Part shown: positions 1 through 64,000 of the stretch, one piece after another
How positions within the stretch are numbered: the stretch's first letter is position 1
How the letters are laid out: the number at the start of each line of letters is the position of its first letter
Assembly (NCBI GenBank): GCA_028875725.1
Contig: JAPPCR010000023.1
Span: 405,620 to 469,619, forward strand
Length of the DNA stretch: 64,000 bases
Source: Acidobacteriota bacterium
GTDB taxonomy: Bacteria > Acidobacteriota > Thermoanaerobaculia > Multivoradales > Multivoraceae
Direction: 5' to 3'
Translations under genes and position numbers: made by a program
The notes under the pieces: model-generated
Databases searched by the model: none
The model's input: only the letters and a program-made list of their open reading frames with translations
What the model was told of the DNA's origin: nothing

Positions 1-383
1 CGCGTCGAACACGCCGCGGGCGCGGGCGTCGAGTTCGGTCTCCTCGTCGTAGAGGCCCTGGCCCCGGGGCGCGTTGGCCCAGTCCATGTACTCGGCTTCT
101 CGCTGGGTGCCGGTCATGACGATCGTGCCGCCGGTGTCGAGCATCGCCTGGTGGACCCTGGGGTTGTCGATCTCACCGTCCTCGTCGTTGTCGAGGAACT
201 GGGCGAGGACGCCCGCCGCGTGGAGGAGCTTGTCGTCGCCGGTCGTGTTCGTGGCGTAGATCGGCACGCCGTGGACCATGACCTTCTTGACCCAGGCGAT
301 CTCGTTCGCCGGCTCGCCCGCGTCGGGCACGCCGGCGCAGGCGACGATGATCAGGCATCCCAGCGGCCCAAGAGCGGTCTTCA
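1..383 (-). CDS. lipoprotein, N-terminal fragment (gene continues past window start); third paralog of the RTX-lipoprotein family
   Basis: ATG at 383 preceded by AGGAGG with a 7-nt spacer. Translation MKTALGPLGCLIIVACAG... is a signal peptide plus lipobox Cys. Downstream HAAGVLAQFLDNDEDGEID...GTIVMTG aligns with HGLNVMEHLLADHPGS...KATMVFF of CDS 2430..3680. Missing from the ORF track only because it has no stop inside the window. Confidence 0.6.
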
Positions 384-418
384 TGGTTCGTCCTCCTGGC
401 CGCCCCAATGCGGCGAAC

Positions 419-985
419 TCAGGGAGCCAGGAGTTCGCGCCGGACGGCGTCTTCGATCAGTTCCTCGGCGTAGCGCCAGAGCTCGGGCGCGCCGTCCTCG
501 ATGCAGCCGTTGATCTCGCGCACCTGGTCTGCCCGGACGCCGTGCTCCTGCCAGGGCCCGCCGCCGTTGATGTAGTTCAGGACCATCGGCTGCAAGCGGT
601 CCAGGGCCCTCGCGAACTTCGCTTCGGGGCTCCGCCGGGCCTCGAACTCGTCCCAGATGGCGCGCAACTCGGCCCCGCTCTCGGCCGGCAGCAGTCCGAA
701 GATCCGTTTCGCCGCCCGCTGTTCGCGCTCCTCCTGGTCCTTCAGACCGGCCTGGTCGTAGACGAAGGTATCGCCCGCGTCGATCTCGACCAGATCGTGC
801 ACGATCAACATCTTCAGCACCTTGAGTTGATCGAGCCCGGGGGCGGCCGCGTGCTCCGACAGAACCAGCGCCATCAAGCTCACATGCCACGAGTGCTCCG
901 CGGAGTTCTCGAGGCGTTCGTTGCCGACGATGGACGTGCGCCGCAGCACCTGCTTGAGCTGGTCGACTTCGACCAGGAAGCGCAT
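419..985 (-). CDS. HD-domain phosphohydrolase (YfbR-like 5'-deoxynucleotidase family)
   Basis: ORF 419..1090 translation contains HSWHVSLMALVL ... IVHDLVEIDAGDT, the H..HD..D metal motifs of HD hydrolases. The start was moved to the internal ATG (MRFLVEVDQLK...), giving about 188 aa, typical for the family; the upstream 35 aa are low-complexity. Confidence 0.7.
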   Translation of the reverse strand: MRFLVEVDQLKQVLRRTSIVGNERLENSAEHSWHVSLMALVLSEHAAAPGLDQLKVLKMLIVHDLVEIDAGDTFVYDQAGLKDQEEREQRAAKRIFGLLPAESGAELRAIWDEFEARRSPEAKFARALDRLQPMVLNYINGGGPWQEHGVRADQVREINGCIEDGAPELWRYAEELIEDAVRRELLAP

Positions 986-1118
986 CTGCTGCGCCAGGCG
1001 TCCGTGCCGTTCCGCCGCCCGCGGCCGGGCGTCGGAACCCGTACGCGTCTGGCGCGCGGACGCGCCGTCCGGGTTCCGTTCCTGCATCATGCAACGGTAT
1101 CCAACTCATCCGGTCGCT

Positions 1119-2420
1119 CTACTCTTCCGACTGGTCCAGTTGCACGACGCCGTCGCTGAACTGCAGGGACTCGACGCCGCTCAGCGTGTCGACTCCGTCC
1201 CGGTCCGGCTGCGAGTCCGTCACCGTCGCACCGTCGCCGTCCGGCGTCACCTCGTAGTCGGCCGCCGGGCCGCTGAACACCGCGGTGTCGTCGCCGTCGC
1301 CACCGTTAAGCGTGTCGTTGCCGCCGCCGCCCTCGAGCCGGTTCGCGCCGGCGTTGCCGGTCAGCACGTTGTCATGAGCGTTTCCGCGGAGGCCCGCGTC
1401 GCCGTCGCCGGTGAGCGCGACGTTTCGCAGATGCTGCGTCTTCATCGTGTAGCGCACGTCCGGGTCGAACGTCATGGAGAAAGTGCCGCTGAAATCGAGC
1501 GGCAGCTCCGGCGTGTAGGCCAGGTGCGGCGGCACGAACTTCCCGATCAGGGCGAAGCCGAGTGGGTCGTCGTCGAGCATGGCGGACCTGCTGCCTGCGA
1601 AGTAGCGCCCGAAGTGCGACTGCCCATCGGGAATCTCGCCGGGTTCGATGTCCACGGCCTCGTACATGGTCGGCGGCACGGTCCAGAGGTCGTAGTAGTT
1701 GTCGATCAGCACGCCGACGTACTCGTTCGGGTGCTCCTGCGGCTCGTCGTCGGGCCAGCCGCGCCAGCCGTTCGCCTCGGCGACGTCGTTCGCCGCCCGC
1801 ATCTCGGCGATCATGTCCGGCAACGTCGGCTTGATCCCGTAGTCATGGATCAGGTGCCAGATCTCCTCGTACGAGGCATCGCGGGTGACGTGGGCCATGT
1901 AATCCGCGTCGCCCGGGGCCGGGCACTCGTTCGCCCGGAGGTCCTGCATGCTGAGATCGGTCGCCCCCGCCAGCCCGGATCGCATCGCGGCATTCAGTTC
2001 CTCTTCCGTGTTGAAGAAGACCATCGTCGCCTTGCGGTCCGCCATCGCGCTGGCGATGCCGCTCTTGTCGTCGCCGTACTCCGAGCCCGGGAAGTCGGTC
2101 AGCAGGTGCTCCATCACGTTCAGGCCGTGCTTGATCTGGTCGCGGGTCCAGATATCCGAGACCAGGAAGTGGATCCGCCTCCCGTCCGGCGTCGGCACGT
2201 AGGCGTAGCGGTTGAAGTGCTCGTGGAAGACCTCCGGCACGTCGGCCGGCAGGTCGACGATGCCATCAGGCGAACCCGACGTGTCGATGTCCGGCAGGGT
2301 GACGAGCTCTTTCGGAGCGCATGAGACCGCAAGCAGCGCTAGAACCGCAATCAGAACGCATGTACGAACCAATCTCACATCGGTCCGAGTCGACCTCACA
2401 TAGGTCCGAGTCAACTTCAT
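1119..2420 (-). CDS. secreted lipoprotein with C-terminal RTX (haemolysin-type) Ca-binding repeats; N-terminal domain of unknown function
   Basis: ATG at 2420 preceded by AGGAGAGACAG. Lipobox LAVSCAP. C-terminal GGxGxD nonapeptide repeats (GNAHDNVLTGNAGANRLEGGGGNDTLNGGDGDD). About 75% aa identity to CDS 2430..3680. Confidence 0.8.
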   Translation of the reverse strand: MKLTRTYVRSTRTDVRLVRTCVLIAVLALLAVSCAPKELVTLPDIDTSGSPDGIVDLPADVPEVFHEHFNRYAYVPTPDGRRIHFLVSDIWTRDQIKHGLNVMEHLLTDFPGSEYGDDKSGIASAMADRKATMVFFNTEEELNAAMRSGLAGATDLSMQDLRANECPAPGDADYMAHVTRDASYEEIWHLIHDYGIKPTLPDMIAEMRAANDVAEANGWRGWPDDEPQEHPNEYVGVLIDNYYDLWTVPPTMYEAVDIEPGEIPDGQSHFGRYFAGSRSAMLDDDPLGFALIGKFVPPHLAYTPELPLDFSGTFSMTFDPDVRYTMKTQHLRNVALTGDGDAGLRGNAHDNVLTGNAGANRLEGGGGNDTLNGGDGDDTAVFSGPAADYEVTPDGDGATVTDSQPDRDGVDTLSGVESLQFSDGVVQLDQSEE

Positions 2421-2429
2421 CTGTCTCTC

Positions 2430-3680
2430 CTACTGTTCCAGTTGGACCGTCCCGTCGCTGAACTGCAGAGACTCGACGCCCCGCAGCGTGTCGACGCCGT
2501 CCCGGTCCGCTTGCGAGTCGGTCACCGTCGTTCCGTCCGCGTCGGTGGTGACTTCGTAGTCGGCCGCCGGGCCCGAGAAGACCGCCGTGTCGCTGCCTTC
2601 GCCGCCGTCCAGGGTGTCGTTGCCGCCGCCGCCCTCCAGCACGTTCGCGCCCCCGTTGCCGGTGAGCACGTTGTCGTAGGCGTTGCCCTGCAGGTCCGCG
2701 TCGCCGTTGCCGGTCAGCGCAACGTTTCGCAGATGCTGCGTCTTCATCGTGTACCGCACCTCCGGATCGAACGTCATCGAGAACGTCCCGCTGAAGTCCA
2801 GCGGCAGTTCCGGCGTGTAGGTCAGATGCGGCCCGACGAACCCCGTGACCAGCGCGTAGCCGGGCGGGTCCTTCTCCGGCATGGCCGCCCGGCTGCCGGC
2901 GAAGTACTGCCCGAAGTGAGAGTAGCCCTCGGGAATCTCGTCCGGCTCGATGGGGCGCCCCTCGTACACGGTCGGCGGCACGGTCCAGAGGTCGTAGTAG
3001 TTGTCGATCAGCGCGCCGACGTACTCGTTCGGATGATCGTCCGTCACCTCCCGGGGCCACGCGTACCAGCCCTTCTCCGCGGCCGCATCGTTCGCGGTTC
3101 TCATCTCGGCGATCATCTCCGGCAGCGTCGGCTTGATCCCGTAGTCGTGAATCACGTGCCAGATCTCCTCGTAGGCGGCGTCCCTGGTGACGTGACCCAT
3201 GTAGTCCGCGTCGCCCGGGGCGGGACACTCGTTCGCCCGCAGGTCCTGCATGCTGAGGTCCGTCGCCTCGGGCAACCCCTCGCTCATCGCCTGGCGCATG
3301 TCGGGTTCGGTGTCGAAGAAGACCATGGTCGCCTTGCGGTCCGCCATCGCGGCGGCAATTCCGCTCTTGTCGTCGCCGTAGACCGAGCCCGGGTGATCCG
3401 CCAGCAGGTGCTCCATGACGTTCAGGCCGTGCTTGATCTGGTCGCGGGTCCAGCCGGAAGAGACCAGGAAGTGGATTCGCCTGCCGTCCGGCGTCGGATG
3501 GTAGGCGTACCGGTCGAAGTACTTGTGGAACACCTCCGGCACGTCGGCCGGAAGGTCGACGATGCCGTCGGGCGAGCCCGAGGTGTCGATTTCCGGCAGG
3601 GTGACGAGTTCCTGCGGGGCGCAGGAGGCCAGCAGAAGGACCGCAACCGCGATCAGAGCCGACATCCGAATCAGCCTCAT
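2430..3680 (-). CDS. secreted lipoprotein with C-terminal RTX Ca-binding repeats (tandem paralog)
   Basis: MRLIRMSALIAVAVLLLASCAPQE gives a signal peptide and lipobox. C-terminal GNAYDNVLTGNGGANVLEGGGGNDTLDGGEGSD repeats. Confidence 0.8.
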   Translation of the reverse strand: MRLIRMSALIAVAVLLLASCAPQELVTLPEIDTSGSPDGIVDLPADVPEVFHKYFDRYAYHPTPDGRRIHFLVSSGWTRDQIKHGLNVMEHLLADHPGSVYGDDKSGIAAAMADRKATMVFFDTEPDMRQAMSEGLPEATDLSMQDLRANECPAPGDADYMGHVTRDAAYEEIWHVIHDYGIKPTLPEMIAEMRTANDAAAEKGWYAWPREVTDDHPNEYVGALIDNYYDLWTVPPTVYEGRPIEPDEIPEGYSHFGQYFAGSRAAMPEKDPPGYALVTGFVGPHLTYTPELPLDFSGTFSMTFDPEVRYTMKTQHLRNVALTGNGDADLQGNAYDNVLTGNGGANVLEGGGGNDTLDGGEGSDTAVFSGPAADYEVTTDADGTTVTDSQADRDGVDTLRGVESLQFSDGTVQLEQ

Positions 3681-3693
3681 CTGCGCCTCCCCT

Positions 3694-5010
3694 TCAGTCC
3701 TGCAGGTACAGCTCCCAGAAGCTGGCCTGACCCTCGTCCTGCGAGCGGTTCACGACCTTGCCGTCCTTGATCACCATGGACAGGCTGCGCAGGTGCGAGA
3801 TGTGCTCGAGCGGGTTCTTCTCGAGCACGATCAGGTCGGCGAGCTTGCCGACCTCGACCGTGCCCAGGTCGTCCAGCATGCCCATCATCTCGGCGCTATT
3901 GCGGGTCGCCGCCTGGATGGCGCCCATCGCCGGGATGCCGTGGAAGACGAACTGTTCGATCTCGAGAATCCCGATCTCCGAGATCGGGTTCGAGTCGCTG
4001 CCGGTGGTCAGGCGGATGCCCGCCGCGTATGCCTTGTTGATCACGTCGCGCGCGTGGTTCGCGTACTCCGGGCTCCGTTCGTCGGCGCGGGAGACCCGCA
4101 CCCGGCCTTCGATGACTTCCGGTGGCGCAACGTACCCGGCCTCCGCGATCAGCCGTTCCCGCTCGACGATGAACTCGTCGCTCAGGTTGCACTGGATCGT
4201 CGGGTCGAGGAACATCCCCGCCTCAGCCATCATCCGGATCGTGTCGTCGGAGAGGTCGTTGCCGTGCTCCATGCTCTCGGCGCCGGCCATAGCGCCGATC
4301 CGGGCCGTCCTGTCCCCGCCATGGATGGTGACCGGAACGCCGTGTCGATGCGCTTCCTCGATCCCGGCGATCAACTCCTCGGCCGGCATCCGGCTGCCCA
4401 GGAACTTGATGAGCTGGACCCCGTTCGCGATGTTGTCGGCGACGACCGCCCGGATCCCCTCCGGCCCCTTGCCGGTCCGAACCAGCCAGTCCGTGTCGCC
4501 GTCGGTCGAGAGCGGCGGGCCGCCGGCGACGATCCGCGGCCCGACGAAGGCGCCGGAATCGAACGCCTCCTTCCAGGCGACGTCGATGAAATCGCGGTCG
4601 CCGGTGATCCGCAGCGTCGTGAAGCCGGCCTTCAGCGCGTCGATCGCATTGCGGCCGGCCCGAATCATGGCCCGCGGCAGCGGTTCGTCCTCGAGCAGGC
4701 CCTTCGGGTCCGGCAGCAGGTCGCCGAGATGGGAGTGGTTGTTCCACAGGCCCGGCAGGACGTAGGCGCCGCCGAGGTCGAGGACGCGGCCATCGTCGCC
4801 GGGGTTCGGCGCGGAGGACGACGGCGTGTGGATCGCGGCGATCCGGTTGCCCTCGATGACGACCGCGGCGTCGTCGATCGGCGGCGCGCCGGTAGCGTCG
4901 ATGACGGTGGCGTTGGTGAGGACGGTCGTCTGGGCGGCGGCTGCGATGGGCAGCAGCAGAACGAGAGTTACCGGAAGAGCTCCGCGGGTCCTGTTTGTGT
5001 TCCGCTTCAT
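3694..5010 (-). CDS. secreted amidohydrolase-family metallohydrolase
   Basis: Signal peptide. HSH metal motif (LWNNHSHLGD). Conserved amidohydrolase C-terminal block (TGSDSNP...GKLADLIVL). Confidence 0.8.
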   Translation of the reverse strand: MKRNTNRTRGALPVTLVLLLPIAAAAQTTVLTNATVIDATGAPPIDDAAVVIEGNRIAAIHTPSSSAPNPGDDGRVLDLGGAYVLPGLWNNHSHLGDLLPDPKGLLEDEPLPRAMIRAGRNAIDALKAGFTTLRITGDRDFIDVAWKEAFDSGAFVGPRIVAGGPPLSTDGDTDWLVRTGKGPEGIRAVVADNIANGVQLIKFLGSRMPAEELIAGIEEAHRHGVPVTIHGGDRTARIGAMAGAESMEHGNDLSDDTIRMMAEAGMFLDPTIQCNLSDEFIVERERLIAEAGYVAPPEVIEGRVRVSRADERSPEYANHARDVINKAYAAGIRLTTGSDSNPISEIGILEIEQFVFHGIPAMGAIQAATRNSAEMMGMLDDLGTVEVGKLADLIVLEKNPLEHISHLRSLSMVIKDGKVVNRSQDEGQASFWELYLQD

Positions 5011-5040
5011 CCCTTGCCCTCCTGCGATGTACCGATCGCG

Positions 5041-6432
5041 CTATTGATCCGATGCCGTGTTGCCGCGCTGGAAGCCGGCCGCCTCCTCGGACTCCGCCAG
5101 GAAACCCTCGGGCAGTTCCATCGATCCGTAGTAGTCCCAGTAGGTCGACGTTCCGAGCTGTGCGTCGAGGTCGACGATCACGCCGCCCTTGAGCACCATC
5201 ACGGTCTCTCGGACGTTCGAGATGTTCTCGAGCGGGTTGGCCCCCAGGACGACCAGGTCCGCCAGCTTCCCCTCCTCCACCGTGCCGAGCACGTCGAGCA
5301 CACCCTGTACCTCGGCCGCGTTTCGCGTTGCCGCGATGATCGTGTCCATTTCGCTGACTCCGGAGATGACGAACTGCTCCATCTCCAGGAATCCCATCTC
5401 GCCGACCGGCATGGAGTCCGAGCCGATCAGCAGCTTGACGCCCGCCTTGGCGGCCTTGGCCAGGATCCGCCGCTGTTCGAGCGCGAACTCCGGCGATCGT
5501 TCGTCCGCGAAGGCGACCATCGTGCGCAGCCGCACGATGTCCTCGTCCTCGGCGTAGCCCAACTCGGCCAGGCGCGCCTCGCGCTCGGCGATGTACCCGG
5601 CGCTCAGGTTGCAGATGATCGTCGGGGTGTAGAACGTTCCCTTCTCGGCCATCAGCTCGATCGTCTCGTCGGTGAGCCCGTAGCCGTGCTCGAGACAGTC
5701 CACCCCGGCCTTGACCGCGGCAAGCGCCCCCGGTTCGCGGACGTGCGAGGTGACGTGAACTCCGAGGCTGTGCGCCGTCTGGACCGCCGTCTCCAGCTCG
5801 TCCGGCAGCATCTCGACGCTGAACAGCTTGATCACCCTGGCGCCTTTCTGGACGCGTCTTCGCACCTCCTTGCGGATCGCTGCCACGCCGTCCGCGCCTT
5901 CCTCGACGTAACCGCGATGTCCCGCGGTCGGGCTCACCGGCTCGCCGCTGGCGAAGACCCGCGGACCGAGGAAGAAGCCATGGTCGAACGCCTGCTGCCA
6001 GGCGACGTCGATGTAGTCCTCCTCGCCCACCGAGCGCACGCTGGTGAAGCCGTGGCGCAGCCCGTCGATCGAGTTCAGCCCAGCGCGGATGACCTTGGAC
6101 GGCATCCGTTCGCCGGCAAGGGCGGGGTTGTCCGGGAACATCACGCTCAGGTGGGCGTGCATGTTCCAGAACCCGGGCAGCACCCAGGCGCCGTCGAGAT
6201 CGTGGACCTGGGCCGCGTCGTCGGCTCCTGATGACTCGTACGGTCCCTGCACGATCGACGCGATCCGCTGGCCCGCGATGACGATCGTCATCCCCTCCTG
6301 CACCGGACCGCCGTTGCCGTCGATGACGTTGACGTCCGTCAGGACGATCGTCTGCGCGGAGAGGCCGGCCGGCAGCAAGCCGGCAAGGAGTATCGCGATC
6401 GCCCGAATCAGACCGATGCGGAGCGTTTTCAT
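5041..6432 (-). CDS. secreted amidohydrolase-family metallohydrolase (tandem paralog)
   Basis: Signal peptide MKTLRIGLIRAIAILLAGLLPAGLSAQ. FWNMHAHL HxH motif. IGSDSMP...GKLADLVVL. Confidence 0.8.
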   Translation of the reverse strand: MKTLRIGLIRAIAILLAGLLPAGLSAQTIVLTDVNVIDGNGGPVQEGMTIVIAGQRIASIVQGPYESSGADDAAQVHDLDGAWVLPGFWNMHAHLSVMFPDNPALAGERMPSKVIRAGLNSIDGLRHGFTSVRSVGEEDYIDVAWQQAFDHGFFLGPRVFASGEPVSPTAGHRGYVEEGADGVAAIRKEVRRRVQKGARVIKLFSVEMLPDELETAVQTAHSLGVHVTSHVREPGALAAVKAGVDCLEHGYGLTDETIELMAEKGTFYTPTIICNLSAGYIAEREARLAELGYAEDEDIVRLRTMVAFADERSPEFALEQRRILAKAAKAGVKLLIGSDSMPVGEMGFLEMEQFVISGVSEMDTIIAATRNAAEVQGVLDVLGTVEEGKLADLVVLGANPLENISNVRETVMVLKGGVIVDLDAQLGTSTYWDYYGSMELPEGFLAESEEAAGFQRGNTASDQ

Positions 6433-6511
6433 CTCAGGGAGGTTGACCGTCTACTGTACACGGTCCAGTCGAGCTCAGACTGTCGGTGCGCCGGCTTTCT
6501 GGCCGGCTCCG

Positions 6512-8418
<1,907 letters not shown>

Positions 8419-8422
<4 letters not shown>

Positions 8423-11271
8423 CCGCCGCCTCCGGCGACCGCCGCCCGGCTGCCTTCGAAGCGCTCCGGCCGGTGCAGGTCGTAGATGACGATCGCCTCC
8501 GCGGCGTGATCGGCCGCGGGGTCGGCGCGCCTGGCGATGGCGATCGCCCGGTCGCGGGCGTTGTCGTCCGGCTTGTAGCGCGCGTGGAGCTCGCGGTGCC
8601 GGACCGCGTTCTCCGAGTCGCCGAGCTGGGCGTGGATCAGCCCGAGGTTGTAGTGGGCCGTCACGTTCTCCGGATCGATGACGAGGGCCCGCTCGAACGA
8701 CTCGCGGGCCTCGTGCAGGCGCTCGGCCCGGGCCTCGGCCCGGGCCGGGCCGCGCTCCCGCTTGGCGCGCTCGAACAGCGCCAGTCCGAGTTCGTTGTGC
8801 AGCCGCACGTCCCGGCTGAAGTCGAAGCCGCGCCGGCGCATCTCCTCGCTGTCCGCCTCGAGGATGGAGCGGAAGTTCGAGATCGCCTCGTCGACGGCGC
8901 CATTCTGCAGGTTGACAAGGCCCGAGAACCAGGCGACCGACCAGCTCGGCGCCGGCGGATCGAAGGCCGCCGCGCGCTCGAGCGCAGCGATGGCGCTATC
9001 CCGCACCGTGCCCTGGGCCAGGTAGACGCGCGCCAGGTTGAGGGGACCGTCCGGGCGACCCAGTTCCTCGACCCGCGTGAAGGCCTCGATCGCCTGGCGG
9101 AGCTCGCCGCGGCCGGTGCCGCCCTTGCGCAGCAGGCCGATGCCATAGTCGTTCCAGCGTTGCCACAGGGGCTTCCCGGGCTCGCGGACGGCCGCCGCGG
9201 GCAACTCGGCGGCACTGCCGGAAGCGGCGGCGCCGTTCACCTGGAACGTCACCGAGTCCCGGGCCAGGTCGAGGATCGGCAGCTCGTTCGCCGTTCCCGG
9301 ACCATAGATGTGGCGCAGGTAGGTCGTGTCGAACTTCCGGTATCGAAGCGCCGCTTCCACTGTCAGCGCGGCGGCAACGCCCGCCGGCGGCACCTCCAGC
9401 CGGTAGTGGACCACTTCGCCCGCTCCCGGCGGGATCTGGTGGTCGTAGAGCGGCACGAAGATGTCTTCCGCGTTGCGGCGGTCGATCCGCTTGCCATCCC
9501 GGTCGAGCATGTAGACGTTGATGAAGTGCGACCAGGGATCGACCCGGTTGCCCTCGCCGAGGCCGCCGCTGCGGCCGACCAGGTTGCCCAACTCGTCGCG
9601 CACCTCGACATCGAGCCAGAGCTGGTTCGAGTCCGCGGTGCCCTGGGTCAGGTGGTGACCCAGGCCCAGGGTGCGCACGACGACCTCCAGCAGGTAGTCC
9701 TCCCCCGGCTCGAGCGCGGGGACCTCCGGCCGGAGCGGCGCGATCAGCCCGTCCTCGATCGTGCCGCCCGGCTTGACGCCGAAGACGTCGACATCGACCA
9801 CGCCCTCGTTGAACTCGCGGTGCGCCTCGATCACCCAATCCGGGAAATCCAGCAGGTGGGGGATGCCCGTGTTCGCCGACGGAAACAGGTGATCGTGGAC
9901 CTGGGTGACGTCCGGCTGCTCGCTCTCCGCGTAGCGCCGGGAGCCGAAGTCCTCCGACGGCAGCAGTTCCATGTGGCAGCCGTTGCAGTTCGGCTCCGCC
10001 TTCGGCGGGTAGTAGAAGCTCGCCACCCCGTGGCCGGAAACGCCCGAGAGCAGGTGCGAGTCGTAGTGGTTCTGTCCGCGCAGGAACTTGTAGTGGTTCA
10101 GCTCTTCCGGGAGGTGGACCTTGTGGCAGGAGCCGCAGAACTCGGGGGTCGCGTGCAGGGGCTTGAGGAACGTTCGCTTGTGCAGCTCCGGCTTGGCCTT
10201 GACGAGCTGATGGTTGACATAGCGGAGCATTGCGGAGTCCGAGAACGCGAACGGGTAGTGCTGGGGTTCCTCGATCGTGTAGTCGGCGTTGCCGCGCGGG
10301 CTGTTGATGTGGGTGATCGCGTGGCACGAGGTGCAGGTGATCCCCGCGTGGGCAGACGGCTGGTCCACATCGAACTCCGGATCGTCGAAGGCGCCCGAGA
10401 AGAAGACCACCGGGTCATGGCAACCGGCGCAGAAGCGGGACGCCTGCACGTCGCCGGAGCGCTCGTACGCCTTGTCGCGCGTCTGCTGCACCGAGAAGCT
10501 GTACGCCGGATTGTTGAAGGAGCTGAATCGGTGGGCGCTGTAGGCCCAGCGGCTGTGGACATCCGCGTGGCACTCCACGCAATACGCATCGTTGCTCAGC
10601 GCGTGTTCCGGGATGAAGCCGCCGCTCGCGGTGCGCGCCAGCGACGGGAAGAAGTACTGCTCGCCCGACGCCGGGCCCTCGACGTTCCAGGCCCTCGGAT
10701 CCTGGAACTGAAGCACCAGGGCGACGCCGACCAGCACCACGGCCGCCGCGGCCACCCGTCCGCCGATCCGCCAGTTGATCCGCTTTCCCGCGAGCCGGTG
10801 GAGGACGAACAGCCAGACCGCAACCAGTGGCGCCAGCACGTGGAGCCAGTAGGCGACGCCGCGGACAGTGGGGTCGTTCACCGTGATCACGCCCTCGATC
10901 CGGGTCAGCACGATGCCGCTGAAGAGCAGGACGAGCGCCGTTCCAAACAGCGCGTAGCCGACCTTCACGGCGCGGCGATTGGGACGGTTCCGGGCATTGC
11001 GCATGTGGGCGAGACCGAACCAGATGACCGGCAGCACGAACAGGGCACCCACCGCCAGGTGCAGCAGGAACATCGAGATGTAGAACCAGTTCTGGTAAGT
11101 CTCGCCGGTCGCCACTTCCGCCGCGCGCACCCCGGACAGGTAGAAGGAGTTGACCGCGAGCAGGGCGAAGAGCCCGAAAACCACCCACAGCAGCGGTTTC
11201 AGCCTCGGGCCGATGGCTGGCCGGTAGCGCCGGCGAACGGGTCGTTTCCCGCCGCCCGCGTCCGTGGTCAC
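8419..11271 (-). CDS. membrane-anchored multihaem cytochrome c with C-terminal TPR repeats
   Basis: Five CxxCH motifs (CVECH, CAGCH, CTSCH, CGSCH, CNGCH). Several N-terminal TM helices. TPR-like C-terminus (AHYNLGLIHAQLGDSENAV...). GTG start overlaps the PBP stop (GTGA). Confidence 0.8.
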
Positions 11272-13013
11272 GGTCCCGCTCCGGTCGCTCCCGTAAGCCG
11301 CAGCGAATCACGAGCAGCGGCGTCGATCTCGTCGCCGACCAGACCATCGAGGGCCCGCAGCAGACGATTCGTCACCGCATAGCCCGCGCGCCGAACGCGC
11401 GACGAGGTCGGTTGGCCGGTCACCCGGACCGCGAAGGCGAAGCGAGGCGGCTGCCCGCCGCCCGCGGGGAAGAAGCCGGCGTAATTCACGTGGAACGGCT
11501 TGTCCGGACCGCGCGCGGTGCCCGTCTTCATCGCCACCTGCAGCCGCCGCGGGGCGACCCGGTTCGCGGTACCGCCCGGCGACACGACGGCGCGCATCGA
11601 CTCGTGGAGCGCCGGCAACCAGGACGGATCCAGGACCGGGACGGCCTGCGGGTCGTTGGCGACCGGCGTCCGCGGCGAGATGCCGAGCAGGCCGTCCGCC
11701 TGCAGGACGAACCGGGGCTCGCGGCGCAGCCCGTCAGAGAGCGTGGCGGCGAACACTGCGGCGCCGAGAGGCGTGATGGACGCCTCCTCCAGGCCGATCG
11801 AGAGATCGCCGAGCCGCTTGCCTGGATGGCGGTACTCGTGCACCACGCCGATGGCGTTCTTCGGCACGGCCTCACCCTGAGCGCCGCCGATCACGAAGCC
11901 GTAGCGCTCGTACTCCTCCACCAGGGCCCGGTCGCCAACGTCCATCGCGAGCCGGGCGAACGAGACGTTGCAACTGCTCGCCATCGCGTCGGTAAGCCCC
12001 CTGAGGCGCCCGCGGATAGCGGCGCAGTACAGACGCTCGCCGTCCATCAGCACCGAGCCCCGGCAGGTCATGCTGGCGATCTCCTCGTCCGGGTCGAGGC
12101 CGGCCCGCATCGCGGCCGTCGTGGTGATCAGCTTGGCGATCGAGGCCGGCTCGCGCGGGTCGAGCACGCTGTCGCCGCGCGCCCGCCAGCGGCTTCTTCG
12201 GTTCCGGTTGCTGACCGCCGTCAACACCGCACCCGACGGAAGCTCGAGGATCGTGATCGCTCCCTCCTCCCGTCCCAGCGCCCTGGCAGCCGCCTCGCTC
12301 CAGGCCCGGTCGATCGTCAGCCGCAGCGCCCTCGCGCCGGCCGTGGAAGTGGCCATCGCCCCCGGTCCCGCGGCGGCCAGACCGGGCGGCTGAAGAGCGG
12401 GGGGAAGCAGGTGCGTCGCCAGCTCGGGCGGAACGAGCCCCGCCGGCAGATCCTCTTCCAGGGTCAGGGAACGGTCATCGCCGATCGATCCCAACGGCCG
12501 GCCCCTACGGTCGAACAGCAGTTGCTGGACACCCGAGGCGTCGACCAACTGCGCCCGGCGCAGCCGCCGCTCGAAGGCCGACGCGGGCGGTTCGACCACG
12601 GACTCCGCCGCCGCCTCGCCAGAACCGGCCGCCGCATCCGCGGTAACCGGACGGTTCAACCCGAGTTCGACTTCGGCAGCCTCCAGCAGTGCCGGCGGCA
12701 GGTGCTCGGCGTACTCGTCGTAGAGATCCGCCACCTCCCGCCAGCGACTCTCTCCGGCCGCCTGCCGGGCGGCAAGGCCGAGCAGTTGCGGCGCCCTCTC
12801 GGCGAGCTCTGCGAAGTCCGCGCCCCCTATCGCCGCTTCCGCCATCCGCAGATCGACACGCGCCTGGCGCACGTCCTGCCGGACCCGGAACGAAAGGACG
12901 GCTGCCACCGCGAGCGCCAGGACCAGCACCGCCTGAACCCGACGGCGCGGAGGCCAGAGGACGCGCCACGTCTCTGCGGCGCCACGCCCAGCGTTCTTCC
13001 GGTTACCGCTCAT
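11268..13013 (-). CDS. penicillin-binding protein, transpeptidase domain
   Basis: SxxK (SIAKLITT) and KTG (AMKTGTA) active-site motifs. One N-terminal TM helix. Start placed at the second ATG (MSGNRKN...), which avoids overlap with the sulfatase; the longer ORF starts at 13064. Confidence 0.7.
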   Translation of the reverse strand: MSGNRKNAGRGAAETWRVLWPPRRRVQAVLVLALAVAAVLSFRVRQDVRQARVDLRMAEAAIGGADFAELAERAPQLLGLAARQAAGESRWREVADLYDEYAEHLPPALLEAAEVELGLNRPVTADAAAGSGEAAAESVVEPPASAFERRLRRAQLVDASGVQQLLFDRRGRPLGSIGDDRSLTLEEDLPAGLVPPELATHLLPPALQPPGLAAAGPGAMATSTAGARALRLTIDRAWSEAAARALGREEGAITILELPSGAVLTAVSNRNRRSRWRARGDSVLDPREPASIAKLITTTAAMRAGLDPDEEIASMTCRGSVLMDGERLYCAAIRGRLRGLTDAMASSCNVSFARLAMDVGDRALVEEYERYGFVIGGAQGEAVPKNAIGVVHEYRHPGKRLGDLSIGLEEASITPLGAAVFAATLSDGLRREPRFVLQADGLLGISPRTPVANDPQAVPVLDPSWLPALHESMRAVVSPGGTANRVAPRRLQVAMKTGTARGPDKPFHVNYAGFFPAGGGQPPRFAFAVRVTGQPTSSRVRRAGYAVTNRLLRALDGLVGDEIDAAARDSLRLTGATGAGP

Positions 13014-13035
13014 CTCCTCGCCGCGAAAGGGCGAC

Positions 13036-14559
13036 TCAGAATACCAACTGCACCCACTCTCCATCGATCTGGGTGATCGTCGAGCGCACGCCGGGGAGGA
13101 TCTGCTCGTCGAGCAGCGTCCCGCGCCAGGAATCCAGCTCGGCCTCCAGCCGCGCGACGACGTCCGGTTGCTCCGCCGCCAGGTTGTTCAGTTCGCCCAC
13201 GTCCGCGTCGAGGTCGTAGAGCAGCGTGAGCTGGCCGTGCGGCGAGTCGGTCGGCCAGCCGCCCTCCGGCGGCTGCAGGCGGCCGTCCCCGCGCAGGTTG
13301 TCGGGACGAAAGTCCGTGCGGTTGAGCTTGATCAGCTTGTACTGCGCGTCCCGGATCGCGACGCTCGCGCCGGCCCGCCAGTACAGGTACTCGTGCGGCG
13401 CGCCGTCGGCTTCGCCCGTCATGTAGGGCAGCAGGTTCACGCTGTCTTCGGTCTCCGCCTCTTCGCCCGCCGCCGCGGTGAACGTCGCCATGTAGTCGAG
13501 CGTGATCACCGGATGACTGATCTCCTGCCCGCCATCGACGGCCGCCGGCCAGCTCATGATGAACGGGATCCGGACGCCGCCCTCGTGGTGGTAGCGCTTG
13601 AAGCCGAACAGCGGACCGTTCGAGCAGGCGTTGCCGATGTAGCCGGCGCAGCCGTTGTCGCTGGCGAAGGCGATCAGCGTGTTCTCGTACACGCCCTGAG
13701 CCTTCAGCGTCTCGACCACCCGCCGCACGCTCTCGTCGAGCGAAGCGACCATCGCCGCGTAGACCCGCGTCCGCTGATCCTCGATGTGGCGGTACCCCTC
13801 CAGGTACTCGGCCGTCGCCTGCAGCGGCGTGTGCGGCGTCGTGTGGCTGAGGTAGAGGAAGAACGGCTCGTCCCCGGCCGCACTGCGCTCGATGAACTCG
13901 ACCGCCTCGTCGGTGAAGACGTCCGTGAGATAACGCTCGACCTTCTCCTCCTCGAATCCGCGCAGGACCTTGTTCCGGCGCTCCGTCGGCCCCTCTTCGC
14001 CGCGACGCGAGCCGTACTCCACACCGGGCAGGCTGGAGTCGATGAAGATGCTGCCGCCTTCCAGGACGCCGAAGTACTCGTCGAAGCCGCGGCTCATCGG
14101 GTGGTGGGGCTCCTGGTGGCCGAGGTGCCACTTGCCGACCATGCCGGTCCGGTAGCCCAGGACCTTCAGACGGTCGGCCAACGTCGCCTCGTCGAGGCTC
14201 ATACCGGCGTTGACGTCGCGGCCGGCCGGGTTGAACTCCCAGCCGTGGCGCTGCTGGTAGCGCCCGGTCACGAGGCCGGCCCGCGACGGGCTGCACACCG
14301 GGTGGCTGACGTAGCCGTCCGTGAACAGGACGCCGCTCGCGGCCAGCGCGTCGATGTGCGGCGTCGAGATGATCTCGCTGCCGTAGATGCCGATGTCGGC
14401 GTAGCCGAGATCGTCCGCGAGGATCAGCACGATGTTTGGCGGGCCGGCGCCTGAGTCCTCGGCCGGGGGATCGGCTTCGGGCGCGCCGCAGGCCCAGGCG
14501 AGCGCGGCGACCGCCCCTAACGCGATGATCCTGGAGTTCCGCGTCGTCATCCTCTTCAT
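13036..14559 (-). CDS. arylsulfatase (formylglycine-dependent sulfatase family)
   Basis: CSPSRAGLVTGRY C-x-P-x-R formylglycine motif. Signal peptide MKRMTTRNSRIIALGAVAALAWA. GGAGG SD 4 nt upstream of ATG 14559. The 964-aa ORF in the track is a 5' read-through. Confidence 0.85.
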   Translation of the reverse strand: MKRMTTRNSRIIALGAVAALAWACGAPEADPPAEDSGAGPPNIVLILADDLGYADIGIYGSEIISTPHIDALAASGVLFTDGYVSHPVCSPSRAGLVTGRYQQRHGWEFNPAGRDVNAGMSLDEATLADRLKVLGYRTGMVGKWHLGHQEPHHPMSRGFDEYFGVLEGGSIFIDSSLPGVEYGSRRGEEGPTERRNKVLRGFEEEKVERYLTDVFTDEAVEFIERSAAGDEPFFLYLSHTTPHTPLQATAEYLEGYRHIEDQRTRVYAAMVASLDESVRRVVETLKAQGVYENTLIAFASDNGCAGYIGNACSNGPLFGFKRYHHEGGVRIPFIMSWPAAVDGGQEISHPVITLDYMATFTAAAGEEAETEDSVNLLPYMTGEADGAPHEYLYWRAGASVAIRDAQYKLIKLNRTDFRPDNLRGDGRLQPPEGGWPTDSPHGQLTLLYDLDADVGELNNLAAEQPDVVARLEAELDSWRGTLLDEQILPGVRSTITQIDGEWVQLVF

Positions 14560-14655
14560 GGGACCTCCCTCCTGGTTCTCAACCCTCTCGAACCGAAGAG
14601 CGTACCGGACGCGGACCCCCCTGGGCCGGCCTCGTGGGCTACGCTCCGCGCTGCC

Positions 14656-15888
14656 ATGACATCCGAAGCCGCAGGGACATCCGAAGCCGCAGGGACATCC
14701 GAAGCCGAAGGCCAATCGGCTGCAACCGAACTCCCGTCCTCGGTGCAGCGACTCGAGCTCGACGAGCGCGAGGTTTTCCTCGTCGGCACCGCCCACGTCT
14801 CGCCCCAGAGCGTGCGCGACACGAAAGAGACGATCGAAGCCGTCGAACCCGACACCGTCTGCGTCGAACTGTGCCCGGCCCGCTACGAGAACCTGGAGAA
14901 CCAGGATTCCTGGCGCAAGCTCGACATCTTCCAGGTCATACGCGAGGGCAAGGCGGCGCTTCTCCTCAGTTCCTTCCTCATGCACTCGTTCCAGCGGCGC
15001 CTCGCCCAGCGATTCGGCATCGAGCCCGGCGCCGAAATGCGGGAAGCGATCGCCCGGGCCCGTGAACGCGGCGCCCGCCTCGAACTGATCGACCGCGACA
15101 TCCAGATCTCCCTGAAGCGCACCTGGGCGTCGCTCGGCTTCTGGCAGCGGACGAAGGTGATGGGCCAGTTGGCCGGCAGCGCGCTGGTCGGCGACGACCT
15201 GAAGGAAGAGGACATCGAGAAGCTCCGCGACAGCGGCAACCTCACCGACCTGATGTCGGCCCTCGCCGAGGCCCTGCCCGGCGTCAAGGACACGTTGATC
15301 GACGAGCGCGACGCCTACATGGCCGAGAAGCTGCGCCAGTCGGCGGGCCCACGGACGGTCGCCGTCGTCGGCGCCGGGCACCTGCCCGGCATCGCCGGCC
15401 TCGCCGACTCCTCCTGCGACCTCGAGGAACTCGAGCAGGTGCCGGACCCGCCGATCTGGCCGCGCATCGTCGCCTGGCTCGTGCCGATCCTGATCATCGC
15501 CCTCTTCGCCTACGGCCTCGTCTGGGGCGACAGGGAGCGCGCCGTCGAATCCGTGTACATCTGGGTCGCGCTGAACGGCGGCCTCGCCGCTCTCGGCGCC
15601 GTCATCGCTCTGGCGCACCCGGTCACGATCCTCGCCGCCTTCGCCGCCGCGCCCCTGACCAGCCTGAATCCCCTGATGGCGGCCGGCTGGGTCGCCGGCC
15701 TGGTCCAGGCCGTGCTCCGCAAGCCCCTCGTCGCCGACATGGAGAACCTCGCCGACAGCCTGGGTTCCGTCCGCGGCTTCTGGAGCAACCGCCTCACCCG
15801 CATCCTGCTGGTCGTCGTTCTGTGCAACCTGGGCAGCGTCCTGGCTACCTTCATAGCCGGCGCCTGGATCGTCGGCCGCACGATTTGA
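14656..15888 (+). CDS. TraB/GumN-family protein
   Basis: GTAHVSP...VCVEL...RD..M TraB-family core with C-terminal TM helices. The 5' end contains a 3x18-bp in-frame tandem repeat, so the true start may be further downstream. Confidence 0.7.
   Translation: MTSEAAGTSEAAGTSEAEGQSAATELPSSVQRLELDEREVFLVGTAHVSPQSVRDTKETIEAVEPDTVCVELCPARYENLENQDSWRKLDIFQVIREGKAALLLSSFLMHSFQRRLAQRFGIEPGAEMREAIARARERGARLELIDRDIQISLKRTWASLGFWQRTKVMGQLAGSALVGDDLKEEDIEKLRDSGNLTDLMSALAEALPGVKDTLIDERDAYMAEKLRQSAGPRTVAVVGAGHLPGIAGLADSSCDLEELEQVPDPPIWPRIVAWLVPILIIALFAYGLVWGDRERAVESVYIWVALNGGLAALGAVIALAHPVTILAAFAAAPLTSLNPLMAAGWVAGLVQAVLRKPLVADMENLADSLGSVRGFWSNRLTRILLVVVLCNLGSVLATFIAGAWIVGRTI
14658..14711 (+). repeat. 3 x 18-bp perfect/near-perfect tandem repeat (gacatccgaagccgcagg) at the 5' end of the TraB-family ORF
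   Basis: Visible directly in the sequence. In frame it encodes TSEAAG x3. Confidence 0.8.
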
Positions 15889-16130
15889 ACAAGCGCCGGG
15901 GGATTCCGGTCCACTTCCAGCTTTGGCCAATAGTTGATAGCGCTAGTCGGAGGCCGTGACTCCGCGCCGAAACTGGGTCAAGGAGCCAGGCAGATCAAGA
16001 CCACGTTCCCAGTCTGCTCGCCGTCGCCGCGAGGGAGAGAGCGTCTCGACCTCAACACGAGACTCTGCCGCCAGGCTGGACAACTCGCCACAAGCCGTTT
16101 ATTGTCGTAAATCTAACCTTTGAAGGTGAA

Positions 16131-17295
16131 TATGCGACAATCTACAGCCAGACAACGTCTCCTCAACGCCGCTCTCTGGCGACTCTCCCAATCGCCGGTC
16201 ACCGCTCTTCTGGGGGCCCGGCAGGTGGGAAAGACGACGCTCGCCCAGCAGATCGTGGCGGCGTGGGAGGGGCCTTCCACGGTCTACGACCTGGAGCTGC
16301 CAGCGGTGCGCGAGGCGTTCCACACGACCCCGGAGCGGTTGCTTCGAGGCGGCGAGGGCCTGGTCGTGATCGACGAGGTACAGCGCGTACCCGAGCTGTT
16401 CGAGATTCTGCGACCCATCTGCGACGACCCTGACCGAAAGGCGATCTTCCTGCTCCTGGGCAGCGCCTCCTGGGACCTGATCCGGGGCGTCTCCGAGACT
16501 CTGGCCGGACGGATCTCGTTCGTCGACGTCAGCGGCTTCTCTCTCGATGAGGTCGGAGTCGAGAGTCAGGACCGGCTCTGGATCCGCGGCGGCTTTCCAC
16601 TCGCGTACCTCGCGGAGTCGGATGCCGCGTGCACGGTGTGGATGGAGTCGTTCACGCGCACCTTCCTGGAGCGGGACGTTCCGGGACTCGGGTCGAGGGT
16701 GTCGCCGGAGGCCCTCGGCCGCTTCTGGACCATGCTGGCGCACGTCCACTCACAGACCTGGAACGCGTCGGCGCTCGGCCGCTCGATGGGAGTCGGCGTC
16801 AACGCGGTGAACCACTATCGCGACCTGCTCGCGGGGACGTTCATGATCCGGGTGCTGCAGCCGTGGTTCGAGAACGTCGGCAAGCGCGTCGTCAAGGCGC
16901 CAAAGGTCTACCTGCGCGACTCAGGCATCCTCCACCATCTGCTGGGGCTGGGGTCGATGGACGATCTCGTCCGCCATCCGGCCTATGGCCCCAGTTGGGA
17001 GGGCTTCGCCCTGGAACAGACCCTGATCGCGTTCGGCTCCCGCCAGGCGTACTTCTGGGGCACTCATCGGGGCGCGGAACTCGACCTCCTGCTCCTCCGC
17101 GGCGGCAGACGCTGGGGCTTCGAGTTCAAGTGCGCGGACGCCCCCAGGACGACCAAGTCGATGCACACGGTCAGCAGGGACCTGGGGCTCCAACACCTGT
17201 GGGTGATCTACCCGGGCGACATGGAGTACCCGTTGACGGAGAAGATCACCGCGGTCCCGCTCAAGAAGATCCGCCAGATCAAGGTGACAAACTAG
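16131..17295 (+). CDS. AAA+ ATPase (DUF4143-type)
   Basis: Walker A GARQVGKTTL and Walker B VVIDEVQ. ATG at 16131 with GAAGGTG SD; the track ORF starts at an upstream TTG (16120). Confidence 0.75.
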
Positions 17296-17318
17296 CGAAA
17301 CGCCAAAGGAGCCGATGG

Positions 17319-17996
17319 ATGACTGAACCGACCACCTACGAGCAGATCGGCGACGTGGCCCTGATCACGATGGACGACGGCAAGGCGAACGTCTTCGGAC
17401 CGCCCATGATCGCCGCCGTGAACGCCCAGCTCGACCGTGCCGCGGACGATGCCAAAGCCGTCGTCCTGACCGGCCGGCCCGGCCTGTTCTCCGGCGGCTT
17501 CGACCTCAACGTGTTTCGCGATGCCGGCCCGGCGGAAGCCCGCGCGATGGGACTCGCCGGAGCGCGTCTGATGATGCGCCTGTACGGATGGCCGCAACCC
17601 CTGGTCGTCGCGGCCAGCGGCCACGCCATCGCGCTCGGCGCGCTCTGCGTGCTCACCGGCGACCACCGACTGGCCGCTGACGGCGACTTCCGGTTCGGGC
17701 TGAACGAGGTCGCGATCGGCAGAACGCTGCCGCCGTTCGCCTGGCTGCTGGCCAGGGATCGGCTCTCCAAGCGCGCCCTGACGCTAGCCGCCCTGACCGC
17801 GAGGATGTACGACGCCGAGGGCGCGCGCGATGCCGGTTTCGTCGACGCCGTAGCACCCGCCGGCGAGCTGCGCGACGCCGCCCTCGAGCGGGCCGCGCAG
17901 TTGGCCGAACTCGACGCCAACGCGTTCTCCGCAATGAAGCGGGGCCTGAGAGGCGACGGCATCGACGCCGTCGTGGCCGGTCTGGACGGAGGCTAG
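17319..17996 (+). CDS. enoyl-CoA hydratase/isomerase (crotonase) family protein
   Basis: Crotonase-fold signature LTGRPGLFSGGFDL. AAAGGAG SD 7 nt upstream of ATG 17319. The long track ORF (16629..) is read-through. Confidence 0.75.
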   Translation: MTEPTTYEQIGDVALITMDDGKANVFGPPMIAAVNAQLDRAADDAKAVVLTGRPGLFSGGFDLNVFRDAGPAEARAMGLAGARLMMRLYGWPQPLVVAASGHAIALGALCVLTGDHRLAADGDFRFGLNEVAIGRTLPPFAWLLARDRLSKRALTLAALTARMYDAEGARDAGFVDAVAPAGELRDAALERAAQLAELDANAFSAMKRGLRGDGIDAVVAGLDGG

Positions 17997-18002
17997 GAAC
18001 GA

Positions 18003-18734
18003 ATGGCTCTCGACGTTTACTTCAGCGCCACGCCCAACGGCTGGAAGATCTCGATCATGCTCGAGGAGCTGCGCGAGGCGGGAGTCGAACTGCCCGAGAC
18101 GCGCATCCACATGGTCGACCTCTCGGCCGGCGACCAGTTCACGCCCGAGTTCACCGCGATCAACCCGAACCAGAAGATGCCGGCCCTGGTGGATGACGGC
18201 CGCGCCGTCATGGAGAGCTGCGCCATCCTGCAGTACCTCGGCGAGAAGTACCCGACCCCGCTCTTCCCGACGGACGAGCGGCGCTGGGACGTCCTTCCCT
18301 GGCTCTACTGGCAGGCCGCCAATCTCGGCCCGGCCTTCGGCAACAAGCTGAGCTACACGCGTTACATCGACATTCCCGATGAACAGAAGGCCCATCCGCT
18401 GGAACGATTCGGCAGGGAGTCGCTGCGGCTGGTGGCGATTCTCGGCCGCCGGTTCGAGAAGCACCCCTACATCTGCGGGGACGACTTCACGGTCGCCGAT
18501 ATCTCCGTCTTCCCCTGGATCCGGGCGTACAAGTGGGCGAAGGTCGACATCACGACCCAGCCCGCCGTGGTCGACTGGCTGAAGCGCGTTCGAGCCCGCC
18601 CGGGCGTGGATCGCGGAGTCGCCTACGGCGTGCCGAAGGACGAGGTCGACAGCTTCAGCAAGGAGCGCCGGGAACGCTACAAGGCACGCGGCGCGCAGAT
18701 CGCCGCGAACGAGAATCTCCGGACGTCGGTCTGA
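18003..18734 (+). CDS. glutathione S-transferase family protein
   Basis: Thioredoxin-like N-terminus (SATPNGWKISIMLEE) and a GST C-terminal helical domain. Confidence 0.75.
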   Translation: MALDVYFSATPNGWKISIMLEELREAGVELPETRIHMVDLSAGDQFTPEFTAINPNQKMPALVDDGRAVMESCAILQYLGEKYPTPLFPTDERRWDVLPWLYWQAANLGPAFGNKLSYTRYIDIPDEQKAHPLERFGRESLRLVAILGRRFEKHPYICGDDFTVADISVFPWIRAYKWAKVDITTQPAVVDWLKRVRARPGVDRGVAYGVPKDEVDSFSKERRERYKARGAQIAANENLRTSV

Positions 18735-18799
18735 TCGCAGGCCGAGCAGCCCGAACCGCCTGCACCGCTAGAATTCCCGAAGTCTCGGAGATTGGAGCG

Positions 18800-19051
18800 A
18801 TGAGCCAGGAAGCGACAGTCCAGCAGGTCCAGCTCATGGGCCACCGGATCCGACGCCTGCGGCGCAAGAACAAGCTGACGCAGCCGGCGCTGGCCGAGCG
18901 GGTCGGCATCCCGGCGTCCGATCTTTCCCGAATCGAGCGGGATGAGCTCCGCGTCAGCCTCGACGTCCTGATCCGCATCGTCGCCGAGTTCAACGTCGGG
19001 CTCGACGAGTTGATGGGCAAGCCGGCGGCCCGGCCACGCGGCCGCCGCTAA
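18800..19051 (+). CDS. XRE-family helix-turn-helix transcriptional regulator
   Basis: LRRKNKLTQPALAERVGIPASDLSRIERDE is a classic HTH_3 motif. 83 aa. Confidence 0.75.
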   Translation: MSQEATVQQVQLMGHRIRRLRRKNKLTQPALAERVGIPASDLSRIERDELRVSLDVLIRIVAEFNVGLDELMGKPAARPRGRR

Positions 19052-19115
19052 CACTGGGTGCGCCGGCGCCCTCGCCGGCTGCCGCCGAAGGCGGCCGGGA
19101 AGACGGGCCGGCTCC
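19052..19115 (+). repeat. intergenic double-hairpin repeat, copy A (immediately 3' of the XRE gene stop)
   Basis: cactgggtgcgccggcgccctcgccggctgccgccgaaggcggccgg contains two GC hairpins (GCCGGCG-CCCT-CGCCGGC and GCCGCC-GAA-GGCGGC). About 90% identical over roughly 50 nt to the copy at 58585..58661 (minus strand). The first 20 nt are shared with 23093. Confidence 0.6.
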
Positions 19116-19116
19116 G

Positions 19117-20739
19117 CTATCCGACGGCCTCAACGAGCCGTCGCAGCCCCGCTCCGACATCGCCGTCGAGGTGAACCGCGAGCACTCGGCGCTTTCGCTC
19201 CACCAACACCTCGTAGTCGCCCCACGCCTGAGCGAGCTGGACCTGGCCGAAGGTCAGGCTTTCCCCGGGGACCGGGATGTCCGCAGCCGGCGGCTCCGCA
19301 GTGATCTGGAGGAACAGGCCACGGTTCGGGCCGCCCTTGTGGGCCTGGCCCGTGGAGTGGAGAAAGCTCGGCCCGAAACCGAGAGCGGACGCGCCGCCTG
19401 TCGCACCGGCGATGCGCCGGCGCAGCGTCTGGAGCAACTCCTCGTTCGGGCCGCTCCGGTCCAGGTAGGCCGAGACGACGGCGTAGCCCCCCTCGGGAAA
19501 CGTCGCGACGTGGGTACCCAAGACTTCGGCCAGGCCGAGCGCACTGACGTCCCCCAATCGGACGACGCCGCTGGGCTCGGTCGTGTCACCTGCCCTGATC
19601 CGCTCGACGTAGCGCCGGGTAACGACCTTGGACGACTCCACGTCCGGCTGGTCGAAGGGGTTGACGCCCAGCAGTGCGCCGGCCACCGCCGTGGCGAACT
19701 GCCAGCGGAAGAACTCGCCGCCGAGGTCGGCGGCGACGTCGGCCCCGATGTGTGCCTGCGGCGCGTGTGCCGGTGCACCGTGGCTCGCACCGCTTCCGAG
19801 CACGATGTCGAGTCGGTCGGCGCTCGGCTCCGCCGGCAAGCCGGCCGCCGCCACCGGCAGCAGCAGCACGTCACCCTTGCCGAGCGATTCCGCGAGGAGC
19901 TGCTCCACCCAACCGACCATCTCCGAGCAACCGTCCGGCGCGTGGAGGTAGAGCTTGTCGCGGCCGCAGTCGTGCGCCGCGGCGAGCAGCAGGCCCAGTT
20001 CGACGCCGGCGTTCGTCTCGTCACCATCGTCCGACCGGCGGCAGGCGGCGGCCATTCGCCGTGCGCTCGCGAGCAGCGGTTCGCTTTCGATCCCGGCAAC
20101 CGCGGCCGGCACAAGACCGAACGCGGAGAGCACGGAGAACCGACCGCCGATGTCCGGGTGGCCGAAGACGACCCGCGCACCAGCGTCCCGGGCGCGCGTT
20201 TCCAGCGCCGAACCGGGATCGGTGATCGCCAGCGCGGAAACGGAAGCCGCATCGCCCAACCGGTCCAGCAGCAGTTCGAACGCCAGCTTCGTCTCGAGCG
20301 TGCCGCCCGACTTGGACGCGGCGATGACCCGAAGGTTCACCGGGTCGACTCCGTAGAGCGCGCGGGCGATCTCCCGAGGGTCCGTCGTGTCGAGGACGAT
20401 GAACTCCGCGTCGACCTGCCCCGGCAGCGCCTGCCACAGCAGGTCGGCGCCGAGCGCCGAGCCGCCCATGCCGAGCAGCAGGCAGCGTTCGAATGGCGGG
20501 CCGGCGAGGTGCCCGGCGAGCTTCGCGGCCTCCGTATCGGCGCGTTTGCCACTGGCGTCGACGAGCGTCAGCCGGCCCAGCCGTTCAACGTCCAGCCAGC
20601 CGAGCCACTCCTCCTCGCCCGAATCGGTCCAGAGCGAGCCGTCGCGGGACCAGAGCCGAGCGGTGCCGTTGACGTCGCGCCACTGTCGGCGACGGCGCTC
20701 CAACGCTGCGATGAGACTGGAGTCCGCCTCGACTTGCAT
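19117..20739 (-). CDS. pgi: glucose-6-phosphate isomerase
   Basis: PGI/SIS signatures GMGGSALG, ASKSGGTLET and HPDIGGRFSVLSAFG. Start placed at the internal ATG (MQVEADSSLIAAL...), 541 aa. Confidence 0.8.
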   Translation of the reverse strand: MQVEADSSLIAALERRRRQWRDVNGTARLWSRDGSLWTDSGEEEWLGWLDVERLGRLTLVDASGKRADTEAAKLAGHLAGPPFERCLLLGMGGSALGADLLWQALPGQVDAEFIVLDTTDPREIARALYGVDPVNLRVIAASKSGGTLETKLAFELLLDRLGDAASVSALAITDPGSALETRARDAGARVVFGHPDIGGRFSVLSAFGLVPAAVAGIESEPLLASARRMAAACRRSDDGDETNAGVELGLLLAAAHDCGRDKLYLHAPDGCSEMVGWVEQLLAESLGKGDVLLLPVAAAGLPAEPSADRLDIVLGSGASHGAPAHAPQAHIGADVAADLGGEFFRWQFATAVAGALLGVNPFDQPDVESSKVVTRRYVERIRAGDTTEPSGVVRLGDVSALGLAEVLGTHVATFPEGGYAVVSAYLDRSGPNEELLQTLRRRIAGATGGASALGFGPSFLHSTGQAHKGGPNRGLFLQITAEPPAADIPVPGESLTFGQVQLAQAWGDYEVLVERKRRVLAVHLDGDVGAGLRRLVEAVG

Positions 20740-20783
20740 CACGTTGGCGGATGGTAGCGCCGCCGGCAAGACGGCGCATGCAG

Positions 20784-21887
20784 TCAGGGCTCGAACCGCT
20801 CGGCGTAGTTCTCCGGACCCTCCGCGCGGATGTCGCTGAGCCAGTCCCCCTCGTAGGGCCATGCCTCCGGGTCATCCTCGCTCGGGCCCTGCCAGAACCG
20901 CGCAAACGGACCCTCGGCGCCACCTTCGAGCGACCAGGCCTGCCTGCGGAACGACCAACTGTCGGGTACCAGGCGGTGCGCCTCGCGGAAGTGGCGAATC
21001 GCCGCGTCGTGGTGACCCTTGAGCTCCAGGTGCGAGGCGAGCTCGAAGTGGGCATGTCCGAGGGACACATCCGCGTCGCGCGGCCGCGATCGCTCAACGA
21101 CTTCTTCCGGCGACAGCGCGAATCGACTCGCTGCGCCTTTCTCCACCCAATCGCGCAGCGCGAGGTGGTAGGCATCGGTGTCGGCCGGGATCTTCGCCGC
21201 TTCCTGCAGCATCTCGCCGAAGCGACCGGGAATCGGGGAGCGAGACCCCAGCTTCGGCGGGGCGCCCGCCGGCGGCGCCGGCGCGGCCTCCGCGGGCCGC
21301 ACGATCGTGCCCGACTCGTCGATCCAGACCGAGCTGGGGATGTTGATCACGCCGAAGACCCTGGCCAGCAGGTGGTGGCGATCGACCAGGGAGGGATGCT
21401 TCGGCTTCGCGGCCTCGATGAAGGCGCGGCAGCCCTCGGCCCCCAACGTGTCGAGACCGACCGTGACCAGTTCGAAGCCCTGCGGATGAAGCTCGTCGCG
21501 CAACGCCTGCCACCCGGGCAGGTGGGCCGAGCACCCTCAGTAGGGCGCCCAGGCGTAGACAACGACCTTCCGCCCGCGCAGGCTCGAGAGCCTGAACGGC
21601 TTCCCGTCGAGATCCGGCAGTTCGAAGTCCGCGTCCTCGGCCGACACGATCGCCCGCGACCCGAGCGACTCGGGGCCCAGCGCCCACACGCCGTGCTCCT
21701 CGTCATGTACGACCGGCAGACCGATCGCCTCGGCAACGGCAAGCCCGTCGATCGGGCCCGACGACGCCGGAGCGCGATCGAAGAGAGGCACGCAGGCTGA
21801 ACCTTTGCAGGCGCCCTCTGGTTTGAGAGCCCAGCCCGTGCCGGCCTCGAACGACGTCCTGGACACTCTCTTGTCTGTGAGGATCAT
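20784..21887 (-). CDS. TlpA-like thioredoxin-fold protein with C-terminal TPR-like region; single in-frame TGA at the redox-active position (candidate selenocysteine, otherwise a pseudogene)
   Basis: ORFs 21537..21887 and 20784..21503 are in the same frame, separated only by TGA 21537-21539. Read-through gives ...FELPDLDGKPFRLSSLRGRKVVVYAWAPY-[UGA]-GCSAHLPGW..., and the TGA falls exactly where the first Cys of the thioredoxin W-C-x-x-C motif sits. Confidence 0.55.
21504..21528 (-). promoter_or_regulatory. candidate bacterial SECIS-like hairpin 15-33 nt downstream of the in-frame UGA
   Basis: mRNA ...UGA GGGUGCUCGGCCCA CCUGCC CGGGU GGCAGG CG. This is a perfect 6-bp GC stem with a 5-nt G-rich apical loop (alternative stem CCACC/GGUGG). 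Confidence 0.3.
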
Positions 21888-21945
21888 GCGGCCAGTGTAG
21901 CCGGGGGCGGAACAACTCCTGCCCGCCGCCTGTTAGTTTTGTCCC

Positions 21946-23082
21946 ATGGCCCGCGCACCCTCAGCCGGCCCCACCCAACGGCCGCGAATCGCCACGACGG
22001 CGGGCCTGCTCGTGCTGGCCGCTCTTGCCTTCCTGGTGGGCTCCCGCTGGCAGGGCAACGTGCTCCAGGCGGAGAGCCAGGGCCAGCCCCGGCGCGTGAC
22101 GCCAAGTTCGGGGCTGCTCCCCGAGGAACGCGCGACGGTCAACCTGTTCCGCGAGACGCAGCCGTCGGTCGTCTACATCACGACACTGGCCAGGCAGAGT
22201 CGGGTCGACTTTCTGGGACGTCGCTTCGACCGCGTCCAGGACGGCACGGGAAGCGGCTTCCTGTGGGACGACAGAGGCCACGTCGTCACGAACTTCCACG
22301 TGATCGGGAACGCCGATACCTACCAGGTCACCCTCCACGACCAGACGACCTGGCCCGCCACGTTCGTCGGACAAGACGAGGAGATGGATCTCGCAGTGCT
22401 CCGAATCGAGGCGCCGGCGGAGACGCTGCGGCCCATCCCGGTCGGCTCGTCGAGCGACCTGCAGGTCGGCCAGTCGGTACTGGCGATCGGCAACCCGTTC
22501 GGCCTCGACTACACGCTGACCACCGGCGTGATCAGCGCACTCGACCGCGAGGTTCTGTCAATCGGCCGACGCGAGCTCCAGGGGGTCATCCAGACCGACG
22601 CCGCGATCAACCCGGGCAACTCCGGCGGTCCGCTCCTCGACTCGAGCGGACGGCTGATCGGCGTCAACACGCAGATCGTGTCGTCCGGCGGCGCCTGGGC
22701 CGGTATCGGCTTCGCGATTCCGGTCGACACGGTGAACTGGGTTGTGCCGGAGCTCATAGCCCACGGCCGCGTCAACCGTCCGCAGCTCGGGGTCTCCCTG
22801 GTGGAGGGTGCCCGTGTGCGGCCGCAAGTGGACGGTGTACTGGTCCTGGAAGTCGTCCGGAACTCCGGCGCAGACCGCGCGGGGCTCCGCCCCACCCGGC
22901 GCACGCGACAGGGCATCGTCCTCGGCGACGTGATCACCGCGATCGAAGGCCAGCCGGTTCAGTCGGTCAGCGACATCCGGGCGCTGCTGGAACGGCAGCA
23001 GCCGGGCGACTCGGTCACGGTGAGCCTGCTCCGCGGCGACGAGGAGGCCGAGGCGGAAGTGCGCCTCTCCGCACCGCGCTAG
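21946..23082 (+). CDS. HtrA/DegP-family serine protease with PDZ domain
   Basis: GNSGGPLL catalytic Ser motif. His and Asp blocks (TNFHV, DLAVLRI). C-terminal PDZ. Confidence 0.85.
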   Translation: MARAPSAGPTQRPRIATTAGLLVLAALAFLVGSRWQGNVLQAESQGQPRRVTPSSGLLPEERATVNLFRETQPSVVYITTLARQSRVDFLGRRFDRVQDGTGSGFLWDDRGHVVTNFHVIGNADTYQVTLHDQTTWPATFVGQDEEMDLAVLRIEAPAETLRPIPVGSSSDLQVGQSVLAIGNPFGLDYTLTTGVISALDREVLSIGRRELQGVIQTDAAINPGNSGGPLLDSSGRLIGVNTQIVSSGGAWAGIGFAIPVDTVNWVVPELIAHGRVNRPQLGVSLVEGARVRPQVDGVLVLEVVRNSGADRAGLRPTRRTRQGIVLGDVITAIEGQPVQSVSDIRALLERQQPGDSVTVSLLRGDEEAEAEVRLSAPR

Positions 23083-23092
23083 GACGGCCGAC

Positions 23093-23125
23093 GCACTGGG
23101 TGCGCCGGCGCCTTCGCATGGAAGG
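23093..23125 (+). repeat. intergenic repeat, copy B (3' of the htrA stop; shorter)
   Basis: cactgggtgcgccggcgcc is identical to the first 19 nt of copy A; ...ccgcggccgggaag then partly matches the second arm. Confidence 0.5.
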
Positions 23126-23148
23126 ACGAGAATCCGCGGCCGGGAAGC

Positions 23149-23177
23149 TTGACAAGAACTGAGAATCGATTATCGTC
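23149..23177 (+). promoter_or_regulatory. fur promoter (TTGACA-16-TATCGT) overlapped by a Fur-box-like 14-bp palindrome GAGAATCGATTATC
   Basis: A perfect -35 hexamer at 23149-23154 and a -10-like TATCGT at 23171-23176, with ATG 23185 about 7-10 nt downstream. The palindrome at 23161-23174 has a perfect AATCGATT core and resembles GATAAT-N-ATTATC Fur half-sites. Confidence 0.45.
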
Positions 23178-23184
23178 TCTCCCC

Positions 23185-23553
23185 ATGCGAAGAGCCAGGC
23201 AGCAGCAGACCGTCCTCAGCGCCCTTGACGAAGCGGACGGTCCCCTGTCCGCCAGGGAACTGTGGAGCCGCCTGAGCGGAACGGGCGTCGGTCTCGCCAC
23301 GGTGTACCGCGCTCTCCAACGGGGTGTTGAGGAAGGCACGCTGGAGGCGGTCGAGGTGCTGGGCGGCGGGCTGCGGTACGAGCCCAGGGACCGCGAGCAC
23401 CACCATCACTTTCTCTGCTCGAGCTGCGACCGCGCGTTCGACCTCTTCGGTTGCGTCGAGGGCCTCGAGGACCTGCTTCCAGGCGGGTTTCAGATGACCG
23501 GACACGAGGTGGTGTTGCTCGGAACCTGCGATGGGTGTGCCGATGCGGCGTGA
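23185..23553 (+). CDS. fur: Fur-family transcriptional regulator
   Basis: HHHHFLC..C...C..C metal-site pattern with a winged-helix N-terminus. ATG at 23185 lies roughly 7-10 nt downstream of a TTGACA-16-TATCGT promoter, so the transcript is probably leaderless. Confidence 0.8.
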   Translation: MRRARQQQTVLSALDEADGPLSARELWSRLSGTGVGLATVYRALQRGVEEGTLEAVEVLGGGLRYEPRDREHHHHFLCSSCDRAFDLFGCVEGLEDLLPGGFQMTGHEVVLLGTCDGCADAA

Positions 23554-23701
23554 CGGTCGCCCAGGAGCGGTGGAAGTCGCCACCGCCTGATCGCTCCCCT
23601 CCCGTCCTCCCCGCAGTGGTTGAAATCAACCCAACGCGGGGTTGCGCCGGGATCCGCGGCAAGTGCAAGACAACAAAACCAGATCAGAGGAGAAAGCCCT
23701 A

Positions 23702-25873
23702 GTGCAGCTAACACGTAACCCACTCGACCTGCTCCAGCTACTACCGGCGCTCTTGATCGCTACTTTGGCCACGACAGCAGGGCTCGGCGCCCAGGATGAC
23801 GCCGCGTCCGGCGAGGGAGCGAGCGAGGGTGGTCGTGGAGAGGCCGAAGCCGAGGACAGCGTGAGTGATGAGATCACTGTCTACGGCAAGCCCCTCAACA
23901 CCGCCAGCGAGACCGGCAGTCGGCTGGAGCTGACTGTCCTGGAAACTCCGGCAACAATCGACATCATTGACGGCGACGCGATTCGTGAGCGCCTCGATAC
24001 GACCGTGATGGAGGCCGTGACTCGCTCCGCCGGTTTCACGAATGACGGGCACCCGGGCAACGGTGGCCAGAACATGGCCGCCAGGGGCTTTCGTGGTCAG
24101 GGGACTGTCACCAAGATGTTCGACGGCTCCAGCTACTACAACGCATTCAACACCATCACCTTTCCCTTCGACACCTGGGGCATCGAGCGAATCGAAGTAC
24201 TGAAGGGACCCGCCTCCGTACTGTACGGTGAAGGCGGAATCGGCGGCGCGTACAACGTCATCCCCAAACGACCGCAGCAGGAACACGCCGGGGACATGCG
24301 TGTCTCTGTCGGTGAGAATGACACCCGTTTCCTCGGGCTCGGGCTGACCGGCGGTCTCGCCGACAACCTCGCTTACCGGCTTGACTACAGCAACAACCAG
24401 TCTGACAACTGGGTGGACAGGGGCGACAGCGAAGCCGAGATGATCTCCGCCTCGTTGCTGTGGCAGGTCACGGACGATTTCTCGCTAACAGGCCGATACG
24501 ACCATGGCGACCAGGAGCCCATGCGGTACTTCGGGATACCCCTGGTCAACGGAGATGTGCCCACTGAACTGGTGACAAGCAACTACGACGTCAACGACGG
24601 GAGGATTCGCTACCAGGACAACTCTGCCCGGATCAAGGCCAACTGGAACATCAGCGAACGCCTGTCCATGCAGTCAGAGCTGTACCGTCTGAACAGCGAT
24701 CGTCTCTGGAAGACGCTTGACTACTACCAGTACGATCGAGCCGCCGCCACGGTCAGACGGGAATCGCCTCTGGTGATCGCTCATGACATAGAGCATGACG
24801 GATTCCGCACCAACTTCGTGTTCGATGCCGGCAATGACGACCGCAAGATGAAGACCTCTGCGGGCTTCGAGACGAACGATCTGACCTTTGCGAGGGCAAC
24901 CAACTTCGGCGGCGCGAACCCCAATGGAGTCGATTGGGTCAACGATTTTGACGTCGTTGACGCCTTCAACTTCGACCCCGGTGTGTTCACCGATATCACC
25001 GCGGCGATGCACCGGACGGAGATCATCTCCGACGTTGCCCAGATGGCGGTCTTTGCCGAGAGCCAGATCGGCCTCACCAGAGCACTGACACTGGTGGTGG
25101 GCCTGCGCCACGAGGATGTTGAAACGGACTACAACGACATCAGCAACCCGCCGGTTTTTGATCAGAGCGTGGACGCCTTGACAGGGCGGGCAGGACTGAC
25201 CTTCGACGTTAGCGACAACACGGTGCTCTACGGCCAATACACTACCGGCGCGACCCACCCGAGCAACAGTATCGTGCAAACCAGGGTTAGCAACCGGGAG
25301 CTGGATTTCATCAGGAGTGAGCAGGTCGAGGTCGGCATCAAGCAACGACTCGCGGACGAGCGTTTGTCCTGGGGCGTGGCCCTGTTCGACATCGTCAAGA
25401 ACAACCTGATCGAGGATGATCCGAGTTCCCTCAATCCCGATGACTTGATCATCATTCCGGAGCAGACTTCCCAGGGTGTGGAGTTCAACCTCACATATGG
25501 GCTGACCGATGACTTCACGTTGATGGCCACTGGGACCGTTCTGGATGCGGAGACCGATACCGGTGAGACACCAAGGGAGGTGCCCGAGGAGACCTTCAAC
25601 CTGGGTCTCGTGTGGGCTCCTCTGGGCAAGCTGCAGCTATCGGCCGATGGCCGGTATGTCGGCGAACGCGCTCATCCCGACAACCCGATTCCCTCGTACA
25701 CAGTCGTCGATGCGTCTGCCCGCTGGCGCTTCAACCCCGACCTTTCGGTTGCCCTGCGCCTCGACAACGTCTTCGATGAGCTTTACGCCGTTTCCGCGTA
25801 CTACTGGCCAAACACCTGGCTTCTCGGCAAGCCCCGCACTGTCAGCCTGACGCTGGACTATGACTTCTTCTAG
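23702..25873 (+). CDS. TonB-dependent outer-membrane receptor (siderophore-type)
   Basis: TonB box DEITVYG, a plug domain and a beta-barrel with terminal aromatic (..LDYDFF). GTG start at 23702 with an upstream GAGGAG; the track ORF begins at 23642. Confidence 0.8.
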   Translation: MQLTRNPLDLLQLLPALLIATLATTAGLGAQDDAASGEGASEGGRGEAEAEDSVSDEITVYGKPLNTASETGSRLELTVLETPATIDIIDGDAIRERLDTTVMEAVTRSAGFTNDGHPGNGGQNMAARGFRGQGTVTKMFDGSSYYNAFNTITFPFDTWGIERIEVLKGPASVLYGEGGIGGAYNVIPKRPQQEHAGDMRVSVGENDTRFLGLGLTGGLADNLAYRLDYSNNQSDNWVDRGDSEAEMISASLLWQVTDDFSLTGRYDHGDQEPMRYFGIPLVNGDVPTELVTSNYDVNDGRIRYQDNSARIKANWNISERLSMQSELYRLNSDRLWKTLDYYQYDRAAATVRRESPLVIAHDIEHDGFRTNFVFDAGNDDRKMKTSAGFETNDLTFARATNFGGANPNGVDWVNDFDVVDAFNFDPGVFTDITAAMHRTEIISDVAQMAVFAESQIGLTRALTLVVGLRHEDVETDYNDISNPPVFDQSVDALTGRAGLTFDVSDNTVLYGQYTTGATHPSNSIVQTRVSNRELDFIRSEQVEVGIKQRLADERLSWGVALFDIVKNNLIEDDPSSLNPDDLIIIPEQTSQGVEFNLTYGLTDDFTLMATGTVLDAETDTGETPREVPEETFNLGLVWAPLGKLQLSADGRYVGERAHPDNPIPSYTVVDASARWRFNPDLSVALRLDNVFDELYAVSAYYWPNTWLLGKPRTVSLTLDYDFF

Positions 25874-25908
25874 GCCGCGTTAGCGCGCGGTGCCCTTCAG
25901 GGCCGCCG

Positions 25909-27459
25909 ATGAGCCTTAGAAGGCTGCTCTACGTCAGCCACCGGTGGCTGGGTATCGCCATGTGCGGTTTCCTCGCCATGTGGTGCATCAGCGGCGTCGT
26001 GATGATGTACGTCGGTTTCCCTGAACTGACCAGGGACGAGCACTACGCCGGGCTTGAACCACTCGTTGCCGACCGCATCAACGTTGCTCCTGAAGGGCCG
26101 CTCGCTCTCGCCGGTGCCGACGCCCAAATCGAGCGACTGCTACTGACCAGCAGCGCGGAGCGGCCCGTCTATCTGCTGAAGGTGGAAGGCGCCTCATGGA
26201 GGGGCATGTACGCCGATACCGGTGCGGCCATTGCCCGACTGCCCGCGGAGGCGGCCGTGGCGGCGGCAGTCGGCTTCTCCAGGGCGCAACGTTCCGGGCA
26301 CGATTCCGGGAAAGCCGTAACGGGCGAGCATCTGGAGCAGCTGCACATGGACCAGTGGTCCGTGTCCGATGGCCTGCACCCCTACCGGCCACTGCACCGG
26401 GTGTCGGTCGACGACGGCATGGGCACTGAGCTGTACGTGTCGTCGTTGACCGGCCAGGTCGTACGCGACACCCGGCGCGGCGAGCGCATCTGGAACTGGA
26501 TGGGCTCGAATCTGCACTGGATCTACCCGGTGCAGCTACGCGAGCACCGCGGCGTCTGGGAGCACGTCATCATCGTCCTTTCCCTGGCGGGCCTGATCTC
26601 GGTGATCACCGGCGCGATCATCGGTCTCACGCGCCTGCGACTGAGGCCCCGCTACCGGGACGGCTCCTGTTCGCCCTATCAGGGCATGACCAGGTATCAC
26701 CACATCCTGGGCCTGCTGGCCTCGGTGGTCCTGCTGACATTCCTGCTGAGCGGCCTGATGTCGGTGGGGCCCTGGGGCGTATTCGAATCCAGCAGCAGTT
26801 TCTCCGAACAGAAACAGCGCTACCAGCAGCAGGAGGGCACCTCGCGGTCATCTCCCGCGTACTCCGAGGCCCAGGAGGTTCGGCAACTGATCCGACAGGG
26901 TGCGCCTTTTCCCGTCAAGGAGATCGCATGGCACTGGATTGGCGGCAAGTCCCATGTCTCTCTGCATGGCTCCAGACAGGAAGTCCAGTACGTGCCCGCT
27001 CCGGGCGAGACGGAATCGCTGGAACAGAAAGTCCATGGCCGCATCGCCAAGCTGATTCCCGGTAGCAGCATCCTGAATTGGCAGCAGTTGGACAGTTACG
27101 ACGTCTACTACTACTCCCATCACAACCGGCACCGCCCGCTGCCAACTCTGCGAGTCGAGTTCGATGATCCTGAGTCCACATGGTTTCATATCGACCTGTC
27201 CACCGGCGAGATTCTCGATCGCCTCACCGACAGGCGCCGGCTGGAACGGTGGATATACAAGGGGATGCACACGTTGGACTTCACCTTGTTGATCAATAGC
27301 CGACCTTCCTGGGACCTAGTGATGATCTTCCTTTGTAGCGGTATCTTCATCTTCTCGGTGACATCCGTGGTCATTGCCGTGCAGTATCTGCGACGGAGAG
27401 CGCGTTCGCTTGGGACGTCAGTTCGACTCCAGGACCGGATGGCACGAGTCCCTGAGTGA
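25909..27459 (+). CDS. PepSY-associated TM helix protein
   Basis: N-terminal RWLGIAMCGFLAMWCISGV and repeated TM/periplasmic PepSY-TM architecture. Typical partner of TonB receptors. Confidence 0.75.
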   Translation: MSLRRLLYVSHRWLGIAMCGFLAMWCISGVVMMYVGFPELTRDEHYAGLEPLVADRINVAPEGPLALAGADAQIERLLLTSSAERPVYLLKVEGASWRGMYADTGAAIARLPAEAAVAAAVGFSRAQRSGHDSGKAVTGEHLEQLHMDQWSVSDGLHPYRPLHRVSVDDGMGTELYVSSLTGQVVRDTRRGERIWNWMGSNLHWIYPVQLREHRGVWEHVIIVLSLAGLISVITGAIIGLTRLRLRPRYRDGSCSPYQGMTRYHHILGLLASVVLLTFLLSGLMSVGPWGVFESSSSFSEQKQRYQQQEGTSRSSPAYSEAQEVRQLIRQGAPFPVKEIAWHWIGGKSHVSLHGSRQEVQYVPAPGETESLEQKVHGRIAKLIPGSSILNWQQLDSYDVYYYSHHNRHRPLPTLRVEFDDPESTWFHIDLSTGEILDRLTDRRRLERWIYKGMHTLDFTLLINSRPSWDLVMIFLCSGIFIFSVTSVVIAVQYLRRRARSLGTSVRLQDRMARVPE

Positions 27460-27971
27460 GCCAGACAAGGACTTCGACGGCCATGAACGCTCAGACCCAA
27501 CGCATCCGCGAGAAGCTCAACAGATGCGAACCACTGGGAACGGCCCGACGGCGTGTTCTCGGGCAGATCGTGTTATGCGAAGGCTGTTGCTGCGGTCAGA
27601 CGGACAGGGGGTTCAAGCCGGTCCCTCGCGACTGGATCAAGCAGCAGTGGAAGGACGAAAAGCTCAACAAGTCGGTGCAACTGACGATCTCCGGCTGTGT
27701 GGGTCCGTGCGATCTCGCCAATGTCGTCTGTGTCGTCTCCGCAGAGGGGATGCAGTGGTTTGGAGGCCTTCAGGAGCAGCGGCAGTACGGCTTGCTCCTG
27801 GATTGGGCCAAAGCCTCGCGTGATGCGGGTGTCTTGCTCGAATTGCCCGCTGAACTGAATCGCCACCGGTTTGAGCGGTTCGCTGCTGCCGGGTGTGGCT
27901 CCGCGGAGCGAGCTGTCGCTCTCAGTCACGAAGGGCATGGCAGCGGACAGACCGTCTTCGGCGCGCGGTGA
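27456..27971 (+). CDS. thioredoxin-like [2Fe-2S] ferredoxin-domain protein
   Basis: Cys clusters CEGCCCG ... SGCVGPC. GTG overlaps the PepSY stop; an alternative ATG lies at 27483. Confidence 0.6.
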   Translation: MSQTRTSTAMNAQTQRIREKLNRCEPLGTARRRVLGQIVLCEGCCCGQTDRGFKPVPRDWIKQQWKDEKLNKSVQLTISGCVGPCDLANVVCVVSAEGMQWFGGLQEQRQYGLLLDWAKASRDAGVLLELPAELNRHRFERFAAAGCGSAERAVALSHEGHGSGQTVFGAR

Positions 27972-27998
27972 AGTTTCCGCGCTAGAGTCGCACCTTCC

Positions 27999-29771
27999 GT
28001 GACTCAGCGAGACCTCTTCCTGCGGACGGCACTCCTTGCCGCCCTTCTCATGACGGTGCCCGGCGCTCCCGGCGCCGAAGCCCAGCCGACTCAAGCATCC
28101 CAACGCGGCGAGTTCGTCCCGGTCACCGACGCCATGCTCCAGAACCCGAGCGACGACGACTGGCTGATGTGGCGCCGGACGCTCGACGGCTGGGGCTACA
28201 GCCCGCTCGACCAGGTCACGCCCGAGAACGTCGGCAAGCTGCGCATGGTCTGGTCCCGCGGCCTGAGCGAGGGCCGCCAGCAGGGGACGCCGCTCGCCTA
28301 CGACGGCGTGCTGTACATGCCGAACCCCATCGACGTCATCCAGGCCATCGACGCGGTGAGCGGAGACCTCATCTGGGAGTACCGCCGGGAGCACCCGGCC
28401 AACATCCTCCAGCAGGTCGGCGGCCTCGCTGCGAACAACCGGAACATCGCGATCCACGGCGGCCTGATCATCGACACCAGCGTCGACGACTTCGTCTTCG
28501 CGCTCGACGCCGTGACGGGCGAGCTGGTCTGGGAGACGATGATCCTCGACTACAAGACGCAGCCGGCGATGCAGAGCTCCGGCCCGATCATCGCCGACGG
28601 CAAGGTCATCTCCGGCCGCAGTTGCCTGCCCCGCGGCGGTCCCGACGCCTGCGTCATCGTGGCTCACGACGCGGAGACCGGGGCCGAACTCTGGCGGCGC
28701 CGCACGGTGCCCGCTCCCGGCGAGCCGGGCGACGAGACCTGGGGCGACACGCCGTTCGAGGACCGTACTCACGTCGGTACCTGGATGGTGCCGAGCTACG
28801 ACCCGGGCCTGGAACTGATCTACATCGGCACCTCGGTGACGTCGCCGGCGCCGAAGTTCCTGCTCGGCGGCAGGGATCTCAAGCACCTGTACCACAACTC
28901 CACGCTCGCGCTCGATGCGAACAGCGGCGAGATCGCCTGGCACTACCAGCATCTCAACGACCACTGGGACCTCGACCACCCCTTCGAGCGCCTCCTGGTC
29001 GACACTGCGGTCGCGCCCGACGCCGACGAAGTCGACTGGATCAACCCCCGCCTCGAACCGGGCGAGACGCGCAAGGTGATCACCGGCATCCCCGGCAAGA
29101 CGGGCGTCGTCTACACCCTCGACCGCGAGACCGGCGAGTTCCTGTGGGCGCGGCCGACGATCCGCCAGAACGTGATCAGCATGATCGACGGCGCCACCGG
29201 CGCGGTCACCGAGAACTCGGAAGTCGTGTTCCGGGAACTTGGCCAGCAGGCCTACGTCTGCCCCACCTACATCGGCGGCAAGGACTGGCAGGCGGGCGCC
29301 TACAGTCCGCTGACCAACGCGATGTACGTGCCGATGCGCAACTCCTGCGCCCTGATGACGGCGACCCGCTCCGGCCGCCTCCAGATCTACGCCCTGGACG
29401 CCGAGCACCAGATCGCGCCCGGCACCGACCTGAGCGGATCCGTCCATGCCGTGTCCGCCGAAACGGGCAAGTCGCTATGGACGTACGAGCAGCGGGCCGG
29501 CCTGATGTCGCTCTTCGTGACCGGCGGCGGCCTGGTCTTCGTCGGCGACGGCAACGGCCGGTTCCGGTCCCTGGACGATGAGACCGGCGAGAGCCTCTGG
29601 GAGATCAACCTCGGCTCGCCCGTGACCGGCTTCCCGATCACCTACGCCGTCGACGGACGCCAGTACGTCGCGGCCAGCACGGGCAACCGGTCGGCGGCCC
29701 TGCTCTCCGGACTCACGCCGGAGCTACGGCCCAGCTCGGGCAACAACCTGTTCGTGTTCGCGCTACCCTGA
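27999..29771 (+). CDS. PQQ-dependent dehydrogenase (quinoprotein alcohol dehydrogenase family), secreted
   Basis: Signal peptide. Repeated W-motif propeller blades (AxDAxTGxxxW). Size and pattern match the methanol/ethanol dehydrogenase large-subunit family. Confidence 0.75.
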   Translation: MTQRDLFLRTALLAALLMTVPGAPGAEAQPTQASQRGEFVPVTDAMLQNPSDDDWLMWRRTLDGWGYSPLDQVTPENVGKLRMVWSRGLSEGRQQGTPLAYDGVLYMPNPIDVIQAIDAVSGDLIWEYRREHPANILQQVGGLAANNRNIAIHGGLIIDTSVDDFVFALDAVTGELVWETMILDYKTQPAMQSSGPIIADGKVISGRSCLPRGGPDACVIVAHDAETGAELWRRRTVPAPGEPGDETWGDTPFEDRTHVGTWMVPSYDPGLELIYIGTSVTSPAPKFLLGGRDLKHLYHNSTLALDANSGEIAWHYQHLNDHWDLDHPFERLLVDTAVAPDADEVDWINPRLEPGETRKVITGIPGKTGVVYTLDRETGEFLWARPTIRQNVISMIDGATGAVTENSEVVFRELGQQAYVCPTYIGGKDWQAGAYSPLTNAMYVPMRNSCALMTATRSGRLQIYALDAEHQIAPGTDLSGSVHAVSAETGKSLWTYEQRAGLMSLFVTGGGLVFVGDGNGRFRSLDDETGESLWEINLGSPVTGFPITYAVDGRQYVAASTGNRSAALLSGLTPELRPSSGNNLFVFALP

Positions 29772-29800
29772 CACTCAACCCACGCCCAGGAGGCCCCACC

Positions 29801-30088
29801 ATGGCTGGATACGCGATCATCAGTGTTCAAGTGAAAGATGAAGCCGCCTACAACCGCGCTCTGGAGGAGGTGCCGGCGGTCGTCGAGGCCCACGGCGGCC
29901 GCTACCTGGTGCGCGGCGGCGCCGCCGAGGCCATCCGTGGCGACTGGAAGCCCGATCGTCTCGTCATCGTCGAGTTCGACAGCGTCGAACAGGCCAAGGA
30001 ATGGCAGGACGGGGCCGACTTCGCCGACCTGAGAGAGAAGCTCAGCCAGTCGACCAACACGGACGTCGTGATCGTCGAGGGCGTGTAG
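29801..30088 (+). CDS. DUF1330-domain protein
   Basis: 95-aa protein MAGYAIISVQVKDEAAYNRA...RLVIVEFDSVEQAKEW matches the DUF1330 fold pattern. Confidence 0.6.
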   Translation: MAGYAIISVQVKDEAAYNRALEEVPAVVEAHGGRYLVRGGAAEAIRGDWKPDRLVIVEFDSVEQAKEWQDGADFADLREKLSQSTNTDVVIVEGV

Positions 30089-30100
30089 CGCTTCTCTTGA

Positions 30101-30403
30101 CTACGTGAGCCTGCGGTAGCGGCGAGGCACGTCCATTCGAGCGTGCAGCACGCGAGCGATGCGAACGGTCGCTTTGCGCTGCACGTAGAAGACGACGTGA
30201 GCCTGGTACTCATGACGTCTCACTCCCGGCGCTATCCGGTCGGCGCGGCGGCCGAGCATCGGGTACTCCGCAAGAAGCTCGAAGCAGGAATGGAGGCCGT
30301 CGAGGTACTTCCTCGCAGCGGCAAGTCCGTGCTGCTCGATCGTGTAGGTGTAGATGTCCTCGATGTCGGAGGCGGCCTTGCGGGAGAGCCTATAGACGCC
30401 CAT
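30101..30403 (-). CDS. parE: ParE/RelE-family type II toxin
   Basis: MGVYRLSRKAASDIEDIYTYTIEQHG... is the ParE signature. Its start overlaps the parD stop. Confidence 0.75.
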   Translation of the reverse strand: MGVYRLSRKAASDIEDIYTYTIEQHGLAAARKYLDGLHSCFELLAEYPMLGRRADRIAPGVRRHEYQAHVVFYVQRKATVRIARVLHARMDVPRRYRRLT

Positions 30404-30647
30404 CGCTTCGAAGCCGCGCCTCGACTTCTTCCATGATGGAAGGCACCGTCTTCTCGCTTGGACCACTGTCGATGCCTTCCTGCACGGCTGCCTGAAGCGA
30501 CTCGAAGTCGACCCGCCGTTCGCGGTCGCGGCGAATCAGATCGCGGATGTACTCGCTGTCGGTGGTGAAGTGGCCTGCGGCAATTCGCGCCTTGATCCAC
30601 TGGTCCTGCAGGTCCGTCAGGGTGATCGTCTTTCGGATAGTGGCCAT
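30390..30647 (-). CDS. parD: ParD-family (RHH/CopG) antitoxin
   Basis: MATIRKTITLTDLQDQWIKARIAAGHFTTDSEYIRDLIRRD.... GGAGG SD 5 nt upstream of ATG 30647. Confidence 0.75.
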   Translation of the reverse strand: MATIRKTITLTDLQDQWIKARIAAGHFTTDSEYIRDLIRRDRERRVDFESLQAAVQEGIDSGPSEKTVPSIMEEVEARLRSDGRL

Positions 30648-30830
30648 ACTGCCTCCAGGAACGCTCTCAGTCATACTATTGGTGCAGAATAGCACTCCGC
30701 GCACCGGTTTAGGCGACCGCGGCGCGACCATCGCAGCAACTCCTCCACGCGGGAACTCCGGAGGACGGCGTGGTGGACCCGGTGATGAGAGGCGGCGACT
30801 CTTGTCTCCGTGTGCTGACGCGGGCGCTAG

Positions 30831-30904
30831 TGGCTGGGAGGCAGGGATTCGAACCCCGATTCTACGGTCCAGAGCCGCATGTCCTACCGTTAGACGACCT
30901 CCCA
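30831..30904 (-). tRNA. tRNA-Gln (anticodon CUG)
   Basis: Reverse complement TGGGAGGTCGTCTAACGGTAGGACATGCGGCTCTGGACCGTAGAATCGGGGTTCGAATCCCTGCCTCCCAGCCA folds as a cloverleaf: 7-bp acceptor stem, anticodon loop CUCUGGA, T-loop GGTTCGAAT, encoded CCA. Confidence 0.85.
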
Positions 30905-30985
30905 GCGGTAGCGGCCAAGCCGCGCAGTTTACCGCGAACGGCGACGATTGTCCGCCGGCTGCACTCGGATGCGCCCGGATGCAGA

Positions 30986-31888
30986 TCAGTCGAAAGCGTC
31001 GTCCAAAGCCGGCCGGGACTGCATCTCTGGCTGCTCTCTCCCTTCGGCGAAGAAGTCGTCCGAGAACTTCCCAGCGACCCCCTGAAGCCCCGCCTTGTGC
31101 CGCGTGCCCGGCGCCGGCGGCGTCTCGGGCCCGCCGGCGAAGCACTGCGCCATGCTCATCCACTCGGTGGCGACCGGCCCCATAACGTCGAGCGACGTGT
31201 CGGCGATGTTGCGGACCTGCGTGACCACCTGGGCGAACTCGACCGCGGAGCCGCTGATCCGGTTCGTCGTTTCGTCCGCGTTCCAGGTCCAGACCTCGCC
31301 GGACGGCGCGGTCAGCTCGAGCGCCGGCACGACGCCAGGCACCTCCAGGCCGCGCACCGCGTAGGTCCAGCCGAAGGTGTTGAACCCCAGGAAGGCGATG
31401 TTCCGGATCCGGTCCGTCTCGTCACGGTCGAGTCCCAGCACGTCGAAGACCTCCTGGCCGTGTGCCCAGGTCTCCATCTGCCGGGCGGTGACCGAGCTGC
31501 GCACGCTCATCGGCGGGCCGAACCACTCCACGCGCTTCCTCGGATCGACCCCGTCCAGCCGATCGCACATCCGCGGGTAGTACTCGCGCCAGACGTCGTA
31601 GACCGCGCGGTTGCGCTTGCCCTCGAACCACTCGTCCGTCAGCTCGCGGAGGTTGAGCCGGCCGCGGCGCTCGGCCATGAACTGCTTGAAGCCGTCGAAG
31701 GCGGACTGATCGTGGTACGAGGCGTCAGCGGCGTAGTTGAAGATGTGGAGATGCGCGACGACGTCGTGGAGTGTCCACCCCTTGAACAGGGTGGCCCGCT
31801 CGAAGTCGGCGTCCGCGAGCGGATCCAGGACCTCGGCGAGGCAGTCGCACTCGTCCCGGAAATCGGCGATCTGCTGGAAGCTGCTCAT
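30986..31888 (-). CDS. DinB/YfiT-like (maleylpyruvate-isomerase N-terminal domain) family protein, TIGR03084-like
   Basis: N-terminal HxxxxH...H metal-binding helix pattern (WTLHDVVAHLHIFNYAA). Actinobacterial-type uncharacterised family. Confidence 0.6.
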   Translation of the reverse strand: MSSFQQIADFRDECDCLAEVLDPLADADFERATLFKGWTLHDVVAHLHIFNYAADASYHDQSAFDGFKQFMAERRGRLNLRELTDEWFEGKRNRAVYDVWREYYPRMCDRLDGVDPRKRVEWFGPPMSVRSSVTARQMETWAHGQEVFDVLGLDRDETDRIRNIAFLGFNTFGWTYAVRGLEVPGVVPALELTAPSGEVWTWNADETTNRISGSAVEFAQVVTQVRNIADTSLDVMGPVATEWMSMAQCFAGGPETPPAPGTRHKAGLQGVAGKFSDDFFAEGREQPEMQSRPALDDAFD

Positions 31889-32003
31889 GTCGCCGGCACG
31901 CTAGCACCGGAGTCTGCCGGCACTTGACCTCACCCCCCGTTTCATTCACTGTATGACCAGCCAGTAAGTCGCCGCCCCGCAACGGCCCTCGAGGAGAACG
32001 AAC

Positions 32004-32516
32004 ATGGCGATCGCCTTCACGCTGAATGGCAAGTCGACGACGGTCGATGCGCCGCCGGAGATGCCCCTGCTCTGGGTCCTCCGCGACGAACTCGACCTCA
32101 AGGGCACGAAGTTCGGCTGCGGCCGGTCCTTCTGCGGGGCCTGCACCGTGCATGTCGACGGCGAGCCGGAGCGCAGTTGCCGCATGCCGGTCTCGCGGGC
32201 CGAGGGCAAGGAGATCACGACGATCGAGGGCCTGTCCGAGGACGGCGCCCATCCCGTGCAGCTCGCCTGGCAGGAGATCGACGTACCGCAGTGCGGCTAC
32301 TGCCAGGCCGGCCAGATCATGTCGGCGTCGGCGCTCCTCGCGAGCAACCCGCAGCCCACTGACGGCGACATCGACGAAGCGATGAGCGGGAACATCTGCC
32401 GCTGCGCGACCTACATCCGCATCCGCGCCGCCATCCACCGCGCCGCGGACATCGCGCAGGGTCCACCGGCCACCAGCCACGAGACGGCCACGGGAGCGGG
32501 AGGGAGTGAGGCATGA
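32004..32516 (+). CDS. molybdo-hydroxylase [2Fe-2S] small subunit (CoxS/IorA-like)
   Basis: CGRSFCGAC plant-type cluster and QCGYC...NICRCATY second cluster. Confidence 0.85.
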
Positions 32517-34732
32517 ACGCCGTGGACAAGACAGGCAACCTCTCCCGGCGCGGCTTCCTTCACGTCACCGCCCTGGCCGGCGGCGGCATGCTCCTCGGAG
32601 CCCGCTTCCCGCTGGACGGCGCGCGCGGCGCCTTTGCCGCCACCGCCGATGCGGAGACGGCGCTCAACGCGTTCATCCGCCTGACGCCGGACGGCATCGC
32701 GACGATCATGGCCCAGAACCCCGAGATCGGTCAGGGCGTCAAGACGATGCTGCCGATGCTCATCGCCGAAGAGCTCGACATCCCCTGGAGCCAGGTGCGC
32801 GTCGAGCAGGCGGACTTCGACGCGACGAAGTACCGCGGCCAGATGGCCGGCGGCAGCATGGCCACGCCGATGCACTACGAGTCGATGCGCCGCGTGGGCG
32901 CCGCCGCCCGCGCCATGCTCGTCGAAGCCGCGGCGAAGGAGTGGAAGACGAAGCCCGAGAAGTGCACCACCGAGGCCGGCGCCGTCCACTTCAAGAACAA
33001 GTCGCTCTCCTACGGCGAGCTGGCGAGCGCCGCGGCCGGGATCGAGCCGCCGAATCCCCGGACCGTCCCGCTCAAGGACGCGAAGGACTTCAGGATCATC
33101 GGCCAGGAAGTCCCCGGCGTCGACAACCCGCAGATCGTCACCGGCAAGCCGCTCTTCGGCATCGACGTCACCGTGCCCGGCATGAAGTACGCCGTGTTCG
33201 AGAAGTGCCGGGTCCACGGCGGCAAGGTGAAGAGCGCCAATCTCGACGCGGTCAAGGCGTCGCCCGGTGTTGTTGACGCCTTCGTCGTCGACTCGACCGC
33301 TCAGGCCGCGCCCGCGCCCTCGATGTTTCAGGTCGGGCTGCCAAACGGCATCGCCATCGTCGGCGACTCCTGGTGGCTGATCAACGAGGCCCGAGGCAAG
33401 CTGGAGGTCACCTGGGACGAGGGCCCGACCGCGTCCCAGAGCACCGCAGCGTTCGACCGGCAGGCCGAGGAGCTGTCGAAGCAGGCGCCGGAACAGGATC
33501 TCAGGAACGACGGCGACGCGGCCGGCGCCCTGGCCTCCGCGGCGAAGACGGTCAAGGCCGCCTACCAGTACCCCTTCCTCGCCCATGCGCCGCTCGAGCC
33601 GCAGAACACGACCGCACACTTCCACGATGGCGGGCTCGAGATGTGGGCGCCGATCCAGACTCCACAGTTCGCGCGCGGAGACCTGGCCAAGGCGCTGGGC
33701 ATTCCCGACGACAGGATCACGATCCACCTGACCCGGATGGGAGGGGGCTTCGGGAGGCGCCTGTACTGGGACTACATGCTCGAGGCGGCGCTGATCGCGC
33801 GGCAGGCGGGAGTTCCGGTCAAGCTGGTGTGGAACCGCGAGGACGACACGCGTTTCGACTACTTCCGCCCCGGCGGCTACCACTATCTGCAGGGCGGTCT
33901 CGACGAGGCCGGCAACCTGACAGCGTGGCGCGACCACTTCGTCAGCTTCGGCGAGGGCCGGCGGTTCGCCCCGAGCGCCGAGATGATGCCGAACGAGTTC
34001 CCGCAGGGCTTCGTACCGAACTTCGCGCTCCAGGCGTCGAAGATGCCGCTCGGCATCCCGACCGGGGCTCTGCGCGCTCCGACCAGCAACGCGATCTCCT
34101 TCGTCGTCCAGTCGTTCATCGACGAACTGGCGGCGGAGGCCGGCAAGGACCCGCTCCAGTTCCGGCTCGACCTGCTCGACTCGGCTCCGGCCGGGACCAG
34201 GACCGCGTTCGATCCGCAGAGGATGAAGGCCGTGCTCGAACTCGTGCGCGACAAGTCGGGTTGGGCCAAGGCGGACCTGCCCGAGGGCACCGGCCAGGGC
34301 GTCGCGTTCCACTTCAGCCACCGCGGCTACTTCGCCGAAGTCGTCCAGGCCACCGTCAGCAAGGAGGGTGAACTCGGCGTCGACAGGATCTGGGTCGCCG
34401 GCGACGTCGGCCGGCAGCTCGTCAACCCGAGCAACGCCGTCAACCAGGTCCAGGGGGCGGCGCTAGACGGCCTCGGCCAGGCGCTCGACCAGGAGATCAC
34501 CTTCGACCGCGGCCGCACGAACGAGAGCAACTTCCACAACTTCAAGCTGCTCCGCATCGACCAGGCGCCGCCGGTGGAGGTGCACTGGGTGATGAGCGAC
34601 AACCAGCCCACCGGCCTGGGTGAGCCCGCGCTGCCGCCGGTCCCGCCGGCCCTGTGCAACGCGATCTTCGCCGTCACCGGCAAGCGGATCCGGTCGCTGC
34701 CGATCTCGAAGCACGACCTGAGCTGGGCCTGA
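32513..34732 (+). CDS. molybdopterin-dependent oxidoreductase large subunit (IorB/aldehyde oxidase family), Tat-secreted
   Basis: Tat motif SRRGFLHV. Xanthine dehydrogenase/aldehyde oxidase a/b hammerhead and MoCo-binding blocks. ATGA start overlap with the small subunit. Confidence 0.8.
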
Positions 34733-34738
34733 CCGCCT

Positions 34739-35317
34739 GTGCGCAACATCGCCATCGCAGCAGCCCTCATCCTCCTGATCGCGGCCTTCGTCGCCGTTGC
34801 CCAACAGTCGGACGACGCCAAGCCGTCGCTAGACGGCATGGCCGTCCCCACGTACACCGCCGCCGGGGACCTCATCCGCCCCGACGGCTACCGCACCTGG
34901 ATCTTCGTAGGCGCCTCCCTCGGCCTCAGCTACAACGAAGACGCCGCCGAGCGCGAAGGCCCGGGCGCCTTCACCAACGTCTACATCCAGCCGGAGGCCT
35001 ACCGCTACTTCATGGCGACCGGCGAGTTCCCCGAGGGAACCATGCTCCCCATGGACATCTTCCGCCCCGGCTCCCGCGAGTCCATCAACCAGGCCGGCTA
35101 CTTCGAGAAGGACTTCCTCGGGATGGAGGTCGCGGTCAAGGACAGCGAGCGCTACCCCGAAGGCTGGGCCTACCTCAGCTTCCGCGACCGGTCCGGAGGG
35201 CTGAGGGAGTCGGCGTCAGCGTTCCCGAAGGACCGGTGCTACGACTGTCACGCGGAGCATGCGGCGACCGACAATGTGTTCACGCAGTTCTATCCGGTGT
35301 TGCAGCGGGGGGAGTAG
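34739..35317 (+). CDS. cytochrome P460 / c'-beta-like monohaem cytochrome (probable electron acceptor of the Mo enzyme)
   Basis: Signal peptide. Single CxxCH (CYDCH) near the C-terminus, as in the P460 family. Confidence 0.55.
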   Translation: MRNIAIAAALILLIAAFVAVAQQSDDAKPSLDGMAVPTYTAAGDLIRPDGYRTWIFVGASLGLSYNEDAAEREGPGAFTNVYIQPEAYRYFMATGEFPEGTMLPMDIFRPGSRESINQAGYFEKDFLGMEVAVKDSERYPEGWAYLSFRDRSGGLRESASAFPKDRCYDCHAEHAATDNVFTQFYPVLQRGE

Positions 35318-35385
35318 GCGGGAACGTCTACGATGCAAGCGGACTCCTTCGCCAGCCAGCGCGAGCCGCAACCCACATCGACAGC

Positions 35386-36432
35386 TCAGTCCTCCATATC
35401 CGTCGGATAGGTCAGCGGAGTCGCGGGAGACCACCCTTCCCGCTGCGGCGCGTCACCCGTCGAGCTACATAGCGTGCCTTCTGTCCGAAAAACACGCCGA
35501 CCGCGGTGGATCATCGCGCGAACCACGGCCTTCTTCGGATGATCAGGGTCATTCCGATTTGCAGACACGATGGCGCGGTACTTCGGGGACTGGGCCTCCT
35601 CAGGGAGCTTAGCCCCGAGCCACTTGTCGAGCACATCCGACGACACGTTTCTCCGGGAGCCATGATGGGGTACCTGGAAGACGTTGAGCGACGTGACTGG
35701 CTTCCCAAGTTCCAGAGCCGCCTCATAGGCCTCCGTCAGCGCGCCAACGCCTGCATCCCCCGTAAGCAGGATCTTCCAATTGCACGTCTGAGCGAACTGG
35801 ACGACACTACTCTCGTTCTCAGAGCTAGTTCCTTCGGTGTCCCCTTTCAGGTTCTCTTCACCCCAAGCGGCACTCAAGAGAACCCCGTCTGTCGCTGAAA
35901 GCGTCTTAGAAGCAGGAACGGGTGTCTTCTCCGATGCGACGACCAAGTCTAAGTACGTACCGTAGGCCGGCGCCAGGACGGTGAAGACTCCGACCTCCGT
36001 TTCCTGTAACGCATCCTGGATCAGGATTCCCCTCTCGATGGCAAGCGCTTCTAGCTTTGCAACGTTTGGGAAATCACGCCGAAGCCGGCCTATGAGCCGG
36101 TCCCTATCCTGGTAGCGCTCGAACTTCGGCATCAGAGCGTCGACATGCACCCACGGGCGGTTCATCCAAAGAGTTCCGACTTGGAGTTCTTCCAAGACTG
36201 TCTCGAGACCCGCAGCATGGTCCCTGTCCGGATGCGTGAGGACAACGTGATCTACGCGATCGGCGGTGTAGTACGTGCGGATGTGGCTGACAAGCTTCTC
36301 CCCATCCGCTTCGTAGCCACCGTCCACAACGTAGACGTAGTCGACACCATTCTGCCGGTGACGCACGGCTATCGCGTCACCGCTACCCTTGTCACCAACT
36401 TCGAGGAAGTCGATCTCAAGAAAATCACTCAC
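35386..36432 (-). CDS. MBL-fold metallo-hydrolase
   Basis: HPDRDH (HxHxDH) motif plus a downstream His/Asp. Lower-GC DNA. Confidence 0.7.
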   Translation of the reverse strand: MSDFLEIDFLEVGDKGSGDAIAVRHRQNGVDYVYVVDGGYEADGEKLVSHIRTYYTADRVDHVVLTHPDRDHAAGLETVLEELQVGTLWMNRPWVHVDALMPKFERYQDRDRLIGRLRRDFPNVAKLEALAIERGILIQDALQETEVGVFTVLAPAYGTYLDLVVASEKTPVPASKTLSATDGVLLSAAWGEENLKGDTEGTSSENESSVVQFAQTCNWKILLTGDAGVGALTEAYEAALELGKPVTSLNVFQVPHHGSRRNVSSDVLDKWLGAKLPEEAQSPKYRAIVSANRNDPDHPKKAVVRAMIHRGRRVFRTEGTLCSSTGDAPQREGWSPATPLTYPTDMED

Positions 36433-36445
36433 GTCGCTGTTTCTC

Positions 36446-37105
36446 CTAGTTCCTAGCCACCCGTGCCACTTCCGACGAAGCCTTGCAGGCCAAGACTGTC
36501 TGCACTAGCCTGATCCCCGAGTTGCGCGCAGCGCTAGAGACTAGCAAGTACTGGAACAGTAGAGCCGACAGGTACCACAAGGCTGGCTGCAACCGCTCCG
36601 CCCGGAGTAGCGCCATTGGGCCACCCACGGCGAGAATCAATACTGCCGCCGAAGTCCAATCGCGAGAGAGAAGATACGTCCGGTGAATCTGCCTCACCCG
36701 ATCATCGTCCTGTAACTCGTGGTACCAGCGATACCAAAGGGCGTTCTGCGCAGAGGGGTCGGTAGGCAGGGGACTTTGGTGTTCTAGCAACGCATCGCGG
36801 TCGATTCTGGGGTCGGCACCCATGTGCTTAGTGAACGCTCGACACCCCGGCAAGGCGTGCCGCCATCTCCAGAACACCAATCTCGTCTTTGTCTCGGTGC
36901 TTACGACTTCGCTCAACACTCCGACGAGTAGCACCAACACGCTGAGCGGTAGCAAGTCAGCCCGGGCCTCACTAAGCGTCTGCCATACCTCAGCCAAACT
37001 CCTCACCTCAAAGCTCGTGTACGCCACGAGAACGTACGCCAAGACGTTACCCAGCCAAACTGTGACTAGAGCGGGCGCGTTCCTGTCTTTGAGTGTAATC
37101 GGCAC
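36446..37105 (-). CDS. hypothetical integral membrane protein
   Basis: Four or five hydrophobic helices. Lower-GC island DNA. No recognisable motif. Confidence 0.5.
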
Positions 37106-39878
37106 GGGTCGGTCGGTTGGCCAAAGGTCGGCAACCTACCATGTTGCCCACGCCAGCCGCACGTTCACCAGCAGCCGCAAGAAGCGAGTCACGGCGCGCG
37201 GCAGAGGCACTTCCGGTAGGCCGACGCCGGGTGGCGACTCTGAGGGCCTTGAACTCGTGGACCCGGCAGTTTCCACTCGGGCTTCGGCGCAGCTTGCGAC
37301 CGACTACTCTGCCACTCACGGTTGCCCGTCCACTTGCTCGGTAGAAGGGCACCACCCTCACACCGCCGCGGCCGACACGCCATCTTGGTGAAGCCTCGCG
37401 GTCCGCCACTCCCACCGGCTGAAAACGGGGACGCTCCCCACGAGGACTAGCCGCGAACCGCTCACCGCTCCGCGACAGGGCGTAGCGTGTGTAAACGGCC
37501 ATGCCGGGGCCGATGGCCGCCTGGGCGAGGTCGACAGGGGCGACGTTGCCGGATTGCAGGAGGCGAAGAGCACGGGGGAGTTCGGCGCGTAGTGCGGCCA
37601 GAAGCTCACGACGAGTGGCGAGCGGAGCATCGGCCGGGCGTGGCCGACAGACGAGGACGATGCTGGACGCGAGGAGGTTGGCACCCATTCCGATCTTGTT
37701 CAAGAGTTCCGTACGCACAGGCCAAGTGCCGGTGATGGCGAACCCGGAGCGCATCACCGCGTCTAGGAACGTCTCCCATCCCGTGCTGACGGTGCCGGTC
37801 TCCCTCTTCGTTTCGGACTGCTTGAAGGCGTAGTAGATCGTTACGGGGGAGCTGGGATGCGCCTGCTCGACGAGCCGCTTCATGGCCTGCGTCATGCCGT
37901 CGAGGAAGAACTCCTCCGCCTGCTGCTTGCCGCCGTGACGGTAGGGGCTAGCGATGAGCTCCTCGACCTTCGGCACAGCCATGGTCGAGAACAAGTCGGG
38001 GAAGATCGGTCCTAGTGAACGTCGGAGCCAGACATAGAAGAAGTCCGATAGGTCCGCGTAGCCGATGTTGTCGTAGTACGGCGGGTCCGTCGAGATCGTT
38101 CGGGCGGGCCCACCAAAGAGCGAGCTTGCTTGAGCGCTCCCCTGCTTCGCTGATCCTCTCCCAGAGGATGGCAGCCTCTCCAGCGCCTTGACCATGTTCT
38201 CGAGGCTGACCATGTAGTCACCTGCGAAGCCGCCAAAGACGTTGTTCTCGGCAAAGTCCCAGATCATGGGGATTGCTTGCCGTCCGAACAGATTTCGAAC
38301 CTGGGTCTTCGTGACCTCCCAACGACATAGCGCATTGCAGATGTCCGAGAGCCGACTGAGCGCTACCCCAAGATACACCCCTACCGCCTCGGCATACGCG
38401 GTCGCACCGGTGCCGCCGTCGCGCAGTGGTCGGCCGTCGTTGGGAAGACCGGCGGCCGCCGCGTCGAGGCGAACGCGCTCCGTCGCCTCCCCGACTAGGT
38501 CGGAGAAAGTCGTCAGGGCGACGAGCTGGCGGGGGGTGAAGAGGTCCGCCCAAGTAGTTAGCCCGTAAGGTACGCACGTTCCTCCCGTTAGCCGAGCCGG
38601 GACATCACCCTCCGGGATCCACGCAGGGCGTGCCTTTGCCGGTGCTCCCACATGTTCCCCCATGGGTTTGAGGTAGACGCGGCCGCGGTCGCCTTCCGCG
38701 ACCACAGCCATCAACCGGGCACCCATCCGGCCAGCCTGGCCTTCGGCCTTGATGTGGTCTCCACCGATCGGTGTGCCCGACATGAGGCAACGGAACGTCC
38801 CGCGGGAGAGTTTGGTCCCCGACTTCGTAGTCTCTCTGTCCGCCGGTAGCCCGGCTTTGACCGCGAAACGGTAGCCCCGGCCCTCGATCATGGGGTCGAC
38901 GTACGCTTCCTTCCCCTTCTTCGTGGACAGCATGAACGTCGAGACGAGCGGCACCTCTTCGTCGGCGTATGCGGGGTTCGGACTCCTCACCGTTCGCGCC
39001 CACAGCCAAGCGATCACGTTCAGTCTTCGACCTTGGTACTGCACCAAGTCGGGCCGTTCCTGGACCACCTCCGATGTGATCTCAACCTGCGGATAGAGAT
39101 GCCCAATCCGTTTCTGGGCCTCTTCCCGCATCCAGCGGCCGTAGTAGCGCACGTCCTCTGCCAGACCCTGCGCACCGGACCATTGACTCGCAACGAGCGT
39201 CGAATCACTCTTCGACTCGGGGTTCACCGGCGGCCAGGCGGCGAACTTCGGCGGGATCTCGAGCATCGCTTTGCAGATCAGCACGGCCACCGGGTTTAGG
39301 TCGCTTGCATGTGCCTCAAGGCCCAGCCGCTGGGCTTCCAGCGGTAGCGCACCTCCGCCGGCGAACGGATCGTGGAATGCCGGCAGCTTGTGGCGGTCGA
39401 ACAGTTCCTTCGCCTGCGGATGATCTGCGTTCTCCGCGCAGGTGCGCCGCCAGCTCAGCCAGATCTCGCCCCTTGCCTGCTCCAAGAGCTCCTCGTTGGT
39501 CGTGTTCTCCCACTTCACGAGTTCTCTGAGAATCCCGAACAACCGCTCCCGTTCAAGCTCCGCCGCGACCTCGGCCAGTGCCAACTGGTCGGCGGCGGTG
39601 GGGGTCCCGCTGTCCGTCTGCCCACCCTTAGCCCGCCGCTTCTTCAGCTCTCTTCGGGCCGCGCGGCTCTTCGCCGGATCCGACAGCAGCACGTCAACGT
39701 ACTCCGACGGGTCATCCACCATCTGCGCGAAGAGGACAGCCCGCGCCGCCGCCAAGGGCCGTCGCGCCCACCATAGATGCAAGGTTGACGGATGTCCGTG
39801 CCGTATCGACTTCTCCCGTGCGGAGGCTGCGTTGATTGCAGCCAGCGGCAACGCGACCTCGATCAGCTTCCTGCTCAC
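37047..39878 (-). CDS. DUF1156-domain DNA methyltransferase, truncated paralog (C-terminal ~190 aa replaced by non-homologous Arg-rich read-through; possibly a pseudogene)
   Basis: Residues from the GTG at 39878 ([41 protein letters not shown]...) are about 85% identical to the 42853..45849 MTase up to ...AVYTRYA. Beyond that the frame gives [21 protein letters not shown]... and overlaps the membrane-protein gene. No ATG aligns with the paralog start. Confidence 0.55.
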
Positions 39879-40080
39879 GCCAGACCTGTAAACGACTTCT
39901 TCTTGAGGGGCGCTTCGGCGAGGCGTTGGGGCTTCGGCGTGGCGCGAGGTTGGCCATGCTAGCCCAACCGGTTTCGGCTTCAAGCCAGTCCTCCGGTGCC
40001 GGTCTTGATGTCTACTAGCCCGTTTGGGCTTGGGCTCTTGCCCTCGGTCCGCGAGTGAATGAAAGCAGGAGGACGTCAGA

Positions 40081-41016
40081 ATGCAAGACCACCGATCAAG
40101 ATCCCAGCGGGCGACCACGTCAGAGTCGCACCCGCAGAATCCGGGAGACCAATCCGCCCTTGGTTCCACTGCGCCCTTCAAAGTAGTCGCAGAAACGGTC
40201 TTTCGCCGCTACGGACGCTCCTGGAAGCCAGGGACGGCGGCTGTAAACCGCTCGTACCTCCGAAACCAGATCATGCCGTGGTTCAACCAGCGCCCCATCG
40301 CGGGCATCGCCCACGAGGACGTTCAGCTCTGGTTCTCTTCTCTGAGGTCGACGCCTGCGGCGGCGAATCGAGCGCTGCCCGTCCTCTCGGTGATCATGCG
40401 TCAGGCCGAGATCTACGGTTACCGACCGGAGAACAGCAATCCTTGCTCGGGTATCCGGCGCTATCGGTGCCCTAGTCGGGAGCGGTTCCTTACTCTGCCG
40501 GAAGTTCGGCGCCTTGGCGGAGCGCTGGCTGATCTAGAAGCCTCGGTGCTTCGACCCGCCGCGGCAATCCGTCTGCTGCTCCTGACCGGCTGCCGACAAG
40601 GAGAAATCAGGACTCTCCAATGGGGTGACTACCGAGCAGGCCACCTCTTCCTGCGCGACGGTAAGGCGGGACCCAGGATGGTCTGGCTGTCTTCGCCGGC
40701 GCGCCAGGTGCTGGGCCGCCTTCCGCGCAGCGATCGTTGGGTGTTCCCTGCCCTGCGCCGCCCAGGGCCCATGCGTTCTGACGCGCTTCATCGCTACTGG
40801 CGGGCACTTCGCGAGATGGCGGATCTCCGGGACGTGCGGCTGCACGACCTGCGCCACAGCTACGCGAGCATCGCCCTCCAGCAGGGTGAGACCATTCCAA
40901 CGATCGGCCGCCTCTTGGGGCATCGCGACCCGGTAACGACACTTCGTTACACGCACTTCGCCGACGCCTCGGTCCTTGAGGCGGTCGAGGCCGTGGGCAA
41001 CGTGCTGGGGGTCTGA
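40081..41016 (+). CDS. tyrosine site-specific recombinase (XerC/D-like phage integrase family)
   Basis: C-terminal catalytic box [15 protein letters not shown]...[15 protein letters not shown] (R..HxxR..Y). Confidence 0.8.
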
Positions 41017-42365
41017 TGCTGATGCCGACTTTCCGGGACTTCGTGCAGGGCCCCTGGAGGGAAGCCTGCTACGAGCGCTGCAAAGCGTCCACAAAGGCGC
41101 GGGTGGACAGCGCCCTGGGCGCACAGCTGTTGCCGACCTTCGGCCACTTACCCCTGGACGCGATAACGGCGGGAGATGTACACGCTTGGTTCGATCGCTA
41201 CAGCGAGAGAGCGCCCGGCGGCGCAAACCGCACGCTCGATGTCCTACGACAGATCCTGAACCACGCTGTCGCGTGTGGGCACCAAGACGCTAACCCCGCC
41301 CGTGGCATCGTGCGCAACGCGAGCCCGCTACGTACCCGCTTCCTCTCGCGAACCGAGGTTGCGCGCTTGCGCGCGGCACTCAGTGCGCATCGGGGGCGAG
41401 AGTCCGGCCGGCAACAGGCCGACATCATTCGCCTGCTGCTGCTTACAGGTTGCAGAAAGGGAGAGCTCGTTGGGCTCAGGTGGTCGGAGGTGAGCGAGGG
41501 CACACTGCGGCTACATGACAGCAAGACGGGCCCACGCTTGGTGTACCTGAACGACCAAGCGCAGCGCATACTCAGCCGCCAGCCGCGCAACGGCAGCCCG
41601 TTCGTCTTCCCATCGCTTTCCGACTCGTCGAAGCCCCGCTCCTCGGAGTTGTCCCTTTGGCGCAAGGTAAGGCGGGAAGCCCGGATCGAGGAGGTGCGTC
41701 TACACGATCTCCGTCACACGTTCGCGAGCCACGCTGTCATGCAGGGAGTGCCCTTGCCGGTCGTGTCGCGGCTGCTCGGCCACAGCCGCTCTCGAATGAG
41801 CCTTCGCTACGCACATGCGGGTGACCGGGAAACCGAGGCCGCCGCCGAGCGCATCGGCACCGCCCTTGCCTCGGTTCTTGGCGTGCCGACCGACGAGGAG
41901 AAAGTCGGGCTCGTGCCGGGGGAGAAGATTGGAACGTCTATCAGAACGGAGGCTCCCAATGCGCGCCCGGGTCGCGCGGCGACCGCTGCTAGGATCTCCT
42001 CCCCACTCGCACGCCGACAAGACCGCGCTGCCAACACGCTGGCTAGGGCGGTCGAGCGGAAGTGGCCGCACGACTCCCGCATGCACTCCTTGATCGAATC
42101 CCACCGGACTGAGATACGAGCCGTTGCTGGCCGCCACGGTTTCGAGGACGTGCGCGTGTTCGGCTCCATGGCCCGAGGGGACGCAGACGAGGGGAGCGAC
42201 GTGGATCTGCTCGTGACCCTGCCGAAGGGCCAGAGCGGCTTGGCCCTGGGAGCGTTGCTGATGGACGTCCAGGACCTGTTGGGGCGGCGAGTAGACGTGG
42301 TAACGGAGCGTAGTCTGCACCCCGATCTTCGGCACCGGATTCTGGAAGAAGCCCAGATCCTGTGA
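41016..42365 (+). CDS. tyrosine recombinase (second tandem copy) read-through fused to an MntA-type nucleotidyltransferase
   Basis: HDLRHTFASHAVMQG...LLGHSRSRMSLRYAH integrase box. No stop before the MNT domain. TGATG overlap with the upstream integrase. Confidence 0.65.
   Translation: MLMPTFRDFVQGPWREACYERCKASTKARVDSALGAQLLPTFGHLPLDAITAGDVHAWFDRYSERAPGGANRTLDVLRQILNHAVACGHQDANPARGIVRNASPLRTRFLSRTEVARLRAALSAHRGRESGRQQADIIRLLLLTGCRKGELVGLRWSEVSEGTLRLHDSKTGPRLVYLNDQAQRILSRQPRNGSPFVFPSLSDSSKPRSSELSLWRKVRREARIEEVRLHDLRHTFASHAVMQGVPLPVVSRLLGHSRSRMSLRYAHAGDRETEAAAERIGTALASVLGVPTDEEKVGLVPGEKIGTSIRTEAPNARPGRAATAARISSPLARRQDRAANTLARAVERKWPHDSRMHSLIESHRTEIRAVAGRHGFEDVRVFGSMARGDADEGSDVDLLVTLPKGQSGLALGALLMDVQDLLGRRVDVVTERSLHPDLRHRILEEAQIL
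42081..42365 (+). CDS. mntA: MntA-like minimal nucleotidyltransferase antitoxin (nested in-frame in the integrase ORF)
   Basis: GSMARGDADEGSDVDLLV is the GS-x9-13-DxD NTase motif. Internal ATG at 42081. 94 aa. Followed by hepT with a 4-nt overlap. Confidence 0.6.
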   Translation: MHSLIESHRTEIRAVAGRHGFEDVRVFGSMARGDADEGSDVDLLVTLPKGQSGLALGALLMDVQDLLGRRVDVVTERSLHPDLRHRILEEAQIL

Positions 42366-42721
42366 AGGCGGACAGGGGGACCGACCTGGTGCTCCTAGAG
42401 CACATCCGCGACCGCATCTCGCGCATCGGGGAGTACACCGGCGGCGATAGCTCGAAGTTCTTCGGTTCGACTCTCGTTCAGGATGCCGTAGTACGGAACC
42501 TGCAGACCATTGCCGAGTCGACCCAGCGGCTCAGTGAGACTCTCCGGGCCACGGAGCCGGAGATCCCTTGGCGCGCCATCGCGGGCTTCCGCAACGTTCT
42601 TGTGCACGACTACTTCGGAATCGACGTTGAGGCCGTGTGGACGGTCGTTGAACAGGATCTTCCGTCATTGGCGGCGGCCGTCGAACGCATGGCAGCCCTT
42701 GCTGCCGGGACGGCCCGCTAG
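42362..42721 (+). CDS. hepT: HepT-like HEPN toxin (DUF86)
   Basis: RNVLVHDY Rx4-6H HEPN motif. 119 aa. Coupled to the MNT domain. Confidence 0.75.
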   Translation: MKADRGTDLVLLEHIRDRISRIGEYTGGDSSKFFGSTLVQDAVVRNLQTIAESTQRLSETLRATEPEIPWRAIAGFRNVLVHDYFGIDVEAVWTVVEQDLPSLAAAVERMAALAAGTAR

Positions 42722-42852
42722 CCGAAGTGAGCGTTCCGGCAGTTGCCAGTGTCGTCATGTAGGGCAGCCGTCTTGTCGTGCACCGACTGCGGGAGTGACC
42801 GCTTCTGGATTCCGACCGCCTAAATTGGTCATCGCCGCCAGAATCAAGGAGA

Positions 42853-45849
42853 ATGGAGTTGCGTAAGAAGCTGATCGAGGTGGCGTTGCCGTTGGATGCA
42901 ATCAACGCGGCTTCAGCGAGGGAGAAGTCGATTCGGCACGGACATCCGTCGACCTTGCACCTGTGGTGGGCTCGAAGGCCGTTGGCCGCCGCTCGGGCGG
43001 TCATCTTCGCGCAGATGGTGGACGATCCGTCGGAGTACGTCGACGTGCTGCTGTCGGACCCGGCTAAGAAGCGAGCCGTGCATGGAGAGTTGAAGAAGCG
43101 CCGCGCGAAGGCAAGGTCAAGTGTCGGCACGGACTCCGGCGCTTCGGACGATCGGCAGGCTCTGGCCGATGTCGCAGCGGAGCTTGAACGTGAGCGGCTG
43201 TTCGGGATTCTCAGGGAGCTCGTGAAGTGGGAGAACACGACCAATGAAGAGCTGCTGGACCAGGCCACGACCGAGATCTGGCGGAGCTGGCGGCGCGCCT
43301 GCGCCGAGAACGCCGACCACCCGCACGCGAAGGAACTGTTCGACCGTCACAAGCTCCCCGCCTTCCACGATCCCTTCGCCGGGGGCGGAGCATTGCCGCT
43401 CGAAGCGCAACGGCTGGGTCTGGAGGCGCATTCCAGCGACCTGAACCCGGTAGCGGTCTTGATCAACAAGGCAATGATCGAGATTCCGCCGATGTTTGGC
43501 GGTCGGGAGCCGGTGAATCTGGAGTCTCGGAAGGAGCCAGCCGTCGTAGCTCGGCGGTGGCGCGGCGCGCAGGGCCTGGCCGAGGACGTCCGCTACTACG
43601 GTCGTTGGATGCGGGACGAAGCTCAGAGGCGGGTCGGCCATCTCTATCCGCAGGTTGAGGTTACCCCTGCGATGGTCCGGGAGCGCTCCGACCTGAAGCA
43701 GTACGAGGGCCTGCGTTTGACCGTGATCGCTTGGCTCTGGGCGCGTACCGTGAAGAGCCCGAATCCGGCATTTGCCAACGTGAACGTGCCACTCGTCTCG
43801 ACGTTCATGTTGTCAACGAAGAGGGGCAAGGAGGCGTATGTCGAGCCGGTGATTCAGGGCCGTGCCTACCGGTTCGAGGTCCGGGCGGGGCAGCCACCAG
43901 ACGTGGCGACCGCGAAGCAAGGTACAACGGCAGGGAAACGACGAGCGTTTCGGTGCCTTATGTCCGGGCTTCCCGGCACTCCTGTCTCTTACGAGCACAT
44001 TCGCGCACAAGGGCGAGCAGGCGCCATGGCTGAACGTCTAATGGCCATCGTGGCCGAGGGTGACCGAGAGCGTGTCTACCTCAGCCCAACGCCAGAGCAC
44101 GAAGGCGTAGCGGGCGCCATCGCTGCGTCCTGGAAGCCCGACATGCCACTACCGGACAACCCGAGGGACTTCAAGACTCCAAACTACGGACTAACGTCCT
44201 TCGGCGATCTCTTCACTCCGCGTCAACTCGTGGCCTTGACGACCTTCTCCGACTTGGTGGGGGAGGCAACGGAGCGCGTTCGCCTCGACGCGGCGGCCGC
44301 CGGTCTTTCCGACGACGGCCGACCACTGCGCGACGGCGGCACCGGTGCGACCGCGTATGCCGAGGCGGTAGGGGTGTATCTGGCGTTTGCAGTGGACTAC
44401 GCTTCGAACTACTGGTCGACCATCGCTACACCCGCAGAAGGCTTCATCCGTGGCACGTTCGCACGGCAAGCCCTTCCGATGACATGGGACTACGCCGAGG
44501 CTCCTCCCTTTGGAGCGACTAGCGGTAACTGGCTTGCGGGGGTGGAGTGGATCTCGAAGGCGCTGGATTCCCTGCCAGGGGCGACGTCCACGCAAACCGG
44601 TTGCGCGGTCCAGGCTGATGCAGCGCGGCAGACTATTGCGCGTCAGGCCCTCGTCTCCACAGACCCTCCCTACTACGACAACATCGGCTATGCGGACCTG
44701 TCGGATTACTTCTACGTCTGGCTCCGCCGCTCTCTCAAGTCGGTCTTTCCCGAGCTGTTCGCCACGCTGGCGGTTCCGAAGGCCGAGGAGCTTGTTGCCA
44801 CGCCCTATCGTCACGGGAGCAAGGCAGCTGCTGAGTCGTTCTTCCTTGAGGGCATGACAGAGGCGATTGGGCGGCTCGCAGGGCAAGCGCATTCGGGGTT
44901 TCCGGTCACGATCTACTACGCCTTCAAGCAGTCGGAGAGGAAGGGAAGCATCGGAACGGCTAGCACGGGGTGGGAGACGTTCCTCGGCGCCGTCATCCGA
45001 TCAGGCTTTGCGATCACCGGTACTTGGCCAATACGTACGGAGAGAGGGGCAAGATCGATAAGCATCGGCACCAACGCCCTCGCCTCTAGCATCGTCCTCG
45101 TCTGCCGGCCGCGCCCGGCCGATGCTCCGCTCGCCACTCGTCGTGAGCTTCTGGCCGCACTCCGCGCCCAACTCCCCCACGCTCTTCGCCTTCTTCAATC
45201 CGGCAACGTCGCCCCTGTCGACCTCGCCCAGGCGGCCATCGGCCCCGGCATGGCCGTTTACACACGCTACGCGAAGGTGCTCGACGCATCGGGAGAGGTC
45301 GTGCCGGTCAGGGAAGCGCTCGCGCTGATCAACCAGGTCCTCGATGAAGTGCTGGCCGAGCAGGAAGGCGATTTCGACGCCGACAGCCGATGGGCACTGG
45401 CGTGGTTCGAGCAGCATGGCTTCGCCGAGGGGGACTACGGCGTTGCGGAGACGCTCTCCAAGGCCAAGAACACGGCCGTAGCGGGGATGGTCGAGGCCGG
45501 GATCCTCGACTCCCGCGGCGGAAAGGTCCGCCTGTTGTCGCCCAAGGAGCTACCCGACACCTGGGATCCCATCACGGACGCGCGCCTCACCACCTGGGAG
45601 GCGGTCCACCACCTGATCCGCGTTCTTGAGTCCGACGGCGAAACGGGTGCAGCAGATTTGGTCGCCAAGCTGGGCGGGTTCGCGGATACGGCCCGTGAAC
45701 TCTGCTACCGCCTGTACACGGTGTGCGAACGGAAGAAGCGTGCCGGCGACGCCTTGTCCTACAACGGCCTAGTGCAAAGCTGGCCGGAGATCATGCGACT
45801 GGCCCAATCTCGCGAGCCCGAACCCGAGCCCGAACAGATGGAACTCTGA
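42853..45849 (+). CDS. DUF1156-domain DNA methyltransferase (full length, 998 aa)
   Basis: N-terminal DUF1156 block ([19 protein letters not shown]), a methylase core, and an [28 protein letters not shown]-type catalytic motif (N6-A/N4-C class). AAGGAGA SD. Confidence 0.8.
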   Translation: MELRKKLIEVALPLDAINAASAREKSIRHGHPSTLHLWWARRPLAAARAVIFAQMVDDPSEYVDVLLSDPAKKRAVHGELKKRRAKARSSVGTDSGASDDRQALADVAAELERERLFGILRELVKWENTTNEELLDQATTEIWRSWRRACAENADHPHAKELFDRHKLPAFHDPFAGGGALPLEAQRLGLEAHSSDLNPVAVLINKAMIEIPPMFGGREPVNLESRKEPAVVARRWRGAQGLAEDVRYYGRWMRDEAQRRVGHLYPQVEVTPAMVRERSDLKQYEGLRLTVIAWLWARTVKSPNPAFANVNVPLVSTFMLSTKRGKEAYVEPVIQGRAYRFEVRAGQPPDVATAKQGTTAGKRRAFRCLMSGLPGTPVSYEHIRAQGRAGAMAERLMAIVAEGDRERVYLSPTPEHEGVAGAIAASWKPDMPLPDNPRDFKTPNYGLTSFGDLFTPRQLVALTTFSDLVGEATERVRLDAAAAGLSDDGRPLRDGGTGATAYAEAVGVYLAFAVDYASNYWSTIATPAEGFIRGTFARQALPMTWDYAEAPPFGATSGNWLAGVEWISKALDSLPGATSTQTGCAVQADAARQTIARQALVSTDPPYYDNIGYADLSDYFYVWLRRSLKSVFPELFATLAVPKAEELVATPYRHGSKAAAESFFLEGMTEAIGRLAGQAHSGFPVTIYYAFKQSERKGSIGTASTGWETFLGAVIRSGFAITGTWPIRTERGARSISIGTNALASSIVLVCRPRPADAPLATRRELLAALRAQLPHALRLLQSGNVAPVDLAQAAIGPGMAVYTRYAKVLDASGEVVPVREALALINQVLDEVLAEQEGDFDADSRWALAWFEQHGFAEGDYGVAETLSKAKNTAVAGMVEAGILDSRGGKVRLLSPKELPDTWDPITDARLTTWEAVHHLIRVLESDGETGAADLVAKLGGFADTARELCYRLYTVCERKKRAGDALSYNGLVQSWPEIMRLAQSREPEPEPEQMEL

Positions 45850-45862
45850 CCGCCGTCGTTTC

Positions 45863-46276
45863 GTGGCTCTCGATCTCGACGCGGCAAACCGCCTGCTCAC
45901 TGAACTCCCGGAGGGAGTCCAATTCTCACGACGTCCTGATGGCGCCTGGATGCTCCGCACTCAGTTCGCGTTCCCCGACGGGGACAGGCTTCCCATAACG
46001 GCGACCGAGACGGAAGACGGCTACTTGCGTCTCTCCGACCGCGGCCACACCGTCATGCACGCCAGCTATGACAACGATGTCGACGTGCTCTTTGTGGGAG
46101 AACACCGAACGCGCCTGGAAGAAATCCTCCGCAAAGCCGGCGTCGAACAGCATCATGGCGCTCTCCGCATCGACACACGCGCGAAGGACCTGGCCGACGC
46201 TGTGCTCCGTCTTGGCCAAGCCGCCATGAGCGTCTTCGAACTGGCCAGCGTCCGTCAAGGCCCCCGACCGTCGTAG
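45863..46276 (+). CDS. hypothetical protein (137 aa) between the MTase and the DUF499 gene
   Basis: GTG start 13 nt after the MTase stop. No recognisable motif. May be an accessory protein of the defence module. Confidence 0.35.
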   Translation: MALDLDAANRLLTELPEGVQFSRRPDGAWMLRTQFAFPDGDRLPITATETEDGYLRLSDRGHTVMHASYDNDVDVLFVGEHRTRLEEILRKAGVEQHHGALRIDTRAKDLADAVLRLGQAAMSVFELASVRQGPRPS

Positions 46277-46351
46277 ATGCTGGGCGGAACCCGCGCCGCC
46301 TCGACGCTAAGGCTGTGTCCCAGTGGCTCCCGGGGCGCGGCGACCCTCCGA

Positions 46352-49300
46352 CTACTCCCGCTCGAAACCGTGACTGTTGAACTTCAGCGTTTGGCTGTTC
46401 TCCGTCACGGTGCGGACGACATGGTCCGGCGCCCCTTCCGGTATGTCGGCCTCGATCTCCAAGGTCACCGTCACGTTCGCCCCGACGAGGCCTGAGAGAT
46501 GGGTGATCACTTCCTCTGCGATTCGACTCGCGTCGAGACCGGCGCGAGTCGCGTCGAGCGAGACGCTGCCATGGAAGCGCTTGGGGCCGAGGTCAAGTGA
46601 CGGGATCGGGTCGGGAGTTGGGGGCTCGTCGGAACCGACTGGATCGCCGCCCTTGGGGGGCTGAGGCGCAACTGGTTCTTCTTCCGCGTCAAGCTGCTGC
46701 CGGGCGGCGGCTGGTCTGACCAGAATCCCCGGAGCCGCCGGATCCGTCAGCGGGACAATTTGGCCGGCACGGAGTCCTCGATACCGGCCCAACTCCTCGT
46801 CGAAGCTATCCGCGAAAGCGAACGTGTCTTTCTCCCAGGTCAGCAGCACCACGCCGTCCGCTGCGGCCCCTAGCAACACAGCCGGATCCTGGAGACGCGG
46901 CAGATAGAGATACTGCGCGAAGTCCTCGATGAGCTGCGTTATCGATACATGCTCGCCACGCCACAGCGGAACCCGCTCAAGTTCGATCTTCAGGCGGGTG
47001 CCGGAGAACGTGGAGGCAAGTACGTCGTCGCTCTTCAGACGGTTGGCGGCTCGAACCGCGAGGGCGCCGTGGCCAGAGAGCCGGGTCGTCTCCCAAGACA
47101 CCGGCGCAGCGGGGTCCTTCTGCACCGGCGCGAGCAACCATTGGTACGTCTCGGGCAGCCGGGCCGTGACGGCCTCGGCGGCGGCTCGGCGCTGGGTCTC
47201 CGCCTGCTTGACCTGGTGCGGGGAAAGATCGAGTGCTTCTCGCTCCGCGAGTACGGACTCCCACGCCAAGTCACGGCGAACCGCTTCGTCGAGGTCCTGT
47301 AACCGGGTTTGGTCGGGCGCCAGAAAGACAAGGGTGTTGCGATACAGCCGCGGCGAGGCGCCCCGAGATTCGAGGATGGCTGCAGCGGCTGTTTCCGCGG
47401 GGGATCCCGGTTCCTTCCGGTACCCGTGATCGATGCCGAGGACCACGAGGCGGACCTCACGTTCGTCCGGCACTTCGTGGCCAGACTGTGGAGCCGTGTG
47501 AATGCGGCTGAAGCCGGCGGTCTCTCGCAGGGCCGTGCGCAGACTCGCGACGATCGCCTGCGCAACCTTGTCCGGCTCTCGACGCAACTGCTCGGCGCGG
47601 TCTTCGGCCAGCTTCGTGACGGTAGCCCGCGTGTCGTACCAGTAGCGGCTTCCGTCCTGGTAGAGGTAGGTCGCGTTGGCCGCGAGCCGCCGCAAGGCGT
47701 CCCCGAAGACCGCCGACGACTCCCCAGGAAACACGCAGCCCAGCTTGATTCTGCGGTCCTCGAGGCCGCGCTGGGCTGAGCCCGCACTGGGAGCAGAGCC
47801 CAGGTACACGGTCCGCGCCACGCGCCGGCAGGCGGAGAACTTGCCCAGGTTCGCTACGTCGCCATCGATCCGCTGCGGAAGGGCCTGCTGTCCGTCGACA
47901 TCCTTCTCGATCACGGGAACCCAGTTCTCCGGCAGGTAGCGCGTCAGCTCGAACTGCACCCGTGGATCGTCGATCGAGAGATTGGCCGGCAGGATGAGCG
48001 GGCTGCTGTCGCCCTTTTGCCAGAGGCTGTGGATGACCGCCGCCATCAATCGCAGCACGCCGCGGGTCCGCTGGAAGGTCACCAAGGTCGACCAGTCCGA
48101 GTAGAGGCGGTCGAAGATCTCAGGATGAATGGGATAGGCCGCCTTCAGACGTTGTTCGTAGTCCGCGTTTCGACACTCGGGTGGAAACTCATGTTGCTGG
48201 CCTCGGTAGAGATCGGCAAACGCCCGCGCAACTACATCGCGGTCTGTGAACTGCGCTGAGTCGGCGAAAGGCTCGAACAACCGCCGGCGAACAATCTCGA
48301 ACCCCTCCTCGGCGCTCGCGGGCCGCCAGGACGACTCGATGCGGCCGATCACGTTGCGCAGCCGGTCAAGAGCTTCACGGCCGCGCTGGCCACCTACCTC
48401 GACATCGTCGGCCTGAGTGTGCGGGGAGGCAGAGGTGTCCGATGCTGGCAGGCTGACCACGAGAAGACAGTTGCCGGCCAGCTTCGCGGACTCGGTCAGC
48501 GCCTGCGCGAACGTGAACTGCGTCTCGAAGCTGCCAGCGGGGAGATCGCTCTGATCGTGAAGCTGTCGCGCGTAGGCGACCCACTCGTCAATCAGGATCA
48601 GGCAAGGGCCGTGCTCGACCAGGAGCTTCCGCAGAACATCACCTGGGCTCGTGGCGTGCTCGTCGTCCTTGGCGATGCGGGCATACGCCTCTGCACCACC
48701 GAGTTGCCAAGCGAGTTCACCCCATAGCGTCCTCACGACTGTGCCATCCGGCTTGGTGTCGGGATTGCCGGGCGAGATGCGGTTGCCGACCAGCACGACA
48801 CGCTTGACGGTCGGCAGATCCGGCGCCTCGACCTCCCGCATAACTGCCTCGACACCGGACAGGTCGTTTAAGGGAACGCCAGAACAAAGGTGGTAGAGGG
48901 CGAGCATCGAGTGGGTCTTGCCGCCACCGAAGTTCGTCTGTAGCTGCACTACCGGGTCGCCCCCCAGGCCGGCTAGCCTCTGCACGGCACCAGCCAGCAT
49001 TCTCTTGAGGCTCTCGGTCAGGTATGTGCGGCGGAAGAACTCCACCGGGTCCCGGTACTCCTCGCTCCCTTCGCCAAGATAGGTCTGCCAGAGGTCGGCG
49101 GCAAACTCGGCCTGCTGATAGCGGCCGCTGGCCACGTCCTGGTGCGGCGTCACGACCTGCCGCCACGGCTTGAGGTTCTTGGCTGCGCTCTCGACGGCCA
49201 GGCTCGCCTGTCGCCGCCGTTGACCACGCGCCTGCTCATCGAACCGGACCCGGAGCAGTTCCATCTTCAGCTTGTCGAGTTCGGCCGCCTCCTTTGCGGA

Positions 49301-49666
49301 TACAGCCGTCAGCAAGCGATTCGCCGTGTCGAGCGCCCGGTAGGCGTCGTCGCTGGAGAAGAACTCCTGGTGCGCCCAGCGGTTCCTGTGCCCGCGTAGT
49401 TCGCCCACAAAGCCGCGTTCGGCGGGCCCCAGGACATCCTGGAAGACCATTCTCCAGTTGTCCCACATCAGCTTGAGCAGGGCGGCGACGTCCCACTCCG
49501 TCAGGGGCCGCTTGCGCAGGTTCGGATCGTCGAACCAGTTCAGGACGCCGGCGTCGACACGCTTGTTCTTGATCGCGCGCTTCAGCTCGCGGTCGACGAA
49601 CGGGCCAAGGCCCGCCTTCAGGAGATCGAGCGCCTTACCGACGCGCTCGTGATTCGTTGTGGCCAT
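46352..49666 (-). CDS. DUF499-family P-loop ATPase with N-terminal Swt1-like HEPN domain
   Basis: N-terminus RGHRNRWAHQEF (Rx4H HEPN). Walker A QTNFGGGKTHSM. Walker B-like LILIDEWVAYARQ. 1104 aa. Confidence 0.75.
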   Translation of the reverse strand: MATTNHERVGKALDLLKAGLGPFVDRELKRAIKNKRVDAGVLNWFDDPNLRKRPLTEWDVAALLKLMWDNWRMVFQDVLGPAERGFVGELRGHRNRWAHQEFFSSDDAYRALDTANRLLTAVSAKEAAELDKLKMELLRVRFDEQARGQRRRQASLAVESAAKNLKPWRQVVTPHQDVASGRYQQAEFAADLWQTYLGEGSEEYRDPVEFFRRTYLTESLKRMLAGAVQRLAGLGGDPVVQLQTNFGGGKTHSMLALYHLCSGVPLNDLSGVEAVMREVEAPDLPTVKRVVLVGNRISPGNPDTKPDGTVVRTLWGELAWQLGGAEAYARIAKDDEHATSPGDVLRKLLVEHGPCLILIDEWVAYARQLHDQSDLPAGSFETQFTFAQALTESAKLAGNCLLVVSLPASDTSASPHTQADDVEVGGQRGREALDRLRNVIGRIESSWRPASAEEGFEIVRRRLFEPFADSAQFTDRDVVARAFADLYRGQQHEFPPECRNADYEQRLKAAYPIHPEIFDRLYSDWSTLVTFQRTRGVLRLMAAVIHSLWQKGDSSPLILPANLSIDDPRVQFELTRYLPENWVPVIEKDVDGQQALPQRIDGDVANLGKFSACRRVARTVYLGSAPSAGSAQRGLEDRRIKLGCVFPGESSAVFGDALRRLAANATYLYQDGSRYWYDTRATVTKLAEDRAEQLRREPDKVAQAIVASLRTALRETAGFSRIHTAPQSGHEVPDEREVRLVVLGIDHGYRKEPGSPAETAAAAILESRGASPRLYRNTLVFLAPDQTRLQDLDEAVRRDLAWESVLAEREALDLSPHQVKQAETQRRAAAEAVTARLPETYQWLLAPVQKDPAAPVSWETTRLSGHGALAVRAANRLKSDDVLASTFSGTRLKIELERVPLWRGEHVSITQLIEDFAQYLYLPRLQDPAVLLGAAADGVVLLTWEKDTFAFADSFDEELGRYRGLRAGQIVPLTDPAAPGILVRPAAARQQLDAEEEPVAPQPPKGGDPVGSDEPPTPDPIPSLDLGPKRFHGSVSLDATRAGLDASRIAEEVITHLSGLVGANVTVTLEIEADIPEGAPDHVVRTVTENSQTLKFNSHGFERE

Positions 49667-49730
49667 AAGGGCGCGAGTCTAGTGCCGTCCGGTGTCCAAT
49701 GCACTTGACGCAGACGCAGGGGCGACGCAG

Positions 49731-52700
49731 CTACCGCGGATCCTCGGCCTTGGCGAGGAGGTCGCGCAGGGTGTAGTTGACGCTGGCGGCACCGAAGTCG
49801 GGCTCACGCTGGAACGGCTGTCTCACGTAGCGAACGGGTGGACGATCTCTGCCGTCGAAGAGGACGATGGCGAGGATGAAGTCGTCCGGCTTGTTCAACG
49901 AGTAGAGGATCTCGTTCTTGGTGACCGTGACTGTCGAGGCATCGCTCTCCCGGCCCTTGACTTCAATGAACCGCAGCCTTCCGGTGGCCGGGTCCCTGCT
50001 CTCGATGTCGTAGCCGAGCTTCTCGACCTCACGGTCGACTGGTTTGAAGCCGAGTCCGCGCTCGGTCTCCATCACGAGTCTGCGCGCCTCGGCGGCAGCC
50101 TTCTGCGTATCCCGTCGCTCGACCGTCGGGCTCGGGCCTTCTGACATCGCTTCGATGAGACCGCGGGGCACGACCAGCAGGCCACCGAGTACGAGGGGAG
50201 GTCGGGGAGAGATCTGTCGATCTCGGTTCAGTTCCTGGAATCGCTTCTGGAGACGGCCCTGCAGCATGTCTGCCCGCCGGCGCGCTTCGCCCGAGTTGAG
50301 CCGGGCGCCGGTCTTCCCAGCCTCTTCGGCCTGCTTGAGTTGCGCGGCTCGATGGTCCCAGTGGTTGATCTCCTTGGTCAGACGCTCCTTCACCGCAGCC
50401 TCGGTCTTGGCGATCAACTCGAGTCGAGCATCCCGAATCTCCTTGAGATGTTCGGGGACGACGTTCGCGACCGCGTACGCCTGGGCTTTCTGCTCGAGGT
50501 CCCGGTCGATCCACTGGCACTCGGGCCGGTCGAGAAGTTCATCAACCGTCGGCTCGCCGTCATCCAGCGGCCGATAGTCGAGATACGGCGCGTAGTGCAG
50601 ATGGCGCGCGACTCCACCGGCGTTGAGTTCGACGTAGAGAACTCGCTTGGAGATGACCTGCCGGTCACCGCTACGGGTGGTGTTGCCGTCTTGCAGGGAG
50701 TGCTCGATGGAGAACAGCACGCGTGGTTCCGTACCGTCGTCTCTCTCATCCACGAGGACCGCACCACGCCGCAGGAGGTCGCGGTGGCGTTCAAGCGTCA
50801 GATCGATGACTGAGTCGAGCAGCGGATGGCCCGGACAGACGAAGTTCGCAAGCGGCTGGTCGGGTGGCGCCACAAGCGGCTTCTCGAACACGATCCGTTC
50901 GTATCGCGGCAGTACCGGAGCGCCAATCCCGATCATTCGATCGCGGTGCCGGACAGACGCTGGCACGTTCGTCACCTCGAAGCGGCCCGGCTCCCTTTGC
51001 CAGAGTTTGCCTCCTAGCCGCTTGAACGCCTCCTGGAAGAACGACCGGATGTAGTGAGGCTGCAGGCGTCGCGCTTCGGCACGCTCCATGTCCTCCCGGA
51101 CCCGCTGCACGCGAGAAGCGTCCATCGCGTCGTGCGCCAACTGGCGCTCTTCCAGCAACTCCTGCAGCGCATCGTGGTCGAGGGCGTGGTCCACGGCGGT
51201 GTCGAGCCGGGCGCGCACTTCCGGCTGTTCCCCATAGCGGATCGCTCGAAGCAGCAGGTCGCGCAAGGGACGCCCTTCAAACTCCAACTTGCCTAGTACG
51301 TCGAAGACCTGCCCACCGAGCGCCTCTCGCGCCTGGTCCAGCTTCTCCAGCAACCGCCGGTAGACATCGCCCTCGCGGGTGTCCTGAGCGACCAGATTCC
51401 AGAGGTGGCAAACCTCCGTCTGACCAATCCGATGGATGCGGCCGAAGCGCTGCTCCAGGCGATTCGGGTTCCACGGAAGGTCGTAGTTGACCATCAGATG
51501 CGCCCGTTGCAGATTGATCCCCTCGCCAGCGGCATCGGTCGCCAGCAGCACCTGGACCTCCGGGTCGTACTGGAAGGCCGCTTGGACCTCCAGGCGCTTC
51601 TCGCGGCCGACGCCACCGTGGATCACGACCACCGAGCCTTCACGTCCCAGGAGGGTGCTGATCCGCTCGTACAGGTAACTCAGCGTGTCGCGATGCTCCG
51701 TGAAGAGCACGAGCTTCTGGCCCGGCGAGGACAGAGGCGGCGGTACTGGACCCGACCCGCGGGGCGTCGTCCGTTCACCGATCTGATCCGCGCGGCCCGA
51801 GGGTGTGAAGATCGCGGCCAGCAGGGCGGCCAGTTCTCGCCATTTCGTGTCCTGGCCGGCGCGGCGCACCTTCAGAGCCAGCGCCTCGAGTTCCTTCAGA
51901 GTCTCGATCTCAGCCTTCAGTTCTGCAATCGACTGAGCCGCCGTGGCCTGGTCGAGAATCTGCGCCTCGGCGTCTTCAGCTTCCTCCTCGGGTGCGTCGG
52001 CGAGATCCTCGAGGTCGTCCTCGTCGAGTTCAGGGGCCAGAAACCTCATGACAAGGGAGTGCTGGCCTCCGCGCTGGAGAACCTCGAGTTCGCGGAGGCG
52101 GCTCTGAAGTCGCTCGCGCCGGCGTCGCAAGGACCGGTAGATGGCCTCGGGCGAAGAAGCCAGTCGCCTCTGCAGGATGGTCAGAGCGAAGCCAACGGTG
52201 CCGGCTCGTTTCGCGTTTGCAAGTGCCTCAGCCCGGTTGAACTCCTCGCGCACGTAGGCGGTGACCGCGGCATAGAGACGGGCTTCCTCGTCGGACAGCC
52301 GGAAGGGCACGGTGTAGGCGATCCGCTCGGGGAACAGCGGCTTGCCGTCGAACTTGAGCAGCCGCTCCTTGACCATACGCCGCATCAGGTCGGAAACGTC
52401 CGTGGTGTGAACGCCGTCGCGGAAGCGGCCCTCAAAGCGGTCGCCGTCAAGCAACGCCATGAACAGCTGGAAGTCCGTCTCCTTGCCGTTGTGCGGCGTC
52501 GCCGTCATCAGCAGGAAGTGGCGAGTCAGGCCGGAGAGGAGTTGGCCCAGCCGGTAGCGCTTCGTGTACTTGATCTCGTTGCTGAAGTACGTCGCCGAGA
52601 ATTTGTGCGCCTCGTCACAGACCACAAGGTCCCACTCGGCCTCCGGCACCTTCAGCTTCTGCTGAACGTCTTCGTCTCGCGACAGCTTGTCCAGGCGGGC

Positions 52701-53306
52701 AATGACGAGGTTCGCTTCGAGGAACCAGTTCCGCGTACGAGCGGCTTCCAACTTGTCGTTCGTCAGGATCTCGAACGGGAGATGGAACCGGCTGTACAGC
52801 TCGTCCTGCCACTGCTCGGCCAGACCGCCAGGGCAAACCACAAGGCAGCGCTCCAGGTCGCCCCGCGCGATCAGTTCCTTGATCAGTAGACCCGCCATGA
52901 TCGTCTTGCCTGCCCCCGGGTCGTCGGCGAGGAGGAAGCGGAGGGGCTGTCGCGGAAGCATCGACTCGTAGACGGCGGTGATCTGATGCGGCAACGGATC
53001 GACGACGGAGGTGTGGACCGCCAACACCCGGTCGAACAGATGCGCGAGCCGGATGCGCTGCGCCTCGGAAACCAACCGAAACAGGGCGCCGTCCCCGTCG
53101 AAAGACCACGCTCGACCCTCCTCGACAAGCTCCAGCCTGGGCTCGTCTTCACGGTAGAGAAGCTCGGCGGCGACATCGCCGTCCAGCTTCTTGTAGGTCA
53201 GCTCGATCGCCTCCGAACCGTGCCAACGGACGTTGACGACCTCGACCGGCTCGTCAGGGTGAACGCCACGGACGGTGCAGCGTGGCTGGAGGTCTTCAAG
53301 GCGCAC
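49731..53306 (-). CDS. SNF2/DEAD-like superfamily-2 helicase with C-terminal PD-(D/E)xK nuclease-like domain
   Basis: Motif I LLADDPGAGKT. Motif II VVCDEAHK. Helicase-C block ATDAAGEGINLQ. C-terminal GYDIESRD...RFIEVKGRE, a D...ExK pattern. GTG start. Confidence 0.75.
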   Translation of the reverse strand: MRLEDLQPRCTVRGVHPDEPVEVVNVRWHGSEAIELTYKKLDGDVAAELLYREDEPRLELVEEGRAWSFDGDGALFRLVSEAQRIRLAHLFDRVLAVHTSVVDPLPHQITAVYESMLPRQPLRFLLADDPGAGKTIMAGLLIKELIARGDLERCLVVCPGGLAEQWQDELYSRFHLPFEILTNDKLEAARTRNWFLEANLVIARLDKLSRDEDVQQKLKVPEAEWDLVVCDEAHKFSATYFSNEIKYTKRYRLGQLLSGLTRHFLLMTATPHNGKETDFQLFMALLDGDRFEGRFRDGVHTTDVSDLMRRMVKERLLKFDGKPLFPERIAYTVPFRLSDEEARLYAAVTAYVREEFNRAEALANAKRAGTVGFALTILQRRLASSPEAIYRSLRRRRERLQSRLRELEVLQRGGQHSLVMRFLAPELDEDDLEDLADAPEEEAEDAEAQILDQATAAQSIAELKAEIETLKELEALALKVRRAGQDTKWRELAALLAAIFTPSGRADQIGERTTPRGSGPVPPPLSSPGQKLVLFTEHRDTLSYLYERISTLLGREGSVVVIHGGVGREKRLEVQAAFQYDPEVQVLLATDAAGEGINLQRAHLMVNYDLPWNPNRLEQRFGRIHRIGQTEVCHLWNLVAQDTREGDVYRRLLEKLDQAREALGGQVFDVLGKLEFEGRPLRDLLLRAIRYGEQPEVRARLDTAVDHALDHDALQELLEERQLAHDAMDASRVQRVREDMERAEARRLQPHYIRSFFQEAFKRLGGKLWQREPGRFEVTNVPASVRHRDRMIGIGAPVLPRYERIVFEKPLVAPPDQPLANFVCPGHPLLDSVIDLTLERHRDLLRRGAVLVDERDDGTEPRVLFSIEHSLQDGNTTRSGDRQVISKRVLYVELNAGGVARHLHYAPYLDYRPLDDGEPTVDELLDRPECQWIDRDLEQKAQAYAVANVVPEHLKEIRDARLELIAKTEAAVKERLTKEINHWDHRAAQLKQAEEAGKTGARLNSGEARRRADMLQGRLQKRFQELNRDRQISPRPPLVLGGLLVVPRGLIEAMSEGPSPTVERRDTQKAAAEARRLVMETERGLGFKPVDREVEKLGYDIESRDPATGRLRFIEVKGRESDASTVTVTKNEILYSLNKPDDFILAIVLFDGRDRPPVRYVRQPFQREPDFGAASVNYTLRDLLAKAEDPR

Positions 53307-53520
53307 CGGCGGACGGTACCACTGTGGGCCGGGCTTCCAATCAGTCGATAGGCCTGGCCTGAGGCTTCGAACACCAAAAGCGAATCGAGACTACCCGCGC
53401 CCGTATCGCCGCCCCACCCTGGCTGCTACTGGCGGGATGCCAACGAGAGCCCCGAGGGTGCCTCCGCCTTCCTCCGATGGCGGTCGAGGCCGCACGGTTT
53501 CAACGATCGACTTGTCTCTC

Positions 53521-54612
53521 CTAGACGTCGTCGCTGACCCTCCAAAGCCGGGGCCACCAAGCGTCGTCGTGTCCGAGCTTCGACAGCTGCACCTTGATGA
53601 CTGCGCGGAGCAGGAACTCGGCTGTGGCAAAGAACGAGCCGGCGTAGGCGGAGTTCGGACCGGAGTACATCAGTTCCGGCACCCTACCCTCATGGATGAT
53701 CGTGTTCCGAGCTTTGCCGAACTCCATGAACCAGTGCTCCAGGTCGGTGATGAGTGTGGACTGAGCGTGACCCCACCGGTCCTTCCAGTGCCGCGGGTGA
53801 ACAGGCTCTTCCTCCGGCGACCAAACCAAGATCTCAGAGTCCTCACGCGTTGTGTCCGGCAATGCCTCGAACATCTCCCGGAGCCAGCGGGCGCTCTTCC
53901 AGTTGTTGCTCGTGCCTGTCAGCGCTTCAAAGGCTATCTTCAAGTACACGAGCCGCTCCGCGTACTCTACGGTTGAAGTGTTCCGCCAGGCTCTGGCGAA
54001 CCAGTCGACAGCGACTCGAAGCGCATCGGAACCACGACTCGCGCCCGGAAACCGCAGTGATCCCAGAACTGCCTCGTAGATGCCAGTCAGAATCAGAGGA
54101 TCCGGGCTGTAAGCAAAGGAAGGCATGTGCAGGTCGACTGGTGGGCTTAGGACCAGTCCGCGATCACTGCCACTGGGAGCGACGGCGCGCGTTTCCACCA
54201 AGAAGCCGGTGCTCGTTATGACGCGTCCCTGTTCCAGGTCAATAGGCCACGCGTGTAAGTCCGCGTTGTCGGCCGTCACCATGGCCCAGCCGTGCTCGCG
54301 GTTATCGGGGCGGCTCCGTGGGTTGCCGTCAAGGAATGCGAAGACCAGGGAGAGTTGGAGGGCCCCCACCTCTTCCGGCGACGCCGCTTCACCGTCTAGT
54401 GACCGCCCTTCCCTGCATAGAATTGCCGGGTTTCTAATCGGCTTGCTGTCTGTTCCAACGAACTTGCTCAAGAAGGAGAGGGCCTGACGCTTGAACAGGG
54501 GATCGGCCCAGCGCTCCTGGAAGCACTCCTGTGGTCCCACTTCCCAGCCGGCGAACGTGACAGGCTCGTCCATTCGAAGGTAGGGGCAGAACAGCAGAAC
54601 AGGATGTGACAC
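53521..54612 (-). CDS. hypothetical protein with a possible HEPN-type Rx4H motif
   Basis: 363-aa ORF in a low-GC patch. KARNTIIHEG matches Rx4-6H. GTG start with AAGGA SD. No other recognisable domain. Confidence 0.4.
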   Translation of the reverse strand: MSHPVLLFCPYLRMDEPVTFAGWEVGPQECFQERWADPLFKRQALSFLSKFVGTDSKPIRNPAILCREGRSLDGEAASPEEVGALQLSLVFAFLDGNPRSRPDNREHGWAMVTADNADLHAWPIDLEQGRVITSTGFLVETRAVAPSGSDRGLVLSPPVDLHMPSFAYSPDPLILTGIYEAVLGSLRFPGASRGSDALRVAVDWFARAWRNTSTVEYAERLVYLKIAFEALTGTSNNWKSARWLREMFEALPDTTREDSEILVWSPEEEPVHPRHWKDRWGHAQSTLITDLEHWFMEFGKARNTIIHEGRVPELMYSGPNSAYAGSFFATAEFLLRAVIKVQLSKLGHDDAWWPRLWRVSDDV

Positions 54613-55151
54613 TTCTGGTCCTTGGTCGGTGGTGAAGCGTGAGGCAATCGCAAGTAGAGATCAAGTCCGCCGAAATGCTAGTCGGTACCGGCTCAAAGAC
54701 CGCCCCCTGTCCCGGTAGGCGCGGGTGCCTCCTGAGTGTGACTGCGGCTAAGTCGATACCGTCCACGGGGTGGCATAAGGGACGATCTTCGGCCGCCCCG
54801 TACCTGCTGGAACGCGTACGGTGGCCGAACCAACGATCCGCAATCGCAGTGGCGGCTTCCCCCTCTACACCTGCCTGTCAGTAACGCGCTGTAGGCAACG
54901 ACGCCGGCTCCTTAGCAGGAGGCTCCGGAAAGTGGCATCGAGGACCGCCATTCAATGGTCCTCGCAGTACCAGCCGCGGAGCCGAAGAAGCTCGCGCGGT
55001 GGCTCGGAGATTCCCTGCCAGCCGCTCCCCTTGACCGCCCACAGGCACCGGGCCGCTTCTCCGAGCGGTACGTCGTCGAGCAGCTCAAAGCCGCGAGACG
55101 GTTCCGTGTAGTCTCGCCCAAGACGTGGGACACGAGAGGGGACACCCCACC

Positions 55152-56315
55152 GTGGCCAAACAACTGAGCGCAAAGTTCGTCCGCACCGTTAGTCGCCCCG
55201 GCAAGTATGGGGACCAGCACGGCTTGATCTTGCGGGTGAAGCCATCCGGCTCCAAGCAGTGGATCTGGCGCGGGACTGTTCGCGGCCAGCGGGTGGACCT
55301 AGGCTTGGGCGGGCACCCGTACACCAGCCTCAAAGAGGCACGAGAGCGGGCGTTCAGCTACCGGAAGCTGGCGCGGGCCGGCGGCGATCCGCGGACGCTC
55401 AGCCGCACGGTTCCGACGTTCGAGGCCGCGGCCGAGAAGGTGATCAAGATTCGCCGCGCGAGGTGGCGACCGGGGAGCAAGAGCGAAGCGCAGTGGCGGG
55501 CGAGCCTGAGGGACTACGCGATGCCGAGACTAGGACAGGAGCGGATCGACACGATCACGACCGCCGACGTGATGGCAGTCTTGCTGCCAATCTGGAGCGA
55601 GAAGCCCGAAACCGCGAGGCGGGTGCGACAGCGCATCGCCGCCATCATGCGGTGGGCGATCGAGCAGAGCTACCGGCCCGACGATCCGGCCGGACCGGCG
55701 CTAGGCGCCGCACTACCGAAGCACTACGGCCAGCAGCGGCACTCCAAGGCATTGCCGCCGAGCGAAGTCGCTACGGCGCTCTCGAAGGTGCGGGAGTCGA
55801 AGGCGAGGATGACCACCAAGCTTGCGTTCGAGTTTCTGGTCCTGACTGCGGCACGGTCCGGTGAGGTTCGCGCAGCGACCTGGGCCGAAGTTGACTTCGA
55901 CGAAGCGGTGTGGACGGTGCCGGCGGCGCGCACGAAAGCCGGTCGACCGCATCGTGTTCCGCTGTCGTTTCGAGCATTCGCGGTGCTCGAAGAAGCCCGA
56001 CAACTGGCGGACGACTCCGGACTGATCTTCCCGTCCACAACCGGGCTGGCCCTGTCGTCCGAAGCGCTCTCGAAGCTGGTCCGAGAGCTTGGTGTTCCGG
56101 CGGTGCCGGATGGCTTCCGCACGGCCTTCCGGGGCTGGTGCGCCGAAACCGGCGTCTCTCGCGAGGTCGCCGAAGCGTGTCTCGCTCACGCGATCCGCGA
56201 CAAGGCCGAGGCCGCCTACCAGCGCTCCGACCTGCTTGAAGCGCGGCGCAAGGCTCTGGAAGCGTGGTCTGAGGTCGTCCGTGCAAGTCTGCCTGGGTCG
56301 GGGGTTCTCGAGTAA
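55152..56315 (+). CDS. P4-type tyrosine integrase (N-terminal arm-binding DUF4102-like domain)
   Basis: LSAKFVRTVSRPGKYGDQHGLILRVKPSGSKQWIWR arm-binding N-terminus. Catalytic HRVPL...RTAFRGW..HAIRDKAEAAY. GTG start (alternatives at 55125 or 55152). Confidence 0.8.
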   Translation: MAKQLSAKFVRTVSRPGKYGDQHGLILRVKPSGSKQWIWRGTVRGQRVDLGLGGHPYTSLKEARERAFSYRKLARAGGDPRTLSRTVPTFEAAAEKVIKIRRARWRPGSKSEAQWRASLRDYAMPRLGQERIDTITTADVMAVLLPIWSEKPETARRVRQRIAAIMRWAIEQSYRPDDPAGPALGAALPKHYGQQRHSKALPPSEVATALSKVRESKARMTTKLAFEFLVLTAARSGEVRAATWAEVDFDEAVWTVPAARTKAGRPHRVPLSFRAFAVLEEARQLADDSGLIFPSTTGLALSSEALSKLVRELGVPAVPDGFRTAFRGWCAETGVSREVAEACLAHAIRDKAEAAYQRSDLLEARRKALEAWSEVVRASLPGSGVLE

Positions 56316-56494
56316 CTGGAGTACGGCGGCCTGTACGCCCGCAGTGCCTGGGCGGAGCACGGTGGCAGCGGCTCCCAATAGAGTGGCCGCTTGGACACTG
56401 ACGAGGGACCGTTCGGTCTTCGCTTTCTGGTCCACGACGAGTTGACTGGCGCTGCCGGCGTCTTGGCAGCGCTTCTATCCGGAGGCGCAGAGGA

Positions 56495-56887
56495 ATGACG
56501 ACTGACGGAACGATGGAGACGCTGCTGTACGTTTCGGCCGAGACGGGTCAGGTCCGCGAGGTGCAGCGGGCCGGGCCTTCCGAGCCCATGGTGCAGGTGG
56601 CCCTGGGCGAAGTACTGGAGGGTCGGAGATACAGCCGCGTTTCTGGGTGGGGCTGGCGGTTGAAGGCGGACGAGAGCTACGACGTGCTGACGATCCGGCT
56701 GTGGCCGCCGAGAATGGACTTGGCCAAGCCGTGCGGCGTGGCTGCGCGTATCGAACGCGGAAGTGCAGACTCCGCCCCGCGGTTGACCGTGAGTATGGCG
56801 GGGTTGGCCGACGCCGTGGCGGCTCTAGACGCCGGCGTCCTGGTGCAGGCGGTGGCCTGGGCCTGGCTGGACCGTGGGGACCCTTGA
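56495..56887 (+). CDS. hypothetical protein (130 aa)
   Basis: ORF with GGAGG upstream. No recognisable motif. Island cargo. Confidence 0.35.
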   Translation: MTTDGTMETLLYVSAETGQVREVQRAGPSEPMVQVALGEVLEGRRYSRVSGWGWRLKADESYDVLTIRLWPPRMDLAKPCGVAARIERGSADSAPRLTVSMAGLADAVAALDAGVLVQAVAWAWLDRGDP

Positions 56888-57306
56888 TCGCGGTCACCGC
56901 GACGGGCGGAAGACACCGTAGGTGGGGCCCACGGCGCGTTACACCCGCCTCCCAGGTGCAGGCGACCGACGCGGCCGTGCTCTAGGCATGGCGCGGCCGG
57001 GCCATCGTGAACAAGACGGCGGCGGACGCGCCGCAGGACGTGACCGAGGAGGCGGTTGTTCGCTTCGCCGGCCACATGCACGACCGGGACCCGGCCGCCA
57101 CCGCCGGCTACCTCAGCGAGAAGCTGGGACGAACGCACGCTTCGAGGCCCGTTCGCTTCCGACCCTGTCCGGCCGGGCGCGGGCGTTCAGCCGATAGTGG
57201 GCGGTGGCATGGACGCGCCGCGGGCCGCGGCGGTACGTGTACTCGGTCGGGCCTGCCAAGGCACTCATGGGCGAGGCCCCCTTCCGTGGGGACCACGGGT
57301 CGACAA

Positions 57307-57753
57307 TCAGCGCCCGAACAGGTGGTCGAGTCCCCGGATGAACGCGGTAAGCAATCCGTATCCGCCAACTATCGCGGAAGGACCGACCAAGAGGTACATC
57401 GCCGAAGTGCGTTGAGCTTCGTCGCCGTAGAACAGGAAGTACAGGCAAAGCCCAACGTACGCGACACCGATCCCCAAGAGGCACGACACGAGACGCATGC
57501 CGAAGCGGCGCTTCTTCTTGCGGTCGTCGTCGTCGCGGCGGAGTTTCTCGGTGTGGAACTCGTACTGGCGTTGGTCGGAAGCATCCCTGAGGGCGATCAC
57601 CTGACTCGCAAGATCGACCCGCTGGCGCTCGTTGTCGATCCGTTGCCGCTCTAGCGAGAGGAGTTCGGGCCAAAGCTCCTGTTGTAGAGCGCCGCCGCCT
57701 TCTGAATCCTCGCGCACGACGAGGTTGGTTCGCGACTCCTCGTCTTCGCTCAT
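57307..57753 (-). CDS. hypothetical membrane protein (charged N-terminal coiled-coil, two C-terminal TM helices)
   Basis: N-terminus is charged (EDEESRTNLVVRED...RQRIDNERQRV), then a KKKRR stretch and two hydrophobic helices. ATGA overlap with the upstream small gene. Confidence 0.45.
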   Translation of the reverse strand: MSEDEESRTNLVVREDSEGGGALQQELWPELLSLERQRIDNERQRVDLASQVIALRDASDQRQYEFHTEKLRRDDDDRKKKRRFGMRLVSCLLGIGVAYVGLCLYFLFYGDEAQRTSAMYLLVGPSAIVGGYGLLTAFIRGLDHLFGR

Positions 57754-57980
57754 CGGTATGCCGCGGCCTTACGGCCACTAGCCAGTCCGGCGCCTGGTTG
57801 CAGCGGCTTCACCAGTTCATCGGCGTAGATGTCGACTGGAATGCTGTAGACGCGGTAGCCACTACCGTATGGGGACTCTTCGTGTTGGGTGATGTAGGCG
57901 TTGCCTTCGGGATCCGCCTTGCGACGGCGCTTCTCCTCAAAGACCTCCTCAAGGGTCTCGCAGTAGACATCCTTGAACAT
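57750..57980 (-). CDS. hypothetical small protein (76 aa)
   Basis: ATG at 57980 with AGGAGG SD (6-nt spacer). The longer track ORF (to 58094) has a Cys/Arg-rich N-terminus that is unlikely to be coding. Confidence 0.4.
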   Translation of the reverse strand: MFKDVYCETLEEVFEEKRRRKADPEGNAYITQHEESPYGSGYRVYSIPVDIYADELVKPLQPGAGLASGRKAAAYR

Positions 57981-58240
57981 GAGCAACCTCCTGGAGATAG
58001 TTCTTCCAACGGGGAAGAGGCACCCCGTACGACAGCCAATCAGCCATGGCAAGCAGCGGAGCATACAGTGTACAACGCGGTTCACTGTCGCCAACTTCCC
58101 ACTGTTCGGCGTAGCTTAGCCTCTTCTCCTGCTTGCACGTGCAAGCCAGTATCGACGGTGAAACGTGGGACACAAATGGGTACTCCAACGCCTGGCGATC
58201 CCACTAACCACTCTATCTTCCGTCTCTTTCGTCGTCTTCT

Positions 58241-58342
<102 letters not shown>

Positions 58343-58584
58343 AGTGTAGCAGCGGAGGGCGCTGTCGTGGGTGGGCGGACGTCCGGTTGCAAGACTCTCA
58401 TCCGGCATGGAACTCGCTTGACCTCCAGACGGACGGGAATGAACCCGCACGCTGGAGGTGGCATGACCGACACTCGCGGCATCGAGCGGAACCTGTACGA
58501 GATTGCGCGTCAACTGGCGGCGCTGCGGGCCGTGCTGGAGCGGATTGAGCGGAGGTTGCGGTAGTCGCGCGGTCTGCGGACCAG

Positions 58585-58661
58585 TGTCGTCGCCGCTTCG
58601 CGGCGCGTTTCTCCGGCCGCCTGCGGCGGCAGCCGGCGGGGACGCCGGCGCACCCAGTGTG
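58585..58661 (-). repeat. intergenic double-hairpin repeat, copy C (3' of atpC, minus strand)
   Basis: Reverse complement cacactgggtgcgccggcgtccccgccggctgccgccgcaggcggccggagaa matches copy A almost base for base. Confidence 0.6.
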
Positions 58662-58720
58662 CGGGCGCCGTACCGAGGACGGCGCGCTCACTGTGCGGGC
58701 GAAGCCGCGGAGCGGCGCAG

Positions 58721-58752
58721 CCCGAAAAAGACACAGCCGCCGGCCGGCGACC
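58721..58752 (-). terminator. putative intrinsic terminator of the atp operon
   Basis: 13 nt downstream of the atpC stop. RNA GUCGCCGGCCGGCGGCUGUGUCUUUUUC forms a GC-rich hairpin followed by a U-tract. Confidence 0.45.
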
Positions 58753-58764
58753 TTTACCGCGGCG

Positions 58765-59169
58765 CTACGCCCGCGCCGAAACGTCGACCCGCGCCTGCGC
58801 GGTATCCACGCGGTCCTTCAGGGCACCCTGCTCCTCGAAGCTGGCGCGGGCGTACTCCGCCGCCAGCTCGTCGCGCTCGGTCGTGGCGGCAGCGGCGTCG
58901 ATGTCCTCGGCCGGCTCCGCGGTCTCGGTCAGCACGGTCACGGTGTCGTCCGCGACCTCGCAGAAGCCCGGCGCCACGGCGACGAAGCGGCGCGCGCCGC
59001 CGTCGGCCGGCTGGTAGCTGAGCTCGCCGGGGCGCAGGGTGCTGATCAGCGCCGCATGGCCGGGCAGGATGCCCATGTCGCCCTTGCGCCCGGGCAGACC
59101 GACGTCCGAGCACTCGATCTCGAGCAGCTTCTCGGCGTGGGTTACGAGGATCAGGTTCAAGCCGGCCAC
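58765..59169 (-). CDS. atpC: F1 ATP synthase epsilon subunit
   Basis: MAGLNLILVTHAEKLLEIECSDVGLPGRKGDMGILPGHAALI matches the epsilon-chain pattern. Confidence 0.8.
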   Translation of the reverse strand: MAGLNLILVTHAEKLLEIECSDVGLPGRKGDMGILPGHAALISTLRPGELSYQPADGGARRFVAVAPGFCEVADDTVTVLTETAEPAEDIDAAAATTERDELAAEYARASFEEQGALKDRVDTAQARVDVSARA

Positions 59170-59204
59170 GTTCGTTCGCTCCGCTGGTTTCGCCTCTGCG
59201 CCGG

Positions 59205-61633
<2,429 letters not shown>

Positions 61634-61672
61634 CGTTCGGGCCTACCTCGGAACCTTCCCGTTCGTCTCGTT

Positions 61673-63211
<1,539 letters not shown>

Positions 63212-63276
63212 GTTCGTTCCACTCCCCTGATAGGTGGCGCTCCGAGGCTGCGGAGCGTCTCCAAATCGTGTCGTTT

Positions 63277-63840
63277 CTAGGCTTCCGCCGTCGCAGTCGC
63301 CGACTCGGCGGTCAATCTGGATTCCAGTACGGCCAACTGGCCCCGAACGCTCGCGTCGTAGCGGTAGCTCCCGAACTGGGCCACGAAGCCGCCGATCAGG
63401 CTCGGGTCGACCCGGGCTTCCAGCCGGACCTCGGCGCCGGACAGCTGCTCGAGCGCCTTCTCCAGCCGCGCCCGCTGCTCCTCGTCGAGCTCCTCGGCCG
63501 CGGTCACCGTGGCGCTGACCACGCCATGGGCCCGGTCGAGCAACTCGTCGATCGCCTCCAGGATCGCCGGCAGGTGGACCAGGCGGTAGTTGTCGAGCAG
63601 CAGCCGCAGCATCCGCTGGGCCAACGCGCCCGCGCCCTGCATGCCGGCGATCTCGTCGACCACGGTGCGCTTGGTCGCCGGCGGCACGCCGGGATTCGAG
63701 GCCATGCGGCCCAACCGCGGGACGGCCCGCATCGCCTCCGCGAAGGCGTTGAGTTCATCGCGCGTCGCCTGCGCCGCCTCGAGCGAGCCGGCGGCGCCCA
63801 TCAGGGCCTGGGCGTAGGGCCTCGCGTACCGGTAGATCAT
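63277..63840 (-). CDS. atpH: ATP synthase delta (OSCP) subunit
   Basis: [17 protein letters not shown].... The position between atpA and atpF supports the call. Confidence 0.75.
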
Positions 63841-64000
63841 CGTGCGTCGGCTCCGGCCGAAGCGTCGTCCGCCCGGCTTTCCAGGCTGAGCAGTCCGCGG
63901 TCGAGAATCCGGCGGCGGGCGGCCGAGTCGACCTCGCGCTCCAGCCGCTCGGCCGCGAGCGAGGTGGCGAGCCGGGCCGCGTGCTGCGCCAGCTCGACCC
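63837..64000 (-). CDS. atpF: ATP synthase Fo subunit b, C-terminal fragment (gene continues past window end)
   Basis: Reverse-strand translation ...[51 protein letters not shown] is an Ala/Arg/Glu-rich coiled coil. Its stop overlaps the atpH ATG (ATGA). Confidence 0.6.
   Translation of the reverse strand, partial: VELAQHAARLATSLAAERLEREVDSAARRRILDRGLLSLESRADDASAGADAR

Follow-up and report, generated by a model that had tools for sequence, protein, structure and literature searches.

An in-frame TGA in a ResA-like gene of an Acidobacteriota bacterium: a very probable selenoprotein of the WAxxUGC family

The Gene and Its Reading Frame

On the minus strand of the window, by which the whole 64-kb stretch of Acidobacteriota DNA analysed is meant, positions 20784 to 21887 translate as a single frame of 367 codons with one in-frame TGA at 21537-21539. 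In the direction of reading, 116 codons are followed by this TGA (21539-21537), by 250 further codons and by a terminal TGA (20786-20784). The sequence around the internal triplet is RGRKVVVYAWAPY-TGA-GCSAHLPGWQALRDELHPQGFELVTVGLD, which places it inside the motif W-A-P-Y-[TGA]-G-C, and the corresponding stretch of the read-through product is predicted to be WAPY-U-GCSAHLPGWQALR, where U stands for selenocysteine (Sec). The original prediction had put two open reading frames, 21537..21887 and 20784..21503, into one frame, as the translation bears out, and the TTG at 21503 at which the second of them "starts" is merely the point past the TGA at which an ORF finder first meets a start-like codon. 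Gene calls in public data likewise give two products at this locus, of 116 and 239 amino acids. The features of the gene are as follows.

20784..21887, minus strand: complete gene of a very probable selenoprotein, 367 codons including Sec117, plus the terminal TGA (from the frame, the NF041054 match and 80 full-length loci)
21887-21885, minus strand: start codon ATG
21648..21887, minus strand: N-terminal domain of about 80 amino acids, no assigned fold, with Cys27 and Cys32 (C-x4-C)
21807-21809 and 21792-21794, minus strand: codons of Cys27 and Cys32, respectively
21297..21632, minus strand: ResA/TlpA-like thioredoxin-fold domain, residues 86-197 (from Pfam, PDB profile matches and a structural model)
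21537..21539, minus strand: in-frame TGA, almost certainly the codon of Sec117 (TGA in 80 of 80 loci; TGC, TGC and TGT in loci L081-L083; first Cys of the WCxxC motif of PDB 3kcm)
21531..21533, minus strand: TGC codon of Cys119, presumed resolving Cys of U-G-C (84 of 84 sequences; second Cys of the 3kcm CxxC)
21506..21522, minus strand: candidate bacterial SECIS core, stem CCUGCC/GGCAGG, loop CGGGU (from comparative evidence and bSECIS criteria)
21429-21431, minus strand: codon of the conserved Cys153 in the thioredoxin-fold domain
Residues 198-220: Pro/Ala-rich linker ahead of the C-terminal domain
20787..21227, minus strand: C-terminal all-helical domain, about residues 221-367 (from model helices and TPR matches)
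20961-21053, minus strand: one TPR-like repeat, residues 279-309, in the C-terminal helical domain
20786-20784, minus strand: stop codon TGA

Family Membership and Fold

The product matches the NCBIfam model NF041054 (WAxxUGC_long) over its full length, residues 1-366 against positions 1-353 of a model of 354, with 488.8 bits (E = 1e-146) compared to a curated cutoff of 300 bits. NF041054 is an equivalog model for the "ResA-like WAxxUGC motif-containing protein", and the name-giving motif W-A-x-x-U-G-C is found as WAPY-U-GC, the U position being the TGA. The reading of the locus as a selenoprotein, proposed from the DNA letters, is thus backed by a full-length match to a curated selenoprotein model; the selenoprotein had been correctly spotted, but its family is already catalogued as NF041054 and is not new. 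Shorter forms may exist, as the "_long" in the NCBIfam name suggests.

The thioredoxin-fold domain was recognised by the Pfam models AhpC-TSA (1.4e-14) and Redoxin (2.9e-11) and by the PDB profiles of 3kcm, 4nmu, 1jfu and 1st9. In the profile alignment to 3kcm, a solved TlpA-like protein, "waPycG.c" stands opposite "WATWCPpC", and the TGA column falls on the N-terminal Cys of the 3kcm WCxxC while Cys119 falls on the C-terminal one. This agrees with the earlier proposal that the TGA occupies the first active-site Cys of a TlpA-like thioredoxin. The accompanying comparison with W-C-x-x-C stands as far as Sec at the first Cys is concerned, but the spacer is one residue shorter, giving U-x-C.

Two AlphaFold2 models were calculated. 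The first was poor overall (pLDDT 53), its input containing a misaligned N-terminal fragment, and reached pLDDT 74-89 for residues 1-50 only. The second was built for P0001, an ortholog with Cys in place of Sec, from an alignment of C-terminal fragments only; it has a pLDDT of 71 and is usable for the thioredoxin and C-terminal parts. In this model the C-G-C is predicted to sit between a strand at 104-110 and a helix at 117-133, and the model comes closest in fold to ResA, DsbE and TlpA (target TM about 0.70, rmsd 2.2-2.4 Å), with Bcp structures ranking below ResA and TlpA. The helices of the C-terminal domain are predicted at pLDDT 80-94. This domain also gave a TPR_2 match of 3.2e-4, which is under the Pfam cutoff, and PDB TPR matches at residues 275-309. 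The N-terminal domain had no match in Pfam. The highest Kyte-Doolittle mean over 19 residues is 1.14, which means no hydrophobic segment, and the protein is probably soluble and cytoplasmic.

Conservation of the TGA

An alignment of homologs at the TGA column had been suggested as a check of the original prediction. All 80 orthologous loci found carry TGA at the Sec117 column, within the motif W[A/S]PY-TGA-GC. The loci are full-length, 55-95% identical, and come from three phyla (Acidobacteriota, Alpha-, Beta- and Gammaproteobacteria, and Acidimicrobiales); Acidobacteriota and Proteobacteria orthologs share 65-69% protein identity. Besides these, three rare orthologs (loci L081-L083, proteins P0001-P0003), 79-81% identical to each other, have Cys at this column with the codons TGC, TGC and TGT; each has the motif WAPYCGC and is a continuous single protein. 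Cys119 is invariant in 84 of 84 sequences, and Cys27 and Cys32 are kept in 83 of the 84. Taken with the other evidence, this makes it almost certain that the in-frame TGA encodes selenocysteine.

The SECIS-Like Hairpin

Behind the TGA lies a hairpin of 17 nucleotides, CCUGCC-CGGGU-GGCAGG (21522-21506, minus strand), with a stem of 6 base pairs that begins 14 nt after the UGA and an apical loop of 5 nt. The GC stem and CGGGU loop of the original prediction are present; the span is +15 to +31 past the TGA and not +15 to +33. The published criteria for bacterial SECIS elements (PMC13188914) ask for a loop of 3-9 nt with a G in the first two loop positions, a stem of 4-16 bp, a distance from UGA to loop of 16-37 nt and a minimum free energy of at most -7.5 kcal/mol. 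With a 5-nt loop CG[G/U]GU, 6 bp, 20 nt from UGA to loop and a folding energy of -9.3 kcal/mol the hairpin lies within all four published ranges. In a sequence of 67% G+C this folding energy is not exceptional when compared to shuffled sequences (z = 0.68), and comparative evidence was therefore used, the significance of the hairpin being its conservation across orthologs.

Codons 124, 125 and 127 are the only three of 280 informative codons without synonymous variation, and the 5-codon window with the lowest synonymous variation is 122-127 (0.118 compared to a mean of 0.648). Three stem pairs were changed on both sides, where 0.3 were expected from shuffles and 0-1 of 500 shuffles reached three. 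This covariation is modest (four cells in three pairs, with the top 3 bp invariant), and part of the stem is dictated by the invariant peptide L-P-x-W-Q, which is kept in the Cys forms too. The Pro codon is CCC in all 80 Sec forms and CCG in all three Cys forms, a shared change which may be a single event given the 79-81% identity among these three. The ortholog comparison gave no support for a seventh stem pair (17-35), and a conserved bulge or lower stem was likewise not detected there. Taken over the orthologs, these patterns support selection on the hairpin at the RNA level, and the SECIS-like character first proposed for it fits both the published criteria and the selection at synonymous sites.

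Selenocysteine Machinery and Gene Neighbourhood

Searches with ARAGORN, Rfam and tblastn with E. coli SelA, SelB and SelD found no selA, selB, selD or tRNA-Sec in the 64-kb window, confirming what had been noted from the sequence, and none in the 3-kb flanks on either side of the Acidobacteriota orthologs. Among all loci searched the only match was in L035 (Burkholderiales), where selA, selB and tRNA-Sec (Rfam RF01852, 72.4 bits) lie on one strand with the ortholog directly downstream. No second selenoprotein was found in the window among same-frame ORF pairs joined by TGA in high-GC3 segments; the only other such pair, 32510-34732 and 34733-35317, consists of two ordinary genes, for a Mo-hydroxylase subunit and a cytochrome P460. 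A PGI gene is located downstream of the selenoprotein gene in the window. This linkage is limited to close Acidobacteriota relatives, so no functional partner is obtained from gene context; an apparent PGI adjacency in 14 non-Acidobacteriota loci was spurious and came from off-frame ORFs that overlap the target gene.

The lack of Sec machinery in the window would also fit a UGA that is read as a standard residue (Trp, Cys or Gly) by near-cognate decoding or an altered code, and the residue inserted is not identifiable from sequence alone. We consider this very unlikely: TGA is the ordinary stop codon of many genes in the window, the end of this gene included, the standard code is in use in all three phyla from which the orthologs come, the redox-active position of the UGA is taken by Cys in some orthologs, the hairpin behind the UGA fits the bSECIS model, and in L035 selA, selB and tRNA-Sec adjoin the ortholog.

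Coding Constraint Upstream and Downstream of the TGA

Variation among 31 Acidobacteriota orthologs was compared by codon position. The fractions of variable sites at positions 1, 2 and 3 were 0.45, 0.42 and 0.93 upstream of the TGA and 0.36, 0.26 and 0.84 downstream, and in comparison with L008 the ratio of synonymous to nonsynonymous changes was 27:6 upstream and 39:15 downstream. The excess at third positions on both sides indicates that this frame encodes protein in both halves.

Two coding halves could in principle be two genes, an N-terminal protein of 116 amino acids ending at the TGA and a separately initiated protein of about 240 amino acids, together forming a split thioredoxin fold. 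Automatic annotation calls the locus in this way, and start-like codons do follow soon after the TGA (the TTG here, an ATG at "MWQ" in other taxa). The position of this downstream "start" varies, however, from R130 (TTG) in the window to W126 (M) elsewhere, the cut would fall exactly at the active site of the thioredoxin fold between β3 and α1, the Cys orthologs are unbroken single proteins, and none of the 80 loci has an indel near the TGA or a break of frame across it, all of which makes separate genes extremely improbable. The remaining alternative, already named beside the original prediction, was a pseudogene of a Cys-containing TlpA-like gene by recent nonsense mutation. In its favour, a TGC- or TGT-to-TGA point mutation would leave just such a single in-frame stop at the Cys position, public gene calls give separate products of 116 and 239 amino acids, and the 64-kb window holds no Sec machinery. 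Its probability is nevertheless practically negligible. It is refuted by the TGA that all 80 orthologs, spread over three phyla, have at this column, and which with protein differences of up to 45% are hardly copies of one contaminating sequence, by purifying selection on both sides of the TGA, by synonymous-site selection falling on the downstream hairpin and by the match to a curated selenoprotein model.

Proposed Mechanism

The locus is very probably a single gene whose product, a soluble selenoprotein 367 residues long, belongs to the "ResA-like WAxxUGC" family, that is, the UGC-containing Prx-like/TlpA-like proteins. In the following scheme we infer that selenium is actually incorporated, what the substrate and the electron donor are, and which roles the extra domains play. 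When the ribosome arrives at UGA117, the hairpin 14 nt downstream would act as a bacterial SECIS and, by analogy with the known bacterial Sec pathway, recruit SelB with GTP and Sec-tRNA(Sec), and Sec would be inserted instead of termination taking place. The terminal TGA has no such hairpin, and translation would stop there. Sec117 would lie at the start of helix α1 in the place of the nucleophilic N-terminal Cys of the W-C-x-x-C of ResA and TlpA, and could attack a disulfide, sulfenic acid, peroxide or other oxidised substrate. The adduct might then be resolved by Cys119 to a tight U-G-C selenenylsulfide, which may be re-reduced by the invariant Cys27/Cys32, by Cys153 or by thioredoxin. The TPR-like helical domain at the C-terminus may bind a partner or client protein.

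A more far-reaching reading, which we regard as rather unlikely when all its parts are taken together, makes the long WAxxUGC protein a new type of cytoplasmic selenoenzyme. A strained one-residue U-G-C selenenylsulfide would act on a specific client recruited by the TPR-like domain, perhaps as an isomerase or by reducing sulfenic acids, persulfides or peroxides. Recycling inside the protein by the N-terminal C-x4-C domain would make it a self-contained Sec redox relay, and the nearly identical 17-nt SECIS at 65-69% protein identity would reflect a horizontal spread of gene and SECIS as one module.

With the single selenoprotein as the preferred reading, the correct product of the locus is one protein of 367 residues and not the two "hypothetical" ORFs of the public calls. 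As many as 1562 metagenome clusters match the N-terminal fragment, and among the best 120 of them nearly all are about 113-125 amino acids long. Products truncated at the UGA should have this length, which points to the same misannotation in well over a thousand metagenome relatives. The result also implies that the source lineage (sponge-type Acidobacteriota, Ca. Multivorans/Thermoanaerobaculia-like MAGs) uses selenocysteine; orthologs of 90-94% identity are carried by closed Ca. Multivorans chromosomes (OZ242353.1, OZ244786.1), and relatives with 94-95% identity exist. As U-x-C is an uncommon redox motif and the family is without an experimentally known function, the protein is a reasonable though not urgent target for characterisation.

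Comparison with Known Systems

ResA, TlpA, DsbE (CcmG) and StoA (1st9, 1su9, 4nmu, 3gl3, 3kcm, 1jfu) belong to the same thioredoxin-fold subfamily as the present protein (profile E values 1e-12 to 1e-17), and their active site likewise follows a conserved Trp-Ala in the same position. ResA and TlpA have C-x-x-C, whereas the protein described here has U-G-C with Sec for the first Cys and a spacer shorter by one residue. Extra N- and C-terminal domains set it apart from both, and it is without the signal peptide or membrane anchor that would be expected of the extracytoplasmic ResA, TlpA, DsbE (CcmG) and StoA. The scores with the NCBIfam models of ResA (50, cutoff 170) and TlpA (41, cutoff 230) are both far below threshold. 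The peroxiredoxin motif P-x-x-x-T/S-x-x-C is absent, as neither Thr nor Ser precedes the Cys by three residues in P-Y-U-G-C, and the family-level cutoffs of BCP (22 bits, cutoff 140) and PrxQ (16 bits, cutoff 260) are not reached.

The hairpin is unrelated in sequence to the SECIS of E. coli fdhF, the bSECIS prototype, and its role as SECIS is that of a candidate. It resembles the bacterial SECIS consensus of the bSECISearch model in being a stem-loop inside the ORF directly after the UGA, with G and then G or U at loop positions 2-3.

Among selenoproteins, the Prx-like thiol:disulfide oxidoreductases (UxxC/UxxU) share the pfam00578 domain and Sec at the first redox position. Their spacing is UxxC in place of the UGC found here, and on account of this spacing the two kinds are treated as separate subfamilies in reviews (PMC9312934). 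A "Prx-like (UGC-containing)" kind is listed in the 2008 GOS selenoproteome paper and in reviews of 2022 and 2026 (PMC2398784, PMC9312934, PMC13188914), the reviews counting it among computationally predicted selenoproteins (PMC9312934, PMC13188914). In the literature searched no experimental selenium incorporation was found for the UGC family, and no papers use the name "WAxxUGC", the family having been published under other names. The likeness to the present gene lies in pfam00578 (AhpC-TSA) with UGC, in the existence of Cys homologs and in the occurrence in aquatic metagenomes. The literature family is defined by domain and motif alone, with MBL6689828.1 and MDE0950781.1 as examples. The long architecture, with the N-terminal C-x4-C domain and the TPR-like C-terminus, is a feature of NF041054 and the present gene, and may or may not be shared by these examples. 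The closest system is NF041054 itself, a model without experimentally tested function, with which the gene shares the same three-part architecture with no detectable difference and of which it is a member.

Reading Frame and Family Identity

Translation of 20784..21887 on the minus strand gives one frame running from an ATG (21887) through 116 codons, a TGA, 250 further codons and a terminal TGA, as had been read in the original prediction.

20784..21887, minus strand: WAxxUGC gene
21539-21537, minus strand: in-frame TGA, splitting the frame after 116 codons
20786-20784, minus strand: terminal TGA of the same frame
21522-21506, minus strand: hairpin CCUGCC-CGGGU-GGCAGG, positions +15 to +31 counted from the TGA

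The peptide context of the internal stop is VVVYAWAPY-TGA-GCSAHLPGWQALRDEL. Public gene calls divide the gene alike into 116 aa and 239 aa, and the TTG-initiated ORF of 239 aa is mere ORF-finder output such as follows any stop codon. Genome-wide reassignment of TGA is ruled out, since it is otherwise a normal stop that terminates numerous genes of the window, the WAxxUGC gene among them. A second selenoprotein was considered at 32510-35317 (plus strand), where a Mo-hydroxylase large subunit (MoCoBD_1/2, twin-arginine-like N-terminus) and a cytochrome P460 share a frame with a single TGA between them, and was rejected as these are two ordinary adjacent genes.

Domain searches were run on the protein with Cys in place of the internal stop. 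Pfam AhpC-TSA (1.4e-14) and Redoxin matched residues 86-196, and a weak TPR match covered residues 279-309. The NCBIfam equivalog model NF041054 'WAxxUGC_long', named 'ResA-like WAxxUGC motif-containing protein', matched end to end (E 1e-146, 488.8 bits, cutoff 300), and the window encodes exactly the W-A-x-x-U-G-C for which the model is named. This match is decisive for what the protein is. A 'UGC-containing Prx-like protein' is also listed in a 2022 review (PMC9312934). Because of the model match and the published listings the gene is assigned to a selenoprotein family that has already been catalogued from computational prediction; the feature is thus known, and no experimental characterisation of the family was found in the literature searched. 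Together with the conserved TGA and the Cys orthologs described below, the match bears out the initial reading as a TlpA-like thioredoxin selenoprotein, and the internal TGA is almost certainly a genuine selenocysteine (Sec) codon. The practical value lies in a corrected annotation and in the selenocysteine use that is implied for this sponge-type Acidobacteriota lineage.

Conservation of the TGA

A single scan of GTDB species-representative genomes yielded 80 orthologous loci. About 30 of these are Acidobacteriota MAGs (Holophagales SB06xx, Ca. Multivorans, Thermoanaerobaculia), many from sponges, with 69-95% identity; orthologs from Gamma-, Beta- and Alphaproteobacteria show about 57-69% and those from Acidimicrobiales and Ilumatobacteraceae 55-62%. 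The alignment of homologs, proposed at the outset as a check, places a TGA at the same column in 80/80 loci, inside W[A/S]PY-TGA-GC. Among the Acidobacteriota orthologs, the shares of codon positions 1/2/3 that vary are 0.45/0.42/0.93 on the upstream side of the TGA and 0.36/0.26/0.84 on its downstream side, and synonymous to nonsynonymous differences from the ortholog at locus L008 number 27:6 and 39:15, respectively, a pattern by which both flanks evolve as coding sequence. A pseudogene created by a recent nonsense mutation, the alternative raised originally, is refuted by this retention of the TGA in all 80 loci and by the coding evolution on either side. When the N-terminal 116 residues were used as query, 1562 protein clusters were matched, and nearly all of the best 120 are 113-125 residues long, which fits annotation truncating the proteins at the UGA.

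Protein identity between the Acidobacteriota gene and its proteobacterial orthologs (L029-L079 against the window) is high across phyla at ~57-69%, and the 17-nt hairpin is almost identical across all phyla. These two observations suggest that gene and SECIS spread horizontally together.

The Hairpin as Candidate SECIS

The presence of the predicted downstream hairpin was confirmed, its end lying slightly earlier than proposed, at +31. All four of its values fall within the published bacterial SECIS model (PMC13188914, Fig. 2 legend), in line with the SECIS-like character originally proposed.

Hairpin 21522-21506 against the bacterial SECIS model (property; model range; hairpin)
Apical loop; 3-9 nt; 5 nt, CG[G/U]GU
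Upper stem; 4-16 bp; 6 bp
Distance of loop from UGA; 16-37 nt; 20 nt
Folding energy; <= -7.5 kcal/mol; -9.3 kcal/mol

At 67% G+C the fold is unremarkable (z = 0.68), and the comparative evidence for a SECIS is the stronger of the two. In the 81 Sec forms, aligned by codon, only 3 of 280 informative codons lack synonymous variation, all three inside the hairpin (Pro124 CCC 80/80, Val125 GTG 53/53, Gln127 CAG 70/70), although an invariant peptide L-P-x-W-Q dictates part of the stem. The least variable 5-codon window of the gene is 122-127, with a normalised codon entropy of 0.118 (gene mean 0.648). In three pairs of the 6-bp helix both bases have changed, two of them from C-G to U-A and one from G-C to C-G; 0.3 such pairs were expected in shuffles, and the observed values were reached by 0-1 of 500. 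Pairing was lost when the partner columns were slid, and a seventh pair (17-35) found no support in this test.

The motif reads WAPYCGC in P0001-P0003, three rare orthologs that are full-length and show 62-66% identity; on their contigs the Cys codon was confirmed as TGC, TGC and TGT. In all three, CCG replaces the otherwise invariant CCC and the outermost 3' stem base differs too, which would fit relaxed RNA constraint, though the three are closely related and the changes may therefore be a single event. At one of these loci (L083, 1602-1817, plus strand) the ortholog is followed, at the contig end, by part of a gene whose product has a Molybdop_Fe4S4 domain of the kind found in formate-dehydrogenase-type enzymes.

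Sec Machinery and Gene Context

Only tRNA-Gln and tRNA-Ser were found in the window, and tblastn with E. coli SelA, SelB and SelD gave no homologs there, in agreement with the earlier impression that sel genes are missing from it. Sec machinery adjoins the ortholog in 1 of 83 related loci, in a Burkholderiales MAG (L035, JANXWR010000584.1), where the ortholog is last in a co-directional cluster spanning 1-4098 and is directly linked to the Sec system.

3-815, same strand as ortholog: selA, partial
845-2749, same strand: selB
2807-2897, same strand: tRNA-Sec (Rfam RF01852, 72.4 bits)
3001-4098: WAxxUGC ortholog

In an Acidimicrobiales MAG (L078, 2667-2760, minus strand) ARAGORN called an unusually long 'tRNA-Pro(GGG)' of 94 nt, which lies upstream of the ortholog at a distance of ~240 nt; Rfam gave neither a tRNA nor a tRNA-Sec there at gathering threshold, and the call may be false or an aberrant tRNA-like element.

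Neighbours of the WAxxUGC gene are as follows.

17997-18731, plus strand: glutathione S-transferase
19120-20739, minus strand: phosphoglucose isomerase, co-directional with the WAxxUGC gene and 45 nt downstream of it
21946-23079, plus strand: HtrA-like serine protease with PDZ domain, divergent
23149-23550, plus strand: Fur-family regulator

This order is conserved only in close Acidobacteriota relatives, and gene context indicates no functional partner; an apparent cross-phylum linkage of phosphoglucose isomerase to the ortholog was rejected as an ORF-overlap artefact. Elsewhere in the window, 36000-58400 has lower G+C (0.62-0.65 versus 0.68-0.70), adjoins tRNA-Ser(GCU) at 58241-58332 and resembles an integrated island of defence or restriction-modification-like type.

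37050-40181 and 42853-45846: two DUF1156 proteins
41016-42362: phage-type integrase fused to a nucleotidyltransferase domain
46355-49666: HEPN_Swt1+DUF499 protein
49734-53306: SNF2/DEAD helicase with NOV_C
55125-56312: second phage-type integrase

Active Site, Proposed Mechanism and Relation to Known Thioredoxins

A profile from 23 orthologs searched against PDB sequences matched TlpA-like proteins: 3kcm (1.7e-17), ResA 4nmu and 1st9, and TlpA 1jfu. The alignment with 3kcm sets 'waPycG.c' over 'WATWCPpC' and therefore puts Sec117 at the N-terminal nucleophilic Cys of W-C-x-x-C, the replacement initially proposed, and Cys119 at the C-terminal Cys. For the Cys ortholog P0001, AlphaFold2 gave a model (pLDDT 71, pTM 0.69; Trx and C-terminal domains 72-94) in which C-G-C follows strand 104-110 and precedes helix 117-133, the canonical active-site position. 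Foldseek of the model against PDB was led by ResA, DsbE, 3kcm, StoA, DsbF and TlpA (target TM about 0.70, rmsd 2.2-2.4 A), with Bcp peroxiredoxins ranking lower. No Pfam family matches the N-terminal domain of ~80 residues, which came out inconsistently in two predicted models; the last 150 residues form helices and include one TPR-like repeat.

The hairpin would direct Sec insertion at UGA117 through SelB, as argued by the established bacterial pathway and the evidence given above. The conserved cysteines, Sec117 included, are Cys27, Cys32, Sec117, Cys119 and Cys153. By analogy with ResA/TlpA chemistry, the Sec117 selenolate would attack, Cys119 would resolve to a U-G-C selenenylsulfide, and re-reduction could come from the N-terminal C-x4-C pair, from Cys153 or from thioredoxin.

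The protein has no hydrophobic segment (maximum 19-residue hydropathy 1.14) and is therefore probably cytoplasmic, unlike ResA and TlpA. The U-G-C spacer is one residue shorter than that of W-C-x-x-C in 3kcm, and the NCBIfam models of ResA, TlpA, StoA, DsbE and BCP match weakly, far under their cutoffs. By motif, location and score the WAxxUGC protein thus stands outside both ResA/TlpA proper and the peroxiredoxins.

Follow-up and report, generated by a model that had tools for sequence, protein, structure and literature searches.

The window analysed here, a 64,000-nt stretch of acidobacterial DNA, carries two copies of the gene for a defence methyltransferase, hmaB, in inverted orientation and on either side of a pair of tyrosine recombinase genes. 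Judging from the sequence and from related loci in three phyla, this arrangement is probably a shufflon of up to four states that is driven by the recombinases and would change the specificity of the Hma methyltransferase.

The methyltransferase genes are hmaB of the Hma anti-phage system (PADLOC, PMC8565338; Halomonas HmaA study, PMC11232893), which corresponds to the type-1, DUF499-centred BREX-related system (PMC12839542). Each of the three components is found here and has a very high PADLOC profile score: 1659 bits for HmaA over its full length, 1488 bits for HmaB and 1119 bits for HmaC. As in the known system, there is a HEPN-fused ATPase (Pfam HEPN_Swt1 and DUF499 in HmaC) and a helicase with a C-terminal nuclease-like domain (SNF2-rel_dom, Helicase_C and NOV_C in HmaA). 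The complete HmaB, referred to below as copy B, covers PADLOC profile positions 8-959 of 967 and scores 95 bits with Pfam DUF1156; the methyltransferase matches the HmaB/DUF1156 and MTase_II models, has no PglX match, and is neighboured by hmaC and hmaA, not by the brxA/B/C, pglZ and brxL genes that accompany pglX in type-1 BREX inversion loci. The database entry for copy B (P0001) begins two codons later. Unlike the canonical system, a co-directional hmaA-hmaB-hmaC operon with a single hmaB, the locus has its hmaB split off, duplicated and, as we argue, invertible; hmaA and hmaC lie on the minus strand and are convergent with hmaB on the plus strand, so the three genes are not co-directional. 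Among 80 metagenome Hma loci, all gene pairs present are co-directional and ordered A-B-C (all three genes in 45/80), and neither a recombinase nor a second hmaB was seen. The words "recombinase", "invert" and "shufflon" are absent from PMC12839542.

The locus comprises the following features. V1 and V2 denote two variable regions, and the two candidate switch points are named by their preceding residues, SP1 after ...AVGVYL and SP2 after ...VYTRYA.

37047 to 37479, minus strand: read-through tail of arm A past SP2, 144 Arg/Gly/Ser-rich codons without homology to the HmaB C-terminus
37480 to 39878, minus strand: arm A, a silent or alternative copy hmaB' (aa 1-800) with a GTG start at 39878; contains DUF1156, motif I FAGGG (aa 172-176), V1, V2 and motif IV DPPY (aa 598-601), without the C-terminal domain
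37480 to 37556: SP2 repeat, arm A side, 77 bp, a perfect match to 45196-45272
38097 to 38370, minus strand: V2 of arm A, allele type 'b' (...LSRLSDICN...)
38371 to 38440: SP1 repeat, arm A side, 70 bp, a perfect match to 44312-44381
38520 to 38867 (limits approximate), minus strand: V1 of arm A
40081 to 41016, plus strand: Int1, Xer-like tyrosine recombinase, R-K-H-R-H-Y set intact
41016 to 42365, plus strand: Int2, tyrosine recombinase with intact catalytic set, plus an MntA-type nucleotidyltransferase antitoxin domain
42362 to 42721, plus strand: HepT-family RNase toxin gene, its GTG start overlapping the Int2-MntA stop codon
42853 to 45273, plus strand: arm B, comprising the first 807 codons, the variable 5' part, of the expressed hmaB; its start has the Shine-Dalgarno sequence AAGGAGA and an ATG, motif I covers aa 175-179, V1 aa 341-460, V2 aa 511-600 and motif IV aa 604-607, with SP1 following aa 510 and SP2 following aa 807
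44312 to 44381: SP1 repeat, arm B side
45196 to 45272: SP2 repeat, arm B side
45274 to 45849, plus strand: constant C-terminal domain of HmaB (aa 808-998), single copy, outside the predicted invertible segment
46352 to 49666, minus strand: hmaC, HEPN-fused DUF499 ATPase
49731 to 53306, minus strand: hmaA, SNF2 helicase with a C-terminal NOV_C/DUF3883 domain

In the proposed switch, the constant 3' part of hmaB, encoding the C-terminal domain, would stay fixed beside hmaC-hmaA, with two alternative 5' parts of ~800 codons placed head to head, each with its own start codon. Recombination between the arms would invert the segment that encodes the two co-evolving Xer-like recombinases. A crossover at SP2 would swap the entire 5' part and a crossover at SP1 only the portion upstream of it, so that V1 and V2 could be combined in four ways. 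The expression site would retain one complete gene in every state, and the outcome would be a population whose members differ in the DNA motif that they methylate as self and that exposes phage to restriction. We infer that the exchange is carried out by Int1 and Int2 at SP1 and SP2, and that V1 and V2 set specificity.

Alignment of the two arms bears out the inverted paralogous copies proposed in the first-pass annotation, mapping 37480-39878 on the minus strand to 42853-45273 on the plus strand. The identity of ~85% given there for both nucleotides and amino acids proved too high: we measure 70% amino acid identity over 819 residues and about 73-78% nucleotide identity across the arms, with 76-92% inside ungapped blocks. 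The two arms form a strong mosaic of identity, in which stretches of 77 and 70 bp match perfectly and other blocks are near random similarity. Two antisense open reading frames that had been called near-identical are 71% identical and merely mirror the repeat. The complete divergence described beyond this region is real, homology stopping sharply after ...VYTRYA at the end of the 77-bp perfect repeat. On arm A, the SP2 repeat stops exactly at this homology end (...GGCATGGCCGTTTACACACGCTACGC) and the SP1 repeat exactly at the start of V2 (...GCCGAGGCGGTAGGGGTGTATCT). Copy A does lack the C-terminal ~190 aa, matching the PADLOC HmaB profile only up to position ~782/967, and it does run into its neighbour, its reading frame extending to 37047 and overlapping the open reading frame at 36446-37105; the tail itself is probably non-coding junk. 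The lack of an ATG was likewise read correctly, the start being a GTG with a weak Shine-Dalgarno sequence, but this is not a defect, since the homologous GTG starts an expressed full-length copy in two related loci, L042 and L043. A scan of 36.3-46.4 kb for sigma-70 promoters and terminators returned no more than shuffled controls. As a possible island boundary we considered a tRNA-Ser-derived att repeat, for which only a chance 14-mer, in tRNA-Gln, turned up.

Between the arms, the two recombinase genes are translationally coupled by a TGATG overlap, as had been described. The MntA/HepT toxin-antitoxin pair placed next to them holds only in part: the HepT gene is there, and its product clears the Pfam threshold with 93.9 bits and the NCBIfam cut-off of 60 with 62.6, but MntA has no separate gene and shares one open frame with Int2, to which the MntA domain (aa ~355-449) is joined via a ~70-aa linker. 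This domain passes with Pfam NTP_transf_2 at 54.5 bits and falls below the NCBIfam cut-off of 60 with 43 bits. In 7/7 acidobacterial loci it forms an in-frame fusion with Int2. Int1 and Int2 are Xer-like in fold only and are not XerC/XerD chromosome-dimer resolvases; their best scores with the NCBIfam XerC/XerD equivalogs, 46-70 bits, lie below the cut-offs of 220-335. Hma-linked Int1 and Int2 form one clade each, separate from their free relatives, and the R-K-H-R-H-Y catalytic set is kept in 20/20 Hma-linked recombinases. The pair's nearest free relatives form compact, multi-copy units of 2.4 kb that have unrelated flanks and resemble mobile elements. These free pairs are not BIM elements, which consist of one recombinase and an unrelated protein, and a 4.8-kb self-inverted region in L034, considered as another shufflon, turned out to be two IS66-family transposase copies.

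The layout arm'-Int1-Int2-arm recurs in 13 other loci (L002, L004, L005, L006, L011, L013, L027, L042, L043 and L124-L127) belonging to three phyla, represented by Acidobacteriota, Verrucomicrobiota and Longimicrobiales; L127 is a tail-to-tail locus, with the recombinase pair beside the arms and not between them. In related genomes, where the first-pass annotation had suggested looking, the segment is found in both orientations with a breakpoint at the repeat end. Specifically, window positions 37480-44383 align reversed to L042 (81.7% over 6.9 kb) and positions 44654-53322 align forward (87%), with the inversion breakpoint at 37480, where the repeat ends, and a collinear hmaC-hmaA flank. Similarly, L043 shows a reversed segment against a collinear hmaC-hmaA flank, and L124 has the gene layout of L042, its Int cassette flipped relative to the window. 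The cassette is also flipped in L005, where the 'b'-type V2 nevertheless still resides on the truncated arm, as predicted by inversion at SP1. L004 has the same orientation as the window. The recurrence of the layout in three phyla, together with the opposite orientations in relatives, indicates that the segment most likely flips.

The expressed full-length copy of L042 has an A-like 5' part and is 86% identical to the chimera predicted from arm A and the C-terminus. More generally, V1 and V2 alleles are reassorted among loci: their pairings vary, and they turn up at either arm position and in either state. The exact chimera of arm A and the C-terminus of copy B had no 100%/100% match in a collection of 5.8 billion proteins, and five contigs with the window's own HmaB, all from the same strain, show the same neighbours in one orientation. 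Contig ends at the repeats (L002, L003 and L043) were rejected as evidence of heterogeneity, since any perfect inverted repeat breaks short-read assemblies.

Focusing on the switch points, we found the homology breaks to be sharp and to fall at the identical codon in 11/11 two-arm loci. Over the 30 nt preceding each of SP1 and SP2, the arms agree at 27-30 of 30 positions; over the 30 nt that follow, they agree at 6-18 of 30, the exceptions being L004 at SP1 and L126 at SP2. Third-position identity is raised at these points, to 0.80 and 0.88 versus 0.55-0.71 in equally conserved control segments. These break points and perfect flanking tracts were found at SP1/SP2, where a recombinase core or dyad motif was not established; a motif common to SP1 and SP2 comes down, across phyla, to only ~6 nt (GTGTAT-like), which we judged insignificant. 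The common break points could have been inherited from one ancestral duplication instead of marking crossover sites. Attempts at structural placement gave zero matches in a PDB sequence search with HmaB and an AlphaFold2 model (63-sequence alignment; mean pLDDT 48, pTM 0.31) too poor to locate SP1/SP2.

From the large homogenised tracts in L004, L005, L027, L124 and L127 it is clear that the arms also undergo gene conversion or homologous recombination. In favour of the switch, L004 carries a 1.6-kb deletion with one endpoint exactly at SP2, and L125 and L126, 99.7% identical over 19 kb, differ in two places, one of them a 470-bp patch of the silent arm in which 34/46 differences match the expressed arm. 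It might be asked whether RecA-type homologous recombination and gene conversion make the inversions as well as the homogenisation, with Int1-Int2, or Int1-Int2 plus the toxin-antitoxin genes, as a non-catalysing passenger from a mobile element. Such an origin would suit the long, perfectly homogenised tracts, whose position differs by locus, the lack of an identified core site at SP1/SP2, the free relatives of the pair and the presence in the cassette of toxin-antitoxin modules typical of selfish elements. We nevertheless regard it as unlikely, because the Hma-linked pairs are monophyletic, always at the arms in three phyla and catalytically intact, and because arms of 73-78% identity with perfect tracts of only 70-77 bp make a poor RecA substrate. 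Moreover, the identical or near-identical tracts coincide with both module boundaries across the two-arm loci, and the L004 deletion ends at one of these very points.

The silent arm is under purifying selection: its 800 codons contain no stop or frameshift and, compared with arm B, show a dS of ~0.9 and a dN/dS of ~0.22. The arms differ mainly in V1 (about 51% identical) and V2 (32%), both of which are hypervariable across the whole HmaB family and lie between motif I and motif IV, in the central target-recognition region; in the related MtsC, the region between these motifs is the central target-recognition domain (TRD). The HmaB C-terminal domain is highly conserved family-wide. This region has been described as a triad of HTH-like domains (PMC12839542).

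A decayed partial duplication, the alternative offered in the first-pass annotation, fits these data poorly, given an 800-codon frame that is still intact at this dS in every locus and perfect 70-77-bp tracts that abut the homology breaks. We consider it very improbable that arm A is a static remnant, that is, a functionless, non-switching partial hmaB duplicate or foreign fragment left by insertion of the integrase/toxin-antitoxin cassette. The missing C-terminal domain and ATG, the weak Shine-Dalgarno sequence and the single orientation in five assemblies of the window's strain would agree with such a remnant, and L004 exemplifies that such loci can decay; a remnant would, however, not be expected to evolve at a dN/dS of 0.22, to share its truncation point and layout with 13 other loci across phyla, to occur in both orientations among relatives or to have its 5' type expressed as a full-length gene in L042. 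That both copies work together, the truncated one as a stand-alone methyltransferase adding a second protective methylation with no need for switching, would match the motif I, motif IV and start codon retained by arm A and the selection acting on it, but is scarcely credible, as the family-conserved C-terminal domain is missing from exactly one copy per locus and the recombinase pair, the perfect SP1/SP2 tracts and the flipped orientations are left unexplained. The reading as an invertible shufflon, akin to phase-variable restriction-modification (R-M) switches, is instead supported by the 13 loci with a monophyletic recombinase pair, the opposite orientations, the purifying selection and the module reassortment.

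Inversions of type-1 BREX pglX were reportedly first noted by Goldfarb et al. in 2015. The programmed PglX inversions of Lacticaseibacillus rhamnosus (Milman et al., NAR 2023; PMC9881135) resemble the proposed Hma shufflon in that a defence adenine methyltransferase is accompanied by a second, inverted partial copy and an adjacent recombinase gene, in that nested inversions exchange an internal specificity module with the termini constant, and in that the C-terminus is absent in some states. The target differs, being here a DUF1156 HmaB whose central TRD is preceded by motif I and followed by motif IV (the HmaB-related MtsC is described as group alpha, PglX as group gamma). The Hma arms, moreover, face each other head to head with the start codon within them, which would leave one complete gene in each state, and the Hma locus has two recombinases, both within the predicted invertible segment. 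Neither DUF1156 nor DUF499 is mentioned in the main text of PMC9881135.

Among Type I R-M systems, hsdS shufflons such as Streptococcus pneumoniae SpnD39III/ivr with its PsrA/CreX recombinase (PMC4948785, PMC7096588) have comparable traits: a tyrosine recombinase inverts DNA between repeats that lie in paralogous specificity genes, a pair of variable recognition modules is reshuffled, and one expressed copy is accompanied by silent partial copies. The Hma locus differs in having its variable modules within the methyltransferase itself and not in a separate S subunit, its repeats as 2.4 kb of diverged coding sequence, and its recombinases paired.

Adjacent, sometimes overlapping, co-evolving tyrosine-recombinase genes are also found in multi-recombinase mobile elements such as RIT trios and Tn554 with its TnpA/TnpB. 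Int1 and Int2 share these traits, being adjacent, overlapping and co-evolving, and their free relatives form the compact multi-copy unit described above. RIT elements (mentioned in PMC3414803) have three such genes, not two. Unlike RIT and Tn554, the Hma-linked clade remains associated with the hmaB arms, and nothing indicates that it moves independently. Only tentatively do we suggest that the pair descends, by domestication, from a mobile element of 2.4 kb with two recombinases and drives a four-state Hma specificity shufflon via two separate switch points, perhaps with each recombinase serving its own site or with both acting as an XerC/D-like heteromer, and that the acidobacterial Int2-MntA fusion may couple the level or activity of the recombinase, and with it switching, to toxin-antitoxin status, for example under phage stress.

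Phase-variable specificity is known from Type I, Type III and Type IIG R-M, DISARM-like systems and BREX-1, and is thought to hedge populations against phages that escape by methylation. On its best reading, the Hma switch is a new target and a new architecture for this known kind of switch, distinctive in that the arms lie head to head and carry their start codons, the C-terminal domain is constant and the recombinase pair is conserved. Its connection with a compact mobile element of two recombinases would make it a concrete case of recombinase domestication, and the V1/V2 modules may provide naturally paired methyltransferase alleles with which to map DNA recognition in this family. The finding would thus extend phase-variable specificity to the Hma/type-1 BREX-related family.

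The window, part of an Acidobacteriota metagenome-assembled genome (MAG), holds an Hma anti-phage defence system by PADLOC and Pfam, a family renamed 'type-1 DUF499-centred BREX-related' systems in a 2026 survey (PMC12839542). The locus is a full Hma member in component content, not in gene order, and is neither a PglX nor an hsdS locus. Its parts are listed here in window coordinates.

Features of the Hma locus
37480-39878, minus strand: arm A (copy A), the truncated hmaB′, inverted repeat partner of arm B
40081-41016, between the arms: tyrosine recombinase Int1
41016-42365, between the arms: tyrosine recombinase Int2 with an in-frame MntA-type nucleotidyltransferase (antitoxin) domain
42362-42721, between the arms: HepT toxin
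42853-45273, plus strand: arm B (copy B), inverted repeat partner of arm A and 5′ part of hmaB, which encodes a DUF1156 adenine methyltransferase of 998 aa (PADLOC, Pfam)
46352-49666, minus strand: hmaC, HEPN-fused DUF499 ATPase (PADLOC, Pfam)
49731-53306, minus strand: hmaA, SNF2 helicase with NOV_C (PADLOC, Pfam)

Copy B is the database protein P0001, 'DUF1156 domain-containing protein [Acidobacteriota bacterium]', which sits on a 1.32-Mb ENA contig. A small DUF1828 gene (45950-46276) lies between hmaB and hmaC.

Aligning 37480-39878 (minus) with 42853-45273 (plus) confirmed the inverted paralogous copies described in the first-pass annotation, whose figure of ~85% identity proved too high: the arms are 70% identical over 819 residues and ~73% identical in nucleotides overall, with 76-92% inside ungapped blocks. 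The recombinase genes do overlap in TGATG, as had been proposed, and of the MntA/HepT pair placed between the arms HepT is present, while the MntA domain is fused in frame to Int2. Both recombinases are Xer-like, scoring far under the XerC/D thresholds. The earlier statement that the minus-strand copy lacks its C-terminal part also stands, the match of copy A to the HmaB profile stopping at position ~782 of 967; past ...AVYTRYA follow 144 Arg/Gly/Ser-rich codons similar to nothing, and no remnant of the missing C-terminal domain was found elsewhere within locus L001 (window ~32.9-55.8 kb). Over 800 aligned codons the two copies show a dS of ~0.9 and a dN/dS of 0.22, with no stops and no frameshifts. 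Judged from this substitution pattern, copy A is evidently maintained and not decaying.

Similarity between the arms is a mosaic. The arms match perfectly over 70 bp (38371-38440 = 44312-44381), up to the exact border of a block that can hardly be aligned; a 77-bp run (37480-37556 = 45196-45272) ends at the exact stop of homology, and dS falls to ~0.19 only in the two intervals containing these perfect tracts. In every two-arm locus, arm homology ends at the same two codons, here termed switch points SP1 (after ...AVGVYL) and SP2 (after ...VYTRYA). Within a locus, the 30 nt preceding these points are identical between arms at 27-30 of 30 positions and the 30 nt following them at 6-18, except in L004 at SP1 and L126 at SP2, where the arms are homogenised or homology extends slightly further. 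Since the preceding stretches differ between phyla at synonymous sites, their identity within loci reflects concerted evolution and not protein constraint alone. Identical codons have a third-position identity of 0.80 (SP1) and 0.88 (SP2), compared with 0.55-0.71 in four control segments whose protein conservation equals or exceeds that of the SP1 and SP2 stretches. A core site for Int1/Int2 could not be defined at either point.

The regions most divergent between the arms are also the most variable among 206 HmaB homologues. These hypervariable blocks, V1 (aa 341-460, 51% identical between arms) and V2 (aa 511-600, 32%), both fall in the interval from motif I (FAGGG, aa 175-179) to motif IV (DPPY, aa 604-607), which forms the central target-recognition domain in MtsC of the MANTIS system, a solved relative. 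From this matching position we infer a role of V1 and V2 in setting sequence specificity; a structure model of HmaB was too poor and was left out of the conclusions. Typed by similarity with arbitrary identity thresholds, V2-b was paired with V1-B, V1-F and V1-H, and V1-A with V2-a, V2-l, V2-g and V2-c; V2-b and V1-A each occurred in both arm positions, proximal (Int1-adjacent) and distal, and in full as well as truncated copies. As typed, these sequences show free reassortment of V1 and V2 alleles between loci.

A genome-collection scan with Int1, local tblastn and five look-ups of the genomic context around the closest HmaB homologues yielded 13 further loci in which an inverted, C-terminally truncated hmaB′ is followed by Int1, Int2 and full hmaB: three from Acidobacteriota (L002, L004, L005), six placed with them on their most similar HmaB, not on taxonomy (L042, L043, L124-L127), one from a verrucomicrobial MAG (L006) and three from Longimicrobiales MAGs (L011, L013, L027). 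L127 arranges the switch differently: full hmaB and truncated hmaB′ lie tail to tail (10001-13078, plus, and 13085-15769, minus, within 10001-18133), with the recombinase genes beyond the repeats and with hmaA and hmaC flanking the entire arrangement. An AAA_15/AAA_21 (OLD/ABC-type) ATPase gene, absent from the window, is inserted between hmaB and hmaC in several shufflon-bearing loci (L043 8829-10810; L124 13191-15211; L125/L126 13092-14648; L127 18142-20012), with a small ORF, likewise absent from the window, beside it in L043, L124 and L127. At the far left of L124 a 260-aa protein contains a DUF1828 domain.

The Int2-MntA fusion with HepT recurs in seven acidobacterial loci (the window, L002, L003, L004, L005, L042 and L043). 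Its reading frame is uninterrupted in each of them, although the ~70-aa linker comes in two divergent types; MntA could also be initiated separately, from a conserved Met at its start. To our knowledge, no recombinase-antitoxin fusion has been described. FitA-like and MazE-like genes replace MntA/HepT in L125 and L126, and toxin-antitoxin genes are absent from the verrucomicrobial and Longimicrobiales loci.

Hma-linked Int1 and Int2 each form one clade, branching congruently and apart from many free pairs, in a neighbor-joining tree without bootstrap values, and R-K-H-R-H-Y is kept in all 20 Hma-linked recombinase sequences. The free relatives (L007-L010, L014-L032, L039) are compact ~2.4-kb units of two recombinase genes only, ~290 bp apart (e.g., L022 9591-11993). 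Most hosts are Alphaproteobacteria MAGs, and a genome contains several such copies, which have diverged (~75-86% identical) and whose flanks are unrelated; each looks like a small two-recombinase mobile element. One candidate shufflon, L034 3140-7986, was rejected: this 4.8-kb stretch, a 77% match to its own reverse complement, lies upstream of an isolated Int1-like gene and is made up of a convergent pair of IS66-family transposase copies and a DruA-like ORF.

Orientation differs among relatives. Against L042, window positions 37480-44383 align in reverse as a single block (81.7% identity across 6.9 kb), while 44654-53322, comprising the C-terminal domain, hmaC and hmaA, align forward (87%), the breakpoint being the outer repeat end. 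L043 aligns in the same way, and L124 shares the gene layout of both; in all three the Int1-adjacent arm is the full-length gene. That of L042 is A-like: its protein P0010 starts at a GTG homologous to 39878 and shares 86% identity with the chimera predicted from arm A and the C-terminus. Comparison with related genomes supports the first-pass reading of an invertible switch. In L005 the cassette is flipped and a 'b'-type V2 still lies on the truncated arm, as an SP1 inversion would produce. Read by parsimony on the Int1 tree, at least two flips would be needed within the acidobacterial clade. Five assemblies of the window strain are all in one state, with no alternative orientation.

Two more observations hint at inversion. 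L004 (Ca. Multivorans sp. OZ244786), whose arms are identical across 932 bp, has lost 1.6 kb comprising the C-terminus of HmaB, DUF1828 and the hmaC 3′ end (last ~187 codons). This copy of the system is probably dead. The deletion (endpoint 15166-15175; compare window 45273 and ~46913) has one end exactly at SP2 and a CT[A/G]CGCGAAG match at the other. L125 and L126, assemblies of a single population with 99.7% identity across 19 kb, are distinguished only by a stretch at ~18.0-19.4 kb and by a 470-bp silent-arm patch (L125 4587-5056). In this patch L125 agrees with the expressed arm at 34 of the 46 differences and has frameshifting indels; gene conversion, a mixed-population consensus, or assembly or long-read consensus error may account for it.

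Adjoining the outer side of the truncated arm is a low-GC stretch (0.58-0.62), missing at the syntenic L004 site, with an MBL-fold protein gene (35386-36432; 422 bits against PADLOC candidate PDC-M48B) and an unannotated 219-aa ORF (36446-37105), which may form another defence module. To the right of the Hma locus, a P4-type integrase (55125-56315) ~2 kb from a tRNA-Ser gene (58241-58332) points to a genomic island; within the window, the tRNA-Ser end has no att-like repeat.

We consider a functional recombinase-linked inversion switch likely. The constant hmaB 3′ end would stay fixed next to hmaC-hmaA, and the two 5′ parts would serve as interchangeable cassettes, both of which carry a translation start: AAGGAGA and ATG on the distal arm, and on the proximal arm GTG, whose Shine-Dalgarno sequence is better in genomes where that arm is the expressed copy. 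From the window state, SP2 inversion would join V1a-V2a to the C-terminal domain, SP1 inversion would yield V1a-V2b, and both together V1b-V2a; we regard this specific two-site, four-state scheme as about evenly balanced between right and wrong. Int1 and Int2 would catalyse the exchanges, a role suggested by their intact active sites and by an association with the arms that is both strict and monophyletic. That the switch is driven by RecA only, with the Int cassette a passenger, we think rather unlikely; large homogenised tracts at differing places in different loci favour it, and this sequence pattern makes clear that the arms are shaped by gene conversion and homologous recombination as well. 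A static remnant is very improbable, fitting the conservation, selection and orientation data poorly, as does the decayed partial duplication offered earlier as the alternative, given the dN/dS and intact reading frame of copy A. Two simultaneously active enzymes fit the same data as poorly and are scarcely to be expected.

The inversion switch is not a general Hma feature: 80 of 80 metagenome loci whose HmaB shares 62-69% identity with copy B show the plain hmaA-hmaB-hmaC order, co-directional for every gene pair present and with all three genes in 45 of them, and no recombinase or second hmaB within the flanks at hand. DUF1156 and DUF499 are unmentioned in the main text of the catalogue of PglX, DrmMI-like and Cj0031-like programmed inversions (PMC9881135), as are recombinases and inversions in the BREX-related survey (PMC12839542). 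The device is of the same kind as those methyltransferase inversions and as hsdS shufflons. Unlike the L. rhamnosus PglX switch, whose single-inversion intermediates are without the C-terminus, it would retain one complete hmaB gene in every state.

Follow-up and report, generated by a model that had tools for sequence, protein, structure and literature searches.

A Hma anti-phage locus whose methyltransferase gene is probably built as a recombinase-driven invertible shufflon

Type I restriction-modification systems can vary their specificity through hsdS shufflons, such as the pneumococcal SpnD39III ivr locus with CreX and the hsd locus of Mycoplasma pulmonis, in which a linked tyrosine recombinase shuffles two recognition modules, set apart by conserved repeat blocks, into several specificities. 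These shufflons act on a separate S subunit, whereas in the locus described here the predicted recognition modules lie within the methyltransferase polypeptide of a non-classical restriction-modification-like system. The Hma system was named by Payne in 2021 (PMC8565338) and is the same as the Type-1 BR (DUF499-centred BREX-related) system of Rakesh and Krishnan 2026 (PMC12839542), who report a HEPN-DUF499 fusion in 1370 of 2446 taxa and a helicase-nuclease fusion in 79%, and who credit Anantharaman et al. 2013 with first noting the neighbourhood of HEPN-DUF499, methyltransferase and helicase. HmaA defends against T4 via nickase activity; hmaA alone defends, and no effect of HmaB on T4 was seen (Liu et al. 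2024, PMC11232893). Payne's 2024 curation includes only loci with one copy per gene, all on one strand, the 2026 BR survey (PMC12839542) mentions neither a recombinase nor an inversion, and we found no description in the literature of a recombinase or inversion switch of the Hma methylase. Programmed inversions are known, however, for BREX-1 PglX in Lacticaseibacillus rhamnosus, class 1 DISARM DrmMI and Type IIG enzymes (Milman et al. 2023, PMC9881135).

The window analysed here, the whole 64-kb stretch of DNA, carries the three Hma genes:

42853..45849, plus strand: hmaB, full-length DUF1156 N6-adenine methyltransferase (PADLOC HmaB, Pfam, motifs)
46352..49666, minus strand: hmaC, DUF499 STAND/AAA+ ATPase with an N-terminal Swt1-type HEPN domain at nt 49298-49636 (PADLOC HmaC, Pfam, motifs)
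49731..53306, minus strand: hmaA, Swi2/Snf2 helicase with a C-terminal NOV_C/DUF3883 PD-(D/E)xK nuclease at nt 49827-50084 (PADLOC HmaA, Pfam, motifs)

Full-length matches to PADLOC profiles identify HmaB (1488 bits, aa 4-990), HmaC (1119 bits, aa 164-1102) and HmaA (1659 bits, full length). Pfam adds DUF1156 (95 bits) and MethyltransfD12 in HmaB, HEPN_Swt1 (112 bits, aa 11-123) and DUF499 (90 bits) in HmaC, and SNF2-rel_dom, Helicase_C and NOV_C/DUF3883 (69 bits) in HmaA. The motifs, read directly from the sequence, are FAGGG (aa 175) and DPPY (aa 604) in HmaB, R94-NRWA-H99, GGGKT and LILIDE in HmaC, and GAGKT, DEAH and a D...EVK in the nuclease domain of HmaA. Judged by these matches, the trio at 42853-53306 is an ordinary copy of the known Hma (Type-1 BREX-related) anti-phage system, and we take hmaB at 42853..45849 to be the expressed allele in the present assembly. 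A first-pass annotation had already described a three-gene restriction-modification-like defence module with diagnostic motifs in every component, a HEPN head on the ATPase and a nuclease on the helicase, all of which is borne out. Its view that the variant is uncharacterised does not stand, since the trio is Hma, the HEPN fusion of HmaC is present in 69 of 69 relatives, and experiments on HmaA have been published (PMC11232893). The synteny it expected of the trio was found (complete hmaA/hmaB/hmaC in 61 of 79 related loci in a neighbourhood census). The locus resembles other Hma systems in its three proteins, in both domain fusions and in the small gene embedded among the system genes, which is common in Hma. 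It differs in having a second, inverted copy of hmaB, with two recombinases between it and the first, and in that the genes are not co-directional:

37480..39878, minus strand: hmaB', alternative 5' methyltransferase cassette (Pfam DUF1156, 93 bits)
40081..41016, plus strand: Int1, tyrosine recombinase, candidate invertase (Pfam Phage_integrase)
41016..41960, plus strand: Int2, second paralogous tyrosine recombinase
42078..42365, plus strand: MntA-type nucleotidyltransferase antitoxin (Pfam NTP_transf_2, NCBIfam MntA_antitoxin)
42362..42721, plus strand: HepT RNase toxin, inside the predicted invertible core (Pfam HepT-like, 94 bits; NCBIfam HepT_toxin, 62.6 bits, above cut-off)
45273..45849, plus strand: fixed 3' end of hmaB (C-terminal ~190 aa), not part of the invertible segment; common to all predicted alleles

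The 5' 2.4 kb of hmaB thus exists in two diverged head-to-head copies, only one of which is joined to the fixed 3' end, with the two recombinases and HepT/MntA in between. HmaB' is encoded by a DUF1156 ORF at 37047-40181 (minus strand), with a likely GTG start at 39878. It spans aa 1 to ~807 with motif I and DPPY intact, and is 71% identical to HmaB over 817 aa, the homology ending at 37480 / 45272. The first-pass annotation rightly placed integrases and HepT/MntA next to the module, but it read them as mere neighbours and overlooked this second gene. The catalytic residues are conserved in both recombinases (R, HxxR, H and Y in Int1), and Int2 is ~40% identical to Int1. The Int2 ORF reads without a stop into MntA (motif GSMARGD...SDVDLLV), which is in frame but has its own Met; the same single-ORF call occurs in three related loci, L086, L087 and L091. 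As in type VII HepT/MntA systems, the HepT RNase has its nucleotidyltransferase directly upstream and overlapping; unlike in those systems, MntA shares one ORF with Int2 and the pair sits within a putatively invertible defence cassette.

Exact inverted repeats of 77, 50, 70 and 39 nt lie at the homology edge and in mid-gene, where they bracket two variable segments:

37480..37640: IRc left arm (C-terminal inverted repeat), exact blocks 37480-37556 (77 nt) and 37591-37640 (50 nt)
45112..45272: IRc right arm, exact blocks 45112-45161 and 45196-45272
38371..38483: IRm left arm (mid-gene inverted repeat), exact blocks of 70 nt and 39 nt
44269..44381: IRm right arm
43873..44187, plus strand: V1, variable segment (aa 341-445) in the predicted target-recognition insert
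44383..44652, plus strand: V2, variable segment (aa 511-600), the most variable part of the whole family

The repeat blocks are homogenised at synonymous sites (dS 0.03-0.14 inside, 0.9-2.2 outside). For IRc, dS is 0.135 over aa 751-807 versus 0.9-1.1 in the flanks, and for IRm it is 0.03 over aa 473-510 versus 2.2 at the adjacent, equally protein-conserved aa 446-472. Between hmaB and hmaB', no DNA similarity was detected over 43881-44185 (V1) or 44381-44654 (V2). In all 11 shufflon-type loci (10 relatives and the window), it is in these two segments that paired cassettes diverge most, with identities of 38-78% in V1 and 26-41% in V2. Family conservation falls to 0.37-0.48 at aa 551-600, and the full-length copy of L087 has a third sequence type in V2. 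V1 and V2 are predicted to belong to the target-recognition domain, an assignment that draws only on motif order and published domain analysis; no solved structure related to HmaB was found, and its structure model has a pLDDT of 49.

This arrangement is recurrent. Of 79 independent loci, 10 share the order hmaB'-Int1-Int2-hmaB (their annotations include Acidobacteriota, Spirochaetia, Longimicrobiales and 'Candidatus Azophilus'), and it is never found without the recombinases (Fisher p = 7.6e-12). Int1 orthologues (59-69% identity) lie beside hmaB' cassettes in 11 of 79 loci, always adjoined by Int2 orthologues (68-73%). Likewise, the four Int1-family members that we sampled all had an Int2 paralogue among DUF1156 genes beside HEPN-DUF499, three with a divergent DUF1156 pair. 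Exact repeats occupy the same two gene positions in most of the 10 relative loci. Opposite states are found as well. L086 and L087 (82-89% nt identity, with the same Int2-MntA and HepT) have the core inverted relative to the window, with the breakpoint at 37480 | 45273, at the 77-nt repeat, and the Int1-side cassette joined to the fixed 3' end. L090 and L091 have a flank in common but opposite core orientations. Among assemblies submitted as whole chromosomes, L005 and L015 contrast with L016 in the same way, and L007 with L003. The L086 contig stops at the equivalent of 44383, the IRm edge; short-read contig breaks are expected at any repeat and have no evidential value. The first-pass annotation had taken the convergent methyltransferase to mean a modification gene plus a restriction operon. 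That reading fails: 56 of 61 complete Hma loci are co-directional and all five exceptions are shufflon loci carrying the recombinase cassette, so that the convergent orientation of hmaB appears to be a by-product of the invertible methyltransferase unit.

Together, we consider it likely that the locus is a complete Hma system whose specificity subunit is built as a recombinase-driven invertible shufflon; Int1 and Int2 most likely flip the DNA-recognition modules of the methylase. The identity of the core system comes from sequence, and its mechanism we infer from published work. HmaB, an alpha-class N6-adenine methyltransferase with a putative role in methylation and self-protection, would mark host DNA at the motif that its target-recognition insert recognises. 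HmaC, a STAND/ORC-like ATPase, would assemble or activate the complex on unmodified DNA, and its HEPN RNase head may serve as a last resort. HmaA, an Snf2 translocase with a PD-(D/E)xK nickase, would attack the invader. The XerC/XerD-like pair would recombine the exact inverted repeats at aa ~473-510 and ~754-807, flipping the 37.5-45.3 kb core or its inner part to give up to four in-frame HmaB alleles differing in V1 and V2; the three predicted chimeras, C1, C2 and C3, are all intact in-frame ORFs of 991, 991 and 998 aa. Switching would change the DNA motif counted as 'self', and so could be a hedge against phages whose DNA already bears the current modification or has none of its sites. HepT/MntA probably stabilises the cassette or acts as an embedded defence.

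The systems of Milman et al. (PMC9881135) share the inverted partial copies, the exact repeats around a variable recognition region, the adjacent recombinase and the constant termini. Here, in contrast, the methyltransferase is of the alpha-class DUF1156 family, there are two paralogous recombinases rather than one, toxin-antitoxin genes lie inside the core, and the whole 5' 80% of the gene is duplicated including its start, which gives each cassette an upstream region of its own. Switching within a population, which long reads demonstrated in those systems, is a prediction here. No switching was seen within the source strain across five assemblies; the protein collection lists each of the two parental HmaB proteins on 5 contigs and does not contain the exact predicted chimera C1. 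The window shufflon could be slow or inactive, because its copies are older than those of some relatives and have drifted further apart (79% nt identity over the N-terminal part).

Inversion could also be RecA-mediated instead of site-specific. One such model is that the inversions are real but arise by general homologous recombination or gene conversion, Int1 and Int2 belonging to a selfish mobile cassette that is stabilised by its toxin-antitoxin genes, contains part of an hmaB and targets hmaB genes, with no dedicated invertase. The repeats, 50-900 nt across the loci, would suffice for RecA; the core of related loci holds toxin-antitoxin modules of several families, as in selfish elements; and no recombinase core site could be defined in the repeats across shufflon loci, where extra synonymous conservation is only modest. 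Nonetheless, we regard this model as unlikely. Simple integration would leave direct copies, whereas these are inverted in every case, and the recombinases lie between them in every shufflon locus except L014, where they are just outside. Moreover, four loci without Int1/Int2 (L011, L034, L039 and L042) have duplicated or fragmentary hmaB in direct orientation, and the two recombinase lineages are each conserved as a pair, like XerC/XerD.

Still less probable, in our view, is a plain Hma system with a decaying duplicate, in which hmaB' is a pseudogene of an older copy disrupted by integrase and toxin-antitoxin insertion, the repeats are a remnant of shared ancestry and the recombinases serve only to mobilise the island. 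Such decay would fit the missing C-terminal ~190 aa, the divergence of the copies (dS 0.9), the single state in five of five assemblies and the presence of integrases and toxin-antitoxin pairs, which are typical island cargo. It would also fit the run of the hmaB' ORF to 37047 through non-coding-like sequence (codon-position GC 0.71/0.67/0.60), although the cassette itself is coding-like (0.66/0.50/0.77) and keeps 2.4 kb of intact frame with its catalytic motifs. Furthermore, purifying selection acts on hmaB': compared with the full-length counterpart in L086, it has a dN/dS of 0.19 overall, falling to 0.08-0.11 in conserved segments, which matches expressed copies (the fixed 3' end has 0.074 versus L086). 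Leftover homology also sits poorly with a dS drop confined to the repeat blocks, a truncation point (aa ~807) and repeat positions recurring in 10 independent loci, the perfect association with one orthologous recombinase pair, and the exact reciprocal arrangement in close relatives; a separate P4-type integrase already serves the island.

The reading of the first-pass annotation, an uncharacterised five-gene restriction-modification-like module with a separately oriented modification gene, deserves almost no credence: its domains are all present, a 363-aa ORF (ORF363, 53521-54612) is a genuine HEPN-fold protein and a 137-aa ORF is conserved in the two closest relatives, but the trio is known (PMC12839542) and the census, which found both ORFs in 0 of 79 related Hma loci, refutes the module and rules them out as components.

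ORF363 has no Pfam match, is absent also from L086 and L087, and has relatives that stand alone in other genomic contexts. The other small ORF and two features beyond the module are:

45863..46276, plus strand: DUF1828 ORF (137 aa), between hmaB and hmaC (Pfam DUF1828, 56 bits)
55125-56315: P4-type integrase
58241-58332, minus strand: tRNA-Ser(GCT)

The DUF1828 ORF, which has a partial PDC-M24B match, is by its distribution a lineage-specific accessory gene outside the Hma core. L086 and L087 both keep it at 79-81% aa identity: 131 of 137 aa align without a stop in L086, and the 137 aa of L087 include one in-frame stop six codons before the end. All five ORFs of the first-pass annotation are present where it placed them. 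Its island 'ending at a tRNA' is only loosely so: the tRNA exists, but a search found no att-like repeat of its end. The lower-GC, mobile context that it described is confirmed by the integrases and by a GC content of ~0.64 over 35-55 kb versus 0.68-0.71 outside in the window profile.

The interest of this locus lies in an invertible methyltransferase cassette that the first-pass annotation overlooked, rather than in the three-gene defence module to which it drew attention; its observations were confirmed, and its interpretation is supported in part. The three open reading frames it singled out are present with the domains and motifs claimed for them, and they sit beside a second, inverted DUF1156 gene and a pair of recombinase genes:

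37047-40181, minus strand: second DUF1156 gene, head-to-head with hmaB; its hmaB-like part, hmaB', runs from a likely GTG start at 39878 to 37480
40081-41016: Int1, tyrosine recombinase
41016 to ~41960: Int2, tyrosine recombinase, the first part of a plus-strand ORF (41016-42365) that continues into an MntA module
42078-42721: toxin-antitoxin genes (MntA, HepT)
42853-45849, plus strand: hmaB, with DUF1156 and a D12-class methyltransferase signature
45863-46276, plus strand: 137-aa ORF, following hmaB, with Pfam DUF1828
46352-49666, minus strand: hmaC, with HEPN_Swt1 at aa 11-123 and DUF499
49731-53306, minus strand: hmaA, with SNF2 (SNF2-rel_dom), Helicase_C and the NOV_C (DUF3883) nuclease domain
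53521-54612: 363-aa ORF (ORF363)

The trio belongs to the Hma system. The three proteins have full-length PADLOC matches to HmaA (PDLC00659, 1659 bits, aa 1-1190 of 1191), HmaB (PDLC00660, 1488 bits, aa 4-990) and HmaC (PDLC00662, 1119 bits, aa 164-1102), and the expected motifs can be read in each: FAGGG and DPPY in HmaB; RNRWAH, the P-loop GGGKT and the Walker B motif LILIDE in HmaC; GAGKT, DEAH and D...EVK in HmaA. All three genes of the PADLOC definition are present and clustered, with hmaB, a single 137-aa ORF, hmaC and hmaA inside 10.5 kb. They occupy both strands, and the single-strand rule is one study's curation filter that does not define Hma. The locus likewise has the content of Type-1 BREX-related (BR), the new name given to Hma-type loci by a 2026 survey (PMC12839542), namely a DUF499 ATPase, a DUF1156-headed N6-methyltransferase and a Swi2/Snf2 helicase with an active C-terminal restriction endonuclease; Pfam scans covering the region's larger candidate ORFs gave no match to DUF3780, the Type-2 marker. 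The NCBIfam anti-phage trio of DUF1156, DUF499 and phospholipase-D (PLD) proteins (NF042963, NF042962, NF042964) was rejected as an identity, since scores of 100, 174 and 161 bits fall far under the equivalog cut-offs of 1000, 1200 and 1100 and that trio is a different family branch with a PLD nuclease.

The name Hma dates from 2021 and was based on 1,638 loci from 26 phyla (PMC8565338), and the neighbourhood of HEPN-DUF499, methyltransferase and helicase was first noted by Anantharaman et al. 2013, according to PMC12839542. The DUF499 ATPase of Type-1 BR is often HEPN-fused (Rakesh and Krishnan 2026, PMC12839542), with the fusion in 1370 of 2446 taxa and a helicase-endonuclease fusion in 79% (PMC12839542). 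Within Hma, only HmaA of Halomonas meridiana has been tested experimentally: alone it protects E. coli from T4, and its NOV_C domain is a metal-dependent nickase required for defence (PMC11232893), whereas HmaB had no visible effect on T4 (Liu et al. 2024, PMC11232893). No demonstration of methylation by HmaB was found in the literature. In our census of 79 loci recovered with HmaB (80 were kept of more than 594 confirmed HmaB matches), the HEPN domain is fused to HmaC in all 69 loci with the N-terminus in range, and the trio is syntenic, all three genes being seen in 61; 56 of these 61 are co-directional and 50 are ordered A-B-C. Thus, the supposedly uncharacterised variant represents a known system in its commonest form; the trio already has a name, has been characterised in part and, taken by itself, is ordinary.

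hmaB' and HmaB share 71% amino acid identity across 817 aa, and the similarity ends abruptly at 37480/45272, where a perfect 77-nt inverted repeat has its edge. Three more exact inverted blocks (50, 70 and 39 nt) are located at aa ~754-770 and ~473-510, and no DNA similarity between the two copies is detectable in 43881-44185 or 44381-44654. The arrangement is that of a shufflon, with inverted copies of part of a gene in which exact repeats bracket diverged segments and the frame is kept: exchange at one of the two repeats or at both is predicted to yield genes of 991, 991 and 998 aa, all of them intact and in frame. Past 37480 the hmaB' ORF shows codon-position GC of the non-coding kind. We considered a 219-aa ORF (36446-37105) as a hidden alternative C-terminus of hmaB', but this ORF has no relation to the HmaB C-terminus and is a conserved neighbouring gene.

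An inverted, truncated copy could also be a dead remnant, a reading that we reject because hmaB' keeps an open frame of ~2.4 kb, both catalytic motifs and a low dN/dS. Compared with the full-length counterpart in L086, one of the two closest relatives of this locus, hmaB' has a dN/dS of 0.19 as a whole and 0.08-0.11 over conserved segments, indistinguishable from expressed-copy comparisons; the stored cassette is under purifying selection. Between hmaB and hmaB', dS is ~0.9-2.2 throughout except in two repeat blocks (0.03 and 0.135), and at aa 446-472, next to a repeat, the protein is equally conserved but synonymous sites are saturated. This collapse of dS in the repeats alone indicates that repeat identity is maintained by recombination and not by protein constraint. 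In a search across loci for a recombinase core site, the excess of synonymous conservation at the repeats was modest in shufflon relative to non-shufflon loci (0.66 versus 0.51 and 0.75 versus 0.64), over a general background excess.

The same architecture recurs. Ten of the 79 census loci carry a truncated inverted hmaB' (usually aa ~3-807) and orthologues of both recombinases (59-69% identity for Int1, 68-73% for Int2) directly upstream of the full-length gene, and their record titles name Acidobacteriota and subgroups, Spirochaetia, Longimicrobiales and 'Candidatus Azophilus'. In 68 other census loci no inverted hmaB copy was found (0/68), and inverted copy and recombinases are strongly associated (Fisher p = 7.6e-12). 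Most shufflon loci have exact inverted repeats at aa ~450-510 and ~745-815. All five non-co-directional Hma loci are of the shufflon type, which accounts for the convergent methyltransferase that the first-pass annotation had taken for part of the system's design. Int1 and Int2 form two lineages, each conserved in its own right, with ~40% identity between them, and each retains R, HxxR, H and Y; in the window, the linked pair lies between the hmaB copies with its catalytic residues intact, and it resembles a XerC/XerD pair. The Int1 family comprises more than 120 clusters at at least 61% identity, and all four sampled members occur with an Int2 paralogue among DUF1156 genes beside HEPN-DUF499. 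Of these four, L090, L091 and L093 have a divergent DUF1156 pair, and a single copy was called in L092.

An eleventh recombinase locus, L027, has Int1 and Int2 without a detectable second hmaB copy and a seemingly truncated hmaC (C[4-693]); its order is hmaA, HEPN, hmaC, Int2, Int1, hmaB, with the two recombinases on the opposite strand to the rest, and it is possibly a degenerate shufflon. Isolated fragments covering the first ~40-70 codons of hmaB (HmaB aa ~3-74) stand upstream of the full gene in L016 (7041-7256), L039, L042, L064 and L011, and might be traces left when cassettes were exchanged or lost. Additional copies of hmaB, directly oriented and without recombinases, occur in L011 (4446-12856; tandem copies, one apparently split) and in L034, where a second full hmaB follows hmaC.

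Related genomes hold the reciprocal arrangements. With a predicted chimera protein as the query, a search of 5.8 billion protein clusters returned two full-length proteins nearer the predicted chimera (86% and 82%) than window HmaB (76%). The loci that encode them, L086 and L087, have this element too, HepT and the single Int2-MntA ORF included, at 82-89% nucleotide identity. With respect to hmaC and hmaA their core is flipped, and it is the Int1-side cassette that continues into the fixed 3' end; the breakpoint against the window, 37480 | 45273, is the edge of the 77-nt repeat. L090 and L091 have an ETF/TetR flank in common and opposite core orientations, and opposite orientations are also found in whole-chromosome assemblies (L005 and L015 versus L016; L007 versus L003). 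Alternative orientations therefore exist among related genomes, with breakpoints at repeats. Consensus assemblies of the source organism hold one state, with each parental protein recorded on 5 contigs. The exact chimera C1 (hmaB' joined to the fixed end, 45273-45849) is absent from the 5.8-billion-cluster collection, where only this organism's two parental proteins occur, and an IUPAC-pattern scan for parental and chimeric junctions of the C-terminal repeat gave 0 matches in JGI metagenome contigs, a collection without this organism. Three Logan contigs that end in or at the repeats (L081, L084, L085) were not counted in favour of inversion, since any repeat makes a k=31 assembly graph branch.

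The differences between paired cassettes are concentrated in two segments. In all 11 shufflon-type loci (the window and 10 relatives), the paired cassettes differ most at aa 341-445 (V1; 38-78% identity) and aa 511-600 (V2; 26-41%), against 64-100% identity in the segments that flank them; in the HmaB family as a whole, variability is highest at aa 551-600. In alpha-class methyltransferases, the target-recognition domain sits between motif I and motif IV. In HmaB, V1 and V2 fall in the stretch bounded by motif I at aa 175 and motif IV at aa 604, the interval in which the 2026 survey places the target-recognition insert of the DUF1156 methyltransferase (PMC12839542). Judging from this placement, aa ~341-445 and ~511-600 probably read the DNA motif. 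An AlphaFold2 model of HmaB from 40 homologues was unusable (pLDDT 49, pTM 0.29), and no solved relative turned up when PDB sequences were searched with a profile of the HmaB alignment.

Toxin-antitoxin genes of different families recur within the invertible core, where they separate the recombinases from the hmaB cassettes, as HepT/MntA, PIN/FitA-like or PIN/Phd genes (L091 8320-9000 and 11317-11673; L092 8127-8767; L093 8049-8707 and 11207-12466). Int2 shares one ORF with an antitoxin domain in the window, L086 (2009-3358), L087 (2898-4160), L091 (10091-11320) and L092 (9889-11061); the domain is an MntA nucleotidyltransferase in the first four and Phd/YefM in L092. In the window, the two parts are joined by an A/R-rich linker of ~90 aa, and MntA has its own Met; read through, the ORF would give a 449-aa fusion protein.

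These results make a model likely in which Int1 and Int2 would catalyse inversion, and V1 and V2 would set the methylation motif; the exchange may instead be RecA-mediated. If BREX PglX and Type I/IIG enzymes are a guide, HmaB specificity might govern both modification and restriction. Switching could act as a bet-hedge against phages that are modified or depleted of sites, and HmaC's HEPN head may serve as a back-up RNase, as proposed by the 2026 survey (PMC12839542). In its fullest form, the model would give Hma/BR an undescribed specificity switch: a heteromeric XerC/XerD-like invertase flipping two HmaB target-recognition modules between a live and a stored cassette, yielding up to four methylation/restriction specificities, with the Int2-antitoxin fusion tying switching or cassette retention to toxin-antitoxin signalling in phage attack. 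That every part of this holds together we regard as quite improbable, the Int2-antitoxin coupling being the most speculative part.

Recombinase-driven specificity switching is known for Type I hsdS, and the hmaB cassette would extend it to another widespread defence family (DUF1156/Hma). Programmed inversions described for defence methyltransferases in PMC9881135 include BREX PglX, DISARM DrmMI and Type IIG enzymes; compared with these and with hsdS, the Hma shufflon is distinctive in its conserved two-recombinase module and resident toxin-antitoxin genes. We found no mention of programmed inversion of DUF1156 or Hma in the article texts searched, and the text of the 2026 BR survey (PMC12839542) does not contain the words recombinase, inversion, integrase or shufflon. 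A 2024 embedded-gene study retained only loci with a single copy of each hma gene on one strand, and filters of this kind systematically hide shufflon-type loci. The invertible cassette is strong natural evidence that HmaB sequence specificity matters to Hma function. It supports a proposed methylation-based self/non-self model (in the published experiments, hmaA alone defended), and natural HmaB allele pairs offer material for methylome mapping and retargeting.

The island setting stands in part. GC is ~0.64 in the 35-55 kb block and 0.68-0.71 in the flanks, in line with the proposed lower-GC island. The tRNA said to end it is present (tRNA-Ser, 58241-58332, ~1.9 kb from a P4-type integrase), but no att-like direct repeats of the tRNA-Ser or tRNA-Gln ends were found as boundaries. 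A promoter and terminator scan gave one promoter-like and one terminator-like site, not above shuffled controls. The gene calls also include a ParE/ParD toxin-antitoxin pair at ~30101-30647 (minus strand), beside tRNA-Gln (30831-30904) and upstream of the lower-GC block. Beside the hmaB' tail, at 35386-37105 (minus strand), an MBL-fold gene (348 aa) adjoins the 219-aa ORF, which is hydrophobic and possibly membrane-spanning; both occupy the same position in L090, where the 219-aa ORF is 57% identical, so the left edge of the mobile region is not at hmaB'.

Two accessory ORFs had been proposed as parts of the system, a role at odds with the absence of homologues of either from all 79 census loci. 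The DUF1828 ORF is nonetheless a real gene, a lineage-specific embedded gene of a kind common in Hma. It is kept at 79-81% amino acid identity in the two closest relatives, with 131 of 137 aa aligned and no stop in L086 and one in-frame stop six codons before the end in L087; gene callers missed it in both and called a 75-aa opposite-strand ORF instead. ORF363, which has no Pfam match and is absent from L086 and L087, is an independent neighbour and not a fourth Hma component. Its family is conserved and unannotated, numbers more than 200 members and keeps R302, N303 and H307 invariant; the relatives are solitary, beside ThsB-TIR genes and Type III restriction-modification or among transposases.

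Other small genes were noted in related loci. A longer DUF1828 protein (259 aa) adjoins hmaC in L091 (868-1647), and the PADLOC candidate PDC-M24B has the DUF1828 domain in common with the window ORF. Directly upstream of HEPN-hmaC, two canonical Hma loci have a HepT-like ORF (L013 7399-7602; L059 15360-15566). In L087, an AAA_15/AAA_21 (ABC-type) ATPase and a 185-aa partner (8829-10810) are embedded between hmaB and hmaC, where the window has the DUF1828 ORF only, and this pair fits the reported 'embedding hotspot' in Hma.
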